The position numbers were made by a program, and so were the translations under genes. Below are positions 1 to 64,000 of a stretch of DNA of 64,000 bases, one piece after another. Each line of letters starts with the position of its first letter. Position 1 is the first letter of the stretch. The stretch comes from an uncultured Victivallales bacterium (GTDB taxonomy: Bacteria > Verrucomicrobiota > Kiritimatiellia > UBA8416 > CAYOBW01). The stretch covers positions 1 through 64,000 of the forward strand of contig CAZJYI010000021.1 of NCBI GenBank assembly GCA_964550025.1. The letters run 5' to 3'. The notes under the pieces are model-generated. The model did no database searches. It was not told the DNA's origin and saw only the letters and a program-made list of their open reading frames with translations.

Positions 1-568
1 ACGGTGACCAGCCGGCTGAGCCCGCGCGGCGCCGTGTGCAGGTCCTGCTTCAGTTCGCGTATGGCCGAGCGGAACTCGGGCACGACCACGTAAAGCTCGG
101 GGTTCTTCAGAACGGCGGCGTAGCGCTCCTTCAGCAACGCGGTCAGTTCTTCGATGGACCTCCCGACGACGTACACCTCTCCCAGGTAGGGCAGCGACAC
201 CTTGCCGTCCGGCCGGACGCGCTCCGTCTCGTTCAGTTCCGGCGAACGCGGGAACTTGACGGCCACGGTGTGGTCCACGGCCAGCACGAAGCTCTCACGC
301 TCCTGCCAGGTCTGAATCTGGTAAAGAACATCGAGCAGGTCGCCGGGGTGAATCCTGTAACTCTCGAAGACGCCGTACGGTTGCCCCTTTTCCTGGAAGG
401 AGAACACGATCTCCTCCATCGCGACTTCGTCATCCGCCAGCTTCTGCTTCTCGCTCGTGGTCCCGCACCCCGCGAGAAACACCAGCGGCAGTACGGCTGC
501 CGCCGCGCACCACCTCTGCCATGCCACGGGCTTGGCGAGGCACCCGCCGAGTTGTCTAAACCTTGCCA
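1..568 (-). CDS. Polysaccharide export protein, Wza/GumB-like (SLBB fold), C-terminus cut by window edge
   Basis: Own translation of the minus strand. It is absent from the ORF track because it runs off the edge. MARFRQLGGCLAKPVAWQRWCAAAAVLPLVFLAGCGTTS is a lipoprotein signal. YRIHPGDLLDV and DGKVSLPYLGEVYVVGRSIEELTALLKERY are typical of Wza-type exporters. ATG near 566-568 abuts the kinase gene stop. Confidence 0.65.
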
Positions 569-1323
569 TACAGCCCTCGCGGTATGTAGTGATGCCTCTT
601 GTTGAGCACGACTCCCAGCACGTTGCCGCCGACGCCCTCAACCTTCTCTCGCGCGAGCTGGAGAACCTGCCACTTCGTCTTCTCGCACTCGATTACAAGC
701 AAGACACCGTCGAAATGCTGGGCCATGATGGCCGCATTCGAGGAGCTCAGAACGGAATCGCCGTCAATGACGACATAGTCGTACTGACTGGCCAGGGCAT
801 CCAGCTTGCCCTTGAAGACCTGCGGGGCAAAGGCCCCGGCCACGTTGGTAACGGCGCCGCCCAGCGGTATGATGGCCAGTCGCGAATACTCGGTATCGAC
901 CACGATCTCGGTAATCTCGGCACGGGAAACCAGGTAGTCCAGCAGCCCCGGCGAATCGCCGACCTGGAAGCACTCGTGCAACGTGGGATTGCCGAGATTG
1001 CCGTCTACAAGCGCCACGCGGCCCGCTGCACGGGTAGCCAAGGCGTAGGCCATTGCCAGCGCCGCGGTGGTCTTGCCTTCTCCCTGCCGTGAGCTGGTCA
1101 CAAACAACGTCTTGACGGGATTGCCCTTGGCCGCGCTGAGGATGTTGCTCTCCAGGGCGGATAGCTCCGTGGCTTCCTTCTCCAGCAGGCGCTTGAACTT
1201 GCGCGAGAGGACGGCCTTTTTCCGGCGGAGCTGCTTGGGGGGAGGGCGGGGCAGCGCCGATGCAACGTTCGACGAGGAAACGAGTCTTTCGTCCTGCTCT
1301 TGGTCGCGATTCTCCAATGGCAT
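556..1323 (-). CDS. P-loop tyrosine autokinase-like ATPase (CpsD/CapB/BY-kinase family), cytoplasmic module only
   Basis: 255 aa. Walker A SRQGEGKTT and Walker B-like YVVIDGDS. Lies directly upstream of the Wza-like gene with overlapping stop/start. Confidence 0.75.
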   Translation of the reverse strand: MPLENRDQEQDERLVSSSNVASALPRPPPKQLRRKKAVLSRKFKRLLEKEATELSALESNILSAAKGNPVKTLFVTSSRQGEGKTTAALAMAYALATRAAGRVALVDGNLGNPTLHECFQVGDSPGLLDYLVSRAEITEIVVDTEYSRLAIIPLGGAVTNVAGAFAPQVFKGKLDALASQYDYVVIDGDSVLSSSNAAIMAQHFDGVLLVIECEKTKWQVLQLAREKVEGVGGNVLGVVLNKRHHYIPRGLYGKV

Positions 1324-1540
1324 CCGGGGACTCCGAGTTGGCGCGGCCGCAAGCCACGCAAATCATGTGAGGCCATGATAGAAGTGGCCACCCGCGGTGT
1401 CAATAGATAGTCGCTCTTTTTCGTCGTTTCGCGGGCAAGGCCGGGATTGACGCCTGTGCAGAGGACACCGCCAGCCCTTTCTCACGCCGGCAGCGCGGGT
1501 CCGGAGAACCCGGTCGAGAGGTGAGGGGGGGCAAGGGGGG

Positions 1541-4075
1541 CTACTCGATGCTCGCTTTCCAGAGCCGCTCGAGCTCCGAATGGTGCTCCAGGAAGGTGTT
1601 CACGACCTGTGGGTCGAATTGTGTGCCCGCGTTGCGCCGGATCTCCTCGCGGGACTCGTCGGGCGGCATGGCGTCGCGATAGACGCGTTTGGAGCGCATG
1701 GCGTCGTACGCGTCAATGACGGCAAAGATGCGTGCCCCCAGGCAGATGCTGTCGCCTTTCAGGTGGCGGGGGTACCCGCCGCCGTTGAAGCGTTCGTGAT
1801 GCGCGCGTACGATTTCGGCCGCGTCCCTGAGGTACGGGCTGGAGCGGATGATGCTGTAGCCGATCTCGGGGTGGCGCCGCATGACTTCCCACTCCTCGTC
1901 CGACAGCTTGCCGGGCTTGTTGAGAACGGCGTCGGGAATGCCGATCTTTCCGATGTCGTGCAGCAGGGCGCCCGACGCGAGGGCCTGGAGATACTCCTTG
2001 CTGACGCCCATCTGCCGGCCCAGCATCACAGCCATCTCGCGTACGCGGGAACTGTGGCGCCCCGTGTAGTTCTCGCGCGCGTCCAGCATGGCCACCAGTG
2101 CCTCGAGCGTGAACTCGTACGACTGTTTGACCTCTTCCAGCGAGGCCGCAACCTGTGCGCTGCGCTCCCGCACCATCTGCTCCAGGTGCTTCTGGTAGCG
2201 CAGGTTCTCGTTGCGCAGGCCATGGTACTCCACGGCCCGTTTCACCAGCGCAAGAAGCTCCTTCTTGCCGAAAGGCTTCTGTATGAAGTCGTACGTGTTC
2301 TCGCGGAGGCAGCTGATCGCATTGTCAACGGTGGCGTATCCCGTCATGACGATCTTGACGATGGTTTCGTCCCCCAGCTCTCGCAGCAGCTCGATGCCGC
2401 TCTTCTCCGGCATCATCAGGTCGGTCAGAACGACGTCGTAAGATTGCGGATTGGCGTTGAGCTCCGCAATCGCCTTGGTTGCCGAGTCGAGCGTTCTGAC
2501 GGTATAGCCTTCGTCGCCCAGCATCCTTTCCACCACGTCCCGGATCAGGGCTTCGTCGTCGACAACGAGGATTCTCCCGCGGGTCGACTCCGTGGCCGCG
2601 GGTGGCCTGGGAACCCCGGTTTCTTCGGGTTCGACTTGCGCGTCGCCGCCCGGCCAGATGCAGGCCTGGTCGCGGCCGGCCCGCTTGGCCTTGTACAGGG
2701 CGCGGTCCGCCTGGCTCAGAAGCTCGCCCGCGGTGGACGGCGCCGTCGGATTGAGGCTTGTCGCTACGCCGACCGAGACCGTCAGCTGCAGCCGGTAGCT
2801 CTTCTCGCAGAAAGTGCGCCCGCGCGCGCTCTCGAGAAGGCGGTTCGCAAAGGCCAGCGCGTCCTGTTCCTCGGCCCTGGGCAGGATGGCAACGAACTCG
2901 TCGCCGCCGTAGCGCGCGATGACGTCGGACGCGCGCGCGACTTTTCGCAGCAGATCCACGAACTCGAGCAGGACCTGGTCGCCGACCGAATGGTCGTACG
3001 AGTCGTTCAGCATCTTGAAGTTGTCTATGTCGATAATGACGACAGCCATGGAGAAGCTGTAGCGCCGGCTGAACAACCAGGCCCGCTCCAGCTCGTCTTC
3101 AAGGCGGATGCGGTTGTAGACGCCGGTGAGGGGATCCTGCGCGGCAAGATGCTGCATCTTGCGCAGCGCCATGAACGCGGCCGAGATGTGATTGGCGGCA
3201 TGGTACAGGAGCGATACGTCGGTCGGCGTGTGGTAAGAGCGGTCCCCGGATGCCAGCGTCAGCAGCCCGCACACTTCGTGCTCGAGGATGATGGGCACCG
3301 AGAGCGAGGAGGCCATCGTGGCGGGACCCTCTTCGCTGTAGGGCTCTCCCTCGTGGCGCACGTGCAGCATTTCCCCCTCGATCGGCGTTCCGCTCAGCGT
3401 TTCGAAACGCGCGCACATCTCCTCGTTGACCGCGGCTGCAAAATCCTCGTGAACGGCGTTGCGGGATGTGAGGAGCAGAACGCGCTCGTCCTGCTGGTGC
3501 ACGAGGATACCGATCATGTCCGACGGAAGCAGGTCGCCCAGCGCGCGCCCGAAGTCAAAGAGAGCGCCTACAAGCGACTCCGTCCCCGTGGTTTCTTCCG
3601 CGAGACGCGAAAGGAGCCGCAGGTGGTTGCGCAGCAGGTTCAGCGCATTGTCGAGGTGGACGCTCTGCTGCCCCCGCCGCTTGGCCTGGGCCTCCTCGAT
3701 GACGTTCTGGCAGAGCCCCATCAGGTCCGGGGACTTGTCCAGCACCTTGTCGACACCCAGCTCGGTTGCCCGCGCTACGACGTCCTCGGTCACGTAGGCC
3801 GACGCGATGACGACCCCCATCCAGGGCCAGATTTTCAGCGCCTCTTCGAGAAAGACGAGACCGCTCATCTCGTCCATGCGCAGGTCAATGACCAGAACGT
3901 CATAGCTCTGCTGCATGAGCACTTGGAGGGCCGCGCGACCGCTGTTGGCGGCCTCTACCTCGCATCCGGCCTTCCTGAGCGCCTTCTGGTACAGGTTGCA
4001 GACCTCGGGCTCATCGTCCACGACAAGCACGCGCGGCGGCTTCTGCGAATCCTCGACTATGTCGTTTTCCGGCAT
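1541..4075 (-). CDS. c-di-GMP signalling response regulator, REC / GAF-like / GGDEF / REC / HD-GYP
   Basis: Track ORF 1541..4279. RVLVVDDEPEV (REC1), RYGGDEFVAIL (GGDEF), RILVVDDEALIRD (REC2), HHERFNGGGYP (HD-GYP). Likely start is MPENDIV by codon arithmetic rather than GTG at 4279. Confidence 0.85.
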   Translation of the reverse strand: MPENDIVEDSQKPPRVLVVDDEPEVCNLYQKALRKAGCEVEAANSGRAALQVLMQQSYDVLVIDLRMDEMSGLVFLEEALKIWPWMGVVIASAYVTEDVVARATELGVDKVLDKSPDLMGLCQNVIEEAQAKRRGQQSVHLDNALNLLRNHLRLLSRLAEETTGTESLVGALFDFGRALGDLLPSDMIGILVHQQDERVLLLTSRNAVHEDFAAAVNEEMCARFETLSGTPIEGEMLHVRHEGEPYSEEGPATMASSLSVPIILEHEVCGLLTLASGDRSYHTPTDVSLLYHAANHISAAFMALRKMQHLAAQDPLTGVYNRIRLEDELERAWLFSRRYSFSMAVVIIDIDNFKMLNDSYDHSVGDQVLLEFVDLLRKVARASDVIARYGGDEFVAILPRAEEQDALAFANRLLESARGRTFCEKSYRLQLTVSVGVATSLNPTAPSTAGELLSQADRALYKAKRAGRDQACIWPGGDAQVEPEETGVPRPPAATESTRGRILVVDDEALIRDVVERMLGDEGYTVRTLDSATKAIAELNANPQSYDVVLTDLMMPEKSGIELLRELGDETIVKIVMTGYATVDNAISCLRENTYDFIQKPFGKKELLALVKRAVEYHGLRNENLRYQKHLEQMVRERSAQVAASLEEVKQSYEFTLEALVAMLDARENYTGRHSSRVREMAVMLGRQMGVSKEYLQALASGALLHDIGKIGIPDAVLNKPGKLSDEEWEVMRRHPEIGYSIIRSSPYLRDAAEIVRAHHERFNGGGYPRHLKGDSICLGARIFAVIDAYDAMRSKRVYRDAMPPDESREEIRRNAGTQFDPQVVNTFLEHHSELERLWKASIE

Positions 4076-4217
4076 CGATCTACGCTGATGTGGTCCACGG
4101 CAGCCCGCCGGGACGTCCCGGTCAGGCATGCTGTTGCCGGAGAACTTGCCAAGTTTCGCGGCGGAATACAAGCATGGAGTGCGGGGTGGAAATGGCGGTC
4201 GGCGGCCCCTTCGCGCA

Positions 4218-4262
4218 TAGGTCCCATGGGTCCCATGGGTCCCATACGTCCCATACATCCCG
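4218..4262. repeat. Tandem 9-bp repeat (GGTCCCATG x3, then GGTCCCATA, CGTCCCATA) upstream of the c-di-GMP regulator
   Basis: Read directly: ggtcccatgggtcccatgggtcccatacgtcccatacatcc. A two-unit relative, ggtcccatccgtcccatc, lies at about 24726-24745. Confidence 0.6.
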
Positions 4263-4294
4263 GAAGCGCCACCCGCCACCCGCCACGCCCCTCC

Positions 4295-5098
4295 TCACCG
4301 AAACAGGATGTCGCAGACGTTGCGGACGTACTTTTCGTCGCTCAGGCCTTCGGTTGCTTCGGTCGTAAAGGCGACTTTGCGCTCGAGGTGGCGGCGGATG
4401 CAGGCGAAGAGTTGCAGTCGTGCGTCCTCATCGAGGTCGGCGCGGCGCATGAGCGACTCGAGCGCGATGCCGGCCTCGCGCGGCAGGATGCGCTGGTGCA
4501 ACCGGGCCGCGATGTGCGGGTAGTGGCGAAAAGAGTTGTACTTGTCCGGCAAAAGCTGGTCGAGGTCCGGTTCCGGGATGCGCGGGTGGTGGACCACGAT
4601 CGTGTTGGCAGCGATGTCGCCCAGTCGCTGGCCGCGCGAGCCGAAGAGCGAAAACAGGCCCCCTACCAGGTAGAAGGCGGGCAACTGGTCGACGAACCGC
4701 AGGATGTTGCGGATGGCGACCTGGCTGAAATGCAGGCGCAGCCCCTGCTCGTCCATGACCTGCAGGCGCAGGAGCTTCTTTCCGAGCGTGCGCCCCTGCC
4801 AGAGCCACTCGAACGCCATGTAGTAGCCGATGCCGATCACAAAGGCCGCCACCATGCCGATGGCCGTTCCAAAGTCCGGGATCGCCGCGCGAACGGGTGA
4901 CAGTATGGTGTTGACGATGGACACCAGTATGCTGATGCAGACCATGTCGATGGCCACGGCAAGGAAACGCGTGACCGGATTGGCTACGAGCAAGGGAAAG
5001 AGAATGCCTTCGGGCGTCCGCACCATGAGGACCTTCCGGTGCCTCTTGACGTCCGCGCGTGAGCCGGCCGTCTGGCCTGTGGCGGTGGTTCCCGGCAC
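4295..5098 (-). CDS. RDD family membrane protein
   Basis: 267 aa. TM helices and the GQRLGDIAANTIVV RDD-type motif. Start overlaps the stop of the upstream gene by 1 nt. Confidence 0.8.
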   Translation of the reverse strand: MPGTTATGQTAGSRADVKRHRKVLMVRTPEGILFPLLVANPVTRFLAVAIDMVCISILVSIVNTILSPVRAAIPDFGTAIGMVAAFVIGIGYYMAFEWLWQGRTLGKKLLRLQVMDEQGLRLHFSQVAIRNILRFVDQLPAFYLVGGLFSLFGSRGQRLGDIAANTIVVHHPRIPEPDLDQLLPDKYNSFRHYPHIAARLHQRILPREAGIALESLMRRADLDEDARLQLFACIRRHLERKVAFTTEATEGLSDEKYVRNVCDILFR

Positions 5099-6150
5099 TA
5101 CGATGTGACCTCCTTCGCTGCGGATCGCGCCCTCTCAGAGACGACGCTTCCTTCGCCCTTCGCCGTTCCGCGCCCGGCCAGCGACAGGAAGAAGATGACG
5201 CCCGCGAGCTGGACGGAACCGAACACGATCTTCACGGCGTAGGGGATGACCGGTTCGTGGTATTGCGATAGGAACGACTCGACGATACCGGCCCACACAA
5301 GCAGCAGGGCGATTCCCCCCACGAGCGTGACAAGGTCCGGAACCACTTCGCGCAGTCGTTCGCGCAGCGACAGTCTCCGGCCCCAGCCGATCATGGCCCC
5401 CGCCAGCACGAAGGCGGCCTGCCCTGCCACCAGTATGGCCGGAATCTCGACCGAGCCGTGCGGCAGCAGCCATCCCGCCAGGAATGCCGATTCCCCGGCC
5501 AGCACGTAGTCCGTTGCCACGGCCCCCAGGATGACGCCGTTGTAGAAGAGCATCGCGATTACGCCGATCCCCCAGGTGGCGCCCAGCGCCAGCGTGTACA
5601 GGCAGACCCGCGTGTTGTGCGTCATGTACCATGCCGCGCCGCGCGCCTTGATTCCGCGCAGGGCATCGTCATCCACCTCTTCTTCCTGCGTGACGCGTTC
5701 GGAGGGGGAGCCCATGAGATGCTGAAACGGGACCACAACGGACTTCGACTCCGGGTCCAGGGCGATGATGGCCGCCCCGAAAAGGCAACCAAGGAGCGTA
5801 ACGGTGGCCGAGAGCCGGAACGCTCCGGCGTGCTTGCGAAAAGTGCGCGGGAGTGTGCCCGTCAGCCAGCGCAACGGGCGCAGGCGGTGCGGCTTGCGCC
5901 GTGTCTCGTGAATCTCGCCGTAGGCGCGGGCCACGAGGGACTCCAGGTAGCGGCGCGTATCGCGTTCGGACGCAAATGTGGCCAGCTTTGCCAGGTCGGC
6001 CGAAACGCGTTCGTAGAGGTGGTGGAAACGGCGGACCTCGGCCAGGTTCAGCGTGCGGGTGTGATCGCGTGCCAGCCGCTCGAGAATGGCCTCGAGCTCT
6101 TGCCAGTACGGTCGTTCGGCCTCGATGAAGCGTTCGAGATCGATGATCAT
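5098..6150 (-). CDS. SpoIIM-like (DUF95) polytopic membrane protein
   Basis: Real start is MIIDLERF at residue 229 of the 578-aa track ORF. The N-terminal 228 residues of the track ORF are out-of-context R/G-rich. TAATG overlap with the DUF58 gene stop. Confidence 0.75.
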   Translation of the reverse strand: MIIDLERFIEAERPYWQELEAILERLARDHTRTLNLAEVRRFHHLYERVSADLAKLATFASERDTRRYLESLVARAYGEIHETRRKPHRLRPLRWLTGTLPRTFRKHAGAFRLSATVTLLGCLFGAAIIALDPESKSVVVPFQHLMGSPSERVTQEEEVDDDALRGIKARGAAWYMTHNTRVCLYTLALGATWGIGVIAMLFYNGVILGAVATDYVLAGESAFLAGWLLPHGSVEIPAILVAGQAAFVLAGAMIGWGRRLSLRERLREVVPDLVTLVGGIALLLVWAGIVESFLSQYHEPVIPYAVKIVFGSVQLAGVIFFLSLAGRGTAKGEGSVVSERARSAAKEVTS

Positions 6151-7535
6151 TACAGCACCTGCCTTGCCTTGACGCTCATGTATTGCGTGACGAGCTCCGT
6201 GCTGAGCCGGTCGTCCTCGACCATGCTCAGACCGACGCCCACGTGGTGGAGCGACTTCTCGACCTCGCGCACCTTCTGCCAGACCATGTGCCCTCCCAGG
6301 CTGCCGTACAGATCGTCCACGTGTGTGGCCTTCGCCGCGGCAAACACGGGACCAATGCCCGGCTGGGCGATGGTCGACACCAGCACGACGTGCTGGCGGC
6401 AGATCAACCGCACGTTGTCCAGGAAACTCTCCGCGATCTGCGGGTCGGTCAGGTCCGTGAGAACCAGCAGCAACGCGCGCCGTCGCAAGCGGAGCCGGAT
6501 GAACGAAAAGAGCTCGCCGAAGTCGGGCGTGGCCGTTTCGGCCGGCAGCATGTAGATCGCGTCGCGGCAGGCGTCGTAGTGCGCCTTGCCGCCCGAGGCG
6601 CGGATGAAGCGCGTCACGCGCTCGCTGAACGTCACGAGACCGAAGAGATCGCCCTGTTGCTCGGCCACCAGGCCCAGGACCAGCGCGGATCGGAGGAAGT
6701 GCTCCAGGGCCGGTTCGCCCCCGTTCTCCCGTCCGCTGAGGCGGGAGTGGTCCACGAGCACGTAGATCTCCTGGGTCCGTTCGACCTGGTACAGTTTGGT
6801 GACGGGTCTTCCCCGCTTGGCCGTTGCCTTCCAATGGATGTCGTCATAGCTGTCGCCGGGGATGTAATCCCGGAGCTTCTCGAAGTCGCGTCCCTGTCCG
6901 AGCATCCGCTGTGTGTGCAGACCGAAATCCCCGCGGTTCAGGAAGATGGCAGCGAGACGATTTCGCTCGCACAGCAGGTTGGGATATACGCGGATCTCAG
7001 CACGCACCGGCGTGGAGCCCCGTGCCAGCCAGAGTCCGAACGGCGAAATGACCTGGTGGTAGCAACGGTCGATGAAGAAGCGGCCGCGGGCTGCCGCCAC
7101 GCAAGCCCAGTCGATACTGGACTTGGCCGTGTCTGCCGGGTGGCGGCAGGTCATCGTCTCGTGCTCGGATGCGATTTCCCGCGGCAGTGGGAGGCCGATA
7201 ACCACGTCTTCGGCCCGGTCGGCCCGGTGCTCGATGAACACCGGAATGACGCCGGGCCTGTCCTTCGACAGGCGCACGACCTCGGGGATCGTTACACGCA
7301 GACCCCGTGCCGAACCGCGTGAGAGCAACGCGTCCGCGACCGCTACCAGACCCAGCGCGGCAAAAACAAGCAGCGAGACCCCGCTCGCGGCCGGCACCAT
7401 GGGACCGAGCGCGGCAAACGGCAGCACCACGATCAGCCAGATCAACAACCTGTTACTTGGTACTAGCATGGGCATTGGACCAGCGACTAGCGACTCGCGA
7501 CCAGCGGTTTCGCTCTTCTGCTCTCCTCTCTCCAA
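6150..7535 (-). CDS. DUF58 (vWA-like) protein
   Basis: YIPGDSYDDIHWKATAKRGRPVTKLYQ is the hallmark DUF58 motif. Follows MoxR after a 16-nt gap. Confidence 0.85.
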   Translation of the reverse strand: MERGEQKSETAGRESLVAGPMPMLVPSNRLLIWLIVVLPFAALGPMVPAASGVSLLVFAALGLVAVADALLSRGSARGLRVTIPEVVRLSKDRPGVIPVFIEHRADRAEDVVIGLPLPREIASEHETMTCRHPADTAKSSIDWACVAAARGRFFIDRCYHQVISPFGLWLARGSTPVRAEIRVYPNLLCERNRLAAIFLNRGDFGLHTQRMLGQGRDFEKLRDYIPGDSYDDIHWKATAKRGRPVTKLYQVERTQEIYVLVDHSRLSGRENGGEPALEHFLRSALVLGLVAEQQGDLFGLVTFSERVTRFIRASGGKAHYDACRDAIYMLPAETATPDFGELFSFIRLRLRRRALLLVLTDLTDPQIAESFLDNVRLICRQHVVLVSTIAQPGIGPVFAAAKATHVDDLYGSLGGHMVWQKVREVEKSLHHVGVGLSMVEDDRLSTELVTQYMSVKARQVL

Positions 7536-7551
7536 TTCGCAATTTGCGATT

Positions 7552-8511
7552 CTACCTCGGTACCGCCACCGCCTCCAGGATCTCGCCGATGACTTCCTCT
7601 ACGGTCAGTCCTTCGATCTCGAATTCGGGCCGCAGGATGAGGCGGTGCACGAGGACGGGGACGGCCATGTCCTTGATGTCGTCGGGCGTCACGAAGTCGC
7701 GACCGCTGACGGCGGCGTAGGCGCGGCTCGCGATCAGCAGCCCCTGCGTGGCGCGCGGGCCGGCGCCGACCAGGATGCTGCCGTGTTCGCGTGACTGGCG
7801 AACGATGTCGACAATGTAGCCGAGAAGCTCATCGCGCACCGTGACGCCCTGCAGCTCGCCGCGCAGTTCGGACAACTCCCCCGGGCTGATGACCGCCTCG
7901 ACGGCGTCGCCGGCCAGAACGGCCTCGGGGGCGTCCTCGCCCAGCATGCGCTGCGCAAGGGTCAATTCGTCGTCCCGCTCAGGACACAGCATCGGCACTT
8001 TGAGCATGAAGCGGTCCTTCTGGGCTTCGGGCAGGGGATAGGTGCCTTCGTATTCGATGGGGTTCTGAGTCGCGAAAACCGTGAAGTTCGCCGACAGCGC
8101 GTGGGTCTCGCGGTCGATGGTGACGCGCCGCTCCTGCATGGCCTGGAGAAGCGCGGACTGCGTCTTGGCTGGCGCGCGGTTGATCTCGTCGGCCAGCAGG
8201 AACGTCGTGAAGACCGGGCCCTTGATCAGCGTGAAGACGTTCTCCTTCAGGTTGAAGACGTTGGTTCCGGTAATATCGGCGGGCATGAGGTCGGGGGTGA
8301 ACTGGATGCGTTGCGTGTCGCACCCCAGTACCTTGCCCAGCGTACGGACGAGCAGGGTCTTGGCCACGCCGGGCACGCCTTCGATCAGGGCGTGAGTGCC
8401 CGTGAAAATCGTAATGAGCGCCATGTCGACAACGCGCTCCTGGCCTATGATGACCTTCGACACTTCGGCGCGAGCCCTTGTCAGCACTTCGGCAAGCCGT
8501 TCGGTGTTCAT
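7552..8511 (-). CDS. moxR: MoxR-family AAA+ ATPase
   Basis: 319 aa. IIGQERVVDMALITIFTGTHALIEGVPGVAKT Walker A, and a sensor region. ATGA overlap with the upstream gene. Confidence 0.9.
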   Translation of the reverse strand: MNTERLAEVLTRARAEVSKVIIGQERVVDMALITIFTGTHALIEGVPGVAKTLLVRTLGKVLGCDTQRIQFTPDLMPADITGTNVFNLKENVFTLIKGPVFTTFLLADEINRAPAKTQSALLQAMQERRVTIDRETHALSANFTVFATQNPIEYEGTYPLPEAQKDRFMLKVPMLCPERDDELTLAQRMLGEDAPEAVLAGDAVEAVISPGELSELRGELQGVTVRDELLGYIVDIVRQSREHGSILVGAGPRATQGLLIASRAYAAVSGRDFVTPDDIKDMAVPVLVHRLILRPEFEIEGLTVEEVIGEILEAVAVPR

Positions 8512-9905
8512 TGTGCTTTCTCCTCTCCGTCGTCTTGTGGTCTATTCTCAACATTAAGTGTCTGGCGTTCGTGCAGGAAAGCGGCGATGCGGTTGTAGGC
8601 GCGGGCGATGTTGCGCTCTTTGCGTGGTTTTGCGCTCTCGGCGTCGGCGATTTTGCGCATGGCGGCGAGCTTGCGCGCGGTGTCGGCGGCGGTGTGTGGC
8701 GCGGAGCGTTTCCACTCGTCGATACAGGCGTCGAGAACGTGGCGCCTGGCGATGTTCCTCCGCAGCAGGTTGACGAGTCCGGAGACGGAGTCCTTGCCGG
8801 GCGAGAACTCCACGGCCGGGCCGCGGGCGGCGGACTCGTACGGGGGGACGAGACTGGAAGCGCTTTGCCATACGAACAACAGGGCGAGCAACACCAGGCC
8901 CGCCCCGAACCAGTGCAGCCTGTAGCGGCGTGCCAGCATGACCACGCCTTGCGGTGTCTGAATGCCGTGGTGGTGCTCGTCGAACACGACGGTAGTGCTG
9001 TCCCCGATCAGCCACAACAGGAGTGGCGTCCGACGCCTGCGTCTGAGGGCCTCGTTGGAAACAAAGTAGCCCGGCGCCGAGAGAACCAGCGCCCCGTCCC
9101 CCCAGGGGCGCTCAATGACGACCGGGTTGCCGTCGCGTTCGTACAATACGCGCCAGTCCTCCGTGAGGTCGCAGAAACAGCGTGTTGTGCGGCAGGTGAC
9201 GGTGTTCGGGAGCCCCTCTTCGACGGCCCAGACCGTTGCCGTTGCGGTGGGCGCCTCCTCGATCGTGACGAAAGCGATCCCGACATTGAGCCAGTCTTTC
9301 AGCCGGACGGTCTTTGCCCGGTCGCTGCGCGGGGTTGGCACCGGCACCACCCCCTGTTCGTCCCAGCGGACCTCCAGATCCTCCTCTTCCTCCTCGTCTT
9401 TACCCTCGTCTTTACCTTCGTCTTCACCTTCGTCTGCAGCGTCCGTCTCCTCCTCCTCGGAATCGTCCGCATCCCCATCCTCGTCTTCCTCTCCTCCGAG
9501 CAGGAAGTAGTCCTCTTCGGACTCACGGGCGGTTGGCTGGAGTGTGACGACCACGCGTCCCCCCCGACGCATGAACGCGCTGAGGCGGTTGGCGGATTCC
9601 CGCGAGACGCTGGCGTATTCCGACGTGGGCAGGTAGTCGCCGAGGAAGAGCAGCGCCGTGTTGGAAGGAAGCGCTTCGAGGTCGACTCGCGTGAGAGGTT
9701 CGAAGCAGCGCGAAACGGTTGTGCCGACGCAGGACGCCAGTCCGTCGTACAAGACGCGCGTTCCGAGCGGATCGGACCGCAATGAGGAGTAAGGGGGGTA
9801 GATGTCACCCGCCTCGAAACGCAGGACGAAAAGCTGCGAAACGCCCAGGACGAGCACGGCCCCGAGGAGCAGGGCGGAGATGATGCCTGTCCGGTTTCCC
9901 CGCAT
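8508..9905 (-). CDS. Membrane-anchored protein with a D/E-rich insert, DUF4350-like position in MoxR/DUF58 clusters
   Basis: Start MRGNRTGIISALLLGAVLVLGV (residue 173 of the track ORF). Acidic tract EEDEDGDADDSEEEETDAADEGEDEGKDEGKDEEEEED. 1-nt overlap on both sides. Confidence 0.6.
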   Translation of the reverse strand: MRGNRTGIISALLLGAVLVLGVSQLFVLRFEAGDIYPPYSSLRSDPLGTRVLYDGLASCVGTTVSRCFEPLTRVDLEALPSNTALLFLGDYLPTSEYASVSRESANRLSAFMRRGGRVVVTLQPTARESEEDYFLLGGEEDEDGDADDSEEEETDAADEGEDEGKDEGKDEEEEEDLEVRWDEQGVVPVPTPRSDRAKTVRLKDWLNVGIAFVTIEEAPTATATVWAVEEGLPNTVTCRTTRCFCDLTEDWRVLYERDGNPVVIERPWGDGALVLSAPGYFVSNEALRRRRRTPLLLWLIGDSTTVVFDEHHHGIQTPQGVVMLARRYRLHWFGAGLVLLALLFVWQSASSLVPPYESAARGPAVEFSPGKDSVSGLVNLLRRNIARRHVLDACIDEWKRSAPHTAADTARKLAAMRKIADAESAKPRKERNIARAYNRIAAFLHERQTLNVENRPQDDGEEKAQ

Positions 9906-11074
9906 CACGCTTCCTCCTGCGATGCCGTCGGAGGGGGCGGTTCCGGCGGCGGGGTGGTTACGGTCTGCAGGATCACGTCCTGGTTGGCGCGGAAGCCGGA
10001 GACCGTGTACCTGTCGGCCGCGTGTGCGCCGTACCAAACGCTTTCCAGGACGCCGACGTTGGTTCGGAACGCCTCCAGCAGGGACGCGCGGTCGTGAGCC
10101 CGGCGGTCGAGCTCGCGGCCGTAGTCGCGGTTGGACTTGTGCTTTGCGATTCGGACCAGACGGCACTGCCCGAGATGTGCCAGTGCCGCCAGGAACATGG
10201 CGCGAAGGGCCAGACGCCATTCTTCCCTTTCCATGAAGTCCATGGCCATTTCCATCCAGCGGTCGGCGGGAAGCTGGTCGGCCACCACGTCCTCGTCCGT
10301 GATGTCGGGCAGTGACGCGACCGGAACGGCTTTCACGGCGGGCCCCCGGCGGCGCGTCTTCCAGACGCGATACAGCACGAAGCCCAGGAGGATGCCGGCC
10401 AGAACGGCCGCCAGGACCCACATCGACCGCACCGAGACCAGACCACGCGAACGGTCGACGTCATGCTCCCTCCTGTACATCAGCCTGCGCATCCATCGCA
10501 GCAACTTCGTGAGCTGCTTGGCCACCCACCTGCCGAATTGGCGCAGTTTCTCCATGACGCGCTCGAGAAAACCGGCCAGGATTCCCGGTTCGGCGACCTC
10601 CTCTTCGCGCTCCCTGGGGGCGCGCCACGCGTAGCGCGGCTTGACGAGCGTCGTGTCGATGGCCCTGTCCAACTCCTGTGCCGTGATGCCGGCGCCTGCC
10701 GGCGCGGTTTCAGCTTCGGCCCGGCACGGGGTGGAGTGCAGGGGCAGCAGGGACAGGAGCAGGAGATACAGCGCTGCGGCAGAGACTCGTACTCCGGGCT
10801 GCGTCCGACCGTGTCCGAGAGGGGGGGGGCGACGCGATCGCGAAGTAGGACGGTGCTCCTGCGCCGTCCGGGGAGGCAGCACGGAGGCGGGTAGTGCGAG
10901 AGAATGGCACGATGTGCGGCTCCTCTCTCTCTTCGTCCTCCACGTTCTGCCACAAGGACGGCGCGGGAGCACCGTCCTACGGGGGAAGACTGCGCCCCGT
11001 GCCCTGTTCGGCCCCGGGTGTTCCGAAGACCGTGACGCATTCCCTCGCACCACTCTCACTGCTCCTCCTCCCAC
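9905..11074 (-). CDS. DUF4129-like membrane protein
   Basis: C-terminal KSNRDYGRELDRRAHDRASLLEAFRTNVGVLESVWYG matches the DUF4129 pattern (SRTxRE ... RYG). Has an internal TM. Start is uncertain: the first ~90 residues are R/P-rich and overlap the upstream gene by 19 nt. A GTG at VRVSAAALYLLLL is plausible. Confidence 0.6.
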   Translation of the reverse strand: MGGGAVRVVRGNASRSSEHPGPNRARGAVFPRRTVLPRRPCGRTWRTKRERSRTSCHSLALPASVLPPRTAQEHRPTSRSRRPPPLGHGRTQPGVRVSAAALYLLLLSLLPLHSTPCRAEAETAPAGAGITAQELDRAIDTTLVKPRYAWRAPREREEEVAEPGILAGFLERVMEKLRQFGRWVAKQLTKLLRWMRRLMYRREHDVDRSRGLVSVRSMWVLAAVLAGILLGFVLYRVWKTRRRGPAVKAVPVASLPDITDEDVVADQLPADRWMEMAMDFMEREEWRLALRAMFLAALAHLGQCRLVRIAKHKSNRDYGRELDRRAHDRASLLEAFRTNVGVLESVWYGAHAADRYTVSGFRANQDVILQTVTTPPPEPPPPTASQEEA

Positions 11075-12033
11075 TCGTCCCGCACTGCGTCCCCCATCGC
11101 CCCCTCGGGGTCGAGCAGGCGCAGCTCGACCATCAGGTCTTCACCCGTTCTGCGGGATTCGCCGTAAAAGCAGCGCAGGGTGTAAGCGGCCTTGGCGAAA
11201 GGGTCCAGGCAGAGGTACGACAGGCCGACGACCGTGACAACAAACGTGCTGTTCAGTACGGCATGCATGCCGCCGAGCGTAAATGTCGTTTCAATTCCCA
11301 GGAACGTCTTGAGCAGAGACGGGACGAGAACGATGACCGCCGCGATGTTGGCGGCCACCACGCAACCGAACGGCGACACGGGGAAGACAACCAACGCCAG
11401 CAACATGAACGCCAGCAGGAACCAGACGAGTCCGTGGAGCCCCTGCAGATCGGGATTGGCGCGGAGAGCGAACCAGACCGCGGTAAAGGAAATGAAGATC
11501 CCCATGCTCAGTATCCACGGACTGAGCAACCACATCACGATCACGTTCTGCCGCGGCCAGAGCGTGGCCTGGCGATAGGAGCGCTTGACGGCGGCGCCGA
11601 GGTCGAGGTCCGTCCCGTCGGCAATGACGGAAAACGCCTGGAAGAAACCGTTGGTGATGACCACGGCCAGGGGGATCAACACGATCCCGAGGGGCTGTAC
11701 CATGGTCTGCATCAGGGCGAGCCGCAGGATGCGCCGGGCGCGCCACGGCGGCTGCCCGTGGCCGCGGATGTGTGCGGAGAGGGCGCTGGTGAAGCCGGCC
11801 TGCCAGCACTTCATCCATACGAACAGCGCCGCCAGCGCCAGCGATGCGCCCAGGCAGCGCTCCGCGGCAAACGCACTGCGGCTCATCTCGGACCAGAAAT
11901 ACAGGAACCCGAGGACAAACGGTACGCTTCCCGCGTAGTATGCGGCCAGGACCGTGACGGGGGCGGTTGCCACGACGTGGACAGCCTCCCCTACCAGGTC
12001 GAAGCCGCCGATGGCCCTGCCGGCTTTGCGCAT
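11056..12033 (-). CDS. Polytopic membrane protein, function unknown
   Basis: Start MRKAGRAIGG overlaps (TAATG) the stop of the small zinc-ribbon gene. Five or more predicted TM helices. Confidence 0.55.
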   Translation of the reverse strand: MRKAGRAIGGFDLVGEAVHVVATAPVTVLAAYYAGSVPFVLGFLYFWSEMSRSAFAAERCLGASLALAALFVWMKCWQAGFTSALSAHIRGHGQPPWRARRILRLALMQTMVQPLGIVLIPLAVVITNGFFQAFSVIADGTDLDLGAAVKRSYRQATLWPRQNVIVMWLLSPWILSMGIFISFTAVWFALRANPDLQGLHGLVWFLLAFMLLALVVFPVSPFGCVVAANIAAVIVLVPSLLKTFLGIETTFTLGGMHAVLNSTFVVTVVGLSYLCLDPFAKAAYTLRCFYGESRRTGEDLMVELRLLDPEGAMGDAVRDEWEEEQ

Positions 12034-12347
12034 TACGGCAGCTCCTTCCACATGCGGCCCTCGTGAAACGCGCTCGGAATGCGCACGAGTACCTGGCCGA
12101 TCGCGTACAGAACCCACCACAGGAAAACGAATCCGCCGGCAGCCTGCAGGTACGGTTTCAAGGTCCCCAGGCGTACGCGGCGCTTGCTGCGCTTGCCCGC
12201 GATGCCAGACAGGCAGGCTGCGCAGACGACGCGATCATCGTGCTCCGTGACGCATTCCCGGCAGAAGAACCGGCCGCATTCCGGGCACCGGGCGGCCGCC
12301 TCACGGGTGCGATGGTTGAAGCAGCGTTGTTTCGCGATCGCGTTCAT
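12033..12347 (-). CDS. Small zinc-ribbon (B-box-like, two CxxC pairs) protein with a C-terminal TM helix
   Basis: 104 aa, MNAIAKQRCFNHRTREAAARCPECGRFFCRECVTEHDDRVVCAACL, then FVFLWWVLYAIGQVLV. It is hidden as the C-terminal end of the 425-aa track ORF 12033..13310, whose remainder is out of frame. ATGA overlap with the upstream gene. Confidence 0.6.
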   Translation of the reverse strand: MNAIAKQRCFNHRTREAAARCPECGRFFCRECVTEHDDRVVCAACLSGIAGKRSKRRVRLGTLKPYLQAAGGFVFLWWVLYAIGQVLVRIPSAFHEGRMWKELP

Positions 12348-13501
12348 TGCCGCAGGACCTTCTTGTCGGCGGGTTCGTCGTTTTCGGGCTGCTCGTTGCC
12401 GGGCCGGTTGTCCTCCGGCTGCCCGTCGTCGGCGGGCGCGGCCGGCGGTTGCGGCGGCGCGTCGTTCGGCATGCGGTAGCGCCGCATGAGCAGAAGCCCC
12501 CACAGCGCCAGGATGCCGGCCGTGAACATGCAGGCCACCAGCCAGCCCAGCAGCACGGGGGTCGTGCCGAGCGGGACAATGGCAACGTAGTGCTGGACGC
12601 CCCAGTAGTCGGGGGTTCCTCCCTGCTGGATAGTGTAGGCCATGTTGTAGACCGTCCAGAAGGCAAGGGACGCTCCCAGGTATGCTACCGTTCCCCAGGC
12701 CACGTTCCGTATCCCGCGCGGGAGGTCCGTGCCCTGCTGCTTGATGAGCGCCGTAACGGCCGAGACGATGAGTCCCACGGCGATGAAGGCGCCGGCCGAG
12801 TGCACGGCCACGGTGCGCACCAGCATGTCGGCCATGGTGTGCAGCATGTCGATCAGGAGGAAAACGAAGAGGATGTCGTGAGCCCGGCTGCGGTAGGGCT
12901 TCAGCGGCCGGTCGCGGCCCGGCGGCTTCGGCGGGATCGGTTGGGCGGAGACCTTTTGCGCGATGGCTTGTGCTGCCGACGATTCGGTATCGAGCCATAG
13001 GCGTTCTGCGTCCTCCGGTGCCAGTGCGCCCTGCAGGGCTTCGATCTCCGCGCGCAGCTCGCGGGTGACGCGGAGGGCTTTGCGCATGCGGCTGAGGCAG
13101 TAGAGCCGTTCGGTCTGGACCGCCGTGCGGATCTCGCAGACGCATGTTGGGCCCGCGACCAGGTTGACGAGCAGTGGCACGCTGAACAGGAACATGAAGA
13201 AGGCGTCGACGACCATGGCGGCAACGGACCATCCCAGGAATGCTCCCAGCACGGTCAGCAGCAGGAACAGAGCCGTCAATCCGCCGAAGATCCCGTTCAC
13301 CACCTCCCACGCGGACGTCCTTCGTATGACGATGGCCTGGATGTCCTTGAGGTAGAAGCGCTTATACTCCTCGGAAAACCCGGCGCCGGAAACGGACAGG
13401 ACATGGTCCGGCCCCATCCAGAGGCTCGTGCGGGCGATGGACGCCGTGGAGGGGCCCGCCAGCCTGCGGTATTGAACGCGCGCCGTACTACTATCCGTCA
13501 T
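12344..13501 (-). CDS. Polytopic membrane protein, function unknown; first gene after repeat element A
   Basis: 385 aa, multiple TM helices, C-terminal Pro/Glu-rich tail. N-terminus MTDSSTA lies inside the conserved element. Confidence 0.6.
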   Translation of the reverse strand: MTDSSTARVQYRRLAGPSTASIARTSLWMGPDHVLSVSGAGFSEEYKRFYLKDIQAIVIRRTSAWEVVNGIFGGLTALFLLLTVLGAFLGWSVAAMVVDAFFMFLFSVPLLVNLVAGPTCVCEIRTAVQTERLYCLSRMRKALRVTRELRAEIEALQGALAPEDAERLWLDTESSAAQAIAQKVSAQPIPPKPPGRDRPLKPYRSRAHDILFVFLLIDMLHTMADMLVRTVAVHSAGAFIAVGLIVSAVTALIKQQGTDLPRGIRNVAWGTVAYLGASLAFWTVYNMAYTIQQGGTPDYWGVQHYVAIVPLGTTPVLLGWLVACMFTAGILALWGLLLMRRYRMPNDAPPQPPAAPADDGQPEDNRPGNEQPENDEPADKKVLRQ

Positions 13502-13598
13502 CTTCTTGCTTTCCTGGCGGGTCCACCGGATGGGAGCGGCTATCCCGTTGATCCTGTCCGAATTCCCGTTTGGCTTCCGCTATGCTGTGTCGTGGTCA
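13482..13598 (-). repeat. Conserved intergenic element, copy A (fills the gap from the upstream stop to the downstream start and the first ~7 codons)
   Basis: Aligned by eye to copies B and C. Core GGACAGGATCAACGGGATAGCCGCTCCCATCCGGTGGACCC ... AAGAAGATGACGGATAGTAGTACGG (minus orientation). Confidence 0.6.
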
Positions 13599-14228
13599 TC
13601 CGCTACCCAGATCCTTGACGAGATTGACGATGAAGACCCCGATGCCGGTGAGCTCGCCCAGGGCGAGGATGACGGCGAGGACATACCGCCAGCGCGAGCG
13701 GGGCAGTATGCTCAGCGGCCTTTTCCAGTAGCGGATTGCAATGAAAACGGCGGCCGGTGCGGTCACCGGGGTCGCGAACCAGAAGACGCAGAGGAGCGGA
13801 ACCACCGCCAGCGCGAGGGCCAGGTTGTCGTACTGGAAATAGCGCTTCGTCAGGTGCCGCAGCTTGTTCTTTTCGACCCCGGCCTCGATGCAGCGCGGGC
13901 AGATGTGCTCTTCGCCGAGCTGGACGTCACAGAGTGCGCAAAGGAAGCGACCGCAGCGTTCGCAGGCGATGACGGCCTTCTTCTCGGCGTGATAGAAACA
14001 GGATGCTTCGTCGTCTACGACGAGCTGTTCCCCGGTCGGCGCGGCCCGGGGGGGTGCGTAGAGTGCGGGAAACACGAAGGCATACGTCGGCACGTCGCAT
14101 GCCGGGCAGGCCTTTGCCCCTTCGCTGCTGAAGGTGTTCCAGGGGAGCGGCGTGCCGCACTTCGAACACGCAAGCATGTGATGGTCTGTCTCCGCCATCA
14201 TTCCGTCTTGATCACCCGCGTGTCGCAA
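13596..14228 (-). CDS. Double zinc-ribbon membrane protein
   Basis: CSKCGTPLP...CPACD and CERCGRFLCALCD...CPRC motifs, then two TM helices. Paralogous to the small zinc-ribbon gene. Non-ATG (TTG) start in the track; MMAETDHH is an alternative start. Confidence 0.6.
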   Translation of the reverse strand: MRHAGDQDGMMAETDHHMLACSKCGTPLPWNTFSSEGAKACPACDVPTYAFVFPALYAPPRAAPTGEQLVVDDEASCFYHAEKKAVIACERCGRFLCALCDVQLGEEHICPRCIEAGVEKNKLRHLTKRYFQYDNLALALAVVPLLCVFWFATPVTAPAAVFIAIRYWKRPLSILPRSRWRYVLAVILALGELTGIGVFIVNLVKDLGSG

Positions 14229-14956
14229 ATGTGGTCGTGAAGGGCGCGTTTCTCATCGTCAAACGCGGCGATGAGATAGCCGACATTCAGCAACATCCCG
14301 CTCAGCATGTCACCGAAGTAGCGCCCGACGGCGCGGCCGTACGTGATCGGGTCGCCGTTGGCGCGGACGACCTTCAGCTTGCAGGCCATTTTGCCCGGGG
14401 TGGCGCCGAACTTGCCGAGAAAGAAGACGGTGTACGCGAGCTGCATGCCCATGCCGATGCCCTGTATGAGGAGCTGTATGCCGATCGCCGCGAACGGACT
14501 GGTGTTGTCGTCCGCCAGGCCGGAGAAGGGTATGATGAAGATCAGCAGGAGCACCCACATGGCGGCCATCATGATGAGACCGTCGATGATCTTGGCGGCG
14601 AAGCGGATCCAGAAGCCGCCGTAGATCATGACGCCCGGGACGGCGGCGCCCTCCTGCAAACGCTGGAAAAATGCCGGTTTGCACGCGGCGCAGACGGAAG
14701 CGCCCTGGTACGTCAGGAGATCCTGTTTCGGAAAAAGCCTCCCGCACTCCGTACAGAGGCCTGTGCGGGGTGCGTCGCTTGCCGTACCGGGCGCGACGTC
14801 GACCTGCTGCAGGCTGCCGTAGGGCAGCCAGTCCTCCATGCCCCCGTGCCACACGAGGGTGTCTGCGCCCACTTTCCCCGCGGCGACGAGTTGCGCGAGT
14901 TCCTCATCCGAGACGGGGCCGTGCTGCTGTTGGCCCGTTGCGTAGTACCATTCCAT
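14198..14956 (-). CDS. DUF4339(GYF-like) / zinc-ribbon / RDD domain membrane protein
   Basis: MEWYYATGQQQHGPVSDEEL...TLVWHGGMEDWLPY (DUF4339). CTECGRLF...CAACK zinc ribbon. C-terminal RDD region (GKMACKLKVVRANGDPITYGRAVGRYFGDMLS). Confidence 0.75.
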   Translation of the reverse strand: MEWYYATGQQQHGPVSDEELAQLVAAGKVGADTLVWHGGMEDWLPYGSLQQVDVAPGTASDAPRTGLCTECGRLFPKQDLLTYQGASVCAACKPAFFQRLQEGAAVPGVMIYGGFWIRFAAKIIDGLIMMAAMWVLLLIFIIPFSGLADDNTSPFAAIGIQLLIQGIGMGMQLAYTVFFLGKFGATPGKMACKLKVVRANGDPITYGRAVGRYFGDMLSGMLLNVGYLIAAFDDEKRALHDHICDTRVIKTE

Positions 14957-14965
14957 CTCTTGCTG

Positions 14966-15925
14966 CTACCGACTCCCCTCTGCCCGCAGGTCCTCGTAGA
15001 ACTCTGCGAAACTGGTCGACATGTACGGCATGAGCCAGATGAAACCAATCCCGAGCGTGAAGATGCACAGGAACGACCAGCCGATGAAACGGCAGCAAAG
15101 GCAGAAGTACTTCCACTTCTTGCCGCGCATCATCTCGTGGCTCGTGCGGATGGCATCCATGGCGGCGATGTTCGGGTTGTCGGCGATGATGTAGAATGTC
15201 TGACTGAGGGCGTAGGCCGCGATAATGCCGGGGATAATCAACAGCAGTATTCCGGCAAAGACGATCAGTGACAGAATGATATAGGCCAGCAGCGCCGTGC
15301 CGAAGATCTTGAAACCGTCGAACATCATCTGAAATTCGGGCTGCTGCCCCCGCACCAGACGCAGAAAGAAGATGGCCAGGCCGACCATGAAGGGGCCGGT
15401 GATGATCAGGGGCGCCAGATTGCCCAGGAACGGAACGCTGCTGGCCGCCACGGCGATAATGTTGTAGACAATGGTGACGGCGATGGCCAGTCCCCAGTAG
15501 CCCGTCAGGTGCGAACGGGCGGCCGCCATGAGGTCCGCGTTGGGCGTGTTGCCCGTGTAGGCCGGCGTCGCTCCCTCCTGCAGGCGCTGGAAGAACTGCT
15601 GCTTGCAGTTGGCGCAGATCTGCTTGCCCTGGTACTCCACCATGTCGTCGGGCCGGTTGGGACGATTGCACTGCGAGCAGTACTGCATTCCCTGGGCCGA
15701 GGACGGGGATTCGGCGGCCCGCTTGGCCGCCGGTTGGGGTTCCGCCGCTGCCTGCGCGGGCGCTTGCGCTGCCGGCGCGATCTGCCCGTACGGCGTCCAG
15801 TCCGCCATGCCGGCATGCCACACCAACGTATCTGTTTTCACCGTTCCCGCGCCGGCAAGACGTGCGAGCTCTTCGTCCGACACGGGCCCCTGCTGCTGTT
15901 GACCTGATGCGTAGTACCAGTCCAT
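14966..15925 (-). CDS. DUF4339(GYF-like) / zinc-ribbon / DUF975-like polytopic membrane protein
   Basis: MDWYYASGQQQQGPVSDEEL...TLVWHAGMADWTPY. CSQCNRP...CANCK. C-terminal GYWGLAIAVTIVYNII ... MMRGKKWKYFCLCCRFIGWSF matches the DUF975 pattern. N-terminal paralog of the preceding gene. Confidence 0.7.
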   Translation of the reverse strand: MDWYYASGQQQQGPVSDEELARLAGAGTVKTDTLVWHAGMADWTPYGQIAPAAQAPAQAAAEPQPAAKRAAESPSSAQGMQYCSQCNRPNRPDDMVEYQGKQICANCKQQFFQRLQEGATPAYTGNTPNADLMAAARSHLTGYWGLAIAVTIVYNIIAVAASSVPFLGNLAPLIITGPFMVGLAIFFLRLVRGQQPEFQMMFDGFKIFGTALLAYIILSLIVFAGILLLIIPGIIAAYALSQTFYIIADNPNIAAMDAIRTSHEMMRGKKWKYFCLCCRFIGWSFLCIFTLGIGFIWLMPYMSTSFAEFYEDLRAEGSR

Positions 15926-16003
15926 TTCACTTGCCCCGTTATCTGTTTAGGTATCGTTTCGGACGCTCACGCTACCACATCGGAGGGTCAAGAGGCCAGT
16001 GAT

Positions 16004-17962
16004 TTGTGGGGTGTTGTCTTTTCTCCGTGCGTCCATGGAGGACGTGCTGTATTGTCCAAGAGCGGTTTTGCGCCAGTCGGCGGCAGCGCCGCAGCGAGGA
16101 GATGGCCGTTGCACAAGGAAGCATATTTCGTGGTGGGTTTCTTCGCTGCCCTGGCCCTGTTGACCTGGCTGTGGACCGTCTGGCTGCGCCGCGTCGTCCA
16201 GCGCAGAACCGAGGAACTGCAGAAGCACCAGAACCACCTCGACCAGCTCGTGGCGGAGCGGACCCGGGCGTACGAACGAGCGAACGCGGAATTGGAGCGC
16301 GAGATCGAAGAGCGCCGGCGGGCGCAGCGTGAGCTGGCCGCCCACCAGGATCGCCTCGAGGCCATGGTCGACGAACGCACGGCCGACCTGATCAGGGCCA
16401 ACCGGGAGCTGCGCAAGGAGTGCGAGCAAAGACGGCGCGTCGAGGAATCCCACCAGCACCTGTCCGCCGGGATCGAACAGGCGGTCGAAACGGTCCTCAT
16501 CATGGATGCGCAGGGACGTATTCAGTATGTCAATCCGGCCTTCGAGTCGACTTCGGGATACCGGCGGGACGAAGTCCTCGGGAAGAACCTCGATATTCTC
16601 CTGGATACCGACAACGCCGATGACGAGCTTCGCGAGATGTGGGAAACGGTTCGCGCGGGGGACGTGTGGAGCGGCGAGAGGACGCACCGCCGCAAGGACG
16701 GCAAGGCCTACCGCGAGGAAGTGACCCTGTGCCCCGTGAGGAATCCCCGCGGAGAAATCATCAGCTTCGTTTCCGTGCAGCACGACATCACGGAGAAGCT
16801 GCTGCTGCGGGACCAGCTCCGGCAGGCGCAGAAGATGGAGGCCGTGGGCAACCTGGCCGGCGGCGTGGCCCACGACTTCAACAACCTGTTGATGGTCATC
16901 GTCAACAGCGCGCGGTTCATCAAGGAGAGCGTCAAAGGCCGGCCGCAGGTGGAGGAAGACGTCGACGACATCATCGAGGCTTCGCGCAGCGCCGTCGATC
17001 TGACGCGCCAGCTCCTGGCCTTCTCGCGCAGGCAGCCGCTGTTGCCCAAAGTCTGCGACCTCAACAAGATCCTGGCTGACACCGAGACGATGATGAGGCG
17101 CACGATCGGCGAAGACATCGAGTTGATCATCCACCGCTCCGGGACGCCCGTTCCGGTCGAGGTCGACCCTGGGCAAATCAAGCAGGTGATTCTGAACCTG
17201 GCCGTCAACGCGCGCGCGGCCATGCCCGACGGCGGCGAGCTGCGGCTCGAGTTGAGCGAAGTCGGACTCACGGCCGAGGACCGCTGGCGGTTCGTCGAGG
17301 CGCCCGAGTTTTCCGCCGGCACGTACGCCCTGTTGACCGTCAGCGACAGTGGCGTCGGCATGGACGCGGAGACGCTCTCACACGTCTTTGAGCCCTTCTT
17401 CACAACCAAGGCCGCCGGTAAAGGAACGGGTCTGGGGCTTTCCACCGTCTACGGCATCGTGCGCCAGCACACCGGGCTCATCGCTGTTCGCAGCGAACCG
17501 GGCATCGGGACGGTTTTCGAGATCTGCCTGCCCGTCAGCAGCGCGCCAGAGGTGGCCGAGGCCGGTGCGGCTCCCGAGGGCGGCGTCGTGCGCGGCGACG
17601 AGACCATCCTGTTCGTCGAGGACGAGTTGGTTGTGCGACGGGTGGGCTGCCGCATGCTTCGCCGGCTCGGGTACCGCGTGCTGGAAGCCTCGAGCGGTGA
17701 GGAGGCCATGGCACTTGAGGCAACGTTCGACGAACCGATCCACCTGTTGCTGACCGACGTCATTATGCCCGGCATCGACGGCGGGACGCTGGCGGAACGC
17801 ATGCGCGGAAAACGCCCCGGTATCAAAGTGCTGTTCGCGTCCGGCTATTCGGGAACCTACCTCGACCGCCACGGCAAGGTCGGACAGGACGATCCCCTTC
17901 TCGCGAAACCGTTCCTCATCTCCGAAGTCTCGCAGATGCTGCGGCGATTGCTGGATGGGTGA
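16004..17962 (+). CDS. Hybrid sensor histidine kinase / response regulator (TM / coiled coil / PAS / HisKA / HATPase_c / REC)
   Basis: HDFNNLL H-box, HATPase N/G boxes, C-terminal [12 protein letters not shown]...[13 protein letters not shown] receiver. The reading frame has no ATG before the TM helix, so the start is TTG or GTG. Confidence 0.85.
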
Positions 17963-17968
17963 GGAGAA

Positions 17969-17997
17969 GTGGCGAGTGGCGGGTGGCGAGTGGCGCC
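17969..17997. repeat. Heptamer tandem repeat (GTGGCGA/GTGGCGG x4) immediately 3' of the kinase stop
   Basis: Read directly: gtggcgagtggcgggtggcgagtggcgcc. Confidence 0.6.
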
Positions 17998-18194
17998 GGC
18001 AGGGTGATGCCGCCGTTATAAACGCGGTTCCCCATTATAATGGCCATTCCGCGGTCCAATCCGCCATAAAGGTGGTGTCGCGAAAAAAAGGGCTGTCTTT
18101 GGCGACTATGGGCTGGCGGCTTCCGATTGCTTCGTGTAACAATCGCGCAACGGCGGGCGTGACGCCCGATCGGATGAGAGTGAGGTGATGCGTC

Positions 18195-18836
18195 ATGACT
18201 GAATGGTGGGAGAGACTGGAGACAATTACGCAAGTCTTCTACTGCCTCGCGGCCTTCTTCAGCGTATTCCTGGCATGGCAGTTGATTGCCGCGCTGATGG
18301 GGCTGGGTGGGGACGAGGCGGACGTCGGTGCCGACACCGACGTGGATGCGGACGTGGATGTGGATGCCGATGGCACGTATGACGACTTCGAGAGCGGCGC
18401 CGAGGCGGACGCCGTCGAGACGCTCGACGCGTTCCGGTTGGTCAGTATCCGTTCGGTTGTCGCATTCTGTACCCTGTTCACCTGGGCGATGGCGTTGTTC
18501 CTCGACCAGGGGCATTCGCTGTCGCGCTGCATGGGTTACGCGACCGGATGGGGCGCGGCCGGGATGCTCGGCGTCGCGCTCATTCTCTGGAGCATGAAGA
18601 AGCTCACGCACACGGGGACCAAGAATCTGGCGACTTGCGTTGGTACGGACGGAACGGTGTACGTGGACATTCCGGAGGGCGGCACAGGGGAGGTGCGCGT
18701 GACGGTAAGCGGCGTGATCTCCTACGTGAAGGCGCGCGCGCTGGGAGGGAAGACGCTGAAGGCCGGGACACCGGTTCGCGTCGAGCGTTGCGTCGGGCAG
18801 ACGATGGTGATGGTAAAGTCGACTGAGGAAGAGTAG
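18195..18836 (+). CDS. YqiJ/NfeD-like (DUF1449) membrane protein, partner of flotillin
   Basis: 213 aa. Two N-terminal TM helices, D/E-rich linker, C-terminal OB-like GEVRVTVSGVISYVKARA. Size and position match the E. coli yqiJ-yqiK arrangement. Confidence 0.6.
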   Translation: MTEWWERLETITQVFYCLAAFFSVFLAWQLIAALMGLGGDEADVGADTDVDADVDVDADGTYDDFESGAEADAVETLDAFRLVSIRSVVAFCTLFTWAMALFLDQGHSLSRCMGYATGWGAAGMLGVALILWSMKKLTHTGTKNLATCVGTDGTVYVDIPEGGTGEVRVTVSGVISYVKARALGGKTLKAGTPVRVERCVGQTMVMVKSTEEE

Positions 18837-18871
18837 CCCCGCGAAACGGGCAGAAAGGAAGGAGGAAGCGG

Positions 18872-20392
18872 ATGAATGGGTTGTACATGGAAACGTTCCT
18901 GACAGTGGCCCAGGCGGCCACGCGGACGAGAGGAGGGCTGCATCCTGCAGTGCCGATCCTGACGATCCTGCTCGGGATCATCATTTTCGTCATCATCATG
19001 ACCATGTTCAGGCGCTACAAGCGCTGCCCCTCGAACAAGATCCTGGTGATCTACGGTAAGACAGGAAGCGGAGCGGCGCGGTGCGTGCACGGTGGCGCCG
19101 CCTTCGTCTGGCCGCTGATTCAGGCCTACGACTACCTGGACCTCGAGCCGTTCGTCGTGCCGATCGACCTTAAGAGCGCACTCTCGATGGAGAACATCCG
19201 CGTCAGTGTGCCGACCACGGTGACAGCGGCCGTCTCCAACGAGCCCGGCATCATGCAGAACGCGGCGATTCGTTTGCTCGGGCTCTCGGGCAGTGACATT
19301 CACGGCCAGGCGCAGGACATCATCCTGGGCCAGATGCGTGCCGTGATCGCCACGATGCAGATCGAGGAGATCAACCGCGACCGCCAGGCGTTTCTCGGCA
19401 AGGTCAACGACGCCGTGTCCGGCGAGCTCGAGAAGATCGGTCTCGCACTGATCAATATCAATATCCGAGACATCGAGGACGAGTCCGGGTACATCGTGGC
19501 CCTGGGCCGGCGCGCCGCGGCCGAGGCCATCAACCAGGCCAACATCGACGTGGCCGAGCAGGAGAAGCTCGGGCAGACCGGTGTGGCGGTGCGTAGTCGC
19601 GACCAGCGCGTAGCCGTGGCCGCGGCGACGGCCGAAGCCGAGATCGGTGAGGCCACCGCGGACCGCGACAAGCGTAGTCAGTCCGCCGACCTGGACGCGC
19701 AGGCCGTTTCGGCCGAAACCGAGGCCGACGCCAAGAAGGCTTCCTACCGCGCCAACCAGCACGTGGCCGAGCAAGAGGCGCGCAACCGTTCCGAATCGGC
19801 GGCACGCCAGGCCGACGGCGCCATTCGCGTGGCGCAGGAAGTGGCGGAGAAGAAGGCGGAAGAAGCACGCGCGGAGCGCGAGACCGCCCGCCTGAACGCC
19901 GAGATCGTCGTGCCCGCGAACGCGGACCGCGAAAGGGTCGTTATCGCCGCCGACGCGAAACGCGAACAGGCCGTTCGCGTTGCGCAAGGTGAAGCCGAGG
20001 CCGTGCTGCTGAAGATGGAGGCCGAAGGTAAAGGTGTGCAGGCTATCCTCGACGGCAAGGCCGCCGGTTATCGCGGCCTGGTTTCGGCCTGCGCCACGGC
20101 CCCGCAGGCGGCCTCGCTCCTGCTCATCGAAAAGCTGCAGGAGATTGCCAAGGTCCAGGCCCAGGCGATCCAGGACCTGCCGATCGAGAAGGTCGTGGTC
20201 TGGGACGGCGGCAATGGCGGCGACGGGAGCGGCCTGTCCGGACTGGGCGGCCGCCTCATGGGCGCCCTGCCGCCCATGCACGAGCTCGCAAAGCAGGTCG
20301 GCCTCGAAATGCCGGACTACCTCGGCAAAATGAAAGACGAGGGGCCCCCGGCCGAGACCGGCGGTGGCGAGGAAGTGCTGAAGAAGACGTAG
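18872..20392 (+). CDS. Flotillin-family (SPFH/band 7) protein
   Basis: 506 aa. N-terminal TM, SPFH core, long Ala/Glu-rich coiled coil (AEAEIGEATADRDKR...). RBS ggaaggaggaagcgg precedes the ATG. Confidence 0.85.
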   Translation: MNGLYMETFLTVAQAATRTRGGLHPAVPILTILLGIIIFVIIMTMFRRYKRCPSNKILVIYGKTGSGAARCVHGGAAFVWPLIQAYDYLDLEPFVVPIDLKSALSMENIRVSVPTTVTAAVSNEPGIMQNAAIRLLGLSGSDIHGQAQDIILGQMRAVIATMQIEEINRDRQAFLGKVNDAVSGELEKIGLALININIRDIEDESGYIVALGRRAAAEAINQANIDVAEQEKLGQTGVAVRSRDQRVAVAAATAEAEIGEATADRDKRSQSADLDAQAVSAETEADAKKASYRANQHVAEQEARNRSESAARQADGAIRVAQEVAEKKAEEARAERETARLNAEIVVPANADRERVVIAADAKREQAVRVAQGEAEAVLLKMEAEGKGVQAILDGKAAGYRGLVSACATAPQAASLLLIEKLQEIAKVQAQAIQDLPIEKVVVWDGGNGGDGSGLSGLGGRLMGALPPMHELAKQVGLEMPDYLGKMKDEGPPAETGGGEEVLKKT

Positions 20393-20403
20393 AGAACAGC
20401 CGC

Positions 20404-20633
20404 AGAGTAACGCTGAATGCTGAAGTGGGAGCGATCCCACTTCGGCATTCTCGTCTTCTGGGGACCTCTCTGTCGAAATGTAGCCACGAGCGTGAGCGAG
20501 TGGACGGGTGACGGGGTTGGTTCAGCGGCATGTCCACTCGCTCACGCTCGTGGCTACTCTCGGTGCTGAAAGTCTGACTTCAGCATTCATCATTCGATAT
20601 TCAACATTCAACATTCGACATTTCCCTCCTCCC
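20404..20633 (+). repeat. Palindromic repeat element, copy 1, with nested 26-bp perfect inverted repeat and a terminator-like hairpin
   Basis: Arms AACGCTGAATGCTGAAGTG ... CTTCAGCATTCA..ATTCAACATTCGACATTTCCC. Hairpin gaatgctgaagtggga(gcga)tcccacttcggcattc at ~20415-20450 just after the flotillin stop. Perfect inverted repeat GTAGCCACGAGCGTGAGCGAGTGGAC at 20481-20506 and 20532-20557. Confidence 0.6.
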
Positions 20634-20673
20634 CCGTGCCTTTTTCATTGCCCCCGGCGCTCCTCTCTCCTAT

Positions 20674-21387
20674 ATGTACCGGCCACACGACGGGAGGAGG
20701 CGTACGTTGACGGACGGTTCACAACCATTCACGAGGACGGATTTTGATCGTAGCGCGTTGCCGGTGCTGCACCGGGGGCGGTGGGCCAACCCCGATCTGC
20801 TCAAGTTCCGCCAGAACGGCAGGATCTGGGTGATCAAGGACTTTGGCGCGCGTCCGTGGGTGGTGCGCAACACCATCGGCCGCTTCATGGTGCGCCGCGA
20901 GATGGCTGCGCTGCGCAGGCTCGAAGGCGTCGAGGGGATGCCGCGTTTGCCTTTCCGGCTCGATGCGTTTGCGCTCTGTTACCTCTTCGAGCTCGGCGCG
21001 GATCTCAAGCACGCCGACTCGGACTGGTTCAGCGAGGAGTACTTCGTACGCCTCGAAACGCTGGTGCGCGAGATGCACGCGCGGGGCGTGGTGCACCTCG
21101 ACCTGCGGCACGGCACCAACATCCTGATTACCGAGGACCGCGAGCCCGTGCTGATCGATTTCCAGTCCATGCTCTTCCTCGAACGGGTTCCACGATGCCT
21201 GCACGCACTGATGAAGGACGTTGACCTTTCCGGTGTCTACAAAGAGTGGTTCCGCAAGCTCCCCGGTACGTTGGGGGACGAACGCACGGCCGCGCTGGAG
21301 CGGATGCGGCGAAAACGGCGCTTGTGGATACTGAAGGGCTACTCCATATTTGGGGTGAAGAAGCGGACGGCTGAAGACGATATCTAG
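20674..21387 (+). CDS. Lipopolysaccharide kinase (Kdo/WaaP/RIO-like) family protein
   Basis: 237 aa. WVIKDF, then VVHLDLRHGTNILIT...PVLIDFQS catalytic/Mg-binding-like motifs of the LPS-kinase family. Confidence 0.55.
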   Translation: MYRPHDGRRRTLTDGSQPFTRTDFDRSALPVLHRGRWANPDLLKFRQNGRIWVIKDFGARPWVVRNTIGRFMVRREMAALRRLEGVEGMPRLPFRLDAFALCYLFELGADLKHADSDWFSEEYFVRLETLVREMHARGVVHLDLRHGTNILITEDREPVLIDFQSMLFLERVPRCLHALMKDVDLSGVYKEWFRKLPGTLGDERTAALERMRRKRRLWILKGYSIFGVKKRTAEDDI

Positions 21388-21439
21388 AGGGCATCCGAAA
21401 GGGTCCGGAGAGTAATCCCGCCACGATTCCCCCTAATAT

Positions 21440-21640
21440 GGGCGTAAATTCGAATCTCGAAATCTCCGCCGCTGGCGGAAAACAAATCCGAATCTCAAAA
21501 GGGGGGAAACATGGGAGAACGGGAAAGAAGACGCAGAATTCTCTCTCCGTTTCGGTCATTTGGGTTTTCAGATTTCGAATTTGTTTCGGATTTCGATATT
21601 CGGATTCCGGGTTTGTGCTACACACACCCCTCCGACCTAG
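21440..21640. repeat. AT-rich intergenic region with GATTTCGAA/AATCTCGAAATC-type short repeats
   Basis: aaattcgaatctcgaaatctcc ... cagatttcgaatttgtttcggatttcgatattcggattcc. Related to the AGATCTC/AGATTTC heptamer family at 31950 and 53139. Confidence 0.45.
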
Positions 21641-21653
21641 CGAGGTGTTCTCT

Positions 21654-22250
21654 ATGACTGACGGCGCAATGTCGCGTATACACGCTCTGTTCAATAGTCC
21701 TTCCCTCCGGCGCTTCCTCGTCAAGGGCAGGGGCGTCCTGACGCTTGCCATCGGCGCGTTGGTGATCGTCAACGCGAAGCCGGCCCTATTCTGGTGGGGA
21801 CTGGGCGTTTCGGCCTTTGGCGAGCTGGGCCAGCTTTGGTGTTTCGCTTCGCTCAAGAAGCAGAAGATCCTGGCAACCCGCGGACCGTACGTGCTGATGC
21901 GGAACCCCATGTACATCGCCCGGTACTTCCTCATTCTCGGTTGTCTCATCCTTCTGGGGAGCCCCGTGAACCCCTGGCTGGCCGCGGCATACACCGTGCT
22001 CTACTACTTCTACATGGCCAACAGGGTGAAACGCGAAGAGCGCAAGCTGGTGACGATCTTCGGTGAAGACTACGAGCGGTATTGCCGCGAGACCAACCGC
22101 TTTCTGCCCACGCTGCGCAACCGCAAATGGCGCGATGTCTGGTTCTTCAAGTGGGCCCTCCTTGTCGGCAACCACGGCGTATGGAACGCCGTCGGCCTCC
22201 TCGCCTTCTACGCCGCCGCGTACGTGTACCTGTTTGTGTACCTGGGGTGA
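21654..22250 (+). CDS. Isoprenylcysteine carboxyl methyltransferase (ICMT) / phospholipid methyltransferase family membrane protein
   Basis: Start MTDGAMSR by codon arithmetic. GPYVLMRNPMYIARYFLILG and RVKREERKLVTIFGEDYERY are typical of ICMT/PEMT-family enzymes. The track ORF begins earlier at 21438. Confidence 0.75.
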   Translation: MTDGAMSRIHALFNSPSLRRFLVKGRGVLTLAIGALVIVNAKPALFWWGLGVSAFGELGQLWCFASLKKQKILATRGPYVLMRNPMYIARYFLILGCLILLGSPVNPWLAAAYTVLYYFYMANRVKREERKLVTIFGEDYERYCRETNRFLPTLRNRKWRDVWFFKWALLVGNHGVWNAVGLLAFYAAAYVYLFVYLG

Positions 22251-22320
22251 GTACGAGTACGGCCCGGAACCTGACGCGCGCATGGATACGACGCTGGTGG
22301 CGGGGGAAGGAGAAACCGCA

Positions 22321-22436
22321 GAATGATGAACGCTGAATGATGAATGCTGAAGTGCGAGACCTGTCTCCGTGCGTGCCCTTCCCCTCTCACTTCGACATTG
22401 AGCATTCAGCGTTCAATATTCGACATTTCCCCTCCC
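22321..22436 (+). repeat. Palindromic repeat element, copy 2
   Basis: GAACGCTGAATGATGAATGCTGAAGTG...CACTTCGACATTGAGCATTCAGCGTTCAATATTCGACATTTCCCCTCCCC. Same arms and tail as copy 1, direct orientation. Confidence 0.6.
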
Positions 22437-22567
22437 CAAGAACGCCCGCCCGCCGTACGCACCGCTATCCCGCTGTTTCTTTCTCTTCCCTGTAACCCCC
22501 CGCTCCTCCCCTGCGTATACAGGGGCAGAGAGTACAACCGGGACCGAGCAAACCGAAGGAGGACGAC

Positions 22568-23521
22568 ATGAGGGGTATGAAGACACTGTTGGTGGGAGCG
22601 AGCATCGCGGCCGTGGTCACGCAGGTGATGGCGGGACAGTACAAGAGCTCGGATATCAGCAGCGACGCAAAGTGGGTGGTGCATGCGGATCTTGCTCAGC
22701 TTCGCGCCACGCAATTCGGCGGACACCTGTTGGAGAAGATGCGCTCGGAAGATGCGCAGAACAGGTTCGCGGCATTCCAGGCCATATTCAACTTCGATCC
22801 CCGTACCGATCTCGACGGTCTGACACTCTATGGCTACGGCAAGACCAAGCAGAAGGACGGCGTGTTGATCGCCAAGGGGCGTTTTGATGGTGAGCGGCTG
22901 GTGACCCTCGTAAAGGCCAACGAGACCTACGAACCCCATTCCCTCGGCGGTTTCACCGTCCATAGCTGGATCGACAAAAAAGAGGCCGCCAAGGCGGCGG
23001 TGCAGGGATGCGATCCGAAACGCTCCTACGGGTGTGTCTACGCCGACGGTGTCATCCTTATCAGCGACAGTTGCGAGAACGTCGGCAAGGCCATCGAGGT
23101 GCTTGCGGGAAGGGCGACCTCGCTGCAGCAGGAGAATCCACTGGGGATTCAGCCGCCCGCGGCCGGCTTTCTGACCGCCACGGCCATCACGTCGAAGATG
23201 AAGAACGTCGATCCCAAGGCGGCCATCCTGAAGCGTGCCAACGGCCTGTCGCTCAGCCTGGGCGAGGTGGACGGACTGATGTCCGGGACCTTTGTCCTGG
23301 ATGCCCATGACGCCAGGGCCGTCACCAACTTGAAGAAGATCGTGGACGGCATGATCGGGTTGGCGCTCTTGAACGAGGAAACAAACCCGGGTGCGGCGAA
23401 ACTGGCAGAGGCAGCCTCGGTGCAGTTGACCGGCACGCGCCTGCAGATAACGCTGGCCGCCCCCGTGGAAGACATGATTAGATGTGCAGAGGAAAAGGCG
23501 GCGCAAAAGAAGAGACCTTGA
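22568..23521 (+). CDS. Secreted hypothetical protein
   Basis: 317 aa, signal peptide MKTLLVGASIAAVVTQVMA, no recognisable motif. RBS aaggagga upstream. Confidence 0.5.
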   Translation: MRGMKTLLVGASIAAVVTQVMAGQYKSSDISSDAKWVVHADLAQLRATQFGGHLLEKMRSEDAQNRFAAFQAIFNFDPRTDLDGLTLYGYGKTKQKDGVLIAKGRFDGERLVTLVKANETYEPHSLGGFTVHSWIDKKEAAKAAVQGCDPKRSYGCVYADGVILISDSCENVGKAIEVLAGRATSLQQENPLGIQPPAAGFLTATAITSKMKNVDPKAAILKRANGLSLSLGEVDGLMSGTFVLDAHDARAVTNLKKIVDGMIGLALLNEETNPGAAKLAEAASVQLTGTRLQITLAAPVEDMIRCAEEKAAQKKRP

Positions 23522-23564
23522 TTGCCGACCCACGGCGGGGTCCGTGAACGCGGGGTGACACCCA

Positions 23565-24194
23565 GTGCAAGATGGGCAGAAGAACCTCACCGACGAGGAG
23601 CTCGCCCGGGATGCCCGGGCGGGGTCCGAGTCGGCGTTTGAGCAGCTCGTGTACCGCTACGAAGAACGTATCTTCCACTTTCTGATGCGTAAGACCGGCA
23701 ACGCACACGACGCCGAGGACCTGACCCAGCAGGCATTCGTCAAAGCGTACCGGGCGCTTGGGCGGTACGACGCGAAATACCGTTTTTCCGCTTGGTTCTA
23801 CACCATCGCGAGCCGTCTGGCGGTGAGCCACTACCGGTCGCGCAGAACCGTGCCGGTGGCTCCGGACAGCATCGAGGAAGTGGACGTTCGGACACCGGAC
23901 GCCGACCTGTCGGAGCGCGAATCCGAAGGGCGGCTGTGGGATTGGGCGCGTGTGCGCTTGCGGGAAAACGAGTTCACGGCGCTATGGCTGCGGGTCAGGG
24001 AAGACCTGTCCGTGGCGGAGATTGCGGGGGCGATGCAGAAGACGCGGGGCCACGTCAAGGTCCTGCTCTTCCGGGGGCGTCGCCGACTGGTGAGAGCCTG
24101 GGGACAGGGGGTCGAAAACGATGCCGTGCACGGGACATTCCTGCCGGCCGGGGGCCTGGCAACGGGTATTGCACAAGGAGGTGAGGCAGGATGA
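23565..24194 (+). CDS. ECF-type RNA polymerase sigma factor (sigma-70 family group 4)
   Basis: Region 2 FEQLVYRYEERIFHFL...DAEDLTQQAF and region 4 LSVAEIAGAMQKTRGHVKVLLFRGRRRL. Confidence 0.85.
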   Translation: MQDGQKNLTDEELARDARAGSESAFEQLVYRYEERIFHFLMRKTGNAHDAEDLTQQAFVKAYRALGRYDAKYRFSAWFYTIASRLAVSHYRSRRTVPVAPDSIEEVDVRTPDADLSERESEGRLWDWARVRLRENEFTALWLRVREDLSVAEIAGAMQKTRGHVKVLLFRGRRRLVRAWGQGVENDAVHGTFLPAGGLATGIAQGGEAG

Positions 24195-24703
24195 CATGCC
24201 GAGTCTTTCAATGGTTGATTTCGCTGGCGCGCGACCGCGGTCGAGAGCCTGCTCCGTTTGTACGGCGGCACGTGGCTGACTGTGCCGAATGCCGCGCGTT
24301 TTCGCGAGAGTGCGCGGCGATGGAAGAGAAGCTGCGCACGGAGTTCGAGCGAGTGCATGGCGCCACGCCGCCGACGCTGCATTCCGGGATCATGCGCGCC
24401 GTGCGGACCTCCGTGCCGGAGCCGGTCACGGAAGCGATTGCGGCGCCGCTGTGGCGGTTCGCGGCCGTTCTTGGTGTGGCCCTTGTGCTCGTATATGCGG
24501 CCTCTGTCGTACAGCCCCGCCGGGGGAGTGAGGTGGCTGCGGAAGACGAGCCCGCCGTGCTGGCGCAGGTGCACTCCCAGCTCAGTTCCGCGGCGATCGA
24601 GGCCCCGGCGCTGGTCTCCGCGCCGATGGAACAGGAAGTGCAGAACCTGGAGGACGACGTTCGCAGGACCACCGAGTACCTCCTGGCCCAGCTTTCGTAC
24701 TGA
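24191..24703 (+). CDS. Anti-sigma factor, zinc-finger (HxxxCxxC) type with one TM helix
   Basis: ATGA overlap with the sigma gene. RRHVADCAEC motif, then TM LWRFAAVLGVALVLVYAA. Confidence 0.65.
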   Translation: MTCRVFQWLISLARDRGREPAPFVRRHVADCAECRAFSRECAAMEEKLRTEFERVHGATPPTLHSGIMRAVRTSVPEPVTEAIAAPLWRFAAVLGVALVLVYAASVVQPRRGSEVAAEDEPAVLAQVHSQLSSAAIEAPALVSAPMEQEVQNLEDDVRRTTEYLLAQLSY

Positions 24704-24823
24704 CAGTATCGGCCCCGCCATCGGTCCCATCCGTCCCATCATACCTCTGCCCCGGAAGCCGTGATCAGCGTCCTCGCATTCCTGCTCTCGATACGCTAAC
24801 TTGCGAGAAGGAGGTGTATCGTC

Positions 24824-26560
24824 ATGAGCGGTAAGGACGTCTTTTTCCTTGTCTTTGCGGTTCTCGGCGGCCTGGCGCTCTTCGTGTTCGGAATGAACAT
24901 CATGACCGAGGGGTTGCGCGTGGCGGCCGGTGAGCGTCTGCGCGGCATCCTTTCCAGGGCCGGGCGACGCCGTCTCGTAGGGCTGGCGATCGGAACAGGG
25001 TTGGGTGTTCTGGTGCACAGCAGTGCGGCGACGGTGATGCTGGTCGGTTTCGTCAGTGCGGGGCTGATGACGCTTGCCGAGACGGTGCCCGTTATTCTTG
25101 GCGCCAACATCGGAACGACGATCTCCATGCAGGCCGTGTCGCTCAAATTGGGCGCCTACTGCTACGTTGCGATCACGCTGGGACTGGTCCTGATGCTGGC
25201 CGGGCGTTCGCGAAGAGCAAAGAACCTCGGTCGTGCCGTTCTCGGCTTCGGCTTGCTGTTCCTCGGCATGAACACCATGAGCGATGCCATCGGGCCGCAC
25301 AAGGAGGCCCTGGCGCCGTTCCTTGCGCAGATCGACGGCTCGACGCTGTCCGGCGTGCTGGCGGGTGTCGGCATGTCGGCGGCCCTGACCGCAATCTGGC
25401 AGAGCAGCGGCGCAACGGTGGGCCTGTGTTTCGCGCTCACCACCGCCGGTGTCTTCACGCGGATGGAGCAGATTCTTCCGGTTGTTCTGGGGGCGCACAT
25501 CGGGACCTGCGCGACGGCGCTCCTGGGCAGCGTCGGCACGCACATCGAGGCCCGGCGGTGCGCCGTGGCACACCTGGTATTCAACCTGTTCAACGTCGCG
25601 TTGGCCGTTGCCTGCCGCGGGTACCTGTACCGCTTGTTGCCGCTGACGGGGGGCGACCTGGTGCGCCAGACGGCCAACCTGCACACCATCGTTATGGTTG
25701 CCGGCGCGCTGCCGCTTCTGCCGCTGTCAGGCTTGTATGCCCGTTGCATTCGGCTGGTTGCCTATTCGCGCAAGCCGCTTCCCGAAAAGAGCTTCCTCGA
25801 TCCGGGTCTGCTCGCGATGCCGGAACGCGCCCTGGCGGCGTGCGTGCGCGAGCTTCAGCGGGTTTCCGCCGTGTGCGGCCGCAGCCTGCGGCTCGTGGCC
25901 AACGTGATGTTCTTCGATTACAAGCGCCGTACTGTGATGGCCGTACAGCAGAACGAGATGGTCATCGATGAGATCAAGCTCGCCATGCGGGGCTACCTGT
26001 CTCATATGACATCGCGCTACCTGTCGCGCAGGCAGAGCATCCTGCTGCAGCATGCCGACCGTTGCATAACGGAACTGGAGCGGATCGGCGATCACATCAA
26101 GTCCGTTTCAACCCTGTCGTTGCTGAGGGAGAAGGACCGGCAGGCCTTGCTGCAGAGGGAGCTGTTGGAGAAGCTCTTTGCGTTGTACGAGGCGGCACGG
26201 GCAGTGTTGGCCGCTCTGACCGAGTCATTGGACGTGGACCGGGAACAGTTTGCCGAGCTGGCGCAAAAGGTCCTCGATGCGAGGTCCGTATACGTGGAGC
26301 GCAGCATCGAGGCCAAGGCCGTGTTCGCGGACTGCGCCGCCCGTCACACCATTCCGGCGATTTCCGGCGTGTACCTGGCCGAGTACACGGCCGCTTTTGA
26401 CCGTCTGGTCGATCACGCGCGCAACATCGCCTTCATCGAACGCAATCCCGATTTCCGCATCAAGCACAGCAAGCTCGAACGCGTCGCCGAACCTCCTCCG
26501 CCCACGCCGCCGCCGGAAACGGTGGACCCTAAGGAGTTCCTGGCGAGGTTGGGAGAGTAG
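24824..26560 (+). CDS. Na/Pi cotransporter family protein with C-terminal PhoU-like domain
   Basis: Duplicated GANIGTT-type motifs (ILGANIGTTISM and VLGAHIGTCATA). C-terminal alpha-helical region. RBS gagaaggagg. Confidence 0.85.
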   Translation: MSGKDVFFLVFAVLGGLALFVFGMNIMTEGLRVAAGERLRGILSRAGRRRLVGLAIGTGLGVLVHSSAATVMLVGFVSAGLMTLAETVPVILGANIGTTISMQAVSLKLGAYCYVAITLGLVLMLAGRSRRAKNLGRAVLGFGLLFLGMNTMSDAIGPHKEALAPFLAQIDGSTLSGVLAGVGMSAALTAIWQSSGATVGLCFALTTAGVFTRMEQILPVVLGAHIGTCATALLGSVGTHIEARRCAVAHLVFNLFNVALAVACRGYLYRLLPLTGGDLVRQTANLHTIVMVAGALPLLPLSGLYARCIRLVAYSRKPLPEKSFLDPGLLAMPERALAACVRELQRVSAVCGRSLRLVANVMFFDYKRRTVMAVQQNEMVIDEIKLAMRGYLSHMTSRYLSRRQSILLQHADRCITELERIGDHIKSVSTLSLLREKDRQALLQRELLEKLFALYEAARAVLAALTESLDVDREQFAELAQKVLDARSVYVERSIEAKAVFADCAARHTIPAISGVYLAEYTAAFDRLVDHARNIAFIERNPDFRIKHSKLERVAEPPPPTPPPETVDPKEFLARLGE

Positions 26561-26608
26561 CAGGAACGGGGCCTCGTACGTGGCAAATCCGCTCGCCCAC
26601 GCTCGCGG

Positions 26609-27949
26609 CTACGCGGTGGGCATCACCGGCAGGGCAAAGGAAAAGGTCGAGCCCTTTCCCGGTTGGCTCGTGACCTCCATGGATCCCCCGTGCTGCTTGA
26701 CGATCTTCTGGCAGCTCGCCAGCCCCATGCCCGTGCCGGCGTATTCCTGGCGCGTATGCAGGCGGCGGAATGGCTCGAGAACCTCCTGTGCGAACTTCGG
26801 TTCGAAGCCGATCCCATTGTCGCGCACCGAGAAGCGGTAGAACGCGTCGACCCGCTCGACCGATATGTCGACTTCCGGTATCGTTTCGCTCTTGCGGTAC
26901 TTGACGGCGTTGCCGATGAGATTCTGAAGGACGGTCACGAGCAGCGTTGCGTTTCCTGAGACGGTGGGCAGTTCATTGCGCCGGACGACGGCGCCGGTCT
27001 TCTGCAGCACATGGTCGAGGTTCTGCAAGGCCTCGTCGAGCACGGCGTTCATGTCCGCGTCCGCGAAGGCCTTTTGCTCCGCGTCGAGCAGCGAGTAGGC
27101 GAGCAGGTCGCCGAGGAGGCGCTCCATGCGTCTCGCCGCCCGGATCGTGCGGTTCATGCAGTCTTCAGTCCTGCCCTGGTCCTCGTAGCCCTTGGGCAGG
27201 AGCTCACGCATCACGTTCAGGTAGCCGGTGATTGAGCTCAACGGCTGCCTGAGGTCGTGGGACGCGGCGCGCGAGAAGTGCTCGAGGTCCCGGTTGGATT
27301 CCCGCAGCGCCTCTGCCGTGACTTCGAGCTCGGCCTGGCGGCGAAGCGCGAGACGGCGCATCCGGAACTCGTTGAATGCCGTGCGCTCCTGCGATATCGC
27401 CACCGCGATCAACGCGGGGCAAATGGCTACCGGGTTGGAAAACAGCGCGAGCTCTTCGGCGGTTGGCGCGCAGTAGAGCAGGAGGAACGCGATGGTGATG
27501 GCCAACGGAACGACCAATACGACCCAGAGGACGCGCCGCGCGCCGTAGGCAAAGACGAAGGCGGCCACCATGCTGATCAGGATCGCGCTGGTGGTGCCGT
27601 AGGGATAGGTTGGCAGGTCTGCCGGCCGCACGTAGAACATGACGCAGGTGAACCCGCATATCTGGGCCAGGACCGCGGTGATCTGAACGGTATGCGCGGG
27701 GATGATCCACCCGGGGCGCCTGCGGAATACCGTGTAAGAGGAAACGAGGAAGAAGCCCGTGCAGAGTAACCCGATCGCTCGAAACGCGGTGGCCAGAGGC
27801 GGCGCCTTCAGGATGCGCGTGTCCTGGAAGAGCATGTGGACCAGGACGGTAAAAGCGATCAAGGCGAAGATGCGTCCGCGCCGAAGCGTCTTGTCCCGGA
27901 GCTCTCCCAGGTACTCCGCGCGCACTTCCTGCGAATCACTATGCTCCAT
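26609..27949 (-). CDS. Sensor histidine kinase, polytopic N-terminal domain
   Basis: Six TM helices, H-box HFSRAASHDLRQPL, HATPase_c N/G1/G2 boxes (GIGFEP...GTGMGLA). Confidence 0.85.
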   Translation of the reverse strand: MEHSDSQEVRAEYLGELRDKTLRRGRIFALIAFTVLVHMLFQDTRILKAPPLATAFRAIGLLCTGFFLVSSYTVFRRRPGWIIPAHTVQITAVLAQICGFTCVMFYVRPADLPTYPYGTTSAILISMVAAFVFAYGARRVLWVVLVVPLAITIAFLLLYCAPTAEELALFSNPVAICPALIAVAISQERTAFNEFRMRRLALRRQAELEVTAEALRESNRDLEHFSRAASHDLRQPLSSITGYLNVMRELLPKGYEDQGRTEDCMNRTIRAARRMERLLGDLLAYSLLDAEQKAFADADMNAVLDEALQNLDHVLQKTGAVVRRNELPTVSGNATLLVTVLQNLIGNAVKYRKSETIPEVDISVERVDAFYRFSVRDNGIGFEPKFAQEVLEPFRRLHTRQEYAGTGMGLASCQKIVKQHGGSMEVTSQPGKGSTFSFALPVMPTA

Positions 27950-28232
27950 GCTGGTTTCCTCGTCTGAACCTGCAGTGTATTGCGAATCGTGTGCCGTCGG
28001 CCAGCCAAATCGCTGTCCGGGCTGGTTCTCTGGTGCTACCCACTTCCCTCGCAGGCGCCTGCTCCCCCTTCTTCCGGCGGTTTCGTGGTGGCCATTGCAA
28101 CCGTATGCTGCTACGTTTCGCCATAGCGTGAGGGGCTCTGGTTGCGCCCTGCATGCAACATCCGGCGCGTGCGGAGCGCGGCTGGTTGACGGTGGTGTGC
28201 GCTTCGGCGCAGGCTGACAAGGAGGCGCGAAC

Positions 28233-28718
28233 GTGAAGGCATTGATCGTTTACTACTCGTTCGAAGGCAATACGCGGTTTCTGGCCGAACGGATGGCGGA
28301 GACGACCGGTGCGGAGTCGCTCGAACTGAAACCCGTGCGGGAGATCCAGTCGAAGGGGTTCATGAAGTTCATCTGGGGCGGAAAACAGGTTGTGAGCCGC
28401 AAGTGCCCCGAGTTGCAGCCGCTTGACAAGAATCCCGCGGACTACGACTTGCTCTTCGTCGGTACGCCGGTCTGGGCGTTTACCTACGCCCCGCCGCTGA
28501 GGACGTTCTTCAGTCAGGTGGAACTGTCCGGGAAGAAGATCGCCCTTTTCTGTTCGTGCGGAGGAGGCGCCGGCAAGACCCTGAAGCGGATGGCGGGGGC
28601 GTTGGCGGGCAACGAGCTCCTCGGCGAGATCTGCTTCGTGGAACCGCTGCGATCCGGGACGGAAGCCAAGGGACAACAGGCGCGCGAGTGGGCCGAGCAA
28701 ATGGCGAAGCAGGCCTGA
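28233..28718 (+). CDS. Flavodoxin-like protein
   Basis: 161 aa. MKALIVYYSFEGNTR flavodoxin signature. Confidence 0.8.
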   Translation: MKALIVYYSFEGNTRFLAERMAETTGAESLELKPVREIQSKGFMKFIWGGKQVVSRKCPELQPLDKNPADYDLLFVGTPVWAFTYAPPLRTFFSQVELSGKKIALFCSCGGGAGKTLKRMAGALAGNELLGEICFVEPLRSGTEAKGQQAREWAEQMAKQA

Positions 28719-28857
28719 CTCATGTTTGCGGCAATCTGGCTTGCAATCCGTTTCCGGCGTCGCCTATAATCCGCGCCGATTTGTTGAGTAGTGCCCGATT
28801 GTTGAACGGGCGCACCGAACAACGACGCGAAGACCAACTCAACCAGGGAGAGACGCA

Positions 28858-29028
28858 ATGGCATACGTGATTTCAGATGATTGCACCATGTGCGGGGCCT
28901 GCAAGGATGTTTGCCCGGTAGAGGCGATCAACGAAGGGGACCCCAAGTACACGATCGATGCCGAGGCATGCACGGACTGCGGCATGTGCGCGGACGAGTG
29001 CCCGGTCGAGGCGATTTCCGCCGGCTGA
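28858..29028 (+). CDS. 2x[4Fe-4S] ferredoxin (56 aa, below the ORF-track length cutoff)
   Basis: Own translation MAYVISDDCTMCGACKDVCPVEAINEGDPKYTIDAEACTDCGMCADECPVEAISAG. Two CxxCxxCxxxCP motifs. Confidence 0.8.
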   Translation: MAYVISDDCTMCGACKDVCPVEAINEGDPKYTIDAEACTDCGMCADECPVEAISAG

Positions 29029-29053
29029 GCAGGCACCACAGCCTCTTGAGCGA

Positions 29054-29091
29054 GACCCGGAACGTTGTGCGTTCCGGGTCTTGTGCTTTGG
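29054..29091. terminator. Bidirectional rho-independent terminator between convergent genes
   Basis: GACCCGGAACG ttgtg CGTTCCGGGTC, a perfect 11-bp stem, followed by ttgtgctttgg. Confidence 0.55.
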
Positions 29092-29130
29092 TGGGCGAAC
29101 CCGGTGCGGAGTCTCAACGGTTGGCCCGTT

Positions 29131-30642
29131 TTACGGCATTGCCATCCGCGCCACTTCCAGGCGGTCGGCCTGGGAGTGGTCGAGCTGAATGCGGGGACCG
29201 CGTTCGAGCTGCACGGTCCACGGGTCGCTCGCGGTGGCGCGCGTGAGGAGCGAGAAGACCACCCCCGCCTGGATTCCTTCGGGCCAGGGACCGGCGCAGC
29301 CGGAGAACCGGCCGCGGTCGCCCTCGCGCAGGAGGGAAAGCGTGAGGGAGGGCTGTTCGCCCGTGCCCGTCTCGCGTTCGCCGGGGACGGGCAGGCCGTG
29401 GACATCCGTGACCGGGTGGTCGAGCTCGTTGTCGAAGCGATCGAGAACGTCCCGCGGGTGCAGGTGCTCCAGCCTTTCCGCGGCGTCGTGTGCGCTCTTC
29501 TCGTCCATGCCGCTACGCACGAGATGCCCTTCCCAGAGCTGGTGTGCGCGCTCGATGTGCGCGGCTTCCTCGTGGCCTTTCGGTGTCAGCTTCAGCGTCT
29601 GGCTGCGTGCGTCGTGTGCGGCCAGCAGCTCGCGGGCAACCATGTGTCGCACGGCCTTGCGGATCCGGGCGGGGGGGAGGGGAACGTCCGAGAAGCGACC
29701 GCGGCCCTCGTAGACCGCTTTGAGGATGTCCTCGATGTCCGATTGCGGGACGAGGCGTCGTCGCCTCAGCCATCCGGCCAGTATGCCGTACCGCGGCGCG
29801 AGAGTCAGGCCGACCATGAACAGCAGGAATCCGACGAACATAATGGAGCCTCCGCCGGAAGCGTTGACCCACTCCGAGAAGTAGAGTCCCAGTACGACGG
29901 ACAGGATGCCCATGAGTGCTGCGATGACCATCATGCGGGGCAGGCGATCCGTCAGCATGTAGGCCAGCGCCGCCGGCGTGATCAGCAGACCGACGATCAT
30001 GATGACGCCCACCATGGATATGCCGGCGACACATACCAGGGCGATCATGACCGTCAGCAGGATATGGATGAAACGGGTGGGCAACCCGATCGACGCCGCC
30101 ATGGTCGGGTCGAAGCTGACGATCGTGAAATGGCGGTAGAAGACGATGATCGCACCGAGAACCAGCGAGGCGACGACCGCGCTGAGCCACATGTCCGGCC
30201 AGGAGACGCCATAGATGTCGCCCTGGAAGAAGTGGTTGAGATCGATGTTGATGTGCTGCTGGAAACGGGTGAGAATCACGACCCCCGCGGCGAAGAGACC
30301 GGTGTAGATAATACCGATCGCCGTGTCTTCGGCGATGCGCCCGATATTGCTCAGGAAACTGATGCAGACAGAGGTGAGCAGGGCCGCGATCAGCGCGCCG
30401 AGCAGCAGACCGCCGGCCGTGAAACCGCCTGCGAACACGGCATTCATGACGAGATAGCCTATCCCAACCCCGGGCAACAGCGCGTGGCTCATCGCGTCGC
30501 CTATGAATGCCATCTTCCGCAGAATGATGTAGCAGCCCAGAACGGCGCAGGCGACGGCGATCGTGGACCCGCCCAGTGCCCCTTTCACGAAGTAGGCGTG
30601 TGTCCACGGTTCGGCAAACGTGTTGTACAGCCATTCCGTCAT
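29131..30642 (-). CDS. Metal ABC transporter permease (ZnuB/MntB/TroC family) fused to a DtxR/MntR-family metalloregulator and a FeoA/SH3-like domain (YtgCR-like)
   Basis: About 290 aa of permease with 8-9 TM helices. Then DIEDILKAVYEGRG...ARIRKAVRHMVARELL (winged HTH), a metal-binding/dimerisation region, and C-terminal LTLSLLREGDRGRFSG...VVFSL (FeoA-like). Confidence 0.8.
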   Translation of the reverse strand: MTEWLYNTFAEPWTHAYFVKGALGGSTIAVACAVLGCYIILRKMAFIGDAMSHALLPGVGIGYLVMNAVFAGGFTAGGLLLGALIAALLTSVCISFLSNIGRIAEDTAIGIIYTGLFAAGVVILTRFQQHINIDLNHFFQGDIYGVSWPDMWLSAVVASLVLGAIIVFYRHFTIVSFDPTMAASIGLPTRFIHILLTVMIALVCVAGISMVGVIMIVGLLITPAALAYMLTDRLPRMMVIAALMGILSVVLGLYFSEWVNASGGGSIMFVGFLLFMVGLTLAPRYGILAGWLRRRRLVPQSDIEDILKAVYEGRGRFSDVPLPPARIRKAVRHMVARELLAAHDARSQTLKLTPKGHEEAAHIERAHQLWEGHLVRSGMDEKSAHDAAERLEHLHPRDVLDRFDNELDHPVTDVHGLPVPGERETGTGEQPSLTLSLLREGDRGRFSGCAGPWPEGIQAGVVFSLLTRATASDPWTVQLERGPRIQLDHSQADRLEVARMAMP

Positions 30643-31403
30643 TGCGCCCTGTTCCCCCGGCTCCAGCTAAGATGACGCAGCTTGCCCCCGTACACCTCGG
30701 TGAGGAGACTCTCCTGCAAAACATCGCGGGGTTCCCCGTATGCGAAGACGCGGCGATTGAGGATGACGACACGATCAAAGAACTCCGCGGCGGTCTCCAG
30801 GTCGTGGTGAACAACGATGACCGTCTTGCCCTGTTCGCGTGCACCCGACAGAAGGCCGGCGATGGCGCGCTCGGTGGCCGCGTCGACACCGGCGAAGGGT
30901 TCATCGAGAAGGAGGATGTCGGACTCCTGCGCCAGGGCGCGCGCCATGAAGACGCGCTGCTGCTGCCCTCCGCTGAGCTGTCCGATCTGCCGGTCGCGGA
31001 GCTCGAGCATGCGCACGTCGTTCAGCGCCCGGCGCGCGACCTCGTGGTCGGCGCGACGCACCGGCTGGTACCAGCGGATGTGCCCATAGCGTCCCATGAG
31101 CACGACGTCCCAGACCGTGACCGGGAAGTTCCAGTCGATTTGCCCGCGTTGCGGGACATAGGCAACGCGGCCCCGCGCGTGTTCCACCTCTTCTCCAAAG
31201 AGCCGCACGGTGCCGTAGTCGCGATCCACGAACCCCATGATCGACTTGATGACGGTGGATTTGCCCGCGCCGTTGGGACCGAGGATGCCGACCACGGATC
31301 CGCGGGGGATGTCCAGGGACACGTCGATCAGCACGGGCTTGGTCTGGTAGGACACGGTCAGGTGCTCGATGGTCACGGCTGAAGTGACGTCACTCATGGC
31401 CAT
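30639..31403 (-). CDS. znuC: Metal ABC transporter ATP-binding protein (ZnuC/MntA/TroB family)
   Basis: Start MAMSDVTSAV by codon arithmetic. GPNGAGKST, LSGGQQQRV, LLLDEPFAGVD. Confidence 0.85.
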   Translation of the reverse strand: MAMSDVTSAVTIEHLTVSYQTKPVLIDVSLDIPRGSVVGILGPNGAGKSTVIKSIMGFVDRDYGTVRLFGEEVEHARGRVAYVPQRGQIDWNFPVTVWDVVLMGRYGHIRWYQPVRRADHEVARRALNDVRMLELRDRQIGQLSGGQQQRVFMARALAQESDILLLDEPFAGVDAATERAIAGLLSGAREQGKTVIVVHHDLETAAEFFDRVVILNRRVFAYGEPRDVLQESLLTEVYGGKLRHLSWSRGNRAQ

Positions 31404-31941
31404 CTTCCCGCTGTAGACCGCGGTCGAGCTTGCCGAGACGGGGCTGCAGCGAAAGCTCGACGGTGGCCGAGAGGTTGTGTCCGTCTCCGGGAGACCAGAT
31501 CGTCCGGTCCGCGCAGAGAGCCTTGTCCCGCAGAAGCTCGATGCGTAGCGGGACAGGGCGGCGCGCGTCCTCCGCCGATGGCGTGGCTTCGACGTGAAGC
31601 TCGACGGAGTTGCCCGTGAATGACAGGTTCGTGACGGTGAGCGGCATGCCTCGTCGCACGTCCTCTTTCCATTCCAGGATGGCCTCCCCGCCGTGGCGTA
31701 CAACAATGCGCGGCGCATCGGATGCGGGGCCGGCAGCGAGGGCGAACGGGTCCCGGATCGCATCAAAGACCGGAGTGAGGCGCAACGTGCATGCGGCGGT
31801 CTCGGTGTGCTCGACGGGATCGTGGTGCGCGTGGACTTCCCGGGAAAGCGAAACCTCGATGGAGCGGGTCATCAGAAACTGGCACACTCCGACGCTGCCG
31901 AGCATCAGGATGGAAACAGCGATGGCGTAGACGAAGCGCAT
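31390..31941 (-). CDS. Small membrane-anchored hypothetical protein inside the metal-uptake operon
   Basis: 183 aa. N-terminal anchor MRFVYAIAVSILMLGSVGV. No recognisable motifs. Overlaps the znuC start by ~14 nt. Confidence 0.45.
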   Translation of the reverse strand: MRFVYAIAVSILMLGSVGVCQFLMTRSIEVSLSREVHAHHDPVEHTETAACTLRLTPVFDAIRDPFALAAGPASDAPRIVVRHGGEAILEWKEDVRRGMPLTVTNLSFTGNSVELHVEATPSAEDARRPVPLRIELLRDKALCADRTIWSPGDGHNLSATVELSLQPRLGKLDRGLQREDGHE

Positions 31942-31949
31942 GGCGGAGA

Positions 31950-32127
31950 GTCTCAGATTGCGAATCTCAGATCTCAGATCTCAAATCTCAAATCTCAGAT
32001 TTCAGATCTCAGATTTCAGACCTCAGATTTCAGACCTCGGACCTCAGATTTCGGGTCTCACATTTTACATCCCAGATGTTGCGTACGGGAAATGGTGGCG
32101 GATCTGAGATCTGAGATTTGAGATATG
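31950..32127. repeat. Heptamer microsatellite (TCTCAGA/TTTCAGA/TCTCAAA) of ~16 tandem units plus a 4-unit inverted copy
   Basis: Read directly: tctcagattgcgaatctcagatctcagatctcaaatctcaaatctcagatttcagatctcagatttcagacctcagatttcag... Then cggatctgagatctgagatttgagat at ~32100-32127. Confidence 0.75.
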
Positions 32128-32144
32128 TGATCCCGGATCCCCCA

Positions 32145-33068
32145 TCACTCGCCCCTCAGTGCCTCCACAACGGTCAGCGTGTTCTCGCGCATCATGCCGA
32201 GGTACGTTTCGCCGGCGCTTCCGTCCTCACCCATGGCGTCGGAGTACAGTTCGCCGCCGATCTTGACGCCCGCTTCCCCCGCGATCTGGCGGATCATCTT
32301 GGGGTTGACGGAGGTTTCCACGAAAATGGCGGGTACATTGAAATCCTTGATGGACGCGACCACCGTGCGCCGTCTCTGCGGCGTCATCCCCCCGCCGATC
32401 TCCGAACCGGTCGACCAGCCGACGGGGCTGCGCACTTTGAAACCGTAGCGGGCGGCAAAGTAGTTGAATGCGTCGTGGCTTGTGACGAGCACACGTTTCG
32501 CCTTGGGAATCGTGCTGACCTGCTTCTCGATCCAGGCGTCGAGGGCGCGGAGCTGTTGCAGGTAGAGGTCGGCGCGGGCCTGGTACGAGGCGGCCCCCTC
32601 CGCGTCAATCTTCATCAGCGCGCCCAGAATGTTGTTTACGTAGAGCGCGGCGTTGCGCGGATCAAACCATGCATGCGGGTCCTTGACCATCTGCCCTTCG
32701 TACTGGAGGTCCAACGGCTGAATCCCGTCCGTGCAGGTCACCAGGGGCTTGTTGCCGTTGTCCTTCGCCAGCGAAGCCATCCAGTTCTTACCTTCGAGAT
32801 GCAATCCGTTCTGAAGACAAAGGTCCGCCGTCTCCACGAGACGGCTGTCTCCCGGCACGGGCTGGTAGACGTGAGGGTTCACGCCCGCCCCCAGGATGCA
32901 GATAACCTCGCAACGGTCTCCTGCTACCTGCCGCGCCAGGTCGGCGGTCTGGGTTGTCGAGCAGACAACGCGCGGTTTCCTGGTCGCTTCTGCGGCGCCT
33001 GCTTCCGTCGCACAGAGGAGTGCGAGGGCCGCTGCCAGACCCGTGAACAGTATCCTGCTACCTGTCAT
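32145..33068 (-). CDS. znuA: Metal ABC transporter substrate-binding protein (ZnuA/TroA/MntC, cluster A-I)
   Basis: Start MTGSRILFTGLAAALALLCATEA (signal peptide). HVYQPVPGD, VTSHDAFNYF, metal-ligand His/Asp positions. Confidence 0.85.
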   Translation of the reverse strand: MTGSRILFTGLAAALALLCATEAGAAEATRKPRVVCSTTQTADLARQVAGDRCEVICILGAGVNPHVYQPVPGDSRLVETADLCLQNGLHLEGKNWMASLAKDNGNKPLVTCTDGIQPLDLQYEGQMVKDPHAWFDPRNAALYVNNILGALMKIDAEGAASYQARADLYLQQLRALDAWIEKQVSTIPKAKRVLVTSHDAFNYFAARYGFKVRSPVGWSTGSEIGGGMTPQRRRTVVASIKDFNVPAIFVETSVNPKMIRQIAGEAGVKIGGELYSDAMGEDGSAGETYLGMMRENTLTVVEALRGE

Positions 33069-33210
33069 CGAACCGTTCCTCCTGCTGATCCCACTCGCTC
33101 TACTCCTCTGCGCCATACTACGGACCTGCCACTGGACGCGGAAGCAAAAAACGGCGGAACACGGTTTTTCAATTGAAGCGTGCCGTGCCAATCCGTACAG
33201 TCACGCCACT

Positions 33211-34569
33211 ATGAGTCTCCCCGAGATTATCACCACGGTCGACAAGTTCATCTGGGGGCCGCCCCTCATGATCCTCCTGGTGGGGACCGGTCTCTTTCTC
33301 ACGATCCGCCTGAAGGTCGTCCAATTCAGGGGGTTCCGCCATGCCCTGGCCGTCCTGCGCGGTACGTACGATTCCGAGGGGGACGTGGGGGAAATCAGCC
33401 ATTTTCAGGCGCTGTCCGCGGCGCTCTCGGCGACCATCGGCACGGGCAATATCGTGGGCGTGGCAGCAGCGATTCTGCTGGGCGGGCCGGGCGCTGCCTT
33501 CTGGATGTGGGTGACGGCACTGGTCGGCATGGCCACGAAGTTCGCCTCCTGCACGCTGGCCGTCCACTACCGGCGTATCGACTCCAGCGGTGAAGCGCAC
33601 GGCGGGCCCATGCATTTCATCGAGCTCGGCATGGGCAAACGCTTCAAATGGTTGGCCGTTCTCTTCGCCGTCTTCACCGTCACGGCCAGCTTCGGTATCG
33701 GCAACATGTTCCAGGTCAACAACTGCGTTGTCAGCCTGAGCGTCCTGTTTGGCGGCAGTTCCGAGCCCTCGCGCATGTTCGGGTTAATAGCCGGCGTGAT
33801 TGTCGCGGCCCTCGTTGCTGCCGTTATCCTGGGGGGCATCAAGCGCATCGGCCGCTTTGCCTCGGCACTGGTCCCCTTCATGTGCGCCGTCTATATCCTC
33901 GGCGGGCTCTACATCCTCCTGCGCAACGCAACCGCCATTCCCGGCGCTTTCCGCGAGATCTTCTTCCACGCGTTCCACAAGCCCGAGGCGTTGGCCGGCG
34001 GTCTTCTGGGCACGGTGGTCCGGCAGGGCGTGGCGCGCGGTCTCTTTTCGAACGAGGCCGGCCTCGGATCGGCCGCCATGGCATTCGGGGCGGCCCGTAC
34101 AAAGGAACCGGTTCGCGAGGGACTCGTCTCCATGCTGGGGCCCTTTATCGACACCATTGTCATCTGTTCCATCACGGCCCTGGCGATCGTCATCACCGGC
34201 GCGCACGAAGTCTGCAGCGTTAAGGGCGAGCTGACGGGCAAAGCGTTCGAGCTGGGGTGGGGATCGCGCTACGGCGGGTTGGTGGTGGCGCTCGGCGTGG
34301 TTCTCTTCTCGTTCTCCACGTTGATCTCCTGGTCCTACTACGGGGATCGCGCCGCCGACTACCTCTTCGGTCACCGAGCGGTCTTGCCCTACCGCCTGGT
34401 GTACATCGGGTTCATCGTGGTGGGGGCCGTGGTCAGCATCGGGACGATCATCGACTTCTGTGACGCCATGAACGGGTTGATGGCCGTGCCGAACCTCATC
34501 GCACTGATCGCGCTTTCGCCCCTGCTGGTGAAGCTGACGCGCGATTACTTCTCACGAATGAAGCCGTGA
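33211..34569 (+). CDS. Alanine/glycine:cation symporter (AGCS family)
   Basis: Start MSLPEIITT at residue 106 of the track ORF. FQALSAALSATIGTGNIVGVAAAI signature. Confidence 0.85.
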   Translation: MSLPEIITTVDKFIWGPPLMILLVGTGLFLTIRLKVVQFRGFRHALAVLRGTYDSEGDVGEISHFQALSAALSATIGTGNIVGVAAAILLGGPGAAFWMWVTALVGMATKFASCTLAVHYRRIDSSGEAHGGPMHFIELGMGKRFKWLAVLFAVFTVTASFGIGNMFQVNNCVVSLSVLFGGSSEPSRMFGLIAGVIVAALVAAVILGGIKRIGRFASALVPFMCAVYILGGLYILLRNATAIPGAFREIFFHAFHKPEALAGGLLGTVVRQGVARGLFSNEAGLGSAAMAFGAARTKEPVREGLVSMLGPFIDTIVICSITALAIVITGAHEVCSVKGELTGKAFELGWGSRYGGLVVALGVVLFSFSTLISWSYYGDRAADYLFGHRAVLPYRLVYIGFIVVGAVVSIGTIIDFCDAMNGLMAVPNLIALIALSPLLVKLTRDYFSRMKP

Positions 34570-34590
34570 CGGCATTGACCGGTCTCTCCC

Positions 34591-35919
34591 CTACCGCACC
34601 AGCCTTCTAACCTGCTCGAGATAGCGGGTGACGTGGGGTGCGTCGTCGAAGACCAGTGACGCCTCCAGCAACTCGACGGCCCGGCCGTAGCGTTCGCGCT
34701 CGACCTCGATCTGCGCCTGCCGCACCAGGGCCTCGGCCTCCGAGCCTTCCGTGCCGGCGGCACGCTCGTAGAGCATGAGAGCGTCCTCCAGTTCGTCCCG
34801 TTCCCTGTGCAGATCTCCCAGGAGCAGAAGGGCCTGCCCGTCCAAGGGGTTCTTCCGTACGAGTTCCCTGCAGAGTCGTACGGCCTCGTCCGCGTCTCCT
34901 TGCCGGTGGGCGAGCTGTGCCTTCAGCCGCCACAGCCCGGATCGCAGCTCCCTTGTCTCGTTGCCGTCGGCCACACGCTTCTCGATCGACGGCAGCAGGG
35001 CCTCGGCCTCCTCCAGGCGCTGCAGGGCCAGCAACGCCCCGGCGGCGCGCAGTGTATGGGCGGGAGAGACGGCTCTTTCCCGGGCCGCTTCCCGGTGGCA
35101 CCGGACGGCTTCGCCCGGCATGTCCGCGTTGAGGTAGAGATCGCCCAGCGTTGCCGTCATCTCGCCGGTGGCGCGGCCAAGCCTCCGAGCACTCTCGATT
35201 GCGCGCATGGCTTCGGCGGTTCTGTCGAGGGCAATTAGCGCACTGGCGCGCAAAGACCAGAGTTCCGTGCTGCTTGCGTCGGCCGCCAGGAGCGCGGTCA
35301 CCAGTCCAAGGGTTTCGGGATATCTATGCTGGTGCAGAAGACACTTTGCCAATCCCAGCCGGGCGTCCCTGCTCTCCGGGGAGAGCAACAGGGCCTGGCG
35401 GTAGGCGTTTTCCGCTGACACGGCACGCTCCTTGAGCAGAAGCGCATGTCCCATGAGCAGGTACGTGTCCGCGTCTGCCCGTCCACGGAGCACGAGCCGG
35501 CTGAACAGTTCGATGGCCGGGTCCGGCCGGACCTGCACGAGATGGACGCGTGCCAGGTTCATTGCCGCGCGAGTGAACTCCGGGTGCTTGTCCAAAGCCC
35601 GACGGTAGGCCGTGACGGCGGACCCAAAGTCCTGCTCCCGGAAGTGCAGGTTCCCCATGGCGAAATCGATGGCGGCGCTCGACTCGTCGGCGTCGACCCG
35701 TTCCAGCAACGTGGCGGCGGCGGCGGCATTGGTGGCGCCGACTTGCGCCGCTGCCTGCAGCATTTCGGCCTCTCGACGCGTGACCGTCGGTTCCTCCGCG
35801 CTACCGTTCGGCTTCGCCGGCGGGGCCGCGTGGGCGCGCAGTGCGATCAATCCCACGGCGCACATCAACAGCCCGGAGTGCAGGGCGAATCGCCGTCCTT
35901 CTGTACTATACCCCACCAT
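34591..35919 (-). CDS. TPR-repeat protein with signal peptide (TtpD-like partner of the TonB system)
   Basis: Start MVGYSTEGRRFALHSGLLMCAVGLIALRAHA. Multiple TPR motifs. Confidence 0.7.
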   Translation of the reverse strand: MVGYSTEGRRFALHSGLLMCAVGLIALRAHAAPPAKPNGSAEEPTVTRREAEMLQAAAQVGATNAAAAATLLERVDADESSAAIDFAMGNLHFREQDFGSAVTAYRRALDKHPEFTRAAMNLARVHLVQVRPDPAIELFSRLVLRGRADADTYLLMGHALLLKERAVSAENAYRQALLLSPESRDARLGLAKCLLHQHRYPETLGLVTALLAADASSTELWSLRASALIALDRTAEAMRAIESARRLGRATGEMTATLGDLYLNADMPGEAVRCHREAARERAVSPAHTLRAAGALLALQRLEEAEALLPSIEKRVADGNETRELRSGLWRLKAQLAHRQGDADEAVRLCRELVRKNPLDGQALLLLGDLHRERDELEDALMLYERAAGTEGSEAEALVRQAQIEVERERYGRAVELLEASLVFDDAPHVTRYLEQVRRLVR

Positions 35920-36047
35920 TCTCTTGCCTTTTTGACACGATCTACAGGATCCACGGGATGGGAGGGGATATCCTGTCGATCCTGTTGATCCTGTCCAAAA
36001 TCCCATTTGGCCGCGGCTATGCTGCGCTGTGTGGCCGTGGTTCTTCA
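35898..36047 (-). repeat. Conserved intergenic element, copy B (three ACAGGATNN direct repeats)
   Basis: Minus orientation: TGA-AGAACCACGGCCACACAGCGCAGCATAGCC...GGACAGGATCAACAGGATCGACAGGATATCCCCTCCCATCCCGTGGATCC...AAGAGAATGGTGGGGTATAGTACAG. Confidence 0.6.
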
Positions 36048-36746
36048 TTCGAGCTGGAAAGTCACTTTCTGCTTCACCCTCACGGGCACGGGCTTCCCGT
36101 CTTTCTTGCCCGGTCGAAAGCGCCAGCGAGAGGCCGCTCGAACGGCCGCTCGCGTGAAGACGTCTCCCGGTTGCGACATTACGACCTCAATGTCCCGCGT
36201 CCTGCCGTCGGCATCGACCACGAACTCCAGCATGACGACGCCCTCCGTGCGGCGCATCCTGGCTTGAGGCGGATACACGGGAGGCAGGCGCACGAGCGGC
36301 GAGGGTGGCTGATCCAGCTCGGAGAGCTGAAACACCATGTTCCCGAGCGGTTCTTCGAGTCCGGGGGCAGCGACGGCAAAGCCGAGATCGAAATCGCCGG
36401 CGACGTCTCCCATGGCCATGTCAAGGCTCATGGCGGCGTTAAGGGGCAGTTGCCGCACGCGGGAGGTGCGCAGCTTGGGCTTCGGGGGCTTCCTGGCGGG
36501 GCGCTGCTCCGCTGTTTTCGTCCGCGCCGGCGGCGGGGGCGGTAACGGCGTGTCGAGTGTGCTGACGCCACGCAGTGTTGCCGAAGGCTCCGGCCGGTTG
36601 GACAGCAATTCGAGATACGGCAGCAGCAGGTACGTGGCAATGGTGAGGACCGCGGCCGCGAGAACCGAACGTACGGTCCAGGGAGGATTGCGGATTCCCG
36701 GAGGGACCGTTGGAAGCCCGGGCTGTTCTGCCGTGCGCGAGGTCAT
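36045..36746 (-). CDS. tonB: TonB family protein
   Basis: Start MTSRTAEQ. Pro-rich spacer, C-terminal TonB domain (EGVVMLEFVVDADGRTRDIEVV...FRPGKKDGKPV). Confidence 0.75.
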   Translation of the reverse strand: MTSRTAEQPGLPTVPPGIRNPPWTVRSVLAAAVLTIATYLLLPYLELLSNRPEPSATLRGVSTLDTPLPPPPPARTKTAEQRPARKPPKPKLRTSRVRQLPLNAAMSLDMAMGDVAGDFDLGFAVAAPGLEEPLGNMVFQLSELDQPPSPLVRLPPVYPPQARMRRTEGVVMLEFVVDADGRTRDIEVVMSQPGDVFTRAAVRAASRWRFRPGKKDGKPVPVRVKQKVTFQLE

Positions 36747-36748
36747 GG

Positions 36749-37159
36749 CTATCGCACCTCCCGCGCGGCGGCGATACTGACTTGCTTCGCGCCGGCCAGC
36801 TTGCATTCGTCGATGAGGTCCACGAGCGGGGCCGTGCGTGCGTCGGCGTCCGCGAGGATGATGACCGGGACCGGTTTGCCGCGAAGCTGCTGGGACACCA
36901 GGCCGCGCACGCTGTTCAGCCCGATCTGCCGTCCGCCGTATACGATGCGGCCGTCGGGCGTCAGGGCGATCATGATGCTGTGCTTGTCCATGTCCTGCAC
37001 GCTCGCGGCCTTGGGTTTCTGCACCTCTACACCCGTCTCTTCCACGAATACGGTGGTTACCACGAAAAAGATGAGGAGCAGGAACACGCAGTCAATCAGC
37101 GGTGACATGTTGATGTCCACGCCGCTACCGGAAGGGCCCTGGTATGCGATCCGCTTCAT
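36749..37159 (-). CDS. exbD: ExbD/TolR biopolymer transport protein
   Basis: 136 aa. MSPLIDCVFLLLIFFVV TM. Confidence 0.85.
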   Translation of the reverse strand: MKRIAYQGPSGSGVDINMSPLIDCVFLLLIFFVVTTVFVEETGVEVQKPKAASVQDMDKHSIMIALTPDGRIVYGGRQIGLNSVRGLVSQQLRGKPVPVIILADADARTAPLVDLIDECKLAGAKQVSIAAAREVR

Positions 37160-37776
37160 GATGGCTCGGTCCCGATGATGACGTAGGTTCTGATGGCCGC
37201 GAAGAGGGTTCCGACCTCCGCCGACAGCCGTTTCAGACGCGCCAGCCCGAACACGCCGGGGATGGCAACGACGAGTCCGAACTGCGTGGTGATCAGCGCC
37301 CGGCTCACGCCCGAGGCCACCCGGCCCGCCGTATCGCCGGCCATTCCCGCCACGCCGTCAAACGTCTCGACCATCCCGGCGACGGTTCCCAGGAGCCCAA
37401 CCAGGGGCGCCACGACCGTGAGGGCGGCCAGCACGAGCGCGTCCCTCCCCATGCCGTCCTGCGCGAACGCGCTCTCGCGGTCCAGCGCCTCCCGGGAAGG
37501 CGCCCCTTCGGCGATGGCCTCCAGTGCCCTCAGACACGCTGTTCGAAACGGGCCGGACGGCGCGTTCCGGACAATGTCGGACAGTGTCCGCGCCGTGCTT
37601 CCGTCGTCGTGCGACAGCGCCTCCAGCAGCTGCCGTCCCTGCTGAGATGCCGTCATCAGCTCACGACGTGCCCTCAGGAAATAGGCCCAGATCGCAAAAC
37701 ACACGGCCGCAAGAGGGAGCAGGAGCAGCCCTCCGGAACTCCAGTACGCCGCGGGTTGGGTCAGCCAGTCAGTCAT
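37156..37776 (-). CDS. exbB: MotA/TolQ/ExbB proton channel protein
   Basis: 206 aa. Three TM helices. LGLLGTVAGM signature. Confidence 0.85.
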   Translation of the reverse strand: MTDWLTQPAAYWSSGGLLLLPLAAVCFAIWAYFLRARRELMTASQQGRQLLEALSHDDGSTARTLSDIVRNAPSGPFRTACLRALEAIAEGAPSREALDRESAFAQDGMGRDALVLAALTVVAPLVGLLGTVAGMVETFDGVAGMAGDTAGRVASGVSRALITTQFGLVVAIPGVFGLARLKRLSAEVGTLFAAIRTYVIIGTEPS

Positions 37777-39221
37777 GCCGAGGGTGCCGCTCCGTTGCCT
37801 TGCTTGAGCTTGAGCCCGTGGACGAAATCTGCCGCCATGCGTTCCAGCACGCTGACGATGCTACGAACGCGCCGCGCCAGGAACGCGTGGACCAGAAGGA
37901 CGGGAATCGCAATCGCGAGGCCGCACTTCGTGGTCACGAGGGCCTCGGAAATGCCCGCTGACAGCAGCTTGGCATTGCCGCTGCCGAAGATGGTCACGAG
38001 CTGGAAGGTGTGGATCATGCCGGTGACGGTTCCAAGCAGCCCCAGCAGGGGCGCCACGCCGCCGAACACGGCCAGTGTGCCGAGGTGTCGCTCCAGCCGC
38101 GGGATGCAGCTCAGCACGTGTTCGTGCAGGATTTCCTCGAGGTGCTCCTTGGTCGCATCTCTGTGCTCGATGCCCTCGCGCATGAGGGACGCCAGAGGTT
38201 GCGGCAGCCGTTGTCCCGCGGCACGCGCACCAACGACATCACCGGTTCGTATCTGTTCCAGGATGTGGACCGCGAAAACGCCGCGGCCAGTGCGTATCCG
38301 TGCCAGTTCCAGCAGCTTCCAGAGCGAGAGTATGGCGGCCGCTATGCCGATGCCCAGCAGCGGCACCATGACGACACCGCCCTTCTTCAGGTGCTCGACA
38401 AGCGGTTGTCTTGCTTCTTCGATAAGAAGCGCATGCCCCGAGGTGAGGTCGCACGGCACGGCGGCCTCGGCGCCCTTGACCAGGCTCAGGATGGCCGCGC
38501 GACCCTCCTGGTCCACGTCCGAGAAGAGCGAGGGATGGGCGCTGCCGAGGCGCGAAACGATGAGTCCTGCCGCTTCACCTTCTCCGGCGAAGTAGGCCAG
38601 GGGACCGAAGACCGCGAACGTGCCGCGCCGCTCCACACCGTCACTGTCCAGGGCGGCGCCGTTGAACGTCATGCCCCCGACGCGATCCTGGTTCCACCCG
38701 GCTGCGAGTGTGAGCAACCGCGCGGAGGCCTCGGCGAGGCCTCTGTGCGCGACCGTGTTGCCCAGAACGGTATCGATCGCCGTCAGTTCGGGGGCCAGGC
38801 GCGCGGCTTCGGCCGGACCTGCCCGCGTCTCCAGGGATCGCCGGTATTCCGCCAGCAACGACTGCATGAAGCGGCACTCTTCGCGCAGCGCCTCCGTCTC
38901 GTGTTCAAGCTGATCCTGTTCCGTTCGGCCCAATTCCCGCAGTGCACGCAGGCGGTCCGCGTCGCGCCGCAGGGCCTTTACCTCTTTCTGAAGTGTTGCC
39001 TGTTGCGTGGCGAGGGGCGTGCGTTTCTCGGCGATTGCCGCGCGGAGCGCGTTCAGCTCCGCAACGGATGCTTCAATGTCCGCGTGGACCGTGGTTACCG
39101 CGGTTGGGATGTCGGGCTGCTCCGCGGCCGGGGGGGCGGTAGCCGCCGGATCTGCCTGAGGTCGCGCCGCAACCGCCGACAGGAGCAGGACGGCAGTGAT
39201 ACTATGAGCGGGAACTCTCAT
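37773..39221 (-). CDS. MotA/TolQ/ExbB-family protein with long N-terminal periplasmic coiled-coil domain (TtpC-like)
   Basis: 482 aa. Signal peptide. C-terminal LGLLGTVTGMIHTF channel motif. Confidence 0.75.
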   Translation of the reverse strand: MRVPAHSITAVLLLSAVAARPQADPAATAPPAAEQPDIPTAVTTVHADIEASVAELNALRAAIAEKRTPLATQQATLQKEVKALRRDADRLRALRELGRTEQDQLEHETEALREECRFMQSLLAEYRRSLETRAGPAEAARLAPELTAIDTVLGNTVAHRGLAEASARLLTLAAGWNQDRVGGMTFNGAALDSDGVERRGTFAVFGPLAYFAGEGEAAGLIVSRLGSAHPSLFSDVDQEGRAAILSLVKGAEAAVPCDLTSGHALLIEEARQPLVEHLKKGGVVMVPLLGIGIAAAILSLWKLLELARIRTGRGVFAVHILEQIRTGDVVGARAAGQRLPQPLASLMREGIEHRDATKEHLEEILHEHVLSCIPRLERHLGTLAVFGGVAPLLGLLGTVTGMIHTFQLVTIFGSGNAKLLSAGISEALVTTKCGLAIAIPVLLVHAFLARRVRSIVSVLERMAADFVHGLKLKQGNGAAPSA

Positions 39222-40006
39222 TCCGGATTGCCCCCCTGTTCACCGGGATGCGCGAGTCCGAGAGGCAGGTCGACCAGGGCGGCCGGTGCGGTGTTGCCGG
39301 CGACGTTGACGGCCTTGCGAATGTGCGGGGCCAGTTCAGGGCGCGGCGTCCAGGTCCACCCGTCGTCCGCCGGCGTGCCGATGGCCGCCCAGCGACCGTC
39401 GCCGGATACGGCAAAGCCGCGTGCCAGACCGATGTACACCACGTCGACCTCGCGGCGCGCCGCGTCCGGCAGAGGTATGATCTCGCGTACCACGTGGATG
39501 CCGTGCTGAAGCGTCTCGATCTGCGAGTAGAGAGCGATGACCCTTTGAAGCCGTGGCCCGATGGCGCTCTTCTTCGCCGACTCGTGTCCCGCGGGCAGTT
39601 CGTCGAACGTCTTGCGCAACGGGGCTGCCAGGGATGGGGGGAGTCGCTTGCGCCATTGCCGCAGGACGGCCTCGGCGCGACTCACGGCGGGAGCAATGGC
39701 CTCGATCGCCTCGCGCATTGCCGCCTGCTCGGCGGCGAGACGCTCCCGGTCGGCCTGGACGGAGGAGGTCAGTTTCCTTGCCTCGGAGATCTCCCGGGTG
39801 AGCGTGGTCTTTTCGGCCTCGAGAACGGTGATTTCCTCGCGCCAGCGCGCCTGCTGTTTCTCCCAGGCCTGCTTCTCGACCGCAATCTTCTCGCGCAGTG
39901 CGATCCAGCGGCCGACCAGCCCCTCCAGCGTGCCGAGGTCCGCATCCGGATCATCCGCATTTGCCGGGGCTGTGCAGAACACCGCCAGACACATCGCCGT
40001 CAGCAT
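39218..40006 (-). CDS. DUF3450-like periplasmic coiled-coil protein (TtpB-like)
   Basis: Start MLTAMCLAVFCTAPANA (signal peptide). Coiled-coil region. First gene of the TonB2-like operon. Confidence 0.55.
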   Translation of the reverse strand: MLTAMCLAVFCTAPANADDPDADLGTLEGLVGRWIALREKIAVEKQAWEKQQARWREEITVLEAEKTTLTREISEARKLTSSVQADRERLAAEQAAMREAIEAIAPAVSRAEAVLRQWRKRLPPSLAAPLRKTFDELPAGHESAKKSAIGPRLQRVIALYSQIETLQHGIHVVREIIPLPDAARREVDVVYIGLARGFAVSGDGRWAAIGTPADDGWTWTPRPELAPHIRKAVNVAGNTAPAALVDLPLGLAHPGEQGGNPE

Positions 40007-40281
40007 TGTCAGCTCGAATCGCTTCACCCTGTCTTCCTCTACGGGCGGACGCCCCATACCGGGTACGCCGTTGCATAGTCAGTTCTTAGCAGGCGGCGGC
40101 CTCGGAGCAAAGCCGAAAGCGGTGGGGCGCAAGGGGGAGGATCATGTAGCACGATTAAGCAGCACGATTGAGAGGGGCTCCCTGCTCACACTTCGTCGTG
40201 CTACTTAATCGAGCTACTTCATCTCTTCGCCCCGGCGCGAGGGCAATGTCCACCCATCATCTTCGCATGGAATTTCGCGGA

Positions 40282-41115
40282 CTACGGCGCGGCGCGCACG
40301 AGGCGCAGGCCTGTGGTCGAAGTCACCACATGGGGTTGCTGATAGCCGCGATTCGCCACGCGGCAAGATTGGGCTTTGCCTGTCCAGCTGCCGCCACGCA
40401 CTACGCGGTCCGTGCCCGATTCCGGGCCGCGGGGGTCCGTGCCGGGTGATGTGGTGTAGTAGTTGTAGACGCGCCAGTCCCAGCACCACTCCGAGACGTT
40501 TCCAGCCATATCAAACAGCCCATAGCCGTTCGCATCCCAACGGACCCAGCCGTTCTGTACGTCCACGTTTTCCGTCCGGTACACTGTTGTCTTGCTTGCT
40601 CCGGTATAGTAGCAGGGCGTCAATCCCTCCATTTCGCTGCGGGCGTTGGCCCATTTGACGCAGTCGTGCCAGCTGACGGAATGTACGGGGTGGCTCGGTT
40701 GTTGCGCCGATCCGGCGTGGCTGAAGTGATAGTTGTGGGCCACCGCCCAGTCGTAAACTTCGCGCCACAGGTTGGATCTCACCTCATACACATCCATGTA
40801 GACCGCGCTGACGGTCACGGTGTGCACCGGCAGTTCACTCGAGCTCGGTCTGCCGAAGCAGTCACCCATCAGAAAGGGCCCGGCCGGGATGAGCGCCATC
40901 CCGGCGACCGTATGGCCCATACCGTCGGTCGCCATCCTCTGTTCGAGTTGCTGTATGCGTTCCCGGTTTGCCATCAGTTCCTGGTAGATCTCCTCCAGGC
41001 TGTGCATGGTGGGCCCGGGTGCGTTCGTCGGATCCAGGCCGGCCGCGCACACTCCGCTCGCGCAGAGCACGCCGGCCAGGCCGGCCGCCATTACCAATCT
41101 GCCTGAGCTGCTCAT
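40282..41115 (-). CDS. Formylglycine-generating enzyme (FGE/SUMF1) family protein, secreted
   Basis: Signal peptide. PVHSVSWHDCVKWANARS, GLFDMAGNVSEWCWDW, RVVRGGSW. Confidence 0.8.
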   Translation of the reverse strand: MSSSGRLVMAAGLAGVLCASGVCAAGLDPTNAPGPTMHSLEEIYQELMANRERIQQLEQRMATDGMGHTVAGMALIPAGPFLMGDCFGRPSSSELPVHTVTVSAVYMDVYEVRSNLWREVYDWAVAHNYHFSHAGSAQQPSHPVHSVSWHDCVKWANARSEMEGLTPCYYTGASKTTVYRTENVDVQNGWVRWDANGYGLFDMAGNVSEWCWDWRVYNYYTTSPGTDPRGPESGTDRVVRGGSWTGKAQSCRVANRGYQQPHVVTSTTGLRLVRAAP

Positions 41116-41306
41116 CTCGCTCTACCTCCCCGATGGTCATGTTGTTCGGCCTTCAGCGTCAGTAACACTACCTTAGTCGCAGTCGAACCCGGATTCAAGA
41201 GGGGATCGGAACGTGGAGTACGAGTGTTGCCTTGACCGCATACCGGTTTCGAGAGACTGTATGCGCGATTGAGCTGACCGACCGGGGGAAAGGCAAGGAG
41301 CGCTGA

Positions 41307-41945
41307 ATGGAACTGCTTGACGGACTTGACGCGCGGCGCGTGTTTTGCATTGGCTGCAACTACGACGCGCATATCAAGGAGTTGGGATCGCGCGACTCCG
41401 ATAGGTGCGTTGTCTTCATGAAGCCGCCGACAAGCCTTGTGCCGGTCGGGCGTCCGGTCGTCCTCCCCAGGGGGCGCGGTTCGATTCACCACGAAGTCGA
41501 GCTGGTGGCGATGGTGGGGAAGGGGGGCAGGAGCATCCCGGCGGCGGACGCGCGCGACCACGTTGGCGGCATCACGCTGGGACTGGACATGACCCTGCGT
41601 GAAGCGCAGACATTGATCAAGCAGAACGGTCACCCGTGGGAACTGTGCAAGGCGTTCGACTACAGCGCACCCCTGGGGGAGGTCGTGCCGCTTCAGCCTG
41701 AGCACGACCTCGCCGCTATCGAGATGTGCTGCACCGTGAATGGCGAGCTCCGCCAACAGGGCAATACGCGCGACATGCTTTTCCCCGTGGCTCGGCTCAT
41801 CGAGATTCTGAGCAGCACGTGGGAGCTCCTGCCCGGCGATCTCATCTACACCGGCACGCCGCCCGGTGTCGGTCCGGTCGAGCCGGGGGACCGCATTGCC
41901 ATTGAGAGCCCGCAAGTGGGGTTGTTTGAGTGGACGATTGAATGA
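41307..41945 (+). CDS. Fumarylacetoacetate hydrolase (FAH) family protein
   Basis: 212 aa. HHEVELVAMVGK and GITLGLDMTLRE motifs. Confidence 0.8.
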   Translation: MELLDGLDARRVFCIGCNYDAHIKELGSRDSDRCVVFMKPPTSLVPVGRPVVLPRGRGSIHHEVELVAMVGKGGRSIPAADARDHVGGITLGLDMTLREAQTLIKQNGHPWELCKAFDYSAPLGEVVPLQPEHDLAAIEMCCTVNGELRQQGNTRDMLFPVARLIEILSSTWELLPGDLIYTGTPPGVGPVEPGDRIAIESPQVGLFEWTIE

Positions 41946-41986
41946 TGCGAACAGAACGTCCTCCTGTTGGCGCGATAGTCGTTACT

Positions 41987-42030
41987 GCGAGTCGCGAGTC
42001 GCGAGTCGCGCGTCGGGCGTCGCGCGTCGG
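41987..42030. repeat. Short tandem heptamer repeat (CGAGTCG x3, then CGCGTCGGG x2)
   Basis: tgcgagtcgcgagtcgcgagtcgcgcgtcgggcgtcgcgcgtcggg. A related GAGTCGC/TAGTCGC triplet lies at ~7490-7515. Confidence 0.55.
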
Positions 42031-42087
42031 GTGAGAGGGACGTCTCCGGCCTGACTTCAGACCTTCGCGGCTGAGGGCGGCACACGT

Positions 42088-42708
42088 TTGGGATCCGACA
42101 GAACCATGTTACAGGTCTCCAACCTCGTATACCACGGCATCGGGCCGTTCTCGTTTGCCGTCGAGCCGGGCGAGTGCGTTGGGCTCAGCGGGCCGTCCGG
42201 GGGCGGCAAGACGCTCCTGCTGCGCGCGCTGTGCGATCTTGATCCGTCCGAGGGACAGGTTTCGCTTGGCGGCGTGGATGCCGGCGCGCTGAGCGCCCCC
42301 GAATGGCGGCGCAAGGTCGGTTTTCTGCCCGCGGAGAGCCATTGGTGGTACGACACCGTGGGCGAGCACTTTCTCGACGAGGGCGTCGGGGAACGCCTTA
42401 GGGGAGTGGGCTTTGAGACGGACGTGCTCTCCTGGCCGGTTGAGCGCCTGTCGTCCGGGGAGCGGCAGCGCCTTGCACTGCTGCGCCTGCTGGCGGGCAG
42501 GCCGGAGGCCCTGCTACTGGATGAGCCGACGACCCATCTCGACGATGACAACCGCGGGTACGTTGAGTCCGCCATTGAGTCGTACCGCAGCGCCCGGAGC
42601 GTCCCCGTTCTCTGGGTGGCGCATGACAAGGCCCAGCTACATCGTGTCTGCAGCCGGGCCTACCGGTTGTCCGACGGGAAGCTGGAGGAGGAGACGGCAT
42701 GGAGCTGA
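42088..42708 (+). CDS. ABC transporter ATP-binding protein, FetA/YbbL-like
   Basis: GPSGGGKTLL, LSSGERQRLAL, LLLDEPTTHLD. No TM. Confidence 0.75.
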   Translation: MGSDRTMLQVSNLVYHGIGPFSFAVEPGECVGLSGPSGGGKTLLLRALCDLDPSEGQVSLGGVDAGALSAPEWRRKVGFLPAESHWWYDTVGEHFLDEGVGERLRGVGFETDVLSWPVERLSSGERQRLALLRLLAGRPEALLLDEPTTHLDDDNRGYVESAIESYRSARSVPVLWVAHDKAQLHRVCSRAYRLSDGKLEEETAWS

Positions 42709-43505
42709 TCGATCTTACTCCCACCAGCCTCGCGGTCGCGGCCATTCTTGTCGTGGCGCTCGCCGCCCTTTCCATCCGCATGCAGTTCGGGGTAGAGAAG
42801 CAACTGCTCATTGCCGCCGCGCGCACGGTCATTCAGCTCAGTCTCATCGGTGTCGTGCTGACGTGGGTCTTTGCCCATGAGAGTCCGCTCTGGATCGGGA
42901 GCATGACGCTGGTCATGTTGCTGGTGGCTGGTTCGGAAGTCATGCGCCGGCAACACCGCCGGTTCGTCGGGTGGTGGGGCTACGGCATCGGGACCGTCTC
43001 GATGTTCATCTCCTCGTTCACCATCTCTGCCTTTGCGTTGCTCTTCGTCGTTTCGGTCCGGCCGTGGTACAAGCCCCAGTATGCCATTCCCCTGGTGGGG
43101 ATGATTCTGGGGAATTCGATGACCGGCATTGCGCTGGGATTGGATCGCCTGACGGAGGCGGCAAGCAAGCAGCGCCGGGTGATCGAGGCGCGCCTGATCC
43201 TGGGGCAGCCATGGCACGAAGCCATCGGCGATATCCGGCGCGCGAGCATTCGCTCGGCGTTGATGCCCATCATCAACAGCATGTCGATTATCGGCCTCGT
43301 ACACCTGCCCGGAATGATGACGGGTCAGATCCTGGCGGGTTCCCTACCGGCCAAGGCGGTGAAGTACCAGATCATGATCATGTTCATGATCGCGGCGGGA
43401 ACGGGCTTCGGTAGCATGGCGGCCGTTCTCCTCGGCTCGCGCCGCCTCTTCGACCGCCGCCAGCGCCTGCGGTTGGAGCGGTTGAAGTCGCACGGTGGGC
43501 AGTAG
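42699..43505 (+). CDS. ABC transporter permease, FetB/YbbM (UPF0014) family
   Basis: 268 aa polytopic. Overlaps the ATPase gene by 10 nt. Confidence 0.75.
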   Translation: MELIDLTPTSLAVAAILVVALAALSIRMQFGVEKQLLIAAARTVIQLSLIGVVLTWVFAHESPLWIGSMTLVMLLVAGSEVMRRQHRRFVGWWGYGIGTVSMFISSFTISAFALLFVVSVRPWYKPQYAIPLVGMILGNSMTGIALGLDRLTEAASKQRRVIEARLILGQPWHEAIGDIRRASIRSALMPIINSMSIIGLVHLPGMMTGQILAGSLPAKAVKYQIMIMFMIAAGTGFGSMAAVLLGSRRLFDRRQRLRLERLKSHGGQ

Positions 43506-43640
43506 CGCGGAAACCTGTTCCGCGCAGGCGCGTGGGAGGAGAATGGCGAGCGAGAACATGCCTGCGCGCCTCAGCTCTCTCCAACCATTCTGCCGCCATG
43601 CTCACACGCGGATCGGATATCCGCGCTACGGGGGAACGCC

Positions 43641-44528
43641 CTATGCCACCCCCGCCGCCCGCTTCGCCGACGCGACCGTGTTGTAGAGCAGCATGGTGAT
43701 GGTCATGGGGCCGACGCCGCCGGGGACGGGGGTGATCATGGAGGCCTTTTCGCTGACGCCCTCGAAGTCCACGTCGCCCACCAGGCGGTAGCCGCGCTTC
43801 TTCGTGGCGTCCTCGACGCGGTTCACGCCCACGTCGATCACCACGACGCCGTCCTGCACCATGTCGGCCGTGACGGTGTTGGGCCGTCCCGCGGCCACGA
43901 TCAGGATGTCGGCCTGGCGCGTCATGGCGCCCATGTCGCGTGTGCGGGTGTGGCAGACGGTGACCGTGGCGTTGGCGCCTTCCTTCTTCTGTATCAGCAT
44001 GTTGGCTACGGGTTTGCCCACGATGTTGCTGCGGCCGACGACGACCACGTGCGCTCCCTCCGTCTGCGTGCCGCTGCGCGACAGGAGCTGGAGGATGCCG
44101 TGCGGTGTGCAGGGCAGGAAGCAATCCTCGCCGATCACCATCTTGCCGAGGTTGACCGGGTGGAATCCGTCGACGTCCTTCTCGGGCTTGATCGCCAGCA
44201 GGACGGCGCTTTCATCGATATGCTTCGGCAGCGGGAGCTGAACCAGGATGCCGTTGATCTTCGGATCGTTGTTCATGCGTTCCACGATCGCCAGCAGCTC
44301 CTCCTGGGAGGTCTCGGCCGGCAGCCGGTTGTCTTCAGAGTAGATTCCGATCTTCTCGCACGCCCGCTCCTTGGCCGTGACGTAGGACTGCGACGCCGGA
44401 TCCTCGCCCACCAGCACGACGCCCAGTCCGGGCACGACACCGTCTGCGGCCAGGCGTGCGACTTCCTCCTGCAATTCCGCGCGCATCTCCTGCGCAACCT
44501 GCTTCCCGTCAATGATCTTCGCTGACAT
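43641..44528 (-). CDS. folD: Bifunctional methylenetetrahydrofolate dehydrogenase/cyclohydrolase
   Basis: Start MSAKIIDGKQVA. VGEDPASQSYV and VVGRSNIVGKP motifs. Confidence 0.9.
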   Translation of the reverse strand: MSAKIIDGKQVAQEMRAELQEEVARLAADGVVPGLGVVLVGEDPASQSYVTAKERACEKIGIYSEDNRLPAETSQEELLAIVERMNNDPKINGILVQLPLPKHIDESAVLLAIKPEKDVDGFHPVNLGKMVIGEDCFLPCTPHGILQLLSRSGTQTEGAHVVVVGRSNIVGKPVANMLIQKKEGANATVTVCHTRTRDMGAMTRQADILIVAAGRPNTVTADMVQDGVVVIDVGVNRVEDATKKRGYRLVGDVDFEGVSEKASMITPVPGGVGPMTITMLLYNTVASAKRAAGVA

Positions 44529-44603
44529 CACACACTCTCCCGTACCGATTGCCGGTCGCTGATAACCGATCACTGATCACTGATGACTGATCACTCCTCT
44601 TCA

Positions 44604-46373
44604 CTAGTAAAGCCCCGTCACCTTCCCCGTCTTCACGTCGACGTCAATCCCGCGGAACGCGGGATTGGATGCCGTGCCGGGCATCAGCTTGATGGCGCCG
44701 GCCACGGGTACAACGAAGCCTGCCCCCTTGTACACGAGAATGTCGTGCACGGGAAGTTCCCAATCGGCCGGGCGTCCCTTGAGCGACGCGTCGTGCGACA
44801 GGCTCAAGTGTGTCTTGACCATGCACGTCCCGAACTTGCGCGCGCCGGCGTCTTTCTCGAGACGGTTGATCTTGCCCTGGGCCCGGTCGCTGTACGTCAC
44901 GGCATCGGCGCCGTAGACCTCTTTCGCGATCAGCTCGATGCGATCGCGCAGCGGGGTCTCCAACGGATAGAGGAAGTCGAAGTCGTGCTTCTCTTCGGCA
45001 ACGCTGACGACGGCCTCGGCCAGCTCACAGGCGCCTTCGCCGCCGCGCAGCCAGTGGTCCGATGACACGGCCACGGCCCCGCTCGCCTCCGCGATCCTGC
45101 GGACGGCCTCCACTTCGGCCGGCGTGTCCGTGTGGAAGGTGTTGACGCAGACAATGGGGCGAACACCACTCCGTTTGACGATGTCGATGTGGGCGCGGAG
45201 GTTCTCGCAGCCCTGCTCGACGAGCCCGACGTCTTCCTCCGTGTAGGCCGGGTCAAGCGGACGCCCCGGCCTCACCGCCGGGCCGCCGCCGTGCATCTTG
45301 AGTGCGCGCACGGTGGCCACGATGACCACGGCATCCGGTTTCATGCCTGAGAATCGGCATTTCAAGTTCCAGAACTTCTCGTAGCCGATGTCCGCGCCGA
45401 AACCGCTTTCGGTCACGTGGTAGTCCGCGAGTCGCGTGCCGAGCTGGTCGGCGATGATCGAGCTCTGGCCAATGGCGATGTTGGCAAAAGGGCCGGCATG
45501 GACCAGGAGCGGCTGCCCCTCGATCGTCTGGAGAAGGTTGGGATTGACGGCGTTGACCATCCAGGCCGTCATGGCGCCGTCGACTTCGAGATCGGCGGTT
45601 GTCACTTCCTTGCCGGACGTGTCGTAGGCAACGACCATTTTCGCGATGCGGTTGCGCAGATCCTCGAGACCGGTCGCGACGGAGAGAATGGCCATGACCT
45701 CGCTGGCAACCGTAATGTAGAAGCCGGACTCCATTTCCAGGCCGTCCATCTTGCCGCCCTTGCCGATGGTGATGTTGCGCAGGGCCTGGGCGCAGAAATC
45801 CAGCGCCCAGCGTAGCTGCACGCGCGCGGGATCGATATCGATGCGGGTCAACTTGCTTCGCGCCAGCCGTTCGTCGTCGTAGTTGAACTCGTGCTGCATC
45901 CGCGCCGTCAGGGCGACCATGGCCAGGTTGTTGGCGTTCGCGATGGCGTCAATGTCGCCGGTCAGGCCGAGTGACAGGGGGGCGAGCGGGATGCACTGCG
46001 AGAGGCCGCCGCCCGCGGCGGAACCCTTGATATTGAACGTCGGTCCGCCGCTGGGCTGGCGGATGGCGCCGGTAACGCGTTTCCCGAGCCTGCCGAGCCC
46101 CTGGATGAGTCCCAGCGTCGTGGTGGTCTTACCCTCGCCAAGAGGCGTTGGCGTGATGGCGGTCACATCGATGAACTTGGCCTTTCCCGGCTCGGGCAGG
46201 CGCTCCATGATGCGCGCGTAGTCAACCTTGGCAAGCTGACGCCCCATCGGGATCAGTTCGTCTTCCCGCACACCAAGCTCTCCGGCCAGCCTTGCCGGAG
46301 GGGTCATCTGCTCAGCCGCGAGCTCTGCGATTTGCCAGTCTTTCAGTTGCGTCGGATCCAGTCTCGTTTGCAC
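44604..46373 (-). CDS. fhs: Formate--tetrahydrofolate ligase
   Basis: 589 aa. [12 protein letters not shown]-loop and full-length collinearity with FTHFS. Confidence 0.9.
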
Positions 46374-46540
46374 TGTTCGCTACCTCTTCATCGTCACGGT
46401 CATCTCTCCTGTTGTTCCCGGGACGCGGTCGGGGTGTAACCCGACCCTCCATCGCGCAGAAACGGCCCGTTCTCCGTCCTGGAGGGACGGCTGCCACGCC
46501 GTCCGTGCCTCCGGGGGGAACAGTGGTGAAGACCGTGTTT

Positions 46541-47365
46541 TCATCGTACCAACATCAGAACCCCGGCAGCCATGATCACGGCGATCACGGCGGCCTGCAG
46601 TTTTCGTTCGGGGAGCTTCGCGGAGAGCTTGCTGCCCCAATACACGCCGACCGTCGACCCCAGCCACATGGTGATGGCCGTGGCAATATCGACTTCGCCG
46701 CCTCTCCCGTAGATCAGAACCGTTACGAGCGGGAGAATTACACCGATAAACAGCGATGTGCCGACCGCGTGGGCGGTCGGCATCCCGACGAGAATGATGA
46801 GCAGCGGCATCATCACCACGGCTCCGCCGATGGACGTGGAGCCGACCAGAGCCCCCACGAGGATGCCGACACCCGCCGTGATGGCGCGTTTCACTCCTGA
46901 GCGTCCGGCGACCCATCGCGCGATGCGGCCCTGGTGGTCGGTGGCGCGGGCTTTTCCGACCAGGTTGATGATCAGCAGCACGACGGAGAGGAGTATGACG
47001 GCGCCGATGAAGACCTTGAGCCCCGACTGGAACGCCTGCGCGGCTTCCGGACAGCCCGCCACCGATGCCGTGCGGCGATTGATGAGTAGCGACACCAGCA
47101 CGTTGGTGGGCACGGCCGTGGCCAGGAACAGGGCGGATGTCCGGAAATCGACGTTTCCCAACCGGTAGTGCCGATATGACGCAAAGACCTTTGTCAGCAG
47201 GGCGTAGAGGCACGTCGTCCCGACGGCCGTGGATGGCGGCATGCCGAGGACGAGCGTGGCGGAGGGGACCACGAGCACGTTGCCGACCGCGGTCATTCCC
47301 ATGCAAAAGCCGATCGCCAGGCCGATGCCCAAGCGCAACATGAGCCCTACGCTGTCGAAGTCCAT
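46541..47365 (-). CDS. Sulfite exporter TauE/SafE (DUF81) family membrane protein
   Basis: 274 aa, 7-8 TM. Duplicated GxGGG-type motifs. Confidence 0.8.
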   Translation of the reverse strand: MDFDSVGLMLRLGIGLAIGFCMGMTAVGNVLVVPSATLVLGMPPSTAVGTTCLYALLTKVFASYRHYRLGNVDFRTSALFLATAVPTNVLVSLLINRRTASVAGCPEAAQAFQSGLKVFIGAVILLSVVLLIINLVGKARATDHQGRIARWVAGRSGVKRAITAGVGILVGALVGSTSIGGAVVMMPLLIILVGMPTAHAVGTSLFIGVILPLVTVLIYGRGGEVDIATAITMWLGSTVGVYWGSKLSAKLPERKLQAAVIAVIMAAGVLMLVR

Positions 47366-47507
47366 TATGCCATTCCCTGCTCTTTTCTATAGTAAAGAGG
47401 GCGGAGCATACCGTTCCCGGTAGCTCGGCGAAAGCCAAAAAAGGCGCGACGCGGCGGTCAATGCAGAATCGTTCCCACCCGCAATCTCTCCCCCAAATCT
47501 CCCCCCC

Positions 47508-47878
47508 GAGCGGGAGGAGTGGGATTATGATTGGGGAGGGGAATGGGAATTCTCCCCGATCGTAATCGCACTCTCTCGCGCCCTGATCGCCTCGGCGTGG
47601 TCTCTTGGGACGATTGGTGAGGGGGAGGAGTGGGATTATGATTGGGGAGGGGAATGGGAATCCTCCCCGATCGTAATCGCACTCTCTCGCGCCCTGATCG
47701 CCTCGGCGTGGTCCTCTGGGGACGATTGGTGAGGGGGAGGAGTGGGATTATGATTGGGGAGGGGAATGGCAGTTTTCCCCGATCGTAATCGCACTCTCTC
47801 GCGCCCTGATCGCCTCGGCGTGGTCTCTTGGGACGATTGGTGAGCGGGAGGAGTGGGATTCTGATTGGGGAGGGGAAC
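47508..47878. repeat. Tandem repeat, ~111-bp unit x ~3.3 copies (periods 111, 113, 110)
   Basis: Unit GGGAGGAGTGGGATTATGATTGGGGAGGGGAATGGGAATTCTCCCCGATCGTAATCGCACTCTCTCGCGCCCTGATCGCCTCGGCGTGGTCTCTTGGGACGATTGGTGAG. Contains an internal hairpin GGGGAG...CTCCCC. No spacers. The track ORFs inside it are short and interrupted. Confidence 0.8.
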
Positions 47879-47886
47879 CGCGGCGG

Positions 47887-49557
47887 TCAGTACGTGAACA
47901 TGCTTCCGCCGATATACTCGCGCAGGATGGAGGACGACGGTACGAGCTCAAACGGTGCTCCGAGAAAATTGAGAAGGAACTCCGTCAGGCGACGCGACTC
48001 GGCATACTCGGGGTCGGAGGGCTTGATCTGCATGAGTAGAGGTTCCACCAGGGGCTTGAGTATTGCGAGCTCATAGTCCAGGGCAGAGTTGAACGTGGCG
48101 TCCGCTCCGCGCTGGAACGGGAAGATCCACCGCTTCTCCCCTCGCCGCACGGAGGGCCAGCGGCGCAGGGTCTCCAGCGCAGAATGCCCGCGGTACTTGT
48201 GATCGCGAACCATGCGACGCATCAGACGGTTGTCCGTCGTCGAAATCCGGTTGTTGAAATCGACGCTGAGCTGCGTCAGAGCGTTGATGTAAACCTTGAA
48301 CTTGCGGTGTGCGGGCACCATCTCGGTCAGGCGCGGATTCAGACCGTGGATGCCTTCGATGATGACGACGTGGTTGTTGTCAATCTTCAGCGTGTGTCCG
48401 TGGTACTCGCGTGATTTTGTCTCGAAATTGAAGTGGGGCAGTTCGACCTGGCGGCCGTTGATGAGCTTGACCATGTCCGCGTTGAAGAGCTCGAGGTCGA
48501 CGGCCTCCACGTGTTCGAAGTCGAGCTCGCCGCTTTCGTCGCGCGGCGTCTGTTTGGGGCCCACGAAGTAGTTGTCGGTCGCGACCGTCACCGGCTGTAT
48601 GCCGTTGACGCGCAGGTGGTTGGTCAACTTCTTGGCGAACGTCGTCTTTCCCGCGGAGGAGGGGCCGGCCATGAGGATCATCCTGAGGTCACCGCGGCGG
48701 GACGCAATCTGATCGGCAATCTGGGCGCACTTCTTCTCGTGCAGCGCTTCGGCGATCATAATGAACTGCTGGAGACCGTGGTCGGCGATGATCTCGTTCA
48801 GACGCCCGACGGTGTTGACTCCCAGGATGCGCCCCCAGTGCTTGTGTTCCTGGAAGATGTGAAAGAGATGCGGCTGATCGACGAAGTCGGGTATGTCGAG
48901 CCGTTCGTTGCGTTCCGGGACCTGCAGGACGAGCCCCGGCGGGTAGTGGAGCAGCTTGAAGCGGTTGAGAACGCCCGTTGAGGGGACCAGCGGGCCGTGG
49001 GCCAGGTCCGAGAACCCGTCGCACCAATGCAGCACGACGCGGGGGGGATTGCGGTGCCTCAGCAGGTTCAGTTTCTGAAGTTGACCGGACTCCTCGAACT
49101 CACGCACGGCGGCGGTGTAGGCGATCTTGCGGCGTTCGATGGCGACGTCCCGGGTGACGGTCGCCCGCATCTGCCTGTCAACGCTGGCCAGTTCGCGGGC
49201 GCTGATGCCTGCCGTCGAGTCGTCGCCGCGGGTGAATGTGCAGTACAGGCCCTGGCCGAACGAATGCTCGATCGTAAAGTGCGCGTCGGGATACAGCTCG
49301 TGCACCGTCTTGGCCAGCAGAAAGGAGAGCGAGCGCCGGTAGATTCTCCAGCCGTGGGGGTCGGCGGCCGTGAGGAATCCCACCTTGCTATCCACGGTCA
49401 ACGGGTAGGACAGGGAGGCCGCGTCGTTGTTGACCAGCGCGGCAATGTACGGCAGGCCCGACTCGGCCAGTCGCGACTGCAGCAACGAACACACAGCCGT
49501 CCCGACGTCGCATTCCAGCGACCGACCGTCCTCAAATGTCACGGAAATCCGGTTCAT
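47887..49557 (-). CDS. TGS-domain (ThrRS N-terminal-like) + uridine kinase/PRK-family nucleoside kinase
   Basis: N-terminal TGS-like ISVTFEDGRSLECDVGT. Kinase P-loop GPSSAGKTTFAKKL. Confidence 0.7.
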   Translation of the reverse strand: MNRISVTFEDGRSLECDVGTAVCSLLQSRLAESGLPYIAALVNNDAASLSYPLTVDSKVGFLTAADPHGWRIYRRSLSFLLAKTVHELYPDAHFTIEHSFGQGLYCTFTRGDDSTAGISARELASVDRQMRATVTRDVAIERRKIAYTAAVREFEESGQLQKLNLLRHRNPPRVVLHWCDGFSDLAHGPLVPSTGVLNRFKLLHYPPGLVLQVPERNERLDIPDFVDQPHLFHIFQEHKHWGRILGVNTVGRLNEIIADHGLQQFIMIAEALHEKKCAQIADQIASRRGDLRMILMAGPSSAGKTTFAKKLTNHLRVNGIQPVTVATDNYFVGPKQTPRDESGELDFEHVEAVDLELFNADMVKLINGRQVELPHFNFETKSREYHGHTLKIDNNHVVIIEGIHGLNPRLTEMVPAHRKFKVYINALTQLSVDFNNRISTTDNRLMRRMVRDHKYRGHSALETLRRWPSVRRGEKRWIFPFQRGADATFNSALDYELAILKPLVEPLLMQIKPSDPEYAESRRLTEFLLNFLGAPFELVPSSSILREYIGGSMFTY

Positions 49558-49603
49558 GATGAGGGGACGATAACAGAGCAGGGCCGTCCGGGACAAGCTG
49601 CGG

Positions 49604-50746
49604 TTACGCGACGACCATCAATTCCCGTATCACGGAATCCGCCACCTCTCTCCCGCGGCGCGTGAGGCGCCAGTGCCCTTTCCCTGTCTCAACCAGGCCC
49701 TCTTGTGCCATGCGACGCAGTGAGGCCAGCCACTCGTCCGCGACGGGTAACGCGACGATCCGCGGTTCCGGAATGCCCTCCGTGAGGCGCAGGGCAAATG
49801 CGAGTCGCTCCACGGCATCCGTCGGTGCATCCAGCGTTTCTTCCTCGCGCGGCGGTGCCGCGCCGGTGGAAAGCGCGTGCACATAGGAAGACAGGTCGCC
49901 AAGGTTGGTCCACCTTCGGCGTCCCTTCCTCGACGCGGCCGCCGGCCCGATCCCAAGGTAGTCGCGGCCCTGCCAATAGCCCATATTGTGGCGACAGCGT
50001 CCCCCCGCCGGTGCGTAGTTGGAAATCTCATAGCGCTCGAAGCAGGCTGCGGACAGCGTCTCCTCCGCCGTCTCCAAGGCCTGCAACTGATCGTCTTCGC
50101 CGGGAAGCAAGAGGTCGCCCGCTTCGACGGCCGCGGCGAGGCGCGTGCCGTTCTCGACGGAAAGTGCATAAACCGAGACGTGCGTCGGCCGTAGCGCGAG
50201 AGTTCGCTCCAGGGTCGCAATCCACGCGTCCTGCCCGCACCCCGGCAGCCCGGCGATCAGGTCCAACGCGATGTCCGTGAAACCGGCCGCGCGACTGTCG
50301 CGCACGGCGCCCGCCAGTTCAAGCGTGTCGTGGCCGCGCCCCAGCGCTGCCAAGGCCGTGTCCGTCATGGCCTGCGCCCCGAGACTGACGCGGGTTATGC
50401 CATGGTTTCGCAGCAGGTCCAGCTTTTCACGTGTAGCCGTGGCGGGATTGCACTCAACCGTCCACTCCTCTACCCCGCGCGCGTCGACATGCTCGTGCAC
50501 GCAGGCGAACAGGCGCCGCAGTTGCGAGCGGCTCAACACGGAAGGTGTTCCGCCGCCGACGTAGACCGTAGTGGGCCGGGCCGCGAGCCCCGCCTTTGTG
50601 CACAGGTCCATTTCCGCATCGAGCGCCTCCAGGAATGCGTCCGCGGCTTCCGGCACGTAGCGTTCGGAATAGAAGGCACAGTACGAGCACTTCCCGCTGC
50701 AGAAAGGGATATGGATGTAGAGGTGGCGACAGCCGCTATCGATCAT
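49604..50746 (-). CDS. hemW: Radical SAM heme chaperone HemW / HemN-like
   Basis: LYIHIPFCSGKCSYCAF CxxxCxxC motif. Likely start MIDSGCRH. An upstream in-frame MTGSSTETQ lies within element C. Confidence 0.85.
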   Translation of the reverse strand: MIDSGCRHLYIHIPFCSGKCSYCAFYSERYVPEAADAFLEALDAEMDLCTKAGLAARPTTVYVGGGTPSVLSRSQLRRLFACVHEHVDARGVEEWTVECNPATATREKLDLLRNHGITRVSLGAQAMTDTALAALGRGHDTLELAGAVRDSRAAGFTDIALDLIAGLPGCGQDAWIATLERTLALRPTHVSVYALSVENGTRLAAAVEAGDLLLPGEDDQLQALETAEETLSAACFERYEISNYAPAGGRCRHNMGYWQGRDYLGIGPAAASRKGRRRWTNLGDLSSYVHALSTGAAPPREEETLDAPTDAVERLAFALRLTEGIPEPRIVALPVADEWLASLRRMAQEGLVETGKGHWRLTRRGREVADSVIRELMVVA

Positions 50747-50752
50747 CTGCGT

Positions 50753-50874
50753 TTCCGTACTACTACCCGTCATATTCTTGTCGTCTTGGCGGATCTACGG
50801 GATGAGAGGGACTATCCTGTTGATCCTGTCCAAACTCCCCCTTGGCTACGGCTGCGCTGCGTTTCCAGACGTCA
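50753..50874 (-). repeat. Conserved intergenic element, copy C
   Basis: Minus orientation: TGA-CGTCTGGAAACGCAGCGCAGCCGTAGCCAAGGGGGAGTTTGGACAGGATCAACAGGATAGTCCCTCTCATCCCGTAGATCCGCCAAGACGACAAGAATATGACGGGTAGTAGTACGG. Confidence 0.6.
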
Positions 50875-52077
50875 TGGTTTCATGAAGAGGAGCAACGCGG
50901 CCATGCCGAGGAACAGCAATCCCGTCAGGCACTTGGCGACGGCGACCTCGCGGCGACTCCAGGTCAGGAGCTCCTGCAGCGTCAGGCCGGTGTACGAGAG
51001 CCCCACGACGGCAACGAGCGGCAGGATGAACATCGCGTTGTACAGGGCGAGGCATGCCAGGACACGCGCCCCGGCGTGGCCCGCCTTAACGACAAGGACC
51101 AGCGTTGGCACGTAGACCTGCCCCGTGCACACGCTCTCCAGGGCCGTGACGATCGCGCCCGCCGCCAGCGCACCCACCAGCGCGTAACGCGCGTTCATTC
51201 CGTCACGTATCGTGCGCTTGATCCTGCGCTTGAGTCCATCCGGCAGGCGAAGGGTCACTTCCTCCTCGCGGTGGCTGCGATGGTAGCGCCACGCGTCGCG
51301 GAAGGAGAGGGCGGCAAGTACCAGGAGAAGGGCAAGGAGGGTTATCTCGAATACGCGTTGCAGCGCACCGAAACCCTCCAGCGAGTGGAACGCGTGCAGC
51401 AGACCGAAGCCGATCGCGGTGTAGGTTGCGAACGACGCTGCGCAGAATGCCAGCCCGTTGGCCAGCATCCGCCGTCGACCGACCTTGAGGACGCCAAGGA
51501 CGCTGACCAGGAACACCAGCGTTGAAATGGCGCACGGGTTGATCCCGTCGACGAGCCCCGCCCCCGCCACGCCCAGCCATGTGAAGCGCCTGATGCGCTC
51601 CTCGAGGAGCTGTTCGTCGGAGAGCCTGGCCCTGGACGTGTCACCCGTCGGTGCCCGCGGCGCGGTTCCGGGGTTCAGTCTCTCTCCAACACGCCTGTCC
51701 ACCTGTTCCAGGACCCCGTCGCGAATGGCCGGCCACCCCGCGAAGGGATGGGTCCCGTCCACGAACATGATGACGGATTTGCTGACGTTGAACTGCAGTT
51801 TCTCCTGGAGCCGCACGAGCGCCAGGTAGTTCGTCTTCACCCGGGTGTCGTAGCGATTCAGGGCGTAGAAGCCCTCGTAGCGTTCCCGCAACGGGATGAT
51901 GACCTGCTGTTCGACTTTCGTGCACGCGGGACAGCCGGGCTCGTAGAAGTAGTCAACCTGAACAGGGACGATCTCAGCGTGCTCGGGGGCGGTGTTGGTT
52001 GCGGCGACACCATCCGCGGCGCACCACAGCCCCAGGAGGACTGCTGCCGATCGCACGAGTGGTGTCGGTATCCTCAC
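50872..52077 (-). CDS. Thioredoxin-like domain fused to DsbD/CcdA-type transmembrane domain
   Basis: Signal peptide. YFYEPGCPACTKVEQ thioredoxin CxxC. GINPCAISTLVFLVSVL and CTGQVYVPTL DsbD_2 cysteines. Confidence 0.7.
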   Translation of the reverse strand: MRIPTPLVRSAAVLLGLWCAADGVAATNTAPEHAEIVPVQVDYFYEPGCPACTKVEQQVIIPLRERYEGFYALNRYDTRVKTNYLALVRLQEKLQFNVSKSVIMFVDGTHPFAGWPAIRDGVLEQVDRRVGERLNPGTAPRAPTGDTSRARLSDEQLLEERIRRFTWLGVAGAGLVDGINPCAISTLVFLVSVLGVLKVGRRRMLANGLAFCAASFATYTAIGFGLLHAFHSLEGFGALQRVFEITLLALLLVLAALSFRDAWRYHRSHREEEVTLRLPDGLKRRIKRTIRDGMNARYALVGALAAGAIVTALESVCTGQVYVPTLVLVVKAGHAGARVLACLALYNAMFILPLVAVVGLSYTGLTLQELLTWSRREVAVAKCLTGLLFLGMAALLLFMKP

Positions 52078-52124
52078 ACCGATAACCGATCACTGATAAC
52101 TGATGACTGATCACTGATGACTGA

Positions 52125-53120
52125 CTACCGGCTCCTGACCGTACGTCCGCTGTTCGCGCTTTCCCGGATCATGTCCATGAGTTTCGCGAATCGCAGGCCG
52201 ACTTCGGCGGGGCAGGGGTTGTCCAGGCGTCCCTCGCGCACCTTGACGAACTGTTCCCATACACCGCGCGATCGGGCGTATTTGACAGCGTGAAACTCCG
52301 GGTCCCCATCGGTCTTGATGAGGAGGCGCTCTCCCCATATCCCGGTTTCGAGGACCCCCTTGTCGCCAAAGATGTGGACCGTCGAAGCGCACTGGATGGA
52401 ATCCCCCGCGCCAGCCATGGAGAAGAGAACGCCGTTGCGGAAGCGCCCGCTCACCGATGATGCGATCTCGACCGGTGTGCTGCGGTTGTCGAACATGCCG
52501 GTGACCTCGACAACGTCCTCGCCGACAAGGTCGACGACAGTGTTGATCATGTGGGACCCGGTATCGAACAGAAAGCCGCCTCCCGAGAGTTCGGGGTCCT
52601 GCCGCCATGTCCCGGTGGTGGCTTGTTTCCAGCGCTGGTGCGCGTGGGCCGACACGCAGGTCACCTTGCCGATCGTTCCTTTGGCGATGAGCTCCTTTGC
52701 CTTTTGAACCGCGGGGGAGAGGCTGCCCGGGAAGGCGACGACCAGAAGCCGTTCCGCCTTGTCGCGGGCCTTGATGAGGCGGCGCGCTTCCGATGCATTC
52801 ACCACCATCGGCTTCTCCAGGCAGATGTCCATGCCGTGTTTCAGGCAGTCGCGCGCGTTCTCGTAGTGGAACTTGTGGGGTGTACAGATCAGGGCCGCCT
52901 CCGGACTCTCAACGGCCTTCACCAGGTCCTTGACCGAATCGAAGAACGGCGGGCAGCGGCGGCCCTGCTCCACGAACATCTCCACGACGGCCTCCCGGGA
53001 CCGCTCGGAAACCTCAACGAAACCGACGATATCCGTGGTGCGGCGTTGCAGGAGCATGGTGCGGATGTGGTGCCGCGCCATGCCGCCCGTGCCGACGACG
53101 ATGGTTCTGATGCGGGGCAT
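52125..53120 (-). CDS. Gfo/Idh/MocA family oxidoreductase
   Basis: IVVGTGGMARHH Rossmann N-terminus. EKP motif ICLEKPMV. Confidence 0.85.
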   Translation of the reverse strand: MPRIRTIVVGTGGMARHHIRTMLLQRRTTDIVGFVEVSERSREAVVEMFVEQGRRCPPFFDSVKDLVKAVESPEAALICTPHKFHYENARDCLKHGMDICLEKPMVVNASEARRLIKARDKAERLLVVAFPGSLSPAVQKAKELIAKGTIGKVTCVSAHAHQRWKQATTGTWRQDPELSGGGFLFDTGSHMINTVVDLVGEDVVEVTGMFDNRSTPVEIASSVSGRFRNGVLFSMAGAGDSIQCASTVHIFGDKGVLETGIWGERLLIKTDGDPEFHAVKYARSRGVWEQFVKVREGRLDNPCPAEVGLRFAKLMDMIRESANSGRTVRSR

Positions 53121-53138
53121 GTTCTTGCTCCTTGTGCC

Positions 53139-53244
53139 AATTCCAAATCCCAGATCTCAGATTTCAGATTTGGGATCTCAGAGACCAAAGGCCAGAGACC
53201 AGTATGTCCAAGTTCTCCCTCTGAAATCTGAGATCTGAAATCTG
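53139..53244. repeat. AGATCTC/AGATTTC heptamer-type inverted repeat element
   Basis: aaatcccagatctcagatttcagatttgggatctcagagacc ... ctgaaatctgagatctgaaatctg. Confidence 0.6.
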
Positions 53245-53260
53245 CCATTCGCCCTCTTCC

Positions 53261-53303
53261 CCACGCAAAGAGGGCGCTCGCCCGGCGAGCGCCCTCCGCG
53301 TGG
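53261..53303 (-). terminator. GC-rich perfect 27-nt palindrome 3' of the aldolase gene
   Basis: ccacgcaaaGAGGGCGCTCGCCCGGCGAGCGCCCTCcgcgtgg. Confidence 0.5.
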
Positions 53304-53318
53304 AAACCGGGCGATTGA

Positions 53319-54194
53319 CTACGCCTTCAAGTCGTTGTACATCTCGAACGCCGTCTCCGGCTTGGCGTCGTCGTGGACGACGGCCCGCACGGCCTGGATC
53401 ATGGCGACCGGGTCTTCCGCCTGGAAGATGTTGCGCCCCATGTCGACTCCCATGGCGCCCTGGTCTATGGCCATGTACGCCATCTTCAGCGCGTCGAGCT
53501 CGGGAAGCTTCTTGCCGCCCGCGATCACGATCGGGACGGGGCAGGCCGCGGTCACCTTCTCGAAGCCCTCGGCACAGAAGTACGTTTTTACAACCTGGGC
53601 CCCGTTTTCGGCGATAACCCTCGCACCCATCGCGAGATAGCGTGCGTCGCGGGTCAGTTCCTTGCCGACGGCGTTGACGCCGAGGGTCGGGATGCCGTAT
53701 CGCAGGCCGGTCTCGATCATCTTGCACATGTTGCGGATCGTGAGTGCCTCGAACTTGCCGCCAATGGCGCACATGACCGCCATCATGGTCGCGTTCAGGC
53801 GGATCGCGTCCTCGATCTCCACGCCGACGCATTCGTCGTTGAGCTCGGTCAGGATCGTCGACCCGGCCGAACAGCGCAGGGAGATGGGCTTGTTGAACGT
53901 CGGCGGGATCACCGTCCGCAGGATGCCGCGTGCGCACATCAGGCAGTCCGCGTACTCGAGCAGCGGGGTGATCGTGAGATCGATCCGCTCCAGTCCCGAG
54001 GTCGGTCCCATGATGTACCCGTGGTCAAAGGCGAGCATCACGGTTCTGCCGGATCGCTGGTCAAACACGCGGGACAGACGGTCCTTCATGCCCCAATCGT
54101 AATTGTTTGCGCCCTTGAGCGTGTAGAGCCTGTTTTCCTGCGGCGTACCTATGCCGTAGTCTTTTGCGTCAATATTACCGGTTGCTTCTGGCAT
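53319..54194 (-). CDS. Class I aldolase, DhnA/FbaB/LsrF family
   Basis: Start MPEATGN at residue 86 of the track [15 protein letters not shown] and VVKTYF motifs. Confidence 0.75.
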
Positions 54195-54237
54195 CGATTG
54201 TTGTCCTTTTCGTTTGTTGCATACTTTGGGGAGAAAC

Positions 54238-54867
54238 CTAGGCTGCGCCTTCCGCCATGCCGCGGAAGAACATCGACATCGACGTGGCGCCGGGATCCTG
54301 GTGTCCGATGGACCGTTCCCCCAGGTTGCGCGCTCTGCCGAACTTGGCAACCATGTTCCTGGTCGCCTCGGCGCCCGCCTCGGCCGCCGTTGCCGCCTTG
54401 TCCAGAAGGACGGCAGGCTCGTCGCCGGCCGCCGCCTCCATGGCTTCAACGGCGGGAATCAGGGCGTCCATCATCGTTTTGTCGCCGACCTTGGCGGTGG
54501 TGATGGCCTGAAGCTGCGTCAAACCGGCCCTGAACATGCCGGCAAGCAACGCGCCGTCCATTTCGGACGCATCGCCGGCCGCGCCGGCCATACCCATGAA
54601 CAGGGAACCGAGCAACGGACCGGTCGAACCGGCGTCAATGCTCATGACCGACATGGCTGACGAGCTCAACATGGCCGGGATCGCCGGTGTGTCGCAACCG
54701 TCGATGCCCTGCTCGAGCGCTTTCATCGCCGTCTGCATGGCGACGCCGTGGTCGCCATCGCCCGTGGCGGAATCAAGCTGCGTGAGCAGGTCCACCCCTG
54801 ATTTCACTTTCCCGGCCGCCGCGCGCAGCACGCCGACCAGACCGTCGTAGTCTAGTGTCGCCGACAT
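54238..54867 (-). CDS. dhaL: Dihydroxyacetone kinase subunit L (ADP-binding)
   Basis: DGDHG and GDKTMMDAL motifs. Confidence 0.85.
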   Translation of the reverse strand: MSATLDYDGLVGVLRAAAGKVKSGVDLLTQLDSATGDGDHGVAMQTAMKALEQGIDGCDTPAIPAMLSSSAMSVMSIDAGSTGPLLGSLFMGMAGAAGDASEMDGALLAGMFRAGLTQLQAITTAKVGDKTMMDALIPAVEAMEAAAGDEPAVLLDKAATAAEAGAEATRNMVAKFGRARNLGERSIGHQDPGATSMSMFFRGMAEGAA

Positions 54868-54889
54868 CGTGGTGTCTCCTGCTTCCGTT

Positions 54890-55888
54890 CTAGCGAACCG
54901 TCCAGCCAGGGGTGTCGCAGGGAGCGTCGAACAGCTCGATCAGTTCATCGTCCATCTTGGCGATGAAGAGCTGGAAGCCTGCCATCTCCTGGACGGTGAG
55001 GTACTCGCCCGCCATGGAGCGGACCATCTCGATTCCCTGCTCCGCCAGCAGCTTGTTGACCGAGTTGAGCACGATGTACTGTTCCATGAGCGTCGTGCCG
55101 CCGCAACCGTTGACCATCACCATGACCTTGTCGCCCGAGGACAGGTCCATCGTGGCAAGCAGCTTGTCGAGCATGACCTTGGCGGTTTCATCGGCCGTCG
55201 CCATCTTCATGATGACGCCGCCACCTTCGCCGTGCTGCCCCATGCCGACTTCCATCTCGTCGTCGGCAATCTCGCCAATCGCGTCGCCCGTCTGAGGGTG
55301 CGTGGCTGCCTTGCAGGCGACGATGAGGGTGCGCATGCCTTCGTTGAAACGTTCGCCGATCGCGACGATTTCGTCGAGGCTCTTGCCGGCCTCCGCGGCC
55401 GCGCCGACGATCTTGTACAGCGGAATGCATCCCACGAGCCCGCGACGGTCCTCCAGGGGAGCATCCTTGCCGGCGGAGATATCCTCGTGCGTCAGGATCT
55501 TCTGGATGTTGATGCCTTCCTGGGTGGCCATGTTGAAAGCCATGTTGCCGGACAGAACGTCTCCCGCATGATTAAGGATCACCAGCAGCGTGCCGGCGTC
55601 GCGCTTCGTGGCCTTGAGTGCCTCGATCACGGCCGGGGCGCCGGGAGCGGCAAAGATGCCCCCCGCCACGCTGGCGTCCAGCATGCCCTCTCCGACGAAC
55701 GCGCTCAGCGCCGGCTCGTGGCCCTGGCCGCCGAGGGTCACGATCGCCACCTTGTCGTCGGCCTTGGGCGTCGTGCGAACCACCGACTTGCCCTCCAACG
55801 CAACCTTCTTGCCGTTGGCCAGGATGAAACCTCCCATCAATTCTGTCGTGAGATCGTCAGCGGCGTTGATGAACTTCTTCATTGGCAT
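54890..55888 (-). CDS. dhaK: Dihydroxyacetone kinase subunit K (substrate-binding)
   Basis: Start MPMKKFINAADD. GGQGHEP and DGAHV-like motifs, full DhaK collinearity. Confidence 0.85.
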   Translation of the reverse strand: MPMKKFINAADDLTTELMGGFILANGKKVALEGKSVVRTTPKADDKVAIVTLGGQGHEPALSAFVGEGMLDASVAGGIFAAPGAPAVIEALKATKRDAGTLLVILNHAGDVLSGNMAFNMATQEGINIQKILTHEDISAGKDAPLEDRRGLVGCIPLYKIVGAAAEAGKSLDEIVAIGERFNEGMRTLIVACKAATHPQTGDAIGEIADDEMEVGMGQHGEGGGVIMKMATADETAKVMLDKLLATMDLSSGDKVMVMVNGCGGTTLMEQYIVLNSVNKLLAEQGIEMVRSMAGEYLTVQEMAGFQLFIAKMDDELIELFDAPCDTPGWTVR

Positions 55889-56054
55889 GGTACTTACTCC
55901 TTCTTGTGTTGTGCCTGTCCTCTTCTCTCTGTCCACGCGCCCTTTTCCACCGTCACGCGTCTCCCCGTAGCCGCGAGCGCTTGCCCCGCCGAATCCGCCA
56001 CGGGCGGAGAAGGCGGGTGCGCGAGTGGACACCTCTCCTGCTGCAAACGTCTCC

Positions 56055-56627
56055 CTAGAAAACCACCGTCTGGTTCGTGAATTCGAGCGCCGCGTCGTAG
56101 TGTGGCGTGCCGTACTCGGTGACGATGGCCCCCTCGGGACCGCCGATCATGAAATGCTTGGCCGTCGGACGGTTCAACGTGGCGAGCTCGCCTTCGCCCA
56201 CCGGCGTGCAGTGCCGCACCGTGATGGCGTTGGCCGTCAACTGGCTTTCCGGCAGACGGCATGGCAGATCGGCCGTCGGCTCGCCCTCCCCGAGCGTGTA
56301 GATCATACCGTGCCGCACGTGCCAGGATTCGACCTTGGCCGGGCCGTCGTCACAGTCGTTGTGACCGTGCTCGACGATCATCTGCCCCGGCAGAAGGTAG
56401 ATCTCGTGCGCGAAGTAGTTGTAGTCGGTATTGTTGATCCAGAACGTGCCCGCCATGCCGACGTTGACGAAGTCGCCCTGGCCGAAATCAGTTGCCCAGA
56501 ATGCGTCCGTCCTGAGCACCGGGGAGATCGGGTACCCGAAGCGCTTCATCATGTCGTAGTACGCCGCGTACGCCTTCTCCTTACTGAAGACACCGTCCTC
56601 ATAGAAATCGCAGTTCTGCAAAGCCAT
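56055..56627 (-). CDS. Cupin-fold sugar isomerase-like protein (D-lyxose/D-mannose ketol-isomerase family, tentative)
   Basis: Start MALQNCDFYED (RBS ccggaggg). Beta-barrel with a His/Glu cluster (EHGHND, HVRHG). Confidence 0.45.
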   Translation of the reverse strand: MALQNCDFYEDGVFSKEKAYAAYYDMMKRFGYPISPVLRTDAFWATDFGQGDFVNVGMAGTFWINNTDYNYFAHEIYLLPGQMIVEHGHNDCDDGPAKVESWHVRHGMIYTLGEGEPTADLPCRLPESQLTANAITVRHCTPVGEGELATLNRPTAKHFMIGGPEGAIVTEYGTPHYDAALEFTNQTVVF

Positions 56628-57114
56628 AGTCCCTCCGGTACATGACACGATTCGAGCCGGACACGCAGTATGGCCCGTCAAGCTGCCCGGGTCAACAGCG
56701 TTTGCGAGGTTGCGTGGGTTGCGGGACTTTGCTTTGGACCGCGGCTGTGCGTCTATCGTAGTACGCTGCGATACAGCGACCAACCGCATCTCAAGCGCGC
56801 CACGGTCTCATCCGCGAATGATGACGGCGACACGCGCTGCGCCTGCTACGGCGTGGCACACGATAGCGGTGGATGATACCGAGATTCTCCCCTCGTTCCC
56901 CACTACCGGCCTCGCTCCCACCCCTACTCCAGCCCGTACTCTCTCCCCCGAACTCTTGGGGTAGTCATTTGGAGAGTAGGGGTTGGAGTAGGGGATGCCG
57001 TCCCCGGTTGAAAGGCTCCAAGTTGCAGATGTGCTCTGGAATCGGGGTGGCGGGCTTGCACCGGCCCCTCGTGATCGGATAGGGTCTCACACAACCTTAT
57101 GCCGGAGGATCACG

Positions 57115-59580
57115 ATGACAGAACGGATCGTTGCCGCGGTAGTATCCGCTTGCCTGGCGGCGTCACATGCACCGTCGGCCCCGAAGCCCCTGCGTTTCGA
57201 AGCCGAAGAGTGGACCACTCCCGGCGCAGCCTGGATACGGGACAAGGACACGCCGGATCACTGGAACCTGTGGAGCACGGATCGGGACGCCGAGAAGAGG
57301 TGGTCGGGCGGGGGCGTTGTTCTCCGGAGCCCGATCGTGAAGCAGGATCGCCGGACCCCCGACGAAGGAGCGCCGCCCCTTCACACGAAGATCAGGGGAA
57401 TCCCGAAAGGGACCTACGACGTTGACGTGAGGATCGGCCGGGTCGTGGCGGTTTCGCTCGACGGAAAGACGTGGCGGCGCTTCCGCGGTGGGATGCTGAT
57501 GGACAGCCGGCGCATCGATGACGGTATTCTGGAACTGTGGGTTGACGACCGCTACGCCAACGAGGGCAATGTCGGCGCCGCCTACTACGACTACGTCGAG
57601 CTGGTGCCGCATCCCGAGATCGTTCCCAAACCGCGCGTACGGGGTTGGGCTGAGAAGCGGGTCGAGGAACGCCTGGGCCGCGGCGTGGTTGCCGTCCCGG
57701 CGGAGAAAGGGGTGTACGTGGGCTGGCGGTTGCTGCGCGACGACCCGCCCGACGTTGCGTTCGATGTCCTGCGGAGAGCAGGGGAGGGGGAGGAGACGAA
57801 GGTCAACTCCGCCCCTGTCACGGCGACCTGTGACCTTGTCGACGCTGGCGCCCCGCGCGGCGTGCCGTTGACCTACCGCGTGCGCCCTGTTGGCGGCGCG
57901 TGCGGCGGAGAGGCGCTTGTCACGGTTGACGACAATGTCCGGCCATACCTGGCGATCAAGCTGGATGGGAACCACACTTTTCAAAAGTGCGGCCTTGGCG
58001 ATCTCGACGGCGACGGACGGTACGACTACGTGATCAAGCAGCCCAACGCCAACATAGATCCCTGGTACAAGTACTGGAAGCCCTCGCCCGACACGTACAA
58101 GATCGAAGCCTACCGCCACGACGGGCGCCTGCTCTGGCGCAACGACATGGGATGGGCCATCGAACGGGGCATCTGGTACTCCCCGTACATCGTGCACGAC
58201 CTCGACGGCGACGGGAGAGCCGAGGTGGCGGCCAAAATGGGGGAGGGGGATCCGCGCGATGATGACGGCAAGGTGCGCTCGGGACCGGAGTGGCTCGTGG
58301 TCTGGGACGGCCTGACCGGCAAGGAGCGTGCGCGCGTGCCGTGGCCGAATCGGGAAGGATTCGGGGAGGGCGATCGCGGGTACAACTATGCCGCACGCAA
58401 CCAGATTGCCGTTGCCCGTCTCGACGGCAAAACCCCATGCGTCATCGCGTTGCGCGGAACCTACAACGTCATGAAGGCCGATGCGTACATGCTGGTGGGC
58501 GGCAGGCTGCAGAACGTGTGGAGTTACCGCGATTCCGAAGGCGGGCGGCGGTATCGCGGACAAGGCGCGCACTTCACGCACTGTTCCGACATCGACGGGG
58601 ACGGCCGTGACGAAGTGATCCTGGGCAGCGCCGTGATTGACGACAACGGTTCGCCACTGTGGTCGACCGGGCTTGGGCATCCCGATCATCTCTTCATCAG
58701 CGACATTGATCCCGCCCGCCCGGGACTCGAGATCTACTATGGGATCGAGACGCGCAACCCGCGCAACGGCATGTGCCTCGTCGATGCGAAGTTGGGGGAA
58801 ATCCTGTGGGGTTACGATGGCCCGACGAAGCACATTCATGCGTTGGGCATGTGTTCCGACCTGGATGCCCGCTACCTCGGCTGCGAGGCCTACGGGGCTG
58901 ACTCCGTGTCACACAAGCTGCACGGGGACCCCTGGCTGTGGAGCGCCTCGGGCAAGCTGCTCAGCCGCAAGGTCAATTTCAAGTTCGGCGTGCCGGTGGC
59001 CTTCTGGGATGCCGACGTACAGCGCGAGATAATCCGTGGCGGCAAGGTCTTCAACTACCGTGGCGAGGGTGTACTGGCGAAGATCAGCGGCAAGGTGGTC
59101 CAGGTCGCCGATATTCTCGGCGACTGGCGCGAGGAGCTGATCGTGTCGTCACCCGGCGAACTGCGGATCTACACCACGACGATCCCCGCGGCCGATCGCC
59201 GCGTCTGCCTCATGCAGGATCCCTTCTATCGCATGGACGTGGCCATGGGGTCGATGGGGTACACACCCGTCCCCATGCCGTCGCGCGCGTTCGAGACCGA
59301 CGTGCCCAACGTGAGCCTCACCCTGGTCGATCGAGAACAGGGGACCGTCGAAGTCGTGATCACGGCTCCCCGGGAACGGGGAATCGAGGGCAGAGTGCGT
59401 CTGAGCGTGGACGGCGGCAGCGTGGATCCGGCCAATATTGCCGCCTCGCTCGCGCCGTTCGGGCGCGTGACGCGAGAGGTCCGAGTGCGTCTCCCGGAGA
59501 GCAGCGTCACTCATCCCTGGTTGACGGCCACGCTGACAGCCGAAGGGGGCTCCGAACGCGTGACTCGGACGCCGCTGTGA
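57115..59580 (+). CDS. Beta-propeller protein with repeated DxDGDG calcium-type motifs, likely PL11 rhamnogalacturonan lyase family
   Basis: Start MTERIVAAVV (signal peptide). LGDLDGDGRYDYV, HDLDGDGRAEV, SDIDGDGRDEVI. Confidence 0.6.
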   Translation: MTERIVAAVVSACLAASHAPSAPKPLRFEAEEWTTPGAAWIRDKDTPDHWNLWSTDRDAEKRWSGGGVVLRSPIVKQDRRTPDEGAPPLHTKIRGIPKGTYDVDVRIGRVVAVSLDGKTWRRFRGGMLMDSRRIDDGILELWVDDRYANEGNVGAAYYDYVELVPHPEIVPKPRVRGWAEKRVEERLGRGVVAVPAEKGVYVGWRLLRDDPPDVAFDVLRRAGEGEETKVNSAPVTATCDLVDAGAPRGVPLTYRVRPVGGACGGEALVTVDDNVRPYLAIKLDGNHTFQKCGLGDLDGDGRYDYVIKQPNANIDPWYKYWKPSPDTYKIEAYRHDGRLLWRNDMGWAIERGIWYSPYIVHDLDGDGRAEVAAKMGEGDPRDDDGKVRSGPEWLVVWDGLTGKERARVPWPNREGFGEGDRGYNYAARNQIAVARLDGKTPCVIALRGTYNVMKADAYMLVGGRLQNVWSYRDSEGGRRYRGQGAHFTHCSDIDGDGRDEVILGSAVIDDNGSPLWSTGLGHPDHLFISDIDPARPGLEIYYGIETRNPRNGMCLVDAKLGEILWGYDGPTKHIHALGMCSDLDARYLGCEAYGADSVSHKLHGDPWLWSASGKLLSRKVNFKFGVPVAFWDADVQREIIRGGKVFNYRGEGVLAKISGKVVQVADILGDWREELIVSSPGELRIYTTTIPAADRRVCLMQDPFYRMDVAMGSMGYTPVPMPSRAFETDVPNVSLTLVDREQGTVEVVITAPRERGIEGRVRLSVDGGSVDPANIAASLAPFGRVTREVRVRLPESSVTHPWLTATLTAEGGSERVTRTPL

Positions 59581-59790
59581 TTGGTATCTGTTGAGGGAAA
59601 CAGTAGTCCGTCCGCCGCGGCGGAAACGCGGGCTTCCCCTGAAGGCGCGTTTTCGCCCCAGTTTCAGCCTGTTTCCGGCATCCGCCTTCGCCGAGCTTTG
59701 GCGCGACACCGAAGCAGGCTGCTTGGGAACATACAGAACCATCCTCCGCAACGGGAACGGACTACCGATGCTGGGACTACGGGTGCACGG

Positions 59791-60582
59791 TCACCGGCTG
59801 GCCTGCCCCTCCGCCTTGTCCGGCGCGGGCATGGTCACCTTGCCCGTCGCGGCCCACTCCGCTCCGCGTAGGAGCAGGGCCTGGAAGCCGGGGCTGGCCA
59901 TGGACTTAGCGTCGTGACCGAGAACCAGTCCGAAGTTGCGCCCCTGTCCAAAGGCGTTCACCAGGGCCGATGGTTCCCAGTTCCCCGTTCCGCGCTTCTC
60001 CTTGGCCGAGAAGGACTCGGTCAGTACCGTGACGCCAGCCTGCGTGCCGGGCCGGTTCCATAGCTCGTCGTGCGTTTCAAAAGGCTCCAATCCGCGCGTG
60101 ATGGGGTGTTCGACCACAGTAGGCTTCACGCGAAAGTCGTGCCGGGGGCCGTGTCCCGTCTGGCCCAGTTTCCACGCGAACCCGCACAGTTCCTGGTACT
60201 CGGGCCAACCCTTGTAGAACGAACATGACCCGGCATGGACGACCACGTGCCCCTTGCCGTTTCTGACGAAGTCGAGATACGCCTTGCGCAGCTCAGGTGA
60301 CCATTGCTCCTCGACCTTCTTGTTCTTCCACGAGTTCCAGTCGCTGACGATGACGTCGTACTTGTCGAGATCGCCCGGGGCCAGTTTCTCGGGAGACTCG
60401 GTGACTTCAACCGAGAAACGCCCGGACTCCTCCAGGATCTTCTTCAGGCACGGCGTCGTTTCGCGCCAGTTGTGGTTGTTGAGGCCGCTGAGGATGAGTG
60501 CCTTCAACGGTTCGGTTTCAGCGGTGACTGTCGCGGCCGCGGCGAGCAGGCAGGAGATGATAATGGCAGGTAGGTAGCGCAT
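59791..60582 (-). CDS. ThuA-like (type 1 glutamine amidotransferase-like) protein, secreted
   Basis: Start MRYLPAIIISCLLAAAATVTA. ThuA-family collinearity (KALILSGLNNHNW ... VVHAGS). Confidence 0.7.
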   Translation of the reverse strand: MRYLPAIIISCLLAAAATVTAETEPLKALILSGLNNHNWRETTPCLKKILEESGRFSVEVTESPEKLAPGDLDKYDVIVSDWNSWKNKKVEEQWSPELRKAYLDFVRNGKGHVVVHAGSCSFYKGWPEYQELCGFAWKLGQTGHGPRHDFRVKPTVVEHPITRGLEPFETHDELWNRPGTQAGVTVLTESFSAKEKRGTGNWEPSALVNAFGQGRNFGLVLGHDAKSMASPGFQALLLRGAEWAATGKVTMPAPDKAEGQASR

Positions 60583-60840
60583 GTGTTTGTTCCTCTTCAA
60601 TGTCCCCACCGGCCTTGTGCCGGTGGAACGAAAGACCGATATACAGCGGTAATACCGCCGGGCATCCTGAGCCCGGATGGAGCAAGAGACGAGTGAAATC
60701 TCTCTTTGCTCCTGGCGGGCTCCATGACTCCTGTGAGTTTGTGTTGTCGGCTGTTCGCGTTGTCTGTCGCCGGCTGGAAGCCGGCACCACTCGCCACCGG
60801 CTGGAAGCCGGCGCTACTTGTCACCGGCTGGAAGCCGGCG

Positions 60841-62115
60841 TTACACGATCTCGCACTTCTTGGCGTCGAAGCGGGCGGTCTTGCCTTCGCGCATGGACTT
60901 CATCGCCATCTGGAGGATGGTCTGTGTCCGGAAGGCGAGGTCCATCGGGCTCCAGGTGTTCTTGTCGCGCTTCCTGGCGCACTCGATCAGGTTCTTCCAG
61001 TGTTCCGTGTTGCTCTCACCGCGCTCGATCGGGATGCGCTGCGGGGCCTTGGCGCCCTTCTGCCGGATGGGCATGAAGAAGATCTCCTTGTTCTTCTCGA
61101 TGGAGAGGCTGCCCTCCCAGCCGCGGATGACGGGGCAGCGCTGGCCCGCGCCGCGGCGGTCCGTCGTCTGGTAATCGTTGGCCTGCGTTCCCAGGACGGA
61201 GATCGTGACGTTTTCCGGGTACTGCGCGATCAGGTTGAACGTGTCGGGCACCTCGCGCAGCTTGTAGGAATAGCGATGAATGCCCCCGACCGCCACGACC
61301 TCGGAAGGGAAACCCACGCCGAGGATATCCACCACCTGTGTCAGGCAGTGCGGGTAAAGGTCGGTTACAGGACCGCCCGCGTAGTCTTCAAAGAGGCGCC
61401 AGCGGAAATAGCGGTCCACGCTGAATTCGCGCTTCGGTGCATCCCCCAGGAACGCCTCCCAGTTGAGATCCTTGCCGGGCTTGGCCTTGGCGTCGTCGAC
61501 GCGCATGCCGCGCTCTCCCCAGTCGCCCACGCGGAAAAAGCCTGTTTCGCCGAACAGCGGTTGTCCAATCAGCCCCTCCTGCACCAGTTTCTTCATCTGG
61601 TGCCAGACACCGTCGCTCATGGCCTGTGTACCGACCTGGAAGACGCAGTCCGACTTGGCCACAACGTCTGCCAGTTTCTTGGTCAGTTCGAACTGGCGCC
61701 AGTGGGTTACCGGCTTTTCGCAGTAGACGTGTTTGCCTGCGTTGACTGCGTCAATAGCCGCGTAGCCGTGATGATGATCCGGCGTGGCGATGCAGACGAT
61801 ATCTACGTCCTTGTCCTGCAACAGTTCGCGGTGGTCGTCGTAGCCGCGCGCGATTCCGAATTGCTTCTTCCTGCCCTCCATGCGGGGGCGATAGGTGTCA
61901 CAGACCGCCACGAAATCGAGCGGCATTTTCTCGCGGTCGCGCAGGTGGCGGATCATGTTCATGTGCCCGCCCGCGCGCCCGCCGGCGCCGATGAAGCCGA
62001 TGCCGATGCGGTCGTTGGCGCCCTGCGCCTTCGCGATGTTGAAGGCCGAAACGGCCGCCGCGCTCGTGGCCGTGGCCTGGATGAAGCTCCGTCGAGACAT
62101 GTTCTGCTTCTTCAT
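60841..62115 (-). CDS. Gfo/Idh/MocA family oxidoreductase with twin-arginine (Tat) signal
   Basis: MKKQNMSRRSFIQATATSAAAVSAFNIAKA Tat motif. GIGFIGAGGRA Rossmann. CEKP. Confidence 0.85.
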   Translation of the reverse strand: MKKQNMSRRSFIQATATSAAAVSAFNIAKAQGANDRIGIGFIGAGGRAGGHMNMIRHLRDREKMPLDFVAVCDTYRPRMEGRKKQFGIARGYDDHRELLQDKDVDIVCIATPDHHHGYAAIDAVNAGKHVYCEKPVTHWRQFELTKKLADVVAKSDCVFQVGTQAMSDGVWHQMKKLVQEGLIGQPLFGETGFFRVGDWGERGMRVDDAKAKPGKDLNWEAFLGDAPKREFSVDRYFRWRLFEDYAGGPVTDLYPHCLTQVVDILGVGFPSEVVAVGGIHRYSYKLREVPDTFNLIAQYPENVTISVLGTQANDYQTTDRRGAGQRCPVIRGWEGSLSIEKNKEIFFMPIRQKGAKAPQRIPIERGESNTEHWKNLIECARKRDKNTWSPMDLAFRTQTILQMAMKSMREGKTARFDAKKCEIV

Positions 62116-63503
62116 TTCTCCTCCTTCGCCTGCGCACTGGCGCGCGGGCTGTAGACTTCCATTTCAAAGATGCGGCCGTAGGCGTTGCCGCCGTTCTGTT
62201 CGCCGGTTTCGATCAGCAGGCGCACGTAGCGCGCTTCCCGAGGTTCGAAGATGTGTTCAGATATGGCGTCCGTGTTGCCCCGCACCGGCGGAGTGAGGTC
62301 CTCGAAAGTGCCCCATTGCCGCAGGCTGCCCTGCAGGCGGAAATCGGCGGTTGTGCAGATCTCGCCGCCGGGCAGGAGCCCCTCGTGCACGATGCGGATC
62401 CGATCGATGGTGCGCTCTATGCCCAGGTCCAGCTTCAGATAGTGCGGCGTGATGTGCTGCTGCGAGTTCCACTTGTCGGTCTCTCGAACGGCCCATCTGC
62501 CGTCAATGGCCTTGTCCGCCTCGTAGCCCTTGCCGTAGATGCTGGAGGCCGTTGCGGCGGCGCCGTGGGAAGGGGTCGCCACGTTGTAGTGTGTTTCCCG
62601 CCAACCGAGCAACGCAGGCGGTTCGACGGCCGCGGCCCACGCGCTGCGCGCCTTGCCGACACTTGCCTTCGACGCGGCCCCGTCCCAGACCGCTACGCCA
62701 TGCATCACCTCGATCACCTGGCCCTCACGCAACAGCACGGGCTGCCGGTACAGGTTCATCGTGGCGGTCATGTAGGAGAGGGAGTCGGACATCGTGAACC
62801 AGTGCGTGATGTGTCGACAGTGAGGCGGGTACGAGAACATGGCCACCGTGACGGCTTTGCCCTCAACCGGCCCGGTGCAGGCCACGCCGCCGGCCCTGGT
62901 CACCTTCTCCGTGTTGCGCACCGGTGTGCTGTCCACCTCGTTCAGAAACGCGAACTCGGCCTTTCTGTCCATGGATTTGGGCAATCGCAGACCGAGTCCG
63001 GCGTAGGACTTCTTCGTGAACAGGTTCAGTGGCCCAACTCCCTTGGCAGGCGTGAGTGTCGAGTGCCACGTGATGAGCGTGAACGCGTTGCCGTCAGCGG
63101 GGTGTAGCGTGACGCGGCGTTCTTCGACCAGCAACGCGCGCCCTTCCGGCGTTACCCAGTCGAGCGTCTGTTCCAGGGCGCCCGCCGCGACCTTGGCCGG
63201 GCCGCGCGGCTTCTGCGTACCGTGCTGTTTCCCGTCCACCCAGAAGCTCACGCCGTTGACGTCCAGTCCCAGCATCAGCGCGTGGTGGTGTACGTGATCG
63301 GCCGGGGAATCCAGCAGCACCTGCGTCCCGCCGGGCGAGTACAGCCTGGACACGTAGACCTTGTTCGGATTGGGCGTCTGGCGGTACTCGAGTACCGGCT
63401 TGCCGCCGACGGAAAGCGTAACCGTGTCCGCGGCCCGTCCCGTTTGCAGGCCGGCCGCGGCCATGACGAGCATGGCCGCGGCGATTGCGAGCTCTGAGCG
63501 CAT
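62112..63503 (-). CDS. Secreted protein, PmoA-like region (tentative) + C-terminal F5/8 type C (discoidin) domain
   Basis: Signal peptide. C-terminal ~150 aa with discoidin-like GNAYGRIFEMEVY. ATGA-type overlap with the downstream oxidoreductase. Confidence 0.5.
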   Translation of the reverse strand: MRSELAIAAAMLVMAAAGLQTGRAADTVTLSVGGKPVLEYRQTPNPNKVYVSRLYSPGGTQVLLDSPADHVHHHALMLGLDVNGVSFWVDGKQHGTQKPRGPAKVAAGALEQTLDWVTPEGRALLVEERRVTLHPADGNAFTLITWHSTLTPAKGVGPLNLFTKKSYAGLGLRLPKSMDRKAEFAFLNEVDSTPVRNTEKVTRAGGVACTGPVEGKAVTVAMFSYPPHCRHITHWFTMSDSLSYMTATMNLYRQPVLLREGQVIEVMHGVAVWDGAASKASVGKARSAWAAAVEPPALLGWRETHYNVATPSHGAAATASSIYGKGYEADKAIDGRWAVRETDKWNSQQHITPHYLKLDLGIERTIDRIRIVHEGLLPGGEICTTADFRLQGSLRQWGTFEDLTPPVRGNTDAISEHIFEPREARYVRLLIETGEQNGGNAYGRIFEMEVYSPRASAQAKEEK

Positions 63504-63515
63504 GGTACGTGTCCC

Positions 63516-64000
63516 CTACAGACCGCACTCTTTCAGGTACGCCGCGCTTTTCTGGAGAATCTCCGGCGTACCGACGATTTCCAGCGTGGAGCTTTCGCAA
63601 GGCGCGTCTTTAAGCACTTCGCACACGCCCTTGATATCGATCACGCCGTCGCCCAGGGCGATCGTCGAGAATCCGCAACCGAACAGCGTGCCGCGTTTCT
63701 CGACCCACTCTTCTCCAAGGTCTTTCCAGTGCACGTGGTGGATCTTGTCCTTGAAGACCTTGGCCATCTCGACCGGGTCGGCGCCGCCGAGCCAGGAGTT
63801 GCCCGTGTCCATGTTGACGCCCAGCGACGGCGGGTCGCCCAGGCGGTCCATGATGTCCTGGATGCCCTTGATGGAATCGGTGATCGGACCGTGCGGTTCG
63901 AGCAGGATGCGCACGCCGTAGTCTTCGGCCATCTTGACCGGTGTGTAGAGTTTCTCCGCCACGATGAACACGCGCTCCTCGTAGCTGAGGGCCTCGGCCC
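63516..64000 (-). CDS. Sugar phosphate isomerase/epimerase (xylose isomerase-like TIM barrel), N-terminus beyond window
   Basis: C-terminal 151 aa seen: ILLEPHGPITD, NMDTGNS, HHVHWKD metal-ligand motifs. Confidence 0.7.
   Translation of the reverse strand, partial: AEALSYEERVFIVAEKLYTPVKMAEDYGVRILLEPHGPITDSIKGIQDIMDRLGDPPSLGVNMDTGNSWLGGADPVEMAKVFKDKIHHVHWKDLGEEWVEKRGTLFGCGFSTIALGDGVIDIKGVCEVLKDAPCESSTLEIVGTPEILQKSAAYLKECGL

Follow-up and report, generated by a model that had tools for sequence, protein, structure and literature searches.

The 64,000-nucleotide stretch of DNA from an uncultured Victivallales bacterium that was analysed here (the window) contains a reading frame in which an ABC-3 metal permease runs into a DtxR-like regulator. 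This raises the questions of whether the two belong to one gene, and what a regulator attached to a membrane transporter does. We consider it probable that in this one polypeptide a permease of the PsaC/TroC type is joined at its natural C-terminus to a regulator of the DtxR/MntR family, which senses metal to repress its own operon. The function is most likely the sensing of Mn or Fe, possibly Zn, that turns the operon off.

Organization of the operon

The fusion gene is the final member of an operon of four genes, all on the reverse strand, in the order binding protein, orfX, ATPase and permease::regulator.

33069..33210 (.), divergent promoter region of 142 bp that separates the operon from a Na/Ala symporter gene
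32145..33068 (-), cluster A-I substrate-binding protein of 307 aa with a signal peptide (PF01297, E=6e-80)
31951..32132 (.), heptamer array identified by TRF, placed after the binding-protein gene and before orfX
31390..31941 (-), orfX, a membrane-anchored protein of 183 aa with an N-terminal TM helix, an HAHHDPVEH segment and a beta-rich domain
30639..31397 (-), ABC ATPase of 252 aa (PF00005; MntA-like in NCBIfam)
29131..30642 (-), permease::regulator fusion gene, 503 aa and a stop codon (ORF, Pfam, AF2)

Overlapping stop and start codons link the orfX, ATPase and permease genes, with the stop codon of the ATPase gene overlapping the permease start in the sequence ATGA. The four-gene operon is translationally coupled. 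The module is kept across about ten phyla. The binding protein is TroA/AztC-like, with AztC and MntC as its relatives in NCBIfam, and the motifs NPHVYQP, DPHAWF, SHDAF, and YSDAM, read from the translation, form a His-His-His-Asp ligand set. Its relatives in the PDB (8svc, 5kzj, MntA, YfeA, MntC, and TroA) score 160–194 bits, and chlamydial YtgA (6nsi) scores 88 bits. The place of orfX is filled by an ORF of 157–214 aa (103 aa in locus L009) in 73 of 80 related genome loci. No relatives of orfX were found in Pfam, NCBIfam, or the PDB, profile searches of Pfam and the PDB with 34 orfX homologues gave no consistent family, and a structure prediction from three sequences reached a pLDDT of 48.7, too low for use. 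The search for known RNAs and riboswitches in the operon returned only sub-threshold matches to miRNA hairpins, located at the heptamer hairpin.

The permease and the regulator are encoded by a single gene

The segment 29131..30642 (-) is an open reading frame of exactly 503 aa, and its product can be divided into a permease, a junction, and a three-domain regulator tail.

29785..30642 (-), ABC-3 metal permease domain, aa 1–286, with an N-terminal amphipathic helix and nine TM helices (PF00950)
29746..29784 (-), junction, aa 287–299, formed by the amphipathic, Arg-rich helix with which the permease itself ends (ILAGWLRRRR) and then P299-Q300
29587..29745 (-), divergent winged helix-turn-helix, aa 300–352 (AF2 secondary structure)
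29383..29586 (-), DtxR-family metal-binding/dimerisation domain, aa 353–420 (PF02742, E=3e-17)
29134..29382 (-), Pro/Gly-rich linker, aa 421–440, and SH3/FeoA-like beta domain, aa 441–503 (sub-threshold FeoA match, AF2, Foldseek)

The initial annotation had described about 210 residues beyond a complete ABC-3 permease, and the tail measures about 217 aa. The order of domains it proposed, from the permease through a DtxR-like regulator to an SH3/FeoA-like domain, agrees with Pfam, AlphaFold2, and Foldseek, and the placement of an ABC-3 permease N-terminal of a DtxR-like domain in one ORF bears out the YtgCR-like architecture. The Pfam families named at the time divide into PF00950 and PF02742, which match significantly, and PF01325 and PF04023, of which the former has no match and the latter stays below its gathering score.

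The segment is a genuine single gene in which the permease is joined to a complete metal sensor of the DtxR/MntR type. Gene calling predicts an identical product of 503 aa from 11 contigs, among them contigs from four separate metagenome assemblies (ENA ERZ23498639; JGI 3300009431, 3300007510, and 3300013119). PF00950 and PF02742 occur together in all of the 120 best homologues of 1042 (E<=1e-5), and the motif APRYG...RRR.VPQ...ED crosses the junction in frame in 67 of the 82 loci examined. Because the identical protein is found in at least four independent assemblies and more than 1000 proteins share the architecture, a frameshift or assembly artefact that fused separate permease and regulator genes has a negligible probability. 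The in-frame junction motif, which is kept across phyla, and the AlphaFold2 model of the 503-aa protein (pLDDT 90, pTM 0.81), which is confident over the junction, also speak against such an artefact. The host had been called a PVC-type bacterium, consistent with the nearest relatives, at 70–78% identity, being metagenome-assembled genomes of Kiritimatiellia, Victivallales/Lentisphaerae, and Verrucomicrobia.

Permease domain

PF00950 matches residues 17–280 with an E-value of 4e-61 and 207 bits against a cutoff of 20, and covers profile positions 4–256 of 258. The Asp-x3-His coordination motif D49-x3-H53 aligns with the sequence GDAISH of PsaC, which contains D46 and H50, and both D49 and H53 are invariant across 99 homologue sequences. 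In PsaC, D46 and H50 define the Asp-x3-His metal coordination site in TM2 (PMC8346216). The profile match, the Asp-x3-His site, and the operon context all place the protein among the ABC-3, or cluster A-I, permeases. The permease had been labelled ZnuB-type, which is imprecise: phmmer finds PsaC (7kyo/7kyp) with an E-value of 6.5e-38 against 3.8e-20 for ZnuB, and the ZnuB equivalog of NCBIfam (NF007089) scores 88.6 bits, short of its cutoff of 284. AztB (195 bits, cutoff 280) and SloB (184, cutoff 460) score above ZnuB, yet below their own cutoffs, and PsaC/TroC/AztB-like is the better description. Foldseek matches the permease to 7kyp (E=1e-13). Since the operon carries a single permease gene, the transporter presumably forms a complex like PsaBC, built around a permease homodimer.

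Regulator tail

In the AlphaFold2 model, the tail consists of a helix at residues 300–311, a one-turn remnant of a helix at 316–319, a recognition helix at 324–336, a wing, three dimerisation helices, and five beta strands at 443–499. The first helix of the helix-turn-helix holds the invariant pair E304-D305. The recognition helix is basic (PARIRKAVRHMVA) and is followed by R337 and the wing. Position 329, which corresponds by our own alignment to DtxR Gln43, is Arg or Lys in 87 of 99 sequences, Ala330 is present in 86 of 99, and position 332 is Arg or Lys in 77 of 99; the mean net charge of the helix is +2.9 in the family and +4 in the window protein. The DtxR N-terminal helix-turn-helix model PF01325 does not match the protein even at E<=10, and the PDB HMM alignments of the tail begin at the recognition helix. 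Helix 2 is shortened to one turn in the clade of the window by a deletion seen relative to other phyla, and among close relatives the helix-turn-helix drifts far faster (42% identity) than the dimerisation domain (67%) and the permease (82%). The blindness of PF01325 to this helix-turn-helix, the single turn of helix 2, and the fast evolution of the domain count against the model of repression.

PF02742 (Fe_dep_repr_C) matches residues 353–420 with an E-value of 3e-17 and 63 bits against a cutoff of 27. The metal-ligand positions are H367, E371, H385, E389, E392, and H393, together with D305 from helix 1. All 99 homologues share residues E304, D305, H367, H385, E392, and H393, E371 is kept in 98 of 99, and position 389 is Glu or His. 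From the DtxR sequence and an alignment with IdeR, we take D305, H367, E371, H385, E389, E392, and H393 to be DtxR positions 10, 79, 83, 98, 102, 105, and 106, so that the ligands of the dimerisation domain would map to DtxR H79, E83, H98, C102, E105, and H106. In this presumed numbering, Asp replaces Met10 and Glu replaces Cys102 of DtxR, which is the MntR-like signature of Mn-responsive members.

The C-terminal beta domain matches FeoA (PF04023) in the isolated tail with an E-value of 7.5e-4 and 20.0 bits, below the gathering score of 23. PF04023 is carried by one homologue (P0069), and the domain is missing from a class of close relatives of about 420–431 aa. The helix-turn-helix and the SH3-like domain are supported instead by the predicted structure. 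Foldseek aligns 205–235 columns of the tail with whole three-domain regulators at E-values from 3e-8 to 1e-5, namely 5zr6 (a Mn-dependent repressor), IdeR, DtxR, ScaR, SloR, and MtsR, and the PDB HMM matches are 5zr4, IdeR, ScaR, and DtxR. The best solved relative is the Mn-dependent repressor 5zr4/5zr6.

The junction and the question of tail release

The permease passes into the tail through its own C-terminal helix; PsaC ends about 13 residues past the aligned APK motif. P299 is invariant in the 99 sequences and forms an invariant pair with Q300. The AlphaFold2 model contains no flexible linker between the permease and the tail, as the junction is short, ordered (pLDDT 91–96), and conserved, and neither the model nor the conservation reveals an evident protease-accessible linker or cleavage loop. 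The short, ordered, and conserved junction counts against the model of repression. Proteolytic release is suggested for the window protein by analogy with Chlamydia only. We found no demonstration in the literature of cleavage or DNA binding by permease-repressor fusions outside Chlamydia.

An internal translation start at the junction, in place of proteolysis, was considered and rejected: the window junction contains no start codon, with L297 encoded by CTC and V298 by GTC, and the tail is therefore made solely as part of the fusion. At the equivalent residues, ATG, GTG, or TTG is present in 34 of 67 loci, with an SD-like motif upstream in 2 of these 34. Matches of 202–250 aa look like close, free-standing relatives of the tail but are pieces of fusion genes located on short contigs; one of them (P0125) runs in frame into the permease, and others begin inside the last TM helix.

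Promoter region and heptamer array

In the proposed mechanism, the transporter would import a divalent metal, Mn2+ or Fe2+ and possibly Zn2+, which the cytoplasmic tail would bind through its invariant Glu, Asp, and His ligands. The metal-loaded tail would dimerise, and its basic recognition helix would bind promoter DNA and repress the operon. No recognisable operator and no inverted repeats were found in the 142-bp promoter region, and no match to the sigma-70 consensus on the operon strand. The sole perfect palindrome in the region, TTCAATTGAA at 33168–33177, was rejected as an operator, since it is not significant and is matched in 46 of 100 shuffled sequences. A search for DtxR-box-like palindromes near the fusion gene had been proposed; the DtxR consensus box, the Planctomycete palindrome described below, and inverted repeats have no matches in the window. 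Alignment of upstream regions within the clade of the window shows no common palindrome, only -10-like blocks such as TGCTATAGT, which is shared by loci L007, L012, and L013. The lack of a palindromic operator in the window or common to the clade counts against the repression model.

In Planctomycete relatives, the 16-bp palindrome TTTTGAnTAnTCAAAA is located beside -10-like hexamers upstream of the binding-protein gene at 8 loci; the 826 kb contain only 11 matches in all, these 8 included. The palindrome is a clear candidate operator, and fits autoregulation by a dimeric repressor in the family; it could also serve another regulator.

The array between the binding-protein gene and orfX had been suggested as a possible operator of the fused regulator. 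In favour of this role, it adjoins the operon and its unit, TCTCAGA, is near-palindromic. It is composed of about 14 copies of ATCTCAG at 31951–32077 and about 4.6 inverted copies at 32101–32132 (TRF), is identical in four assemblies, and has a predicted RNA fold of -71 kcal/mol (z = -2.8). The array lies within the operon, downstream of the first gene and away from the promoter. The relatives lack a comparable gap: in the closest ones the tblastn matches are 0–44 bp apart, and in L085, where the fusion protein is 82% identical, the genes overlap at the position of the array. The unit recurs at 53147–53241, and period-7 arrays of this or other units are present at about nine other sites in the window. 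Operators of the DtxR family, at about 19 bp, have the form of interrupted palindromes and not of tandem 7-bp arrays. An operator function of the array is thus very improbable. The array is a lineage-specific insertion inside the operon and one of a set of heptamer repeats spread over the window.

Alternative roles of the tail

The tail might never be released and might not act mainly in transcription, but serve the transporter as an integral metal sensor on the cytoplasmic side, gating it by trans-inhibition, similarly to the C-terminal regulatory domains of MetN and ModC but placed on the permease. Within the tail, conservation is highest at the metal ligands and in the junction motif (APRYG, P299, Q300, E304, and D305); the helix-turn-helix and SH3 domains drift. 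The linker-free junction modelled with high confidence and the lack of an internal start codon agree with gating, and because TM9 of PsaC is located where the two permeases of the dimer meet, both tails of a homodimer should begin close together. Gating would not, however, need the exposed basic residues of the recognition helix, which are kept family-wide, nor would it account for the promoter palindrome of the Planctomycete loci or for chlamydial YtgR, which is cleaved and binds DNA. Known trans-inhibition domains sit on the ATPase rather than on the permease, and we regard gating as unlikely. Repression of the operon by a tail that stays membrane-tethered and is not proteolysed, as in the membrane-tethered regulators ToxR and CadC, or perhaps in full-length YtgC in E. 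coli, has a similarly low probability. Full-length YtgC represses in E. coli, and a membrane-anchored repressor is described as conceivable (PMC5599777). The short and ordered junction, which offers no evident cleavage loop, suits this arrangement, and a homodimeric permease would pre-position two tails. Against it, C-terminal cleavage products of YtgCR were observed in Chlamydia and in E. coli (PMC5599777), and the ATPase dimer on the cytoplasmic face would probably leave scant room for DNA near the two-fold axis.

These two roles may also be combined. The free-living unit could be a conserved four-gene module distinct from ytgABCD, in which the tail, starting where the TM9 helices of a homodimeric permease meet, would act without proteolysis as an on-board sensor that throttles transport, represses while tethered, or both. 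In the Kiritimatiellia/Victivallales clade, where helix 2 was lost, the balance might have shifted towards gating. We give this combination little weight. The preferred reading remains a metal-sensing repressor of its own operon, which may act either cleaved or tethered.

Distribution of the fusion

The initial annotation had suggested a greater age or a broader range for the fusion than is usually assumed. According to Thompson et al. 2012, as reported in the review PMC5599777, orthologous permease-repressor fusions had already been found in 11 bacterial phyla, and the suggestion is not supported. The best 80 of at least 563 species-representative matches are all fusions and come from about ten phyla; they include the cultured carriers Bremerella cremea JCM 17758 and Desulfogranum japonicum DSM 18378, and none of these 80 loci is from Chlamydiae. 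The window fusion is an ordinary further example of an architecture on record in many free-living phyla, and leaves the general picture unchanged.

Experimental knowledge of permease-repressor fusions comes entirely from Chlamydia, an obligate intracellular pathogen. In our survey, free-living anaerobes and PVC bacteria, cultured strains among them, commonly carry the fusion. A fourth gene, conserved but unannotated, accompanies it, and the Planctomycete loci add a candidate operator. The cultured carriers and the candidate operator provide tractable systems in which to ask whether the regulator is released, acts tethered, or gates transport.

Comparison with known metal transport systems

The gene is a free-living member of the kind of fusion first characterised as chlamydial YtgC-YtgR. 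YtgCR of Chlamydia trachomatis (CT069, ytgABCD) also combines, in one ORF, an ABC-3 permease at the N-terminus with a metal-dependent DtxR-like repressor domain at the C-terminus, and both fusions are encoded in the operon of the transporter that they are thought to regulate. The ytg operon has two permeases, YtgC and YtgD, and no orfX, whereas in the window operon a single permease gene is accompanied by orfX. The window protein has 503 aa and a third, SH3/FeoA-like domain; YtgCR presumably has 451 aa. The window binding protein is distant from YtgA, to which it scores 88 bits against 160–194 for AztC, MntA, YfeA, MntC, and TroA, and functional transfer from Chlamydia is therefore by architecture only. 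Cleavage and Fe dependence have been demonstrated in Chlamydia only. The N-terminus of YtgC resembles TroC and its C-terminus TroR, according to the review PMC5599777, and metal-dependent binding to the ytg promoter and cleavage have a chlamydial precedent (PMC5599777, PMC7755916, PMC6504234).

The three-domain DtxR regulators 5zr4/5zr6, IdeR, DtxR, ScaR, SloR, and MtsR have the same metal-ligand positions as the window tail, at a sequence identity of only 18–25%. Unlike them, the tail is not free-standing, its helix 2 is truncated in the clade, and it has no PF01325 match. The Treponema operon troABCDR likewise encodes a cluster A-I importer of Mn, Zn, or Fe with a DtxR-family regulator at the 3′ end beside a permease gene, and the window binding protein resembles TroA in its His-His-His-Asp site, with a score of 160 bits against it. 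TroR is encoded separately, alongside two permeases, TroC and TroD, whereas in the window the regulator is fused to a single permease. PsaC of the Streptococcus pneumoniae manganese importer PsaBC is the nearest solved permease, with nine TM helices, an N-terminal amphipathic helix, and the Asp-x3-His site, and in both systems the single permease gene implies a homodimer. PsaC stops soon past the APK motif, without a regulatory tail, whereas the window permease continues into one.

Domain structure of the fusion protein

The permease and the regulatory tail are encoded in one reading frame:

29131–30642, minus strand: fusion ORF, 503 aa

Of the four families proposed for it in the initial annotation, Pfam recognises ABC-3 (PF00950, residues 17–280, E=4e-61) and the DtxR-family metal-binding and dimerisation domain (PF02742, residues 353–420, E=3e-17). 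The DtxR N-terminal helix-turn-helix (HTH) family PF01325 has no Pfam match in the tail, and FeoA (PF04023) is below threshold in the isolated tail (20 bits vs 23, E=7.5e-4). The AlphaFold2 model of the fusion, built from an alignment of 99 homologues, has a pLDDT of 90 and a pTM of 0.81, with every segment at 50 or higher. The modelled permease half contains nine transmembrane helices preceded by an N-terminal amphipathic helix. It is followed by a short amphipathic helix (residues 287–296), an HTH region composed of helix 300–311, a one-turn remnant (316–319), helix 324–336, and a beta wing, and a C-terminal part with three helices (354–406) and five strands (443–499). In Foldseek searches of the PDB, the first half resembles the permease chains of PsaBC (7kyp, E=1e-13), and the second half aligns over 205–235 columns with complete three-domain regulators, including the Mn-dependent repressor 5zr6, IdeR, DtxR, ScaR, SloR, and MtsR. 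Because these matches span all three domains, the domain order initially proposed, with its winged HTH and SH3-like parts, is correct. The fusion is confirmed as an observation, and its original interpretation is supported in part. The label "ZnuB-type" is loose: the permease is much closer to PsaC (6.5e-38) than to ZnuB (3.8e-20), and NCBIfam places AztB/SloB ahead of ZnuB. The Asp46/His50 channel site of PsaC is retained as D49/H53.

Junction between the permease and the regulator

The chain of PsaC ends approximately 13 residues beyond the aligned APK motif, whereas the fusion runs on into the DtxR tail; therefore, the helix of residues 287–296 corresponds to the permease's own tail. The DtxR N-terminus begins directly after it, and the AlphaFold2 model has no low-confidence linker at the junction. 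In practice, a frameshift artefact can be ruled out, since the same protein, without any difference, is predicted on 11 contigs, among them four separate assemblies, both Pfam domains occur in one protein in all 120 best homologues (of 1042), and the in-frame junction motif APRYG-x-RRR-x-VPQ-xxx-ED is present in 67 of the 82 loci examined. The DNA of the four assemblies is identical through the neighbouring repeat.

The junction in the window lacks an in-frame start codon (codons CTC and GTC), with residue 297 being Leu (CTC, 29749–29751), and no Shine-Dalgarno enrichment was found upstream of the junction Met in the 67 loci. Therefore, the tail is made only within the fusion. About half of the loci (30 of 67) have Met directly ahead of the invariant (V/I/A/L)-P-Q, and initiation there would yield a protein of DtxR length. 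Apparent free-standing close relatives of the tail, returned by the representative search, are pieces of fusions on short contigs.

Predicted metal- and DNA-binding sites of the tail

Residues E304, D305, H367, H385, E392, and H393 are invariant across the 99 homologues, E371 is present in 98, and position 389 is Glu or His. We take these positions to be equivalent to DtxR Glu9/Met10, His79, Glu83, His98, Cys102, Glu105, and His106, using the DtxR sequence, in a numbering that reproduces the known ligands, and an alignment with IdeR. Asp and Glu in the tail stand for Met10 and Cys102 of DtxR. Guedon and Helmann (2003) are reported to have described this replacement as the signature of Mn-responsive members, and the best solved relative of the tail is a Mn-dependent repressor; therefore, the sensed metal is probably Mn2+ or Fe2+. 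By comparison with the PsaA, TroA, and ZnuA motifs, the ligand motifs of the translated binding protein of the operon presumably read His-His-His-Asp; given such a site, the metal is possibly Zn2+.

Among the helical parts, conservation is lowest in the HTH: it shares 42% identity with close relatives, while the permease shares 82% and the dimerisation domain 67%. Helix 2 of the HTH is about seven residues shorter throughout the window's clade. The recognition helix pattern R-[LIV]-x-[RK]-A-[LVI]-[RK]-x-[ML] is kept family-wide, the position matching DtxR Gln43 in our alignment is Arg or Lys in 87 of 99 sequences, and the mean net charge of the helix is +2.9 (+4 in the window protein), which argues that the tail retains nucleic-acid binding. 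The SH3-like domain changes most rapidly (35% identity) and is absent from a class of proteins of approximately 420–431 residues (homologues P0015, P0016, P0026, P0027, P0034, P0041, and others; loci L007 and L009–L013), which includes some of the window's nearest relatives. This class and that of about 500 residues are interleaved within the window's own clade (74–78% identity), so the SH3/FeoA-like domain was lost or gained recently and repeatedly.

Organization of the operon and the heptamer arrays

The fusion is the last of four minus-strand genes, and overlapping stop and start codons link orfX, the ATPase, and the fusion, which contains the only permease of the operon:

32145–33068, minus strand: TroA/AztC-like binding protein (PF01297)
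31390–31941, minus strand: orfX, 183 aa, no known family
30639–31397, minus strand: ATPase
29054–29080: hairpin with an 11-bp stem, GACCCGGAACG-CACAA-CGTTCCGGGTC
28858–29028, plus strand: 2x[4Fe-4S] ferredoxin
28233–28718, plus strand: flavodoxin

The flavodoxin and ferredoxin genes are convergent with the fusion gene and run toward its 3' end, and the intervening hairpin is likely a bidirectional terminator. Both genes recur in the 89%-identical relative, and the ferredoxin also recurs in the 82%-identical one. The four-gene order, including an ORF at the position of orfX (157–214 aa; 103 aa in locus L009), is found in 73 of 80 related loci, and this ORF spans about ten phyla. OrfX has an N-terminal transmembrane helix and conserved T.TF..DPFAL and NE.F.EA.P / T.WS.PG motifs. 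Its homologues often carry a His-rich C-terminal tail; the window copy instead has HAHHDPVEH after the transmembrane helix. Searches of Pfam, NCBIfam, and the PDB returned no relatives of orfX, only three word-sharing homologues were present among 5.8 billion proteins, and its AlphaFold2 model is unusable (pLDDT 48.7). OrfX may be a periplasmic metal-handling accessory.

A heptamer array separates the binding-protein gene from orfX, and other tandem repeats lie elsewhere in the window:

31951–32077: ATCTCAG, approximately 14 copies
32101–32132: inverted copies of the unit
53147–53241: ATCTCAG again, as an inverted pair
4267, 17968, 20579, 21559, 22321, 41987, 44559, 52077: other short tandem arrays
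47508–47877 and 60765–60844: 111-bp unit (3.3 copies, 95% identity) and 27-bp unit (three copies)

Period-7 arrays with other units occupy about nine further sites, and the units across the window are CGCCACC, AGTGGCG, TTCAACA (six copies), GAATGAT, ATCTCAG (14), GCGAGTC (six), CTGATCA (five), and CACTGAT (seven). Nearly all the short arrays have a 7-bp period; that at 21559 was reported with 25 bp. At least two sites, 31951–32132 and 53147–53241, are hairpin-capable inverted pairs. In the closest loci, the tblastn matches flanking the same gap are 0–44 bp apart, and in the 82%-identical locus L085 the genes overlap. The suggestion that the array is the operator is not borne out: it lies inside the operon, has little or nothing in its place in relatives, and belongs to a type that recurs across the window. 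The array is specific to its lineage and is part of a repeat class spread over the window, which looks like a genome-wide class not tied to the fusion operon. The RNA of the array can fold into a long hairpin with a slipping register (−71 kcal/mol, z = −2.8). REP elements of the mal and his operons act in mRNA processing or stability, and if the array has a role, it more likely acts in a similar way, on the transcript between the part for the binding protein and that for the membrane components.

Candidate operators and proposed mechanism of regulation

The true promoter region of the operon (33069–33210) contains no inverted repeats with 6-bp seeds and neither a DtxR box nor a Planctomycete-type palindrome. 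It has one 10-bp palindrome, which is statistically weightless, and upstream regions aligned at the clade level share nothing beyond −10-like blocks. In eight Planctomycete loci (Pirellulales and others), the region upstream of the binding-protein gene contains the 16-bp palindrome TTTTGAnTAnTCAAAA, and several of these copies abut a −10-like hexamer:

TTTTGAnTAnTCAAAA sites (locus:position): L015:2660, L019:2677, L052:2588, L058:2743, L068:1838, L074:2744, L081:2742, L082:2727

These account for eight of the 11 matches in 826 kb with at most two mismatches; an additional copy is at L068:787. The palindrome is a good candidate for an operator of the fusion family, namely that of the fused regulator in Planctomycetes. 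Separately, six Desulfomonile-group loci (L021, L032, L043, L048, L049, L054) share a block, GGCGCGCA-N8-GGGGAATGGGCGGA, approximately 120–160 nt upstream of the binding-protein start, which could be the end of an upstream gene or a regulatory element.

We consider it fairly probable that the tail is a metal-responsive repressor like YtgR: metal entering through the transporter would be sensed by the cytoplasmic tail, which would then, possibly after being cut off, repress its own operon. The Planctomycete palindrome provides indirect support for autoregulation in the fusion family. That the tail represses while tethered to the membrane is unlikely. Direct gating of the transporter by the tail (trans-inhibition) is similarly improbable; it would fit the extreme conservation of the ligands and junction next to a relaxed HTH, the absence of a linker between permease and tail, and the location of TM9 of PsaC at the dimer interface. 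The family-wide recognition helix bears on the side of repression.

Distribution of the fusion and comparison with known systems

At least 563 matches were confirmed when species-representative genomes were scanned, and the best 80 of them are all fusions. These 80 come from Kiritimatiellia, Victivallales/Lentisphaerae, Verrucomicrobiota, CSSED10-310, Planctomycetota (including cultured Bremerella), Desulfobacterota (including Desulfogranum japonicum DSM 18378 and Desulfomonile), Deferribacterota, Acidobacteriota, Hydrogenedentota, and Eisenbacteria. Among the matches listed, the closest to the window are metagenome-assembled genomes of Kiritimatiellia, Victivallales, and Verrucomicrobia (70–78% identity), in agreement with the initial guess of a PVC-type genome.

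The initial annotation suggested that the fusion is older or wider than usually assumed. According to a review (PMC5599777), Thompson et al. (2012) reported orthologous permease–repressor fusions in 11 bacterial phyla, and the two halves already appear by name in JGI annotation strings; therefore, this breadth is not new. The by-products of the analysis, namely the conserved orfX, the Planctomycete palindrome, and the heptamer repeat class, may be more useful than the finding of the fusion. All experiments on permease–repressor fusions in the literature searched are chlamydial, with none found outside Chlamydia. The solved relatives of the window's binding protein are AztC-like proteins, MntA, YfeA, MntC, and TroA (160–194 bits), whereas chlamydial YtgA reaches only 88 bits.

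Follow-up and report, generated by a model that had tools for sequence, protein, structure and literature searches.

A degenerate heptanucleotide repeat array between two cistrons of a metal ABC importer operon in an uncultured marine PVC-group bacterium

The importer operon and its intercistronic repeat

The array studied here lies in a metal ABC importer operon on the minus strand of the window, that is, of the whole 64-kb stretch of DNA that was analysed. Read on the minus strand, the order is a ZnuA-family gene, a spacer, a gene for a 183-aa protein, an ABC ATPase gene, and a gene for an ABC-3 permease that carries a fused DtxR C-terminal domain. Gene calls and domain matches agree here with an earlier sequence-only reading, which had placed the repeat in a metal-uptake operon between znuA and a small gene followed by the ATPase and the permease-DtxR fusion. 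The upstream cistron (32145..33068, minus strand) encodes a cluster A-I metal ABC substrate-binding protein (PF01297 ZnuA, E 6e-80). The downstream cistron, the 183-aa gene (31390..31941, minus strand), encodes an N-terminal hydrophobic helix; the ATPase gene (30639..31403, minus strand) overlaps it by 14 nt and is in turn overlapped by 4 nt by the gene for the permease fused to the DtxR/MntR-like domain (29131..30642, minus strand; PF00950 plus PF02742). The 'znu' names first given to these genes are nominal: the binding protein and permease match AztC/AztB and MntC best, and the ATPase MntA, with all of these matches under the equivalog cut-offs. The permease-DtxR fusion is of the YtgC-YtgR type (PMC5599777), and its DtxR-like part covers residues of about 285-503.

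The 183-aa protein has no match in Pfam or NCBIfam, an alignment-based metagenome scan for its relatives found none, and its AlphaFold model is of low confidence (mean pLDDT 48.7). In relatives, too, its gene immediately follows that of the binding protein; it has no Shine-Dalgarno-like sequence, in contrast to the neighbouring genes, which have one. Gene calls on ten contigs all leave a spacer of 203 nt between this gene and the ZnuA-family gene (31942..32144, minus strand), which is presumably transcribed within the operon mRNA. The array lies within the operon, 924 nt past the start codon of the binding-protein gene. When 31300-33400 was scanned for promoter and terminator consensus sequences, the spacer showed neither, and it also lacks a sigma-70-like hexamer pair. 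No Rfam family was found in the whole window at gathering thresholds, and a permissive Rfam search of the spacer returned sub-threshold microRNA-precursor look-alikes only, which reflect the spacer's hairpin shape.

The main array (31951..32077; repeat features carry no strand) consists of 18 in-register units as judged by Tandem Repeats Finder (TRF), a unit table and a pattern scan. Five of the 18 are exact copies of TCTCAGA and the others are mostly 1-2 bases off it (TCTCAGA/TTTCAGA/TCTCAAA/CCTCAGA and so on); the number of degenerate units comes to about 14-18. TRF reports period 7 at 31964-32060 (13.9 copies, 78% matches, consensus ATCTCAG, array score 110-114) and period 14 at 31951-32049 (7.1 copies, 83%); the array scores at period 21 too, its higher-order period is 14 nt, and its longest perfect run at a 7-nt period is 19 nt. 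The 16 copies counted at first sight are thus a fair figure for so degenerate an array. The contrast in base composition that had been pointed out also stands, with about 42% GC in the array, although the window has 63.9% GC and not the ~68% then given. On the mRNA strand the main array reads (UCUGAGA)n, and the AUG of the 183-aa gene follows 9 nt past the final unit (10 nt from unit end to AUG start).

A non-repeat centre (32078..32100), identified from sequence and fold as the hairpin loop region, separates the main array from an inverted block of 4.6 TCTGAGA units (32101..32132), found both by TRF, as 4.6 copies of GATCTGA, and as inverted-repeat arms; two more degenerate units extend this block to 32146. 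The inverted four-unit copy described earlier is therefore real, and there are many registers in which it pairs with the array; between them, array and inverted block take up the 203-nt gap. The TCTCAGA unit is a near-palindrome (TCT-C-AGA), and the inverted block differs from the array at the central base only. The arms formed between array and inverted block are 24-45 nt long and 80-92% complementary, the best being one of 39 nt (85%) and one of 24 nt (92%), and the fold energy is -83.9 kcal/mol (z -2.8). Scanning the window for three consecutive TYTSARA units with at most 2 mismatches gave 18 matches against 0.01 expected from shuffles, all of them confined to two loci, 31951-32130 and 53141-53247.

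The placement is non-coding: the array sits inside the gap between called genes, and the flanking Pfam domains end outside it. The plus strand is open in all three frames and would give SQISDLR heptads; antisense coding was rejected since the open frames follow trivially from a unit without stop codons, a period of 7 is not divisible by 3 and species differ in the array. Restriction-site avoidance or a decoy function was likewise rejected, as the window contains AGATCT, TGATCA, TTCGAA, TCGCGA and GATC as often as expected; the palindrome had been called rich in AGATCT, which amounts to 4 sites.

The array across assemblies and related species

We compared the consensus sequences of ten contigs, which are independent metagenome assemblies from ten samples; their source metagenomes are JGI 3300007510/11, 3300009314/20 and 3300013118-20, and ENA ERZ23498639/58/68. 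Nine contigs span the spacer and are base-identical across it, as is the tenth over the part it covers, and since these contigs were assembled independently, the array is no assembly artefact. Overall the ten contigs are 99.97-100% identical and so sample one clonal population. The tenth contig (L008) terminates within the array, at window position 32063; where it breaks off could reflect assembly ambiguity in the array.

These data bear on the proposal that slipped-strand mispairing makes the array a contingency locus, at which slippage shifts the unit number often and switches the downstream transporter genes. Such a locus would be a tandem repeat upstream of a start codon, as is the case here, and the termination of L008 inside the array can be counted in its favour as well. 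However, the units are imperfect, with 78% matches and no perfect tract beyond 19 nt, and the spacer is the same in every assembly as far as each covers it. Nor does the spacer hold a promoter whose spacing could shift, and a 7-nt change in a 203-nt untranslated gap would have no obvious on/off effect. With neither a perfect tract, nor unit heterogeneity at the consensus level, nor a placement that affects frame or promoter, we give phase variation hardly any credence.

Comparison of the orthologous site places the array in a narrow lineage. In ten PVC relatives with 72-82% ZnuA identity the gene order is the same, the junction measures 0-30 nt and there is no array; in several of them the junction is an ATGA or GTGA overlap. 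A sister species (67% small-protein identity), in which the permease-DtxR fusion is confirmed, has a gap of 98 nt that contains about 5 units of the array's family; these units abut the ATG, the last one lying 7 nt before the start codon, there is no inverted arm, and the spacer folds no better than shuffles (z -1.2). For a species with 76% small-protein identity, whose small protein P0002 is encoded on a contig of JGI 3300072015, the comparison covers gap length only, which is 148 nt. Copy number thus differs by species, from 203 nt (about 18+5 units) through 98 nt (about 5 units) to 0-30 nt (none), and we regard the heptamer array as lineage-specific. What looked like an 85-nt spacer in a sister-species contig (L093) proved to be a stretch of N that marks a scaffold gap, and was discarded as a length variant. 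Upstream of the binding-protein gene, blocks are conserved between the two closest species.

Known operators of DtxR, MntR and TroR are 19-21 bp long, and the heptamer unit is not known to resemble them. The suggestion that the array is an operator for the permease-fused DtxR-like domain, acting in YtgR-like autoregulation, draws on the presence of such a domain in the operon, on a unit that is palindromic like the sites bound by dimers, and on Chlamydia, where the cleaved YtgR-type domain represses its own operon (PMC5599777). The comparative data speak against it: the ten relatives possess the operon and the fusion type and lack the array, so that site and regulator do not co-occur. The array is located in the operon rather than at a promoter upstream of the binding-protein gene, it is a 7-nt odd palindrome and not an interrupted promoter palindrome of operator length, a second array of the same family precedes an oxidoreductase gene, and the unit is widespread in unrelated contigs (see below). 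An operator role is accordingly extremely unlikely.

Heptamer arrays elsewhere in the window and in metagenomes

Heptamer arrays are common in this stretch of genome, which contains at least nine of them in intergenic positions. Period 7 is dominant in the window (5 strong segments versus 0-1 for periods 5-12), 15 of its 53 TRF arrays are of the period-7 type, and its 15 arrays of period 7, 14 or 21 in 64 kb compare with 68 in 1.27 Mb of the relatives' loci. All nine strong low-GC arrays sit between co-directional genes of unrelated functions.

The closest counterpart is a sister element (53141..53247) with the same TCTCAGA unit family and layout, located between a DeoC-like gene and the Gfo/Idh/MocA oxidoreductase gene that it precedes. 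It had been anticipated as a related block at 53139-53244, and it is the one further TCTCAGA locus that the proposed search for other such arrays yields within the 64-kb window. About 6 TCTCAGA-type units (53141-53182), a 37-nt centre and about 4 inverted units (53220-53247) make up an RNA hairpin of -58.4 kcal/mol (z -5.6). On the mRNA, both TCTCAGA loci have the short UCUCAGA arm 5' and the long UCUGAGA arm 3'. Beyond the units, the sister element has no similarity to the znuA spacer, and the two share no common core or termini.

The remaining arrays are built from other units. TRF finds a CTGATCA array of 5.3 copies that fills the fhs-folD junction (44559..44595), a CACTGAT array of 6.9 copies directly after the Gfo/Idh/MocA gene (52077..52124), and intergenic arrays of GCGAGTC (6.1 copies, 41987..42029), TTCAACA (6.3 copies, 20579..20622) and AGTGGCG (4 copies, 17968..17995). 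A GAATGAT-type array (22317..22420) has an inverted partner at 22398-22420 and forms a hairpin (z -4.1). At 21440..21614, where a looser relative of the TCTCAGA blocks had been suspected over 21440-21640, TRF reveals two inverted blocks (21440-21490 and 21558-21614); the inverted-array layout is indeed similar, but the units are ATTTCGA-like, and the first 150 nt fold no better than shuffles (z -0.35).

This inventory bears on the view that the array is a non-autonomous mobile element, either a MITE or a REPIN-like hairpin, inserted into the gap. Two loci in 64 kb with the same unit and inverted-arm layout would suit such an element. On the other side stand the missing shared core and termini, the lack of target-site duplications, and the different units of the other arrays; the shorter array at the same position in the sister species fits growth in place. 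We consider insertion very improbable. The proposal of a dispersed REP-like element fares somewhat better, in that heptamer arrays are dispersed over at least nine gaps and several form hairpins, but their units differ between loci with no shared consensus. The stem-loop palindrome of REP, BIME or REPIN elements is present, and a shared dispersed consensus is not, the unit being confined to two loci in 64 kb. The heptamer arrays here are a class of simple repeats and no single mobile or consensus element.

Two features of this class are over-represented. Near-palindromic units make up 3 of 6 unit families, versus 10% of random heptamers and 4 of 29 arrays in relatives, and the inverted-pair layout is seen in about 4 of 9 window arrays versus 11 of 126 metagenome rows of the TCTCAGA unit family. 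Both excesses could stem from selection for hairpins or from a mutational mechanism that hairpins drive. When viral contigs were scanned for exact 3-unit matches, with near-palindromic units set against composition-matched ones, the counts of 2, 0 and 0 were too low to compare.

Could the hairpin be functional? An intercistronic RNA hairpin of REP/BIME type would shield the upstream mRNA against 3' exonucleases, or it would reduce how much is translated from the membrane and ATPase cistrons downstream, and the periplasmic binding protein would consequently be overproduced. The array lies exactly between the binding-protein gene and the remaining ABC importer genes, for which REP elements in ABC-importer operons set a precedent; its stem-loop is long (z -2.8, as above), and the two other heptamer hairpins of the window fall far below shuffles. 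Moreover, the 183-aa gene is without the Shine-Dalgarno-like sequence of its neighbours, and since the downstream cistrons overlap, they depend on initiation at this gene. Yet the hairpin is not conserved: the sister species has units and no inverted arm, with no significant fold, the more distant relatives have no spacer at all, and window arrays lacking an inverted partner fold non-significantly (z +0.2 and -1.7). We therefore see a regulatory hairpin as unlikely, if not negligibly so.

In metagenomes the TCTCAGA unit family (at least 4 units) is present in at least 120 unrelated contigs, whose GC content ranges over 19-71% and whose arrays reach 26 units. Relative to the flanking genes its orientation is unbiased, 14 versus 16 in 30 co-directional cases. 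This distribution is relevant to the idea that the units are mRNA or DNA sites for a lineage-specific nucleic-acid-binding protein acting on downstream translation initiation, for which the TAACTGA repeats of Beggiatoaceae provide a precedent as a proposal (PMC4679880). Sense units close to a start codon occur in the znuA spacer, 9 nt from the AUG, and in the sister species, at 7 nt, and the sense orientation recurs in the sister element and in two long metagenome arrays (L167 and L200). The even split of orientations in metagenomes argues against such a protein, as do the other arrays of the window, whose units differ and which are mostly separated by 30-150 nt from the start codon that follows. 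Binding sites of this kind are in our judgement improbable.

A likely origin by slippage, and known heptamer repeats

Taken together, sequence comparison suggests that the array is probably a heptanucleotide long simple-sequence repeat (LSSR) that grew by slippage and then decayed, and neither a switch nor an operator; the fallback named in the sequence-only reading, a neutral simple-sequence expansion, comes nearest to the evidence. The array shows what marks an LSSR: head-to-tail copies of a unit within the 5-11 nt range and in excess of chance, a non-coding site, an excess of period 7 in the window and a copy number that differs between species. A short TCTGAGA-like seed upstream of the 183-aa gene may already have been present in the common ancestor of this lineage and the sister species. 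Replication slippage, partly in 14-nt double units, would have extended it to about 18 units, point mutation would then have degraded these, and strand or template switching inside the quasi-palindrome plausibly made the inverted block. The process would draw on a propensity for 7-nt slippage in this genome, and in bacteria generally, and on tolerance of an insertion in the gap between two cistrons. We infer slippage itself from sequence comparison, and the contigs sample one clonal population. As a by-product, the operon would have acquired a long multi-register mRNA stem-loop and a 203-nt spacer where relatives have a junction of 0-30 nt that often overlaps, and translation of the downstream cistrons would thereby be uncoupled from that of the binding-protein cistron. 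The occurrence of the array at one spot in two or three species, and the common arm order of both TCTCAGA loci, could point to function instead of tolerance.

The main value of this account is a correction: a striking repeat beside a metal regulator would be a widespread 7-nt intergenic repeat and not a switch or operator. It extends the heptamer repeat class to an uncultured marine PVC-group bacterium, and it offers a dated growth series at one orthologous site, from no units through about 5 units and a 148-nt gap to about 18+5 units. It also suggests that such arrays can wedge open junctions which, in relatives, are tight and probably coupled in translation. A testable clue comes from the over-represented near-palindromic units and inverted pairs: hairpins may drive heptamer expansion or be selected in it. 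More speculatively, and with rather little confidence, inverted near-palindromic heptamer pairs of this Kiritimatiellia-like lineage might be a class of intercistronic RNA hairpins, comparable to REP elements in function and made in place by slippage and template switching; if so, the hairpin at the present locus would fix how much periplasmic binding protein is made relative to the membrane transporter components of a self-regulating metal importer of YtgCR type.

Among known systems, contingency simple-sequence repeats (Moraxella uspA2 AGAT, Haemophilus, Neisseria) resemble the array in being tandem repeats between a transcription start and a start codon; they differ in being perfect and in a unit number that varies and tunes expression, whereas the array is degenerate and invariant in assemblies. 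REP/BIME elements at malE-malF and hisJ-hisQ are, like the array, extragenic imperfect palindromes with a stem-loop after a binding-protein gene, and the REP precedent reportedly goes back to Newbury, Smith and Higgins in 1987. Unlike REP, which has a consensus of roughly 35 nt, hundreds of copies and RAYT transposases, the stem here is made of simple repeats. The STRR heptamers of heterocystous cyanobacteria form several families that are dispersed and non-coding; phylum, base composition and units differ from those of the present arrays, and STRR units are not near-palindromes. Calothrix is mentioned in PMC4692102.

The searchable literature yielded no heptamer repeats in Kiritimatiellia-like hosts and no record of the motif. 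Heptamers have been described as the most abundant class of long simple-sequence repeats and attributed to polymerase slippage (Mrazek 2007, as related in PMC4679880). The TAACTGA repeats reported in marine Beggiatoaceae, cyanobacteria and Bacteroidetes are also intergenic heptamers before unrelated genes (MacGregor 2015, PMC4679880). Many of them stop a few nt short of a start codon without a Shine-Dalgarno sequence (PMC4679880), a placement seen at the znuA-spacer array as well, and the CACTGAT/TAACTGAT array at 52077-52124 includes TAACTGA. TAACTGA repeats, however, mostly comprise 2-6 exact copies of a single unit and strongly favour the forward orientation, unlike the longer arrays of degenerate units found here, which belong to several unit families and show no orientation bias in the wider metagenome sample.

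The GGGAATC arrays of Xanthomonas and the GGGGAYT arrays of Nostoc occupy the same gene gaps in related species and vary in length (Rehm et al. 2015, PMC4692102). Their differences from the present arrays lie in the unit, which here is a near-palindrome that is not G-rich and makes a quadruplex impossible, and in the presence of several unrelated unit families in one genome, none of them dominant. In other respects the likeness is broad: both consist of heterogeneous tandem 7-nt units, 2-26 per array, with many arrays per genome that are nearly all intergenic, and some arrays form inverted pairs capable of a stem-loop (PMC4692102). One Nostoc array even separates pecE from pecF within the pec operon (PMC4692102), just as the array described here lies within the importer operon.

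Heptamer array within a metal-transport operon

The heptamer array that the sequence-only reading had described is real and correctly placed, spanning 31951-32132, as established by re-reading the sequence and with Tandem Repeats Finder (TRF). TRF reports a period of 7 over 31964-32060 (13.9 copies, 78% matches, consensus ATCTCAG), and the main array also scores at period 21 and at period 14 (31951-32049, 7.1 copies, 83%), the latter because TCTCAGA and TTTCAGA units alternate. Read in register from 31951, the main array comprises 18 units, five of which are exact TCTCAGA and the remainder mostly TTTCAGA, TCTCAAA or CCTCAGA. It is accompanied by an inverted period-7 block at 32101-32132 (GATCTGA, 4.6 copies), which differs from it solely at the central base because TCT-C-AGA is an odd palindrome. 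The two are complementary in many registers, the best arms being 39 nt at 85% and 24 nt at 92%, and the spacer that holds them contains four AGATCT sites. GC content is about 42% in the array region versus 63.9% in the window, the latter replacing an earlier estimate of ~68%. Allowing up to two mismatches, a degenerate pattern of three units matches 18 times in the window versus 0.01 expected from shuffles, and all 18 matches are confined to two loci, the 31942-32144 spacer and 53141-53247.

The spacer (203 nt, 31942-32144) lies in a minus-strand operon, between the genes for a ZnuA-family substrate-binding protein (32145-33068; PF01297, E 6e-80) and for a 183-aa protein with an N-terminal hydrophobic helix and without a family match (31390-31941). 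Next on the same strand come the genes for an ABC ATPase (30639-31403) and for an ABC-3 permease that carries a fused DtxR-type metal-binding and dimerisation domain (29131-30642), with overlaps of 14 nt (183-aa/ATPase) and 4 nt (ATPase/permease). NCBIfam places the transporter within the Mn/Zn/Fe cluster A-I importers; its closest partial hits are AztC and AztB (binding protein and permease) and MntA (ATPase), all below equivalog cut-offs, and 'znu' therefore serves as a label only. Besides its single hydrophobic helix, the 183-aa protein has a domain predicted to be beta-rich and a DPFA motif that is conserved. It matches nothing in Pfam or NCBIfam, only two further relatives occur among 5.8 billion clustered proteins, and its AlphaFold model (pLDDT 48.7) is too poor for use. 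Its gene directly follows the binding-protein gene of a metal ABC operon in PVC relatives (contigs L011-L022, L087 and L091), and a similar small gene also follows in a Planctomycetia MAG; the protein may be an undescribed accessory component of the operon.

The permease fusion has the arrangement of Chlamydia YtgC-YtgR, of which the C-terminal domain is cleaved off and then represses the ytg promoter (PMC5599777). The fusion is also present in the sister species, a relative whose small protein is 67% identical (L091-L096). The DtxR/MntR profile match starts at about profile position 44-63, so the completeness of the DNA-binding helix-turn-helix is uncertain. The proposal that the array is an operator for this domain is not supported, on several counts: the array is missing where the regulator occurs, its site is internal to the operon and not at the promoter, its sister copy at 53141-53247 stands before the gene of an oxidoreductase, and units of this family are widespread elsewhere. 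No sigma-70-like promoter or intrinsic-terminator-like site was found in the spacer. The region between the divergent genes for the binding protein and for a Na/Ala symporter is 33069-33210 in the window and 8839-8978 in L091. Judged by conservation between the two closest species, the blocks AGTGGCGTGACTGTACG, CAATTGAAAAACC, TTTTTTGCTTCCGCG and TAGTAT within 33069-33210 are better candidates than the heptamer array for the promoter and any metal-repressor operator.

The junction in the population and in relatives

The 183-aa protein is found, residue for residue identical, in 17 contigs. Ten of these, from ten different metagenome assemblies, were compared with the window and are 99.97-100% identical to it over 2.5-20.5 kb without gaps; they sample one nearly clonal population. 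The spacer is identical in the nine contigs that span it and in the portion covered by the tenth, which rules out an assembly artefact, and at the consensus level no spacer length variation is seen in the ten. The tenth contig, L008, ends inside the array at window position 32063, which could be a routine failure to assemble across a repeat or a hint of read-level heterogeneity. Slipped-strand phase variation, another of the roles suggested earlier, finds no support in a degenerate tract that lies where a change in unit number should have no effect and that is invariant, at the consensus level, in ten assemblies.

Scanning a genome collection with the binding protein yielded relatives at 72-82% identity, all MAGs labelled Kiritimatiellae, Victivallales, Lentisphaerae or Verrucomicrobia; from these labels we infer a PVC-group host, probably of the Kiritimatiellia. 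Wherever the junction is readable (L014 has a run of N here), the small gene begins 0-30 nt after the binding-protein gene, with ATGA or GTGA overlaps in several relatives, and none of these readable junctions carries a heptamer array. In the sister species the same operon has a gap of 98 nt, and about five units (TCTGAGA TTTGAAA CCTGAGA TTTGAGA) make up its final 35-40 nt, ending 7 nt before the ATG; this gap has no inverted arm. In a 76%-identity species the gap is 148 nt. The array thus arose in a narrow clade at an ancestrally tight junction. By comparison of the available sequences, its length differs between species and is greatest in the window's organism.

Heptamer arrays elsewhere in the window and in metagenomes

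Period 7 is over-represented in the window, with five strong segments, where periods 5, 6 and 8-12 have at most one each; 15 of 53 non-overlapping TRF arrays have a period of 7, 14 or 21. Besides the TCTCAGA array with its inverted block (31951-32132), TRF detects intergenic arrays of AGTGGCG (17968-17995), TTCAACA (20579-20622), ATTTCGA-like units with two inverted blocks (21440-21614), GAATGAT with an inverted block (22317-22420), GCGAGTC (41987-42029), CTGATCA between fhs and folD (44559-44595), CACTGAT (52077-52124) and ATCTCAG with an inverted block (53141-53247). Each strong low-GC array occupies a gap flanked by co-directional genes. These neighbours have unrelated functions, their products being a Gfo/Idh/MocA oxidoreductase, a DeoC-like aldolase, formate-tetrahydrofolate ligase, FolD, a PEMT-like methyltransferase, a RIO-like kinase and a Band 7 protein. 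The fhs-folD junction (44529-44603; fhs encodes the formate-tetrahydrofolate ligase) is almost wholly CTGATCA array and is a second case of an array within an apparent operon.

The element at 53141-53247 shares the unit family and layout of the main array: on the mRNA strand its 5' arm, of UCUCAGA type, is short and its 3' arm, of UCUGAGA type, is longer, with a unique centre between them. Aligned with the 31942-32144 spacer, it shows no similarity except in the units themselves. A perfect GC-rich hairpin at 53245-53318 (GAGGGCGCTCGCC...GGCGAGCGCCCTC), just 3' of the DeoC-like gene, adjoins this heptamer hairpin, so that a single gap holds two consecutive stem-loops. Three of the six unit families in the window are near-palindromic, a 6-bp palindrome plus one base (AGATCT+C, TGATCA+C, TCGCGA+G), a higher share than in random heptamers (10%) or in the arrays at the relatives' loci (4 of 29). 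This, together with the enrichment of inverted pairs, is the one aspect worth genome-wide attention.

Tandem repeats of other periods also occur. A 111-bp unit is repeated 3.3 times at 95% identity at 47508-47877, in the gap between minus-strand genes 46541-47386 and 47887-49617, and each unit contains a GGGGAG...CTCCCC inverted repeat. The repeats at 60765-60844 (27-bp unit, three copies, 84% matches) and 4216-4261 (9-bp unit, 4.4 copies) probably lie inside coding regions, their periods being multiples of three.

Public metagenome contigs were scanned for four consecutive TYTCARA units, and at least 120 carry such arrays, at 19 to 71% GC and with up to 26 units among the matches listed; 75 viral contigs have arrays of this type. 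Among the matches listed, 21 contigs mix at least two exact TCTCAGA units with TTTCAGA and TCTCAAA as the window does, an inverted partner lies no more than 300 nt away in 11 of 126 array rows, and the 30 arrays between co-directional long ORFs divide 14 to 16 by orientation. Two long metagenome arrays precede start codons and have the sense orientation seen in the window's spacer. Arrays of TCTCAGA, TTTCAGA and TCTCAAA are seen in mid- to high-GC contigs L167 (9156-9440), L200 (486-663) and L178 (2322-2436), with at least 25 units in the first two and about 16 in the third; L167 has further heptamer arrays nearby. Given this wide occurrence, the unit family is neither genome-specific nor tied to metal transporters.

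Folding, origin and precedents

On the mRNA strand, 31930-32156 is predicted to fold at -83.9 kcal/mol (shuffles -69.8 ± 5.0; z -2.8), with the short arm paired to the array and a local hairpin near the start codon. The corresponding values are -58.4 kcal/mol (z -5.6) for the sister element (53125-53260), -47.6 (z -4.1) for 22300-22430 and -30.3 (z -1.2) for the sister species' spacer; the arrays without an inverted partner at 44529-44603 and 52061-52130 give -16.4 (z +0.2) and -18.8 (z -1.7). There was no Rfam family match. A Shine-Dalgarno-like sequence is present before the binding-protein gene and before the gene at 53120, and none was found before the small gene.

The suggestion of a dispersed REP-like element holds in so far as hairpin-forming repeats are spread over the window's intergenic gaps; what does not hold is a common element, the only consensus being that they are heptamer arrays. 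REP elements in malE-malF protect upstream mRNA, and the stem-loop may likewise protect the upstream segment. A tight, probably translationally coupled junction would have been replaced by 203 nt with a long stem-loop, so that the downstream cistrons should no longer be coupled to the binding-protein cistron and are probably translated less. That the array or hairpin has a selected regulatory role is unlikely, since the sister species lacks the hairpin and other relatives lack the entire spacer.

The array is in keeping with a class already described in the literature, heptanucleotide long simple-sequence repeats, and we therefore read it as an in-place slippage expansion. A seed older than the split from the sister species would have expanded by slippage and afterwards decayed through point mutation; the inverted block plausibly arose by template switching within the quasi-palindrome. 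Heptamers are the most abundant long simple-sequence class in many bacterial genomes according to Mrazek and colleagues, who ascribe this abundance to polymerase slippage (as reported in PMC4679880 and PMC4692102). In each of two Xanthomonas genomes, Rehm et al. describe about 185 arrays of GGGAATC with 2-26 units apiece; most are located between the same genes in both species and vary extensively in length and sequence, and some form inverted pairs. The same authors describe GGGGA(C/T)T arrays in Nostoc, one of them inside the pec operon (PMC4692102). The TAACTGA repeats of MacGregor end just before start codons that lack ribosome-binding sites (PMC4679880). The array is a further case of this already known kind of repeat.

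Follow-up and report, generated by a model that had tools for sequence, protein, structure and literature searches.

The window analysed here, a stretch of 64,000 nucleotides from an uncultured Victivallales bacterium, contains a nucleoside kinase gene and, downstream of it, a gene for a TauE-family permease, both encoded on the minus strand and separated by a spacer of 521 bp (Table 1). In this intergenic spacer lies a tandem array, which TRF reports at 47508-47877 with a period of 111, 3.3 copies, 95% matches and a score of 675, and which is the only strong TRF array reported. This bears out the original prediction of a 111-bp tandem repeat with 3.3 units that are about 95% identical. The predicted periods of 111, 113 and 110 bp are not reproduced, as the units, when aligned, measure 111, 112 and 111 nt and are followed by a partial fourth unit of 37 nt. 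Three core motifs of the unit are confined to the array within the 64-kb window, where none is expected by chance.

In gene orientation the array begins 1 nt past an 11-bp repeat that holds the stop codon of the kinase gene, and it ends 143 nt upstream of tauE. Since the kinase stop codon (TGA) is found at 47887-47889 on the minus strand, the array lies wholly downstream of the kinase gene and not in its 3' region, where it had been placed before; its predicted position upstream of the tauE exporter gene holds, with the tauE start at 47365. The kinase had also been labelled as a TGS protein. We could not confirm this label, as Pfam shows the PRK/uridine-kinase domain alone and NCBIfam adds only a weak match to the N-terminal part of threonyl-tRNA synthetase.

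Table 1. Features of the kinase-tauE locus, with positions in the window
Feature	Position	Strand	Description	Basis
tauE-family permease gene (274 aa)	46541-47365	-	downstream neighbour	Pfam PF01925, E 1.8e-35; identical protein on 16 metagenome contigs
Ancestral kinase-tauE spacer	47366-47449	-	outside the insertion; contains a T6 tract (47435-47444) and a 20-nt block identical in lineage B	empty-site alignment with L100/L099
Direct repeat copy 2 (11 bp)	47450-47460		CGCGGCGGTCA	exact 11/11 match
Non-repeated insert end	47461-47507	+	degenerate arm; C-rich on the plus strand, G-rich in gene orientation	within the segment absent from the sibling spacer; aligns with the matching end of the second copy
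Unit 1	47508-47618	+	hairpin 1 at ~47510-47581 (29 pairs), hairpin 2 at ~47583-47617	plus-strand RNA -60.9 kcal/mol, z -5.9; minus strand -42.0
Unit 2	47619-47730	+	long and short hairpin	plus-strand RNA -64.8 kcal/mol, z -5.2
Unit 3	47731-47841	+	long and short hairpin; loop variant GGAATGGCAGTTT	plus-strand RNA -55.5 kcal/mol, z -4.5
Partial fourth unit	47842-47878	+	only the G-rich 5' arm, with ATG changed to CTG; terminal arm of the insert	unit alignment, 1 mismatch to core motif
Direct repeat copy 1 (11 bp)	47879-47889		CGCGGCGGTCA on the plus strand, TGACCGCCGCG in gene orientation; includes the kinase stop codon	exact 11/11 match
Uridine-kinase/PRK-family nucleoside kinase gene (556 aa, as called on all contigs)	47887-49557	-	upstream neighbour	Pfam PF00485, NCBIfam udk-like

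Structure and coding capacity of the repeat unit

Each unit folds into a 29-pair hairpin that extends over about 72 nt and is followed by a second hairpin of about 36 nt. This is the outcome of the per-unit structure prediction that had been proposed as a check. The GGGGAG...CTCCCC hairpin noticed at the outset is present, although it forms merely the tip of the stem of about 29 bp. The predicted folds are stable on both strands. Per unit, the free energy is -55 to -65 kcal/mol for RNA from the plus strand (z -4.5 to -5.9) and -37 to -47 kcal/mol for RNA from the minus strand (z -4.4 to -5.1), and the z-scores of all folds of the inserted segment described below range from -4.4 to -6.9. The better fold of the plus strand is due to the few stem positions that depart from Watson-Crick pairing, which are G.U on this strand. 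This bias concerns 4-5 positions and is not significant by our own estimate (two-sided p ~0.1). Across the four hairpin copies, three of which are nearly identical, pairing amounts to 95% and no pair has changed on both sides. The hairpin structure thus gives no evidence of being under selection.

The array is non-coding, as had been concluded from its interrupted reading frames. Its open reading frames are at most 74 amino acids long and none of them is called as a gene. The frame is lost in unit 2 because this unit has 112 nt, and stop codons are found in all frames. No gene is called in the kinase-tauE spacer on any of the contigs examined, which comprise ten shown of the 16 that encode an identical TauE protein, together with further contigs. 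A CRISPR array can be rejected, in agreement with the earlier assessment, since the units follow each other head to tail and there are no unique spacers. The duplicated GATCG motifs are also as described, with two in each unit. An enrichment of GATC (a Dam-like site) in spacers is ruled out by its densities in the window, which are 5.6 per kb in intergenic and 6.4 per kb in coding sequence.

The searches for known RNA families and signals gave no hits of relevance. With Rfam at gathering thresholds there was no match in the whole window. A permissive Rfam search of 47300-48000 returned only matches far below the gathering score, and the best of these, to eukaryotic miRNA-precursor models, reflect a generic long hairpin. 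A scan for tRNA and tmRNA genes found none. Neither strand of 47200-48100 contains a site that resembles a sigma-70 promoter or an intrinsic terminator. No T run follows either of the two hairpins of a unit, and an intrinsic (Rho-independent) terminator was rejected because no U tract comes directly after the GC-rich stem.

An insertion at the kinase stop codon and its empty site

The array had been located at 47508-47878. It is indeed found there, but as part of a larger inserted segment, 47461-47878, which is flanked by the exact 11-bp direct repeats listed in Table 1. These repeats are situated at the exact borders of the stretch that is missing in a sibling lineage. When sequences were shuffled, a repeat of this kind arose by chance between two 80-nt flanks in 23 of 20000 cases (~0.1%), and none of the nine other hairpins or repeats of the window that were tested has a flanking direct repeat of at least 8 nt. 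The insert measures 418 bp in the form found in the window and 195 bp in a shorter allele, and it ends with GTTCCCC... on one side and with ...GATTCTGCAT on the other. In folds of the minus strand, pairing is possible between its non-repeated end and the arm of unit 1 next to it. The statistics do not support terminal inverted repeats. The best inverted match between the ends is 22/33 with an offset of 10 nt from one end, and 263 of 2000 composition-preserving shuffles reach the same value.

The core of an integron attC site reads GTTRRRY. On visual inspection the ends GTTCCCC/GGGGAAC depart from this core, and the sibling lineages have tauE as a resident gene, so that we rejected an attC site.

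Sibling lineages were found through homologues of TauE and of the kinase, with proteins that are 82-86% identical (86% for the kinase). Their gene order is the same as in the window, with a HemN-like gene, the kinase gene and tauE, followed by FTHFS and/or FolD. The spacer between kinase and tauE has 13 nt in lineage C (L094, L106-L109) and 87 nt in lineage B (L099-L105), and on the contig with P0002, from JGI 3300072015, it has 113 nt. The 111-bp unit is absent from all the listed loci of lineages B and C, as well as from 80 orthologous kinase loci in other PVC-group MAGs; we regard a weak match in L023 (E ~1e-4 to 0.3) as noise. When the insert and one of the 11-mers are deleted from the window, a spacer of 101 nt remains, which aligns end to end with the spacer of lineage B, T6 tract and 20-nt block included. 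As this reconstructed empty site matches lineage B, the whole segment represents a lineage-specific insertion with a target-site-like duplication.

The part of the spacer that lies outside the insertion probably contains the promoter or leader of tauE, between 47366 and 47449. A block of 20 nt at 47399-47418 (~4711-4730 in L100), which reads GGGAACGGTATGCTCCGCCC in gene orientation, is 100% identical to lineage B. By contrast, the flanking genes are merely ~78-83% identical at the DNA level to those of lineage C. The block may be a promoter or leader element of tauE.

Two further observations concern the neighbourhood of tauE. In distant PVC-group MAGs (L015, L020, L031, L033, L034) the kinase gene is directly followed by FTHFS and/or FolD, and in comparison with 44604-49557 of the window no tauE homologue was detected at the locus. 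It seems that tauE was gained at the junction between kinase and FTHFS/FolD in the ancestor that the window lineage shares with its siblings. The spacer between tauE and FTHFS (46374-46540) has 167 nt in the window compared to 21 nt in lineage B. It has been expanded by palindromic sequence and folds into a long GC-rich hairpin, with about -83 kcal/mol for a stretch of 200 nt.

Two array lengths, a second copy and comparable elements

Exactly two spacer sequences are found across independent metagenome assemblies of a near-clonal population. This population is present in the JGI samples 3300007510, 3300007511, 3300009128, 3300009314, 3300009320 and 3300013118-20 and in the ENA re-assemblies ERZ23498639, ERZ23498660 and ERZ23498668, which are named SUTE22-1. 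The long form, with 3.3 units and a spacer of 521 bp, is present in the window, L003 and L004. The contigs L008 and L010 both break inside the array, and their ends fit the long form only. The short form, with 1.3 units and a spacer of 298 bp, is present in L001, L002, L005, L006 (the same contig as L111), L007, L009 and L110, and consists of unit 1 and the partial unit. It is the long form with 223 bp cleanly removed, and 69 bp are identical at the junction. The 6 kb of flanking sequence contain between 0 and 5 SNPs, which are not linked to the allele.

The two lengths are explained equally well by unequal recombination or slippage and by a collapse of the repeat in short-read assembly. That the difference is an artefact altogether, in a population where all members carry 3.3 units or more and short-read assemblers have collapsed them to 1.3, is a serious possibility, though one we lean against. 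The loss of 223 bp across an identity of 69 bp is a path which is open to assembly by de Bruijn graphs when k is below 69; two contigs end within the array; and the flanks are identical, without any SNP linked to the allele. On the other hand, re-assemblies with the shared name SUTE22-1 show both forms (the long form twice and the short form once), which is not decisive. The same applies to the recurrence of the short form in seven separate contigs, of which six are identical and L110 is assigned by its equal length of 298 bp.

A search with BLASTN and an nhmmer profile, covering 10 kb past each end of the window, resulted in the discovery of a second homologous element at ~4467-4715 of L116 (4434-4682 of L115, and also in L117). 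The element is ~5.3 kb past window position 64000, at a distance of ~21 kb to the array. Identity reaches 90% in a core of 90 nt, and an alignment of ~230 nt takes in the entire insert of the short allele with an identical order of arms, namely a C-rich arm, a small hairpin, a G-rich arm, a loop, a C-rich arm and a G-rich arm. The 28-nt 3' arm CCGATCGTAATCGCACTCTCTCGCGCCC is identical in the array units and the second copy, and the loops are wholly different. The second copy is single and not in tandem, and it is diverged. It is located between a gene of the FGE-sulfatase family and an S24-peptidase-like gene, and its orientation is opposite to the direction in which these neighbours are transcribed. 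A flanking repeat with 8/9 matches at this copy is expected by chance. Apparent indels between L115 and the window turned out to be N-gaps of the scaffold and not polymorphisms.

Searches in sequence collections gave no additional copies of the element. An exact scan for the 5' arm found no match in the genome collection and three chance matches without extended similarity in the metagenome collection, where in both cases the locus itself was missed and the probe has mismatches to the second copy. The 3' arm has no match in IMG/VR, and BLASTN against plasmids and phages found none.

Several known repeat systems resemble the insert. BrickBuilt and MITE464/PgRS of Porphyromonas gingivalis are MITEs with an internal minisatellite (PMC4596501). 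Like the insert, they are non-coding, species-restricted and strongly structured, are confined to intergenic sequence in every case and have a leader and a tail around a spacer-less tandem repeat (PMC4596501). Their repeat varies in copy number and they are dispersed in the genome (PMC4596501), traits that the insert may share. The unit of 111 nt, which is itself a long hairpin, differs from the 23 nt of BrickBuilt, and two loci are known here in the ~85 kb of genome covered compared to 19 for BrickBuilt (PMC4596501). Unlike BrickBuilt, the insert has no significant terminal inverted repeats. The flanking duplication of 11 bp compares with 2-9 bp for the ISPg elements of Porphyromonas gingivalis (PMC4596501).

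The classical bacterial MITEs include Correia/CREE, ERIC, Nezha and Chunjie (reviewed in PMC3184786). For Chunjie, the review gives direct repeats of 9 bp and, in its printed form, a delta G range from about -98 to about 130 kcal/mol (PMC3184786). The insert shares with these elements a size of ~200-400 bp, the lack of an ORF, a very stable RNA stem-loop and flanking direct repeats, as well as the occurrence of filled and empty sites in close relatives and a location at the 3' ends of genes (PMC3184786). Among the features by which MITEs are recognised we find a target duplication (for the array copy only), an empty site in relatives, a small size, no coding capacity and a stable fold. Terminal inverted repeats, in contrast, are a hallmark of MITEs (PMC3184786) and could not be demonstrated in the insert.

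The mycobacterial MIRUs are another point of comparison, as the one described is found between two genes of a polycistronic unit and is missing at the homologous site in a related species (PMC3184786). The likeness extends to repeats of ~40-100 bp, short flanking direct repeats that suggest insertion and internal GC-rich inverted repeats (PMC3184786). The small ORFs of MIRUs overlap with the genes on either side and maintain translational coupling (PMC3184786), whereas the insert contains no such ORF. No sequence relationship between the insert and MIRUs is known. MIRUs form tandem arrays with a copy number that is polymorphic among strains. The insert also resembles the REP, BIME and REPIN elements, which are clustered extragenic palindromes found downstream of genes inside operons. 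Elements of the REP type stabilise upstream mRNA and attenuate read-through. REPs are 20-40 nt long and highly abundant, have a link to RAYT transposases and cause no target duplication when they insert. Measured against this family definition, the hairpin of ~72 nt and the 11-bp duplication led us to reject membership of the insert in the REP/REPIN family.

Origin of the array and its possible effect on tauE

We consider it likely that the array arose by amplification of the inner module of a small MITE-like element, palindromic and non-coding, which inserted directly after the kinase stop codon in one lineage. The element would have arrived by a staggered-cut, transposase-type insertion at the stop codon. 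Its 111-bp module might then have grown and shrunk through unequal recombination or replication slippage between direct repeats of 36 nt and longer. It is unlikely, in our opinion, that the locus is instead a minisatellite which was never mobile and arose by duplication in place and hairpin-driven template switching, with the 11-bp repeat and the second locus as by-products of local duplication or ectopic gene conversion. Such an origin would have to account for an exact 11-bp duplication precisely at the borders of the segment that the sibling is missing, and for a homologous element of ~230 bp with the same arm order that is found ~21 kb away in another gene context. There are observations that would suit it: the window is full of unrelated long intergenic hairpins and heptamer repeats which have no flanking repeats, the adjoining spacer between tauE and FTHFS is likewise hairpin-expanded when compared to a sibling, and the insert has no significant terminal inverted repeats.

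The original prediction had proposed three candidate roles for the array, of which a satellite is favoured by our results, as the array is absent in siblings and its copy number differs among assemblies of one near-clonal population. The position of the array upstream of tauE raises the question whether it could be a dedicated cis-regulator of this gene. This might be a tandem array of operators or promoters, or a leader on the minus strand that resembles a riboswitch, in which the C-rich loops CCAUUCCC pair with GGGAAUGG just upstream of the tauE start. A complementarity of 10 nt between the loop of unit 3 (47762-47771) and the ribosome-binding region of tauE (47368-47377) would fit with this, as would the alternative pairing of the arms (1:2/3:4 versus 2:3). 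However, by our own rough estimate a 10-nt match in a region of 700 nt is not rare by chance, and neither an Rfam match nor a promoter-like site supports the predicted promoter or operator array. We regard a dedicated regulator as highly improbable because siblings keep the kinase-tauE pair with spacers of 13 nt or 87 nt and no array, because the second copy is located beside unrelated genes and opposite to their transcription, and because what is conserved in the spacer, the 20-nt block, does not belong to the insert.

The remaining candidate, a multi-copy small-RNA locus, could take the form of an array of small RNAs or mini-ORFs on the plus strand, antisense to both neighbours, with a structured RNA of ~110 nt per unit. 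The plus strand does fold far more strongly than the minus strand, changes in the stems among units preserve the pairing on this strand, and each full unit contains a GGAGG, followed after 9 nt by an ATG and a 12-codon ORF (MIGEGNGNSPRS in unit 1). But the GGAGG arises easily in a G-rich arm by composition, the G.U bias is not significant and there is no covariation. No signal that resembles a promoter or a terminator was found on either strand and the array has no Rfam family, so that the small-RNA locus is left unsupported. The array is, moreover, very young, since its units are 95% identical and it is absent from siblings. For these reasons a function of this kind appears extremely unlikely to us.

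As close relatives exist without the array, it does not represent a conserved control element of tauE, and the locus is an ordinary case of a mobile repeat or minisatellite. The original prediction had also described how neutral minisatellite expansion would present itself, with variable presence among strains and no other genomic copies. What we find is mostly of this kind, in that presence varies among lineages, yet a second genomic copy was found. Taken together, the observation made at the outset is partly confirmed and the interpretation given to it is partly supported. Neither the larger insert with its 11-bp duplication nor the dispersed second copy had been anticipated.

A MITE-like insertion of this type would have no dedicated function, but it might nevertheless affect its neighbours. 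If the array is transcribed within the kinase-tauE spacer, its very stable hairpins could impede read-through as well as 3'-5' exonucleases. Expression of tauE would then no longer be coupled to the kinase gene and would rely on the conserved ancestral spacer of 101 nt downstream of the insert. Such a barrier effect of the modelled hairpins is probably incidental. One can go further and speculate that uncultured marine bacteria of the PVC group (relatives of Lentisphaerota/Kiritimatiellota) harbour an undescribed family of mobile repeats of the hairpin type, to which the insert would belong, with an 11-bp target duplication and without canonical terminal inverted repeats. The 111-bp module would then act as a transcriptional insulator that is tunable by copy number and sets the co-expression of tauE with the kinase gene, and the locus would be one case of a wider filling of spacers with hairpins. 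This is an improbable scenario as a whole.

In itself the array carries little weight, being a young and lineage-specific repeat insertion of the familiar MITE/minisatellite kind. It does provide a clean case of a filled and an empty site, in which an operon junction that has 13 nt in one sibling has been widened to 521 nt by a structured insert. If reads confirm the difference in copy number of the 111-bp unit, it could serve to mark strains of an uncultured marine population. The array together with the many other long hairpins suggests that the lineage accumulates palindromic spacers, and this broader pattern may be the more interesting lead.

Very long and near-perfect hairpins, which are unrelated to each other, are found at 20480-20557 (with 26/26 perfect arms), 10845-10980 (~135 nt, -100 kcal/mol), 40140-40223, 56921-56994 and 35929-36000. 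According to a rough gene map most of these long hairpins are located in spacers, and none has a flanking direct repeat of at least 8 nt. Tandem heptamer repeats occur at 31943-32146, 53136-53252, 22317-22427, 20572-20626, 44530-44604 and 52064-52138, and also at ~2790-2840 of L106. They are composed of the heptamers ATCTCAG, CACTGAT/CTGATCA and TTCAACA/GAATGAT, and several form inverted blocks that fold into long hairpins of low complexity. The same heptamer families recur across spacers, and a run of the CTGATCA type is found in the spacer between HemN and kinase of a sibling as well.

Two other repeats were noticed in the window. A dispersed repeat of ~53-108 nt with 74-81% identity is found at three loci (13483-13594, 35979-36031 and 50755-50866), which the gene map places at or near the starts of minus-strand genes. 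It contains ATCCTGTTGATCCTGTCC... and ...GGCTATGCTG, and the three loci may thus have a promoter, leader or repeat element in common. Finally, a unit of 27 nt (TGTCACCGGCTGGAAGCCGGCGCTACT) is present three times in tandem at 60765-60844, where each unit contains a small CCGGC...GCCGG hairpin and the repeat abuts the stop end of a minus-strand gene.
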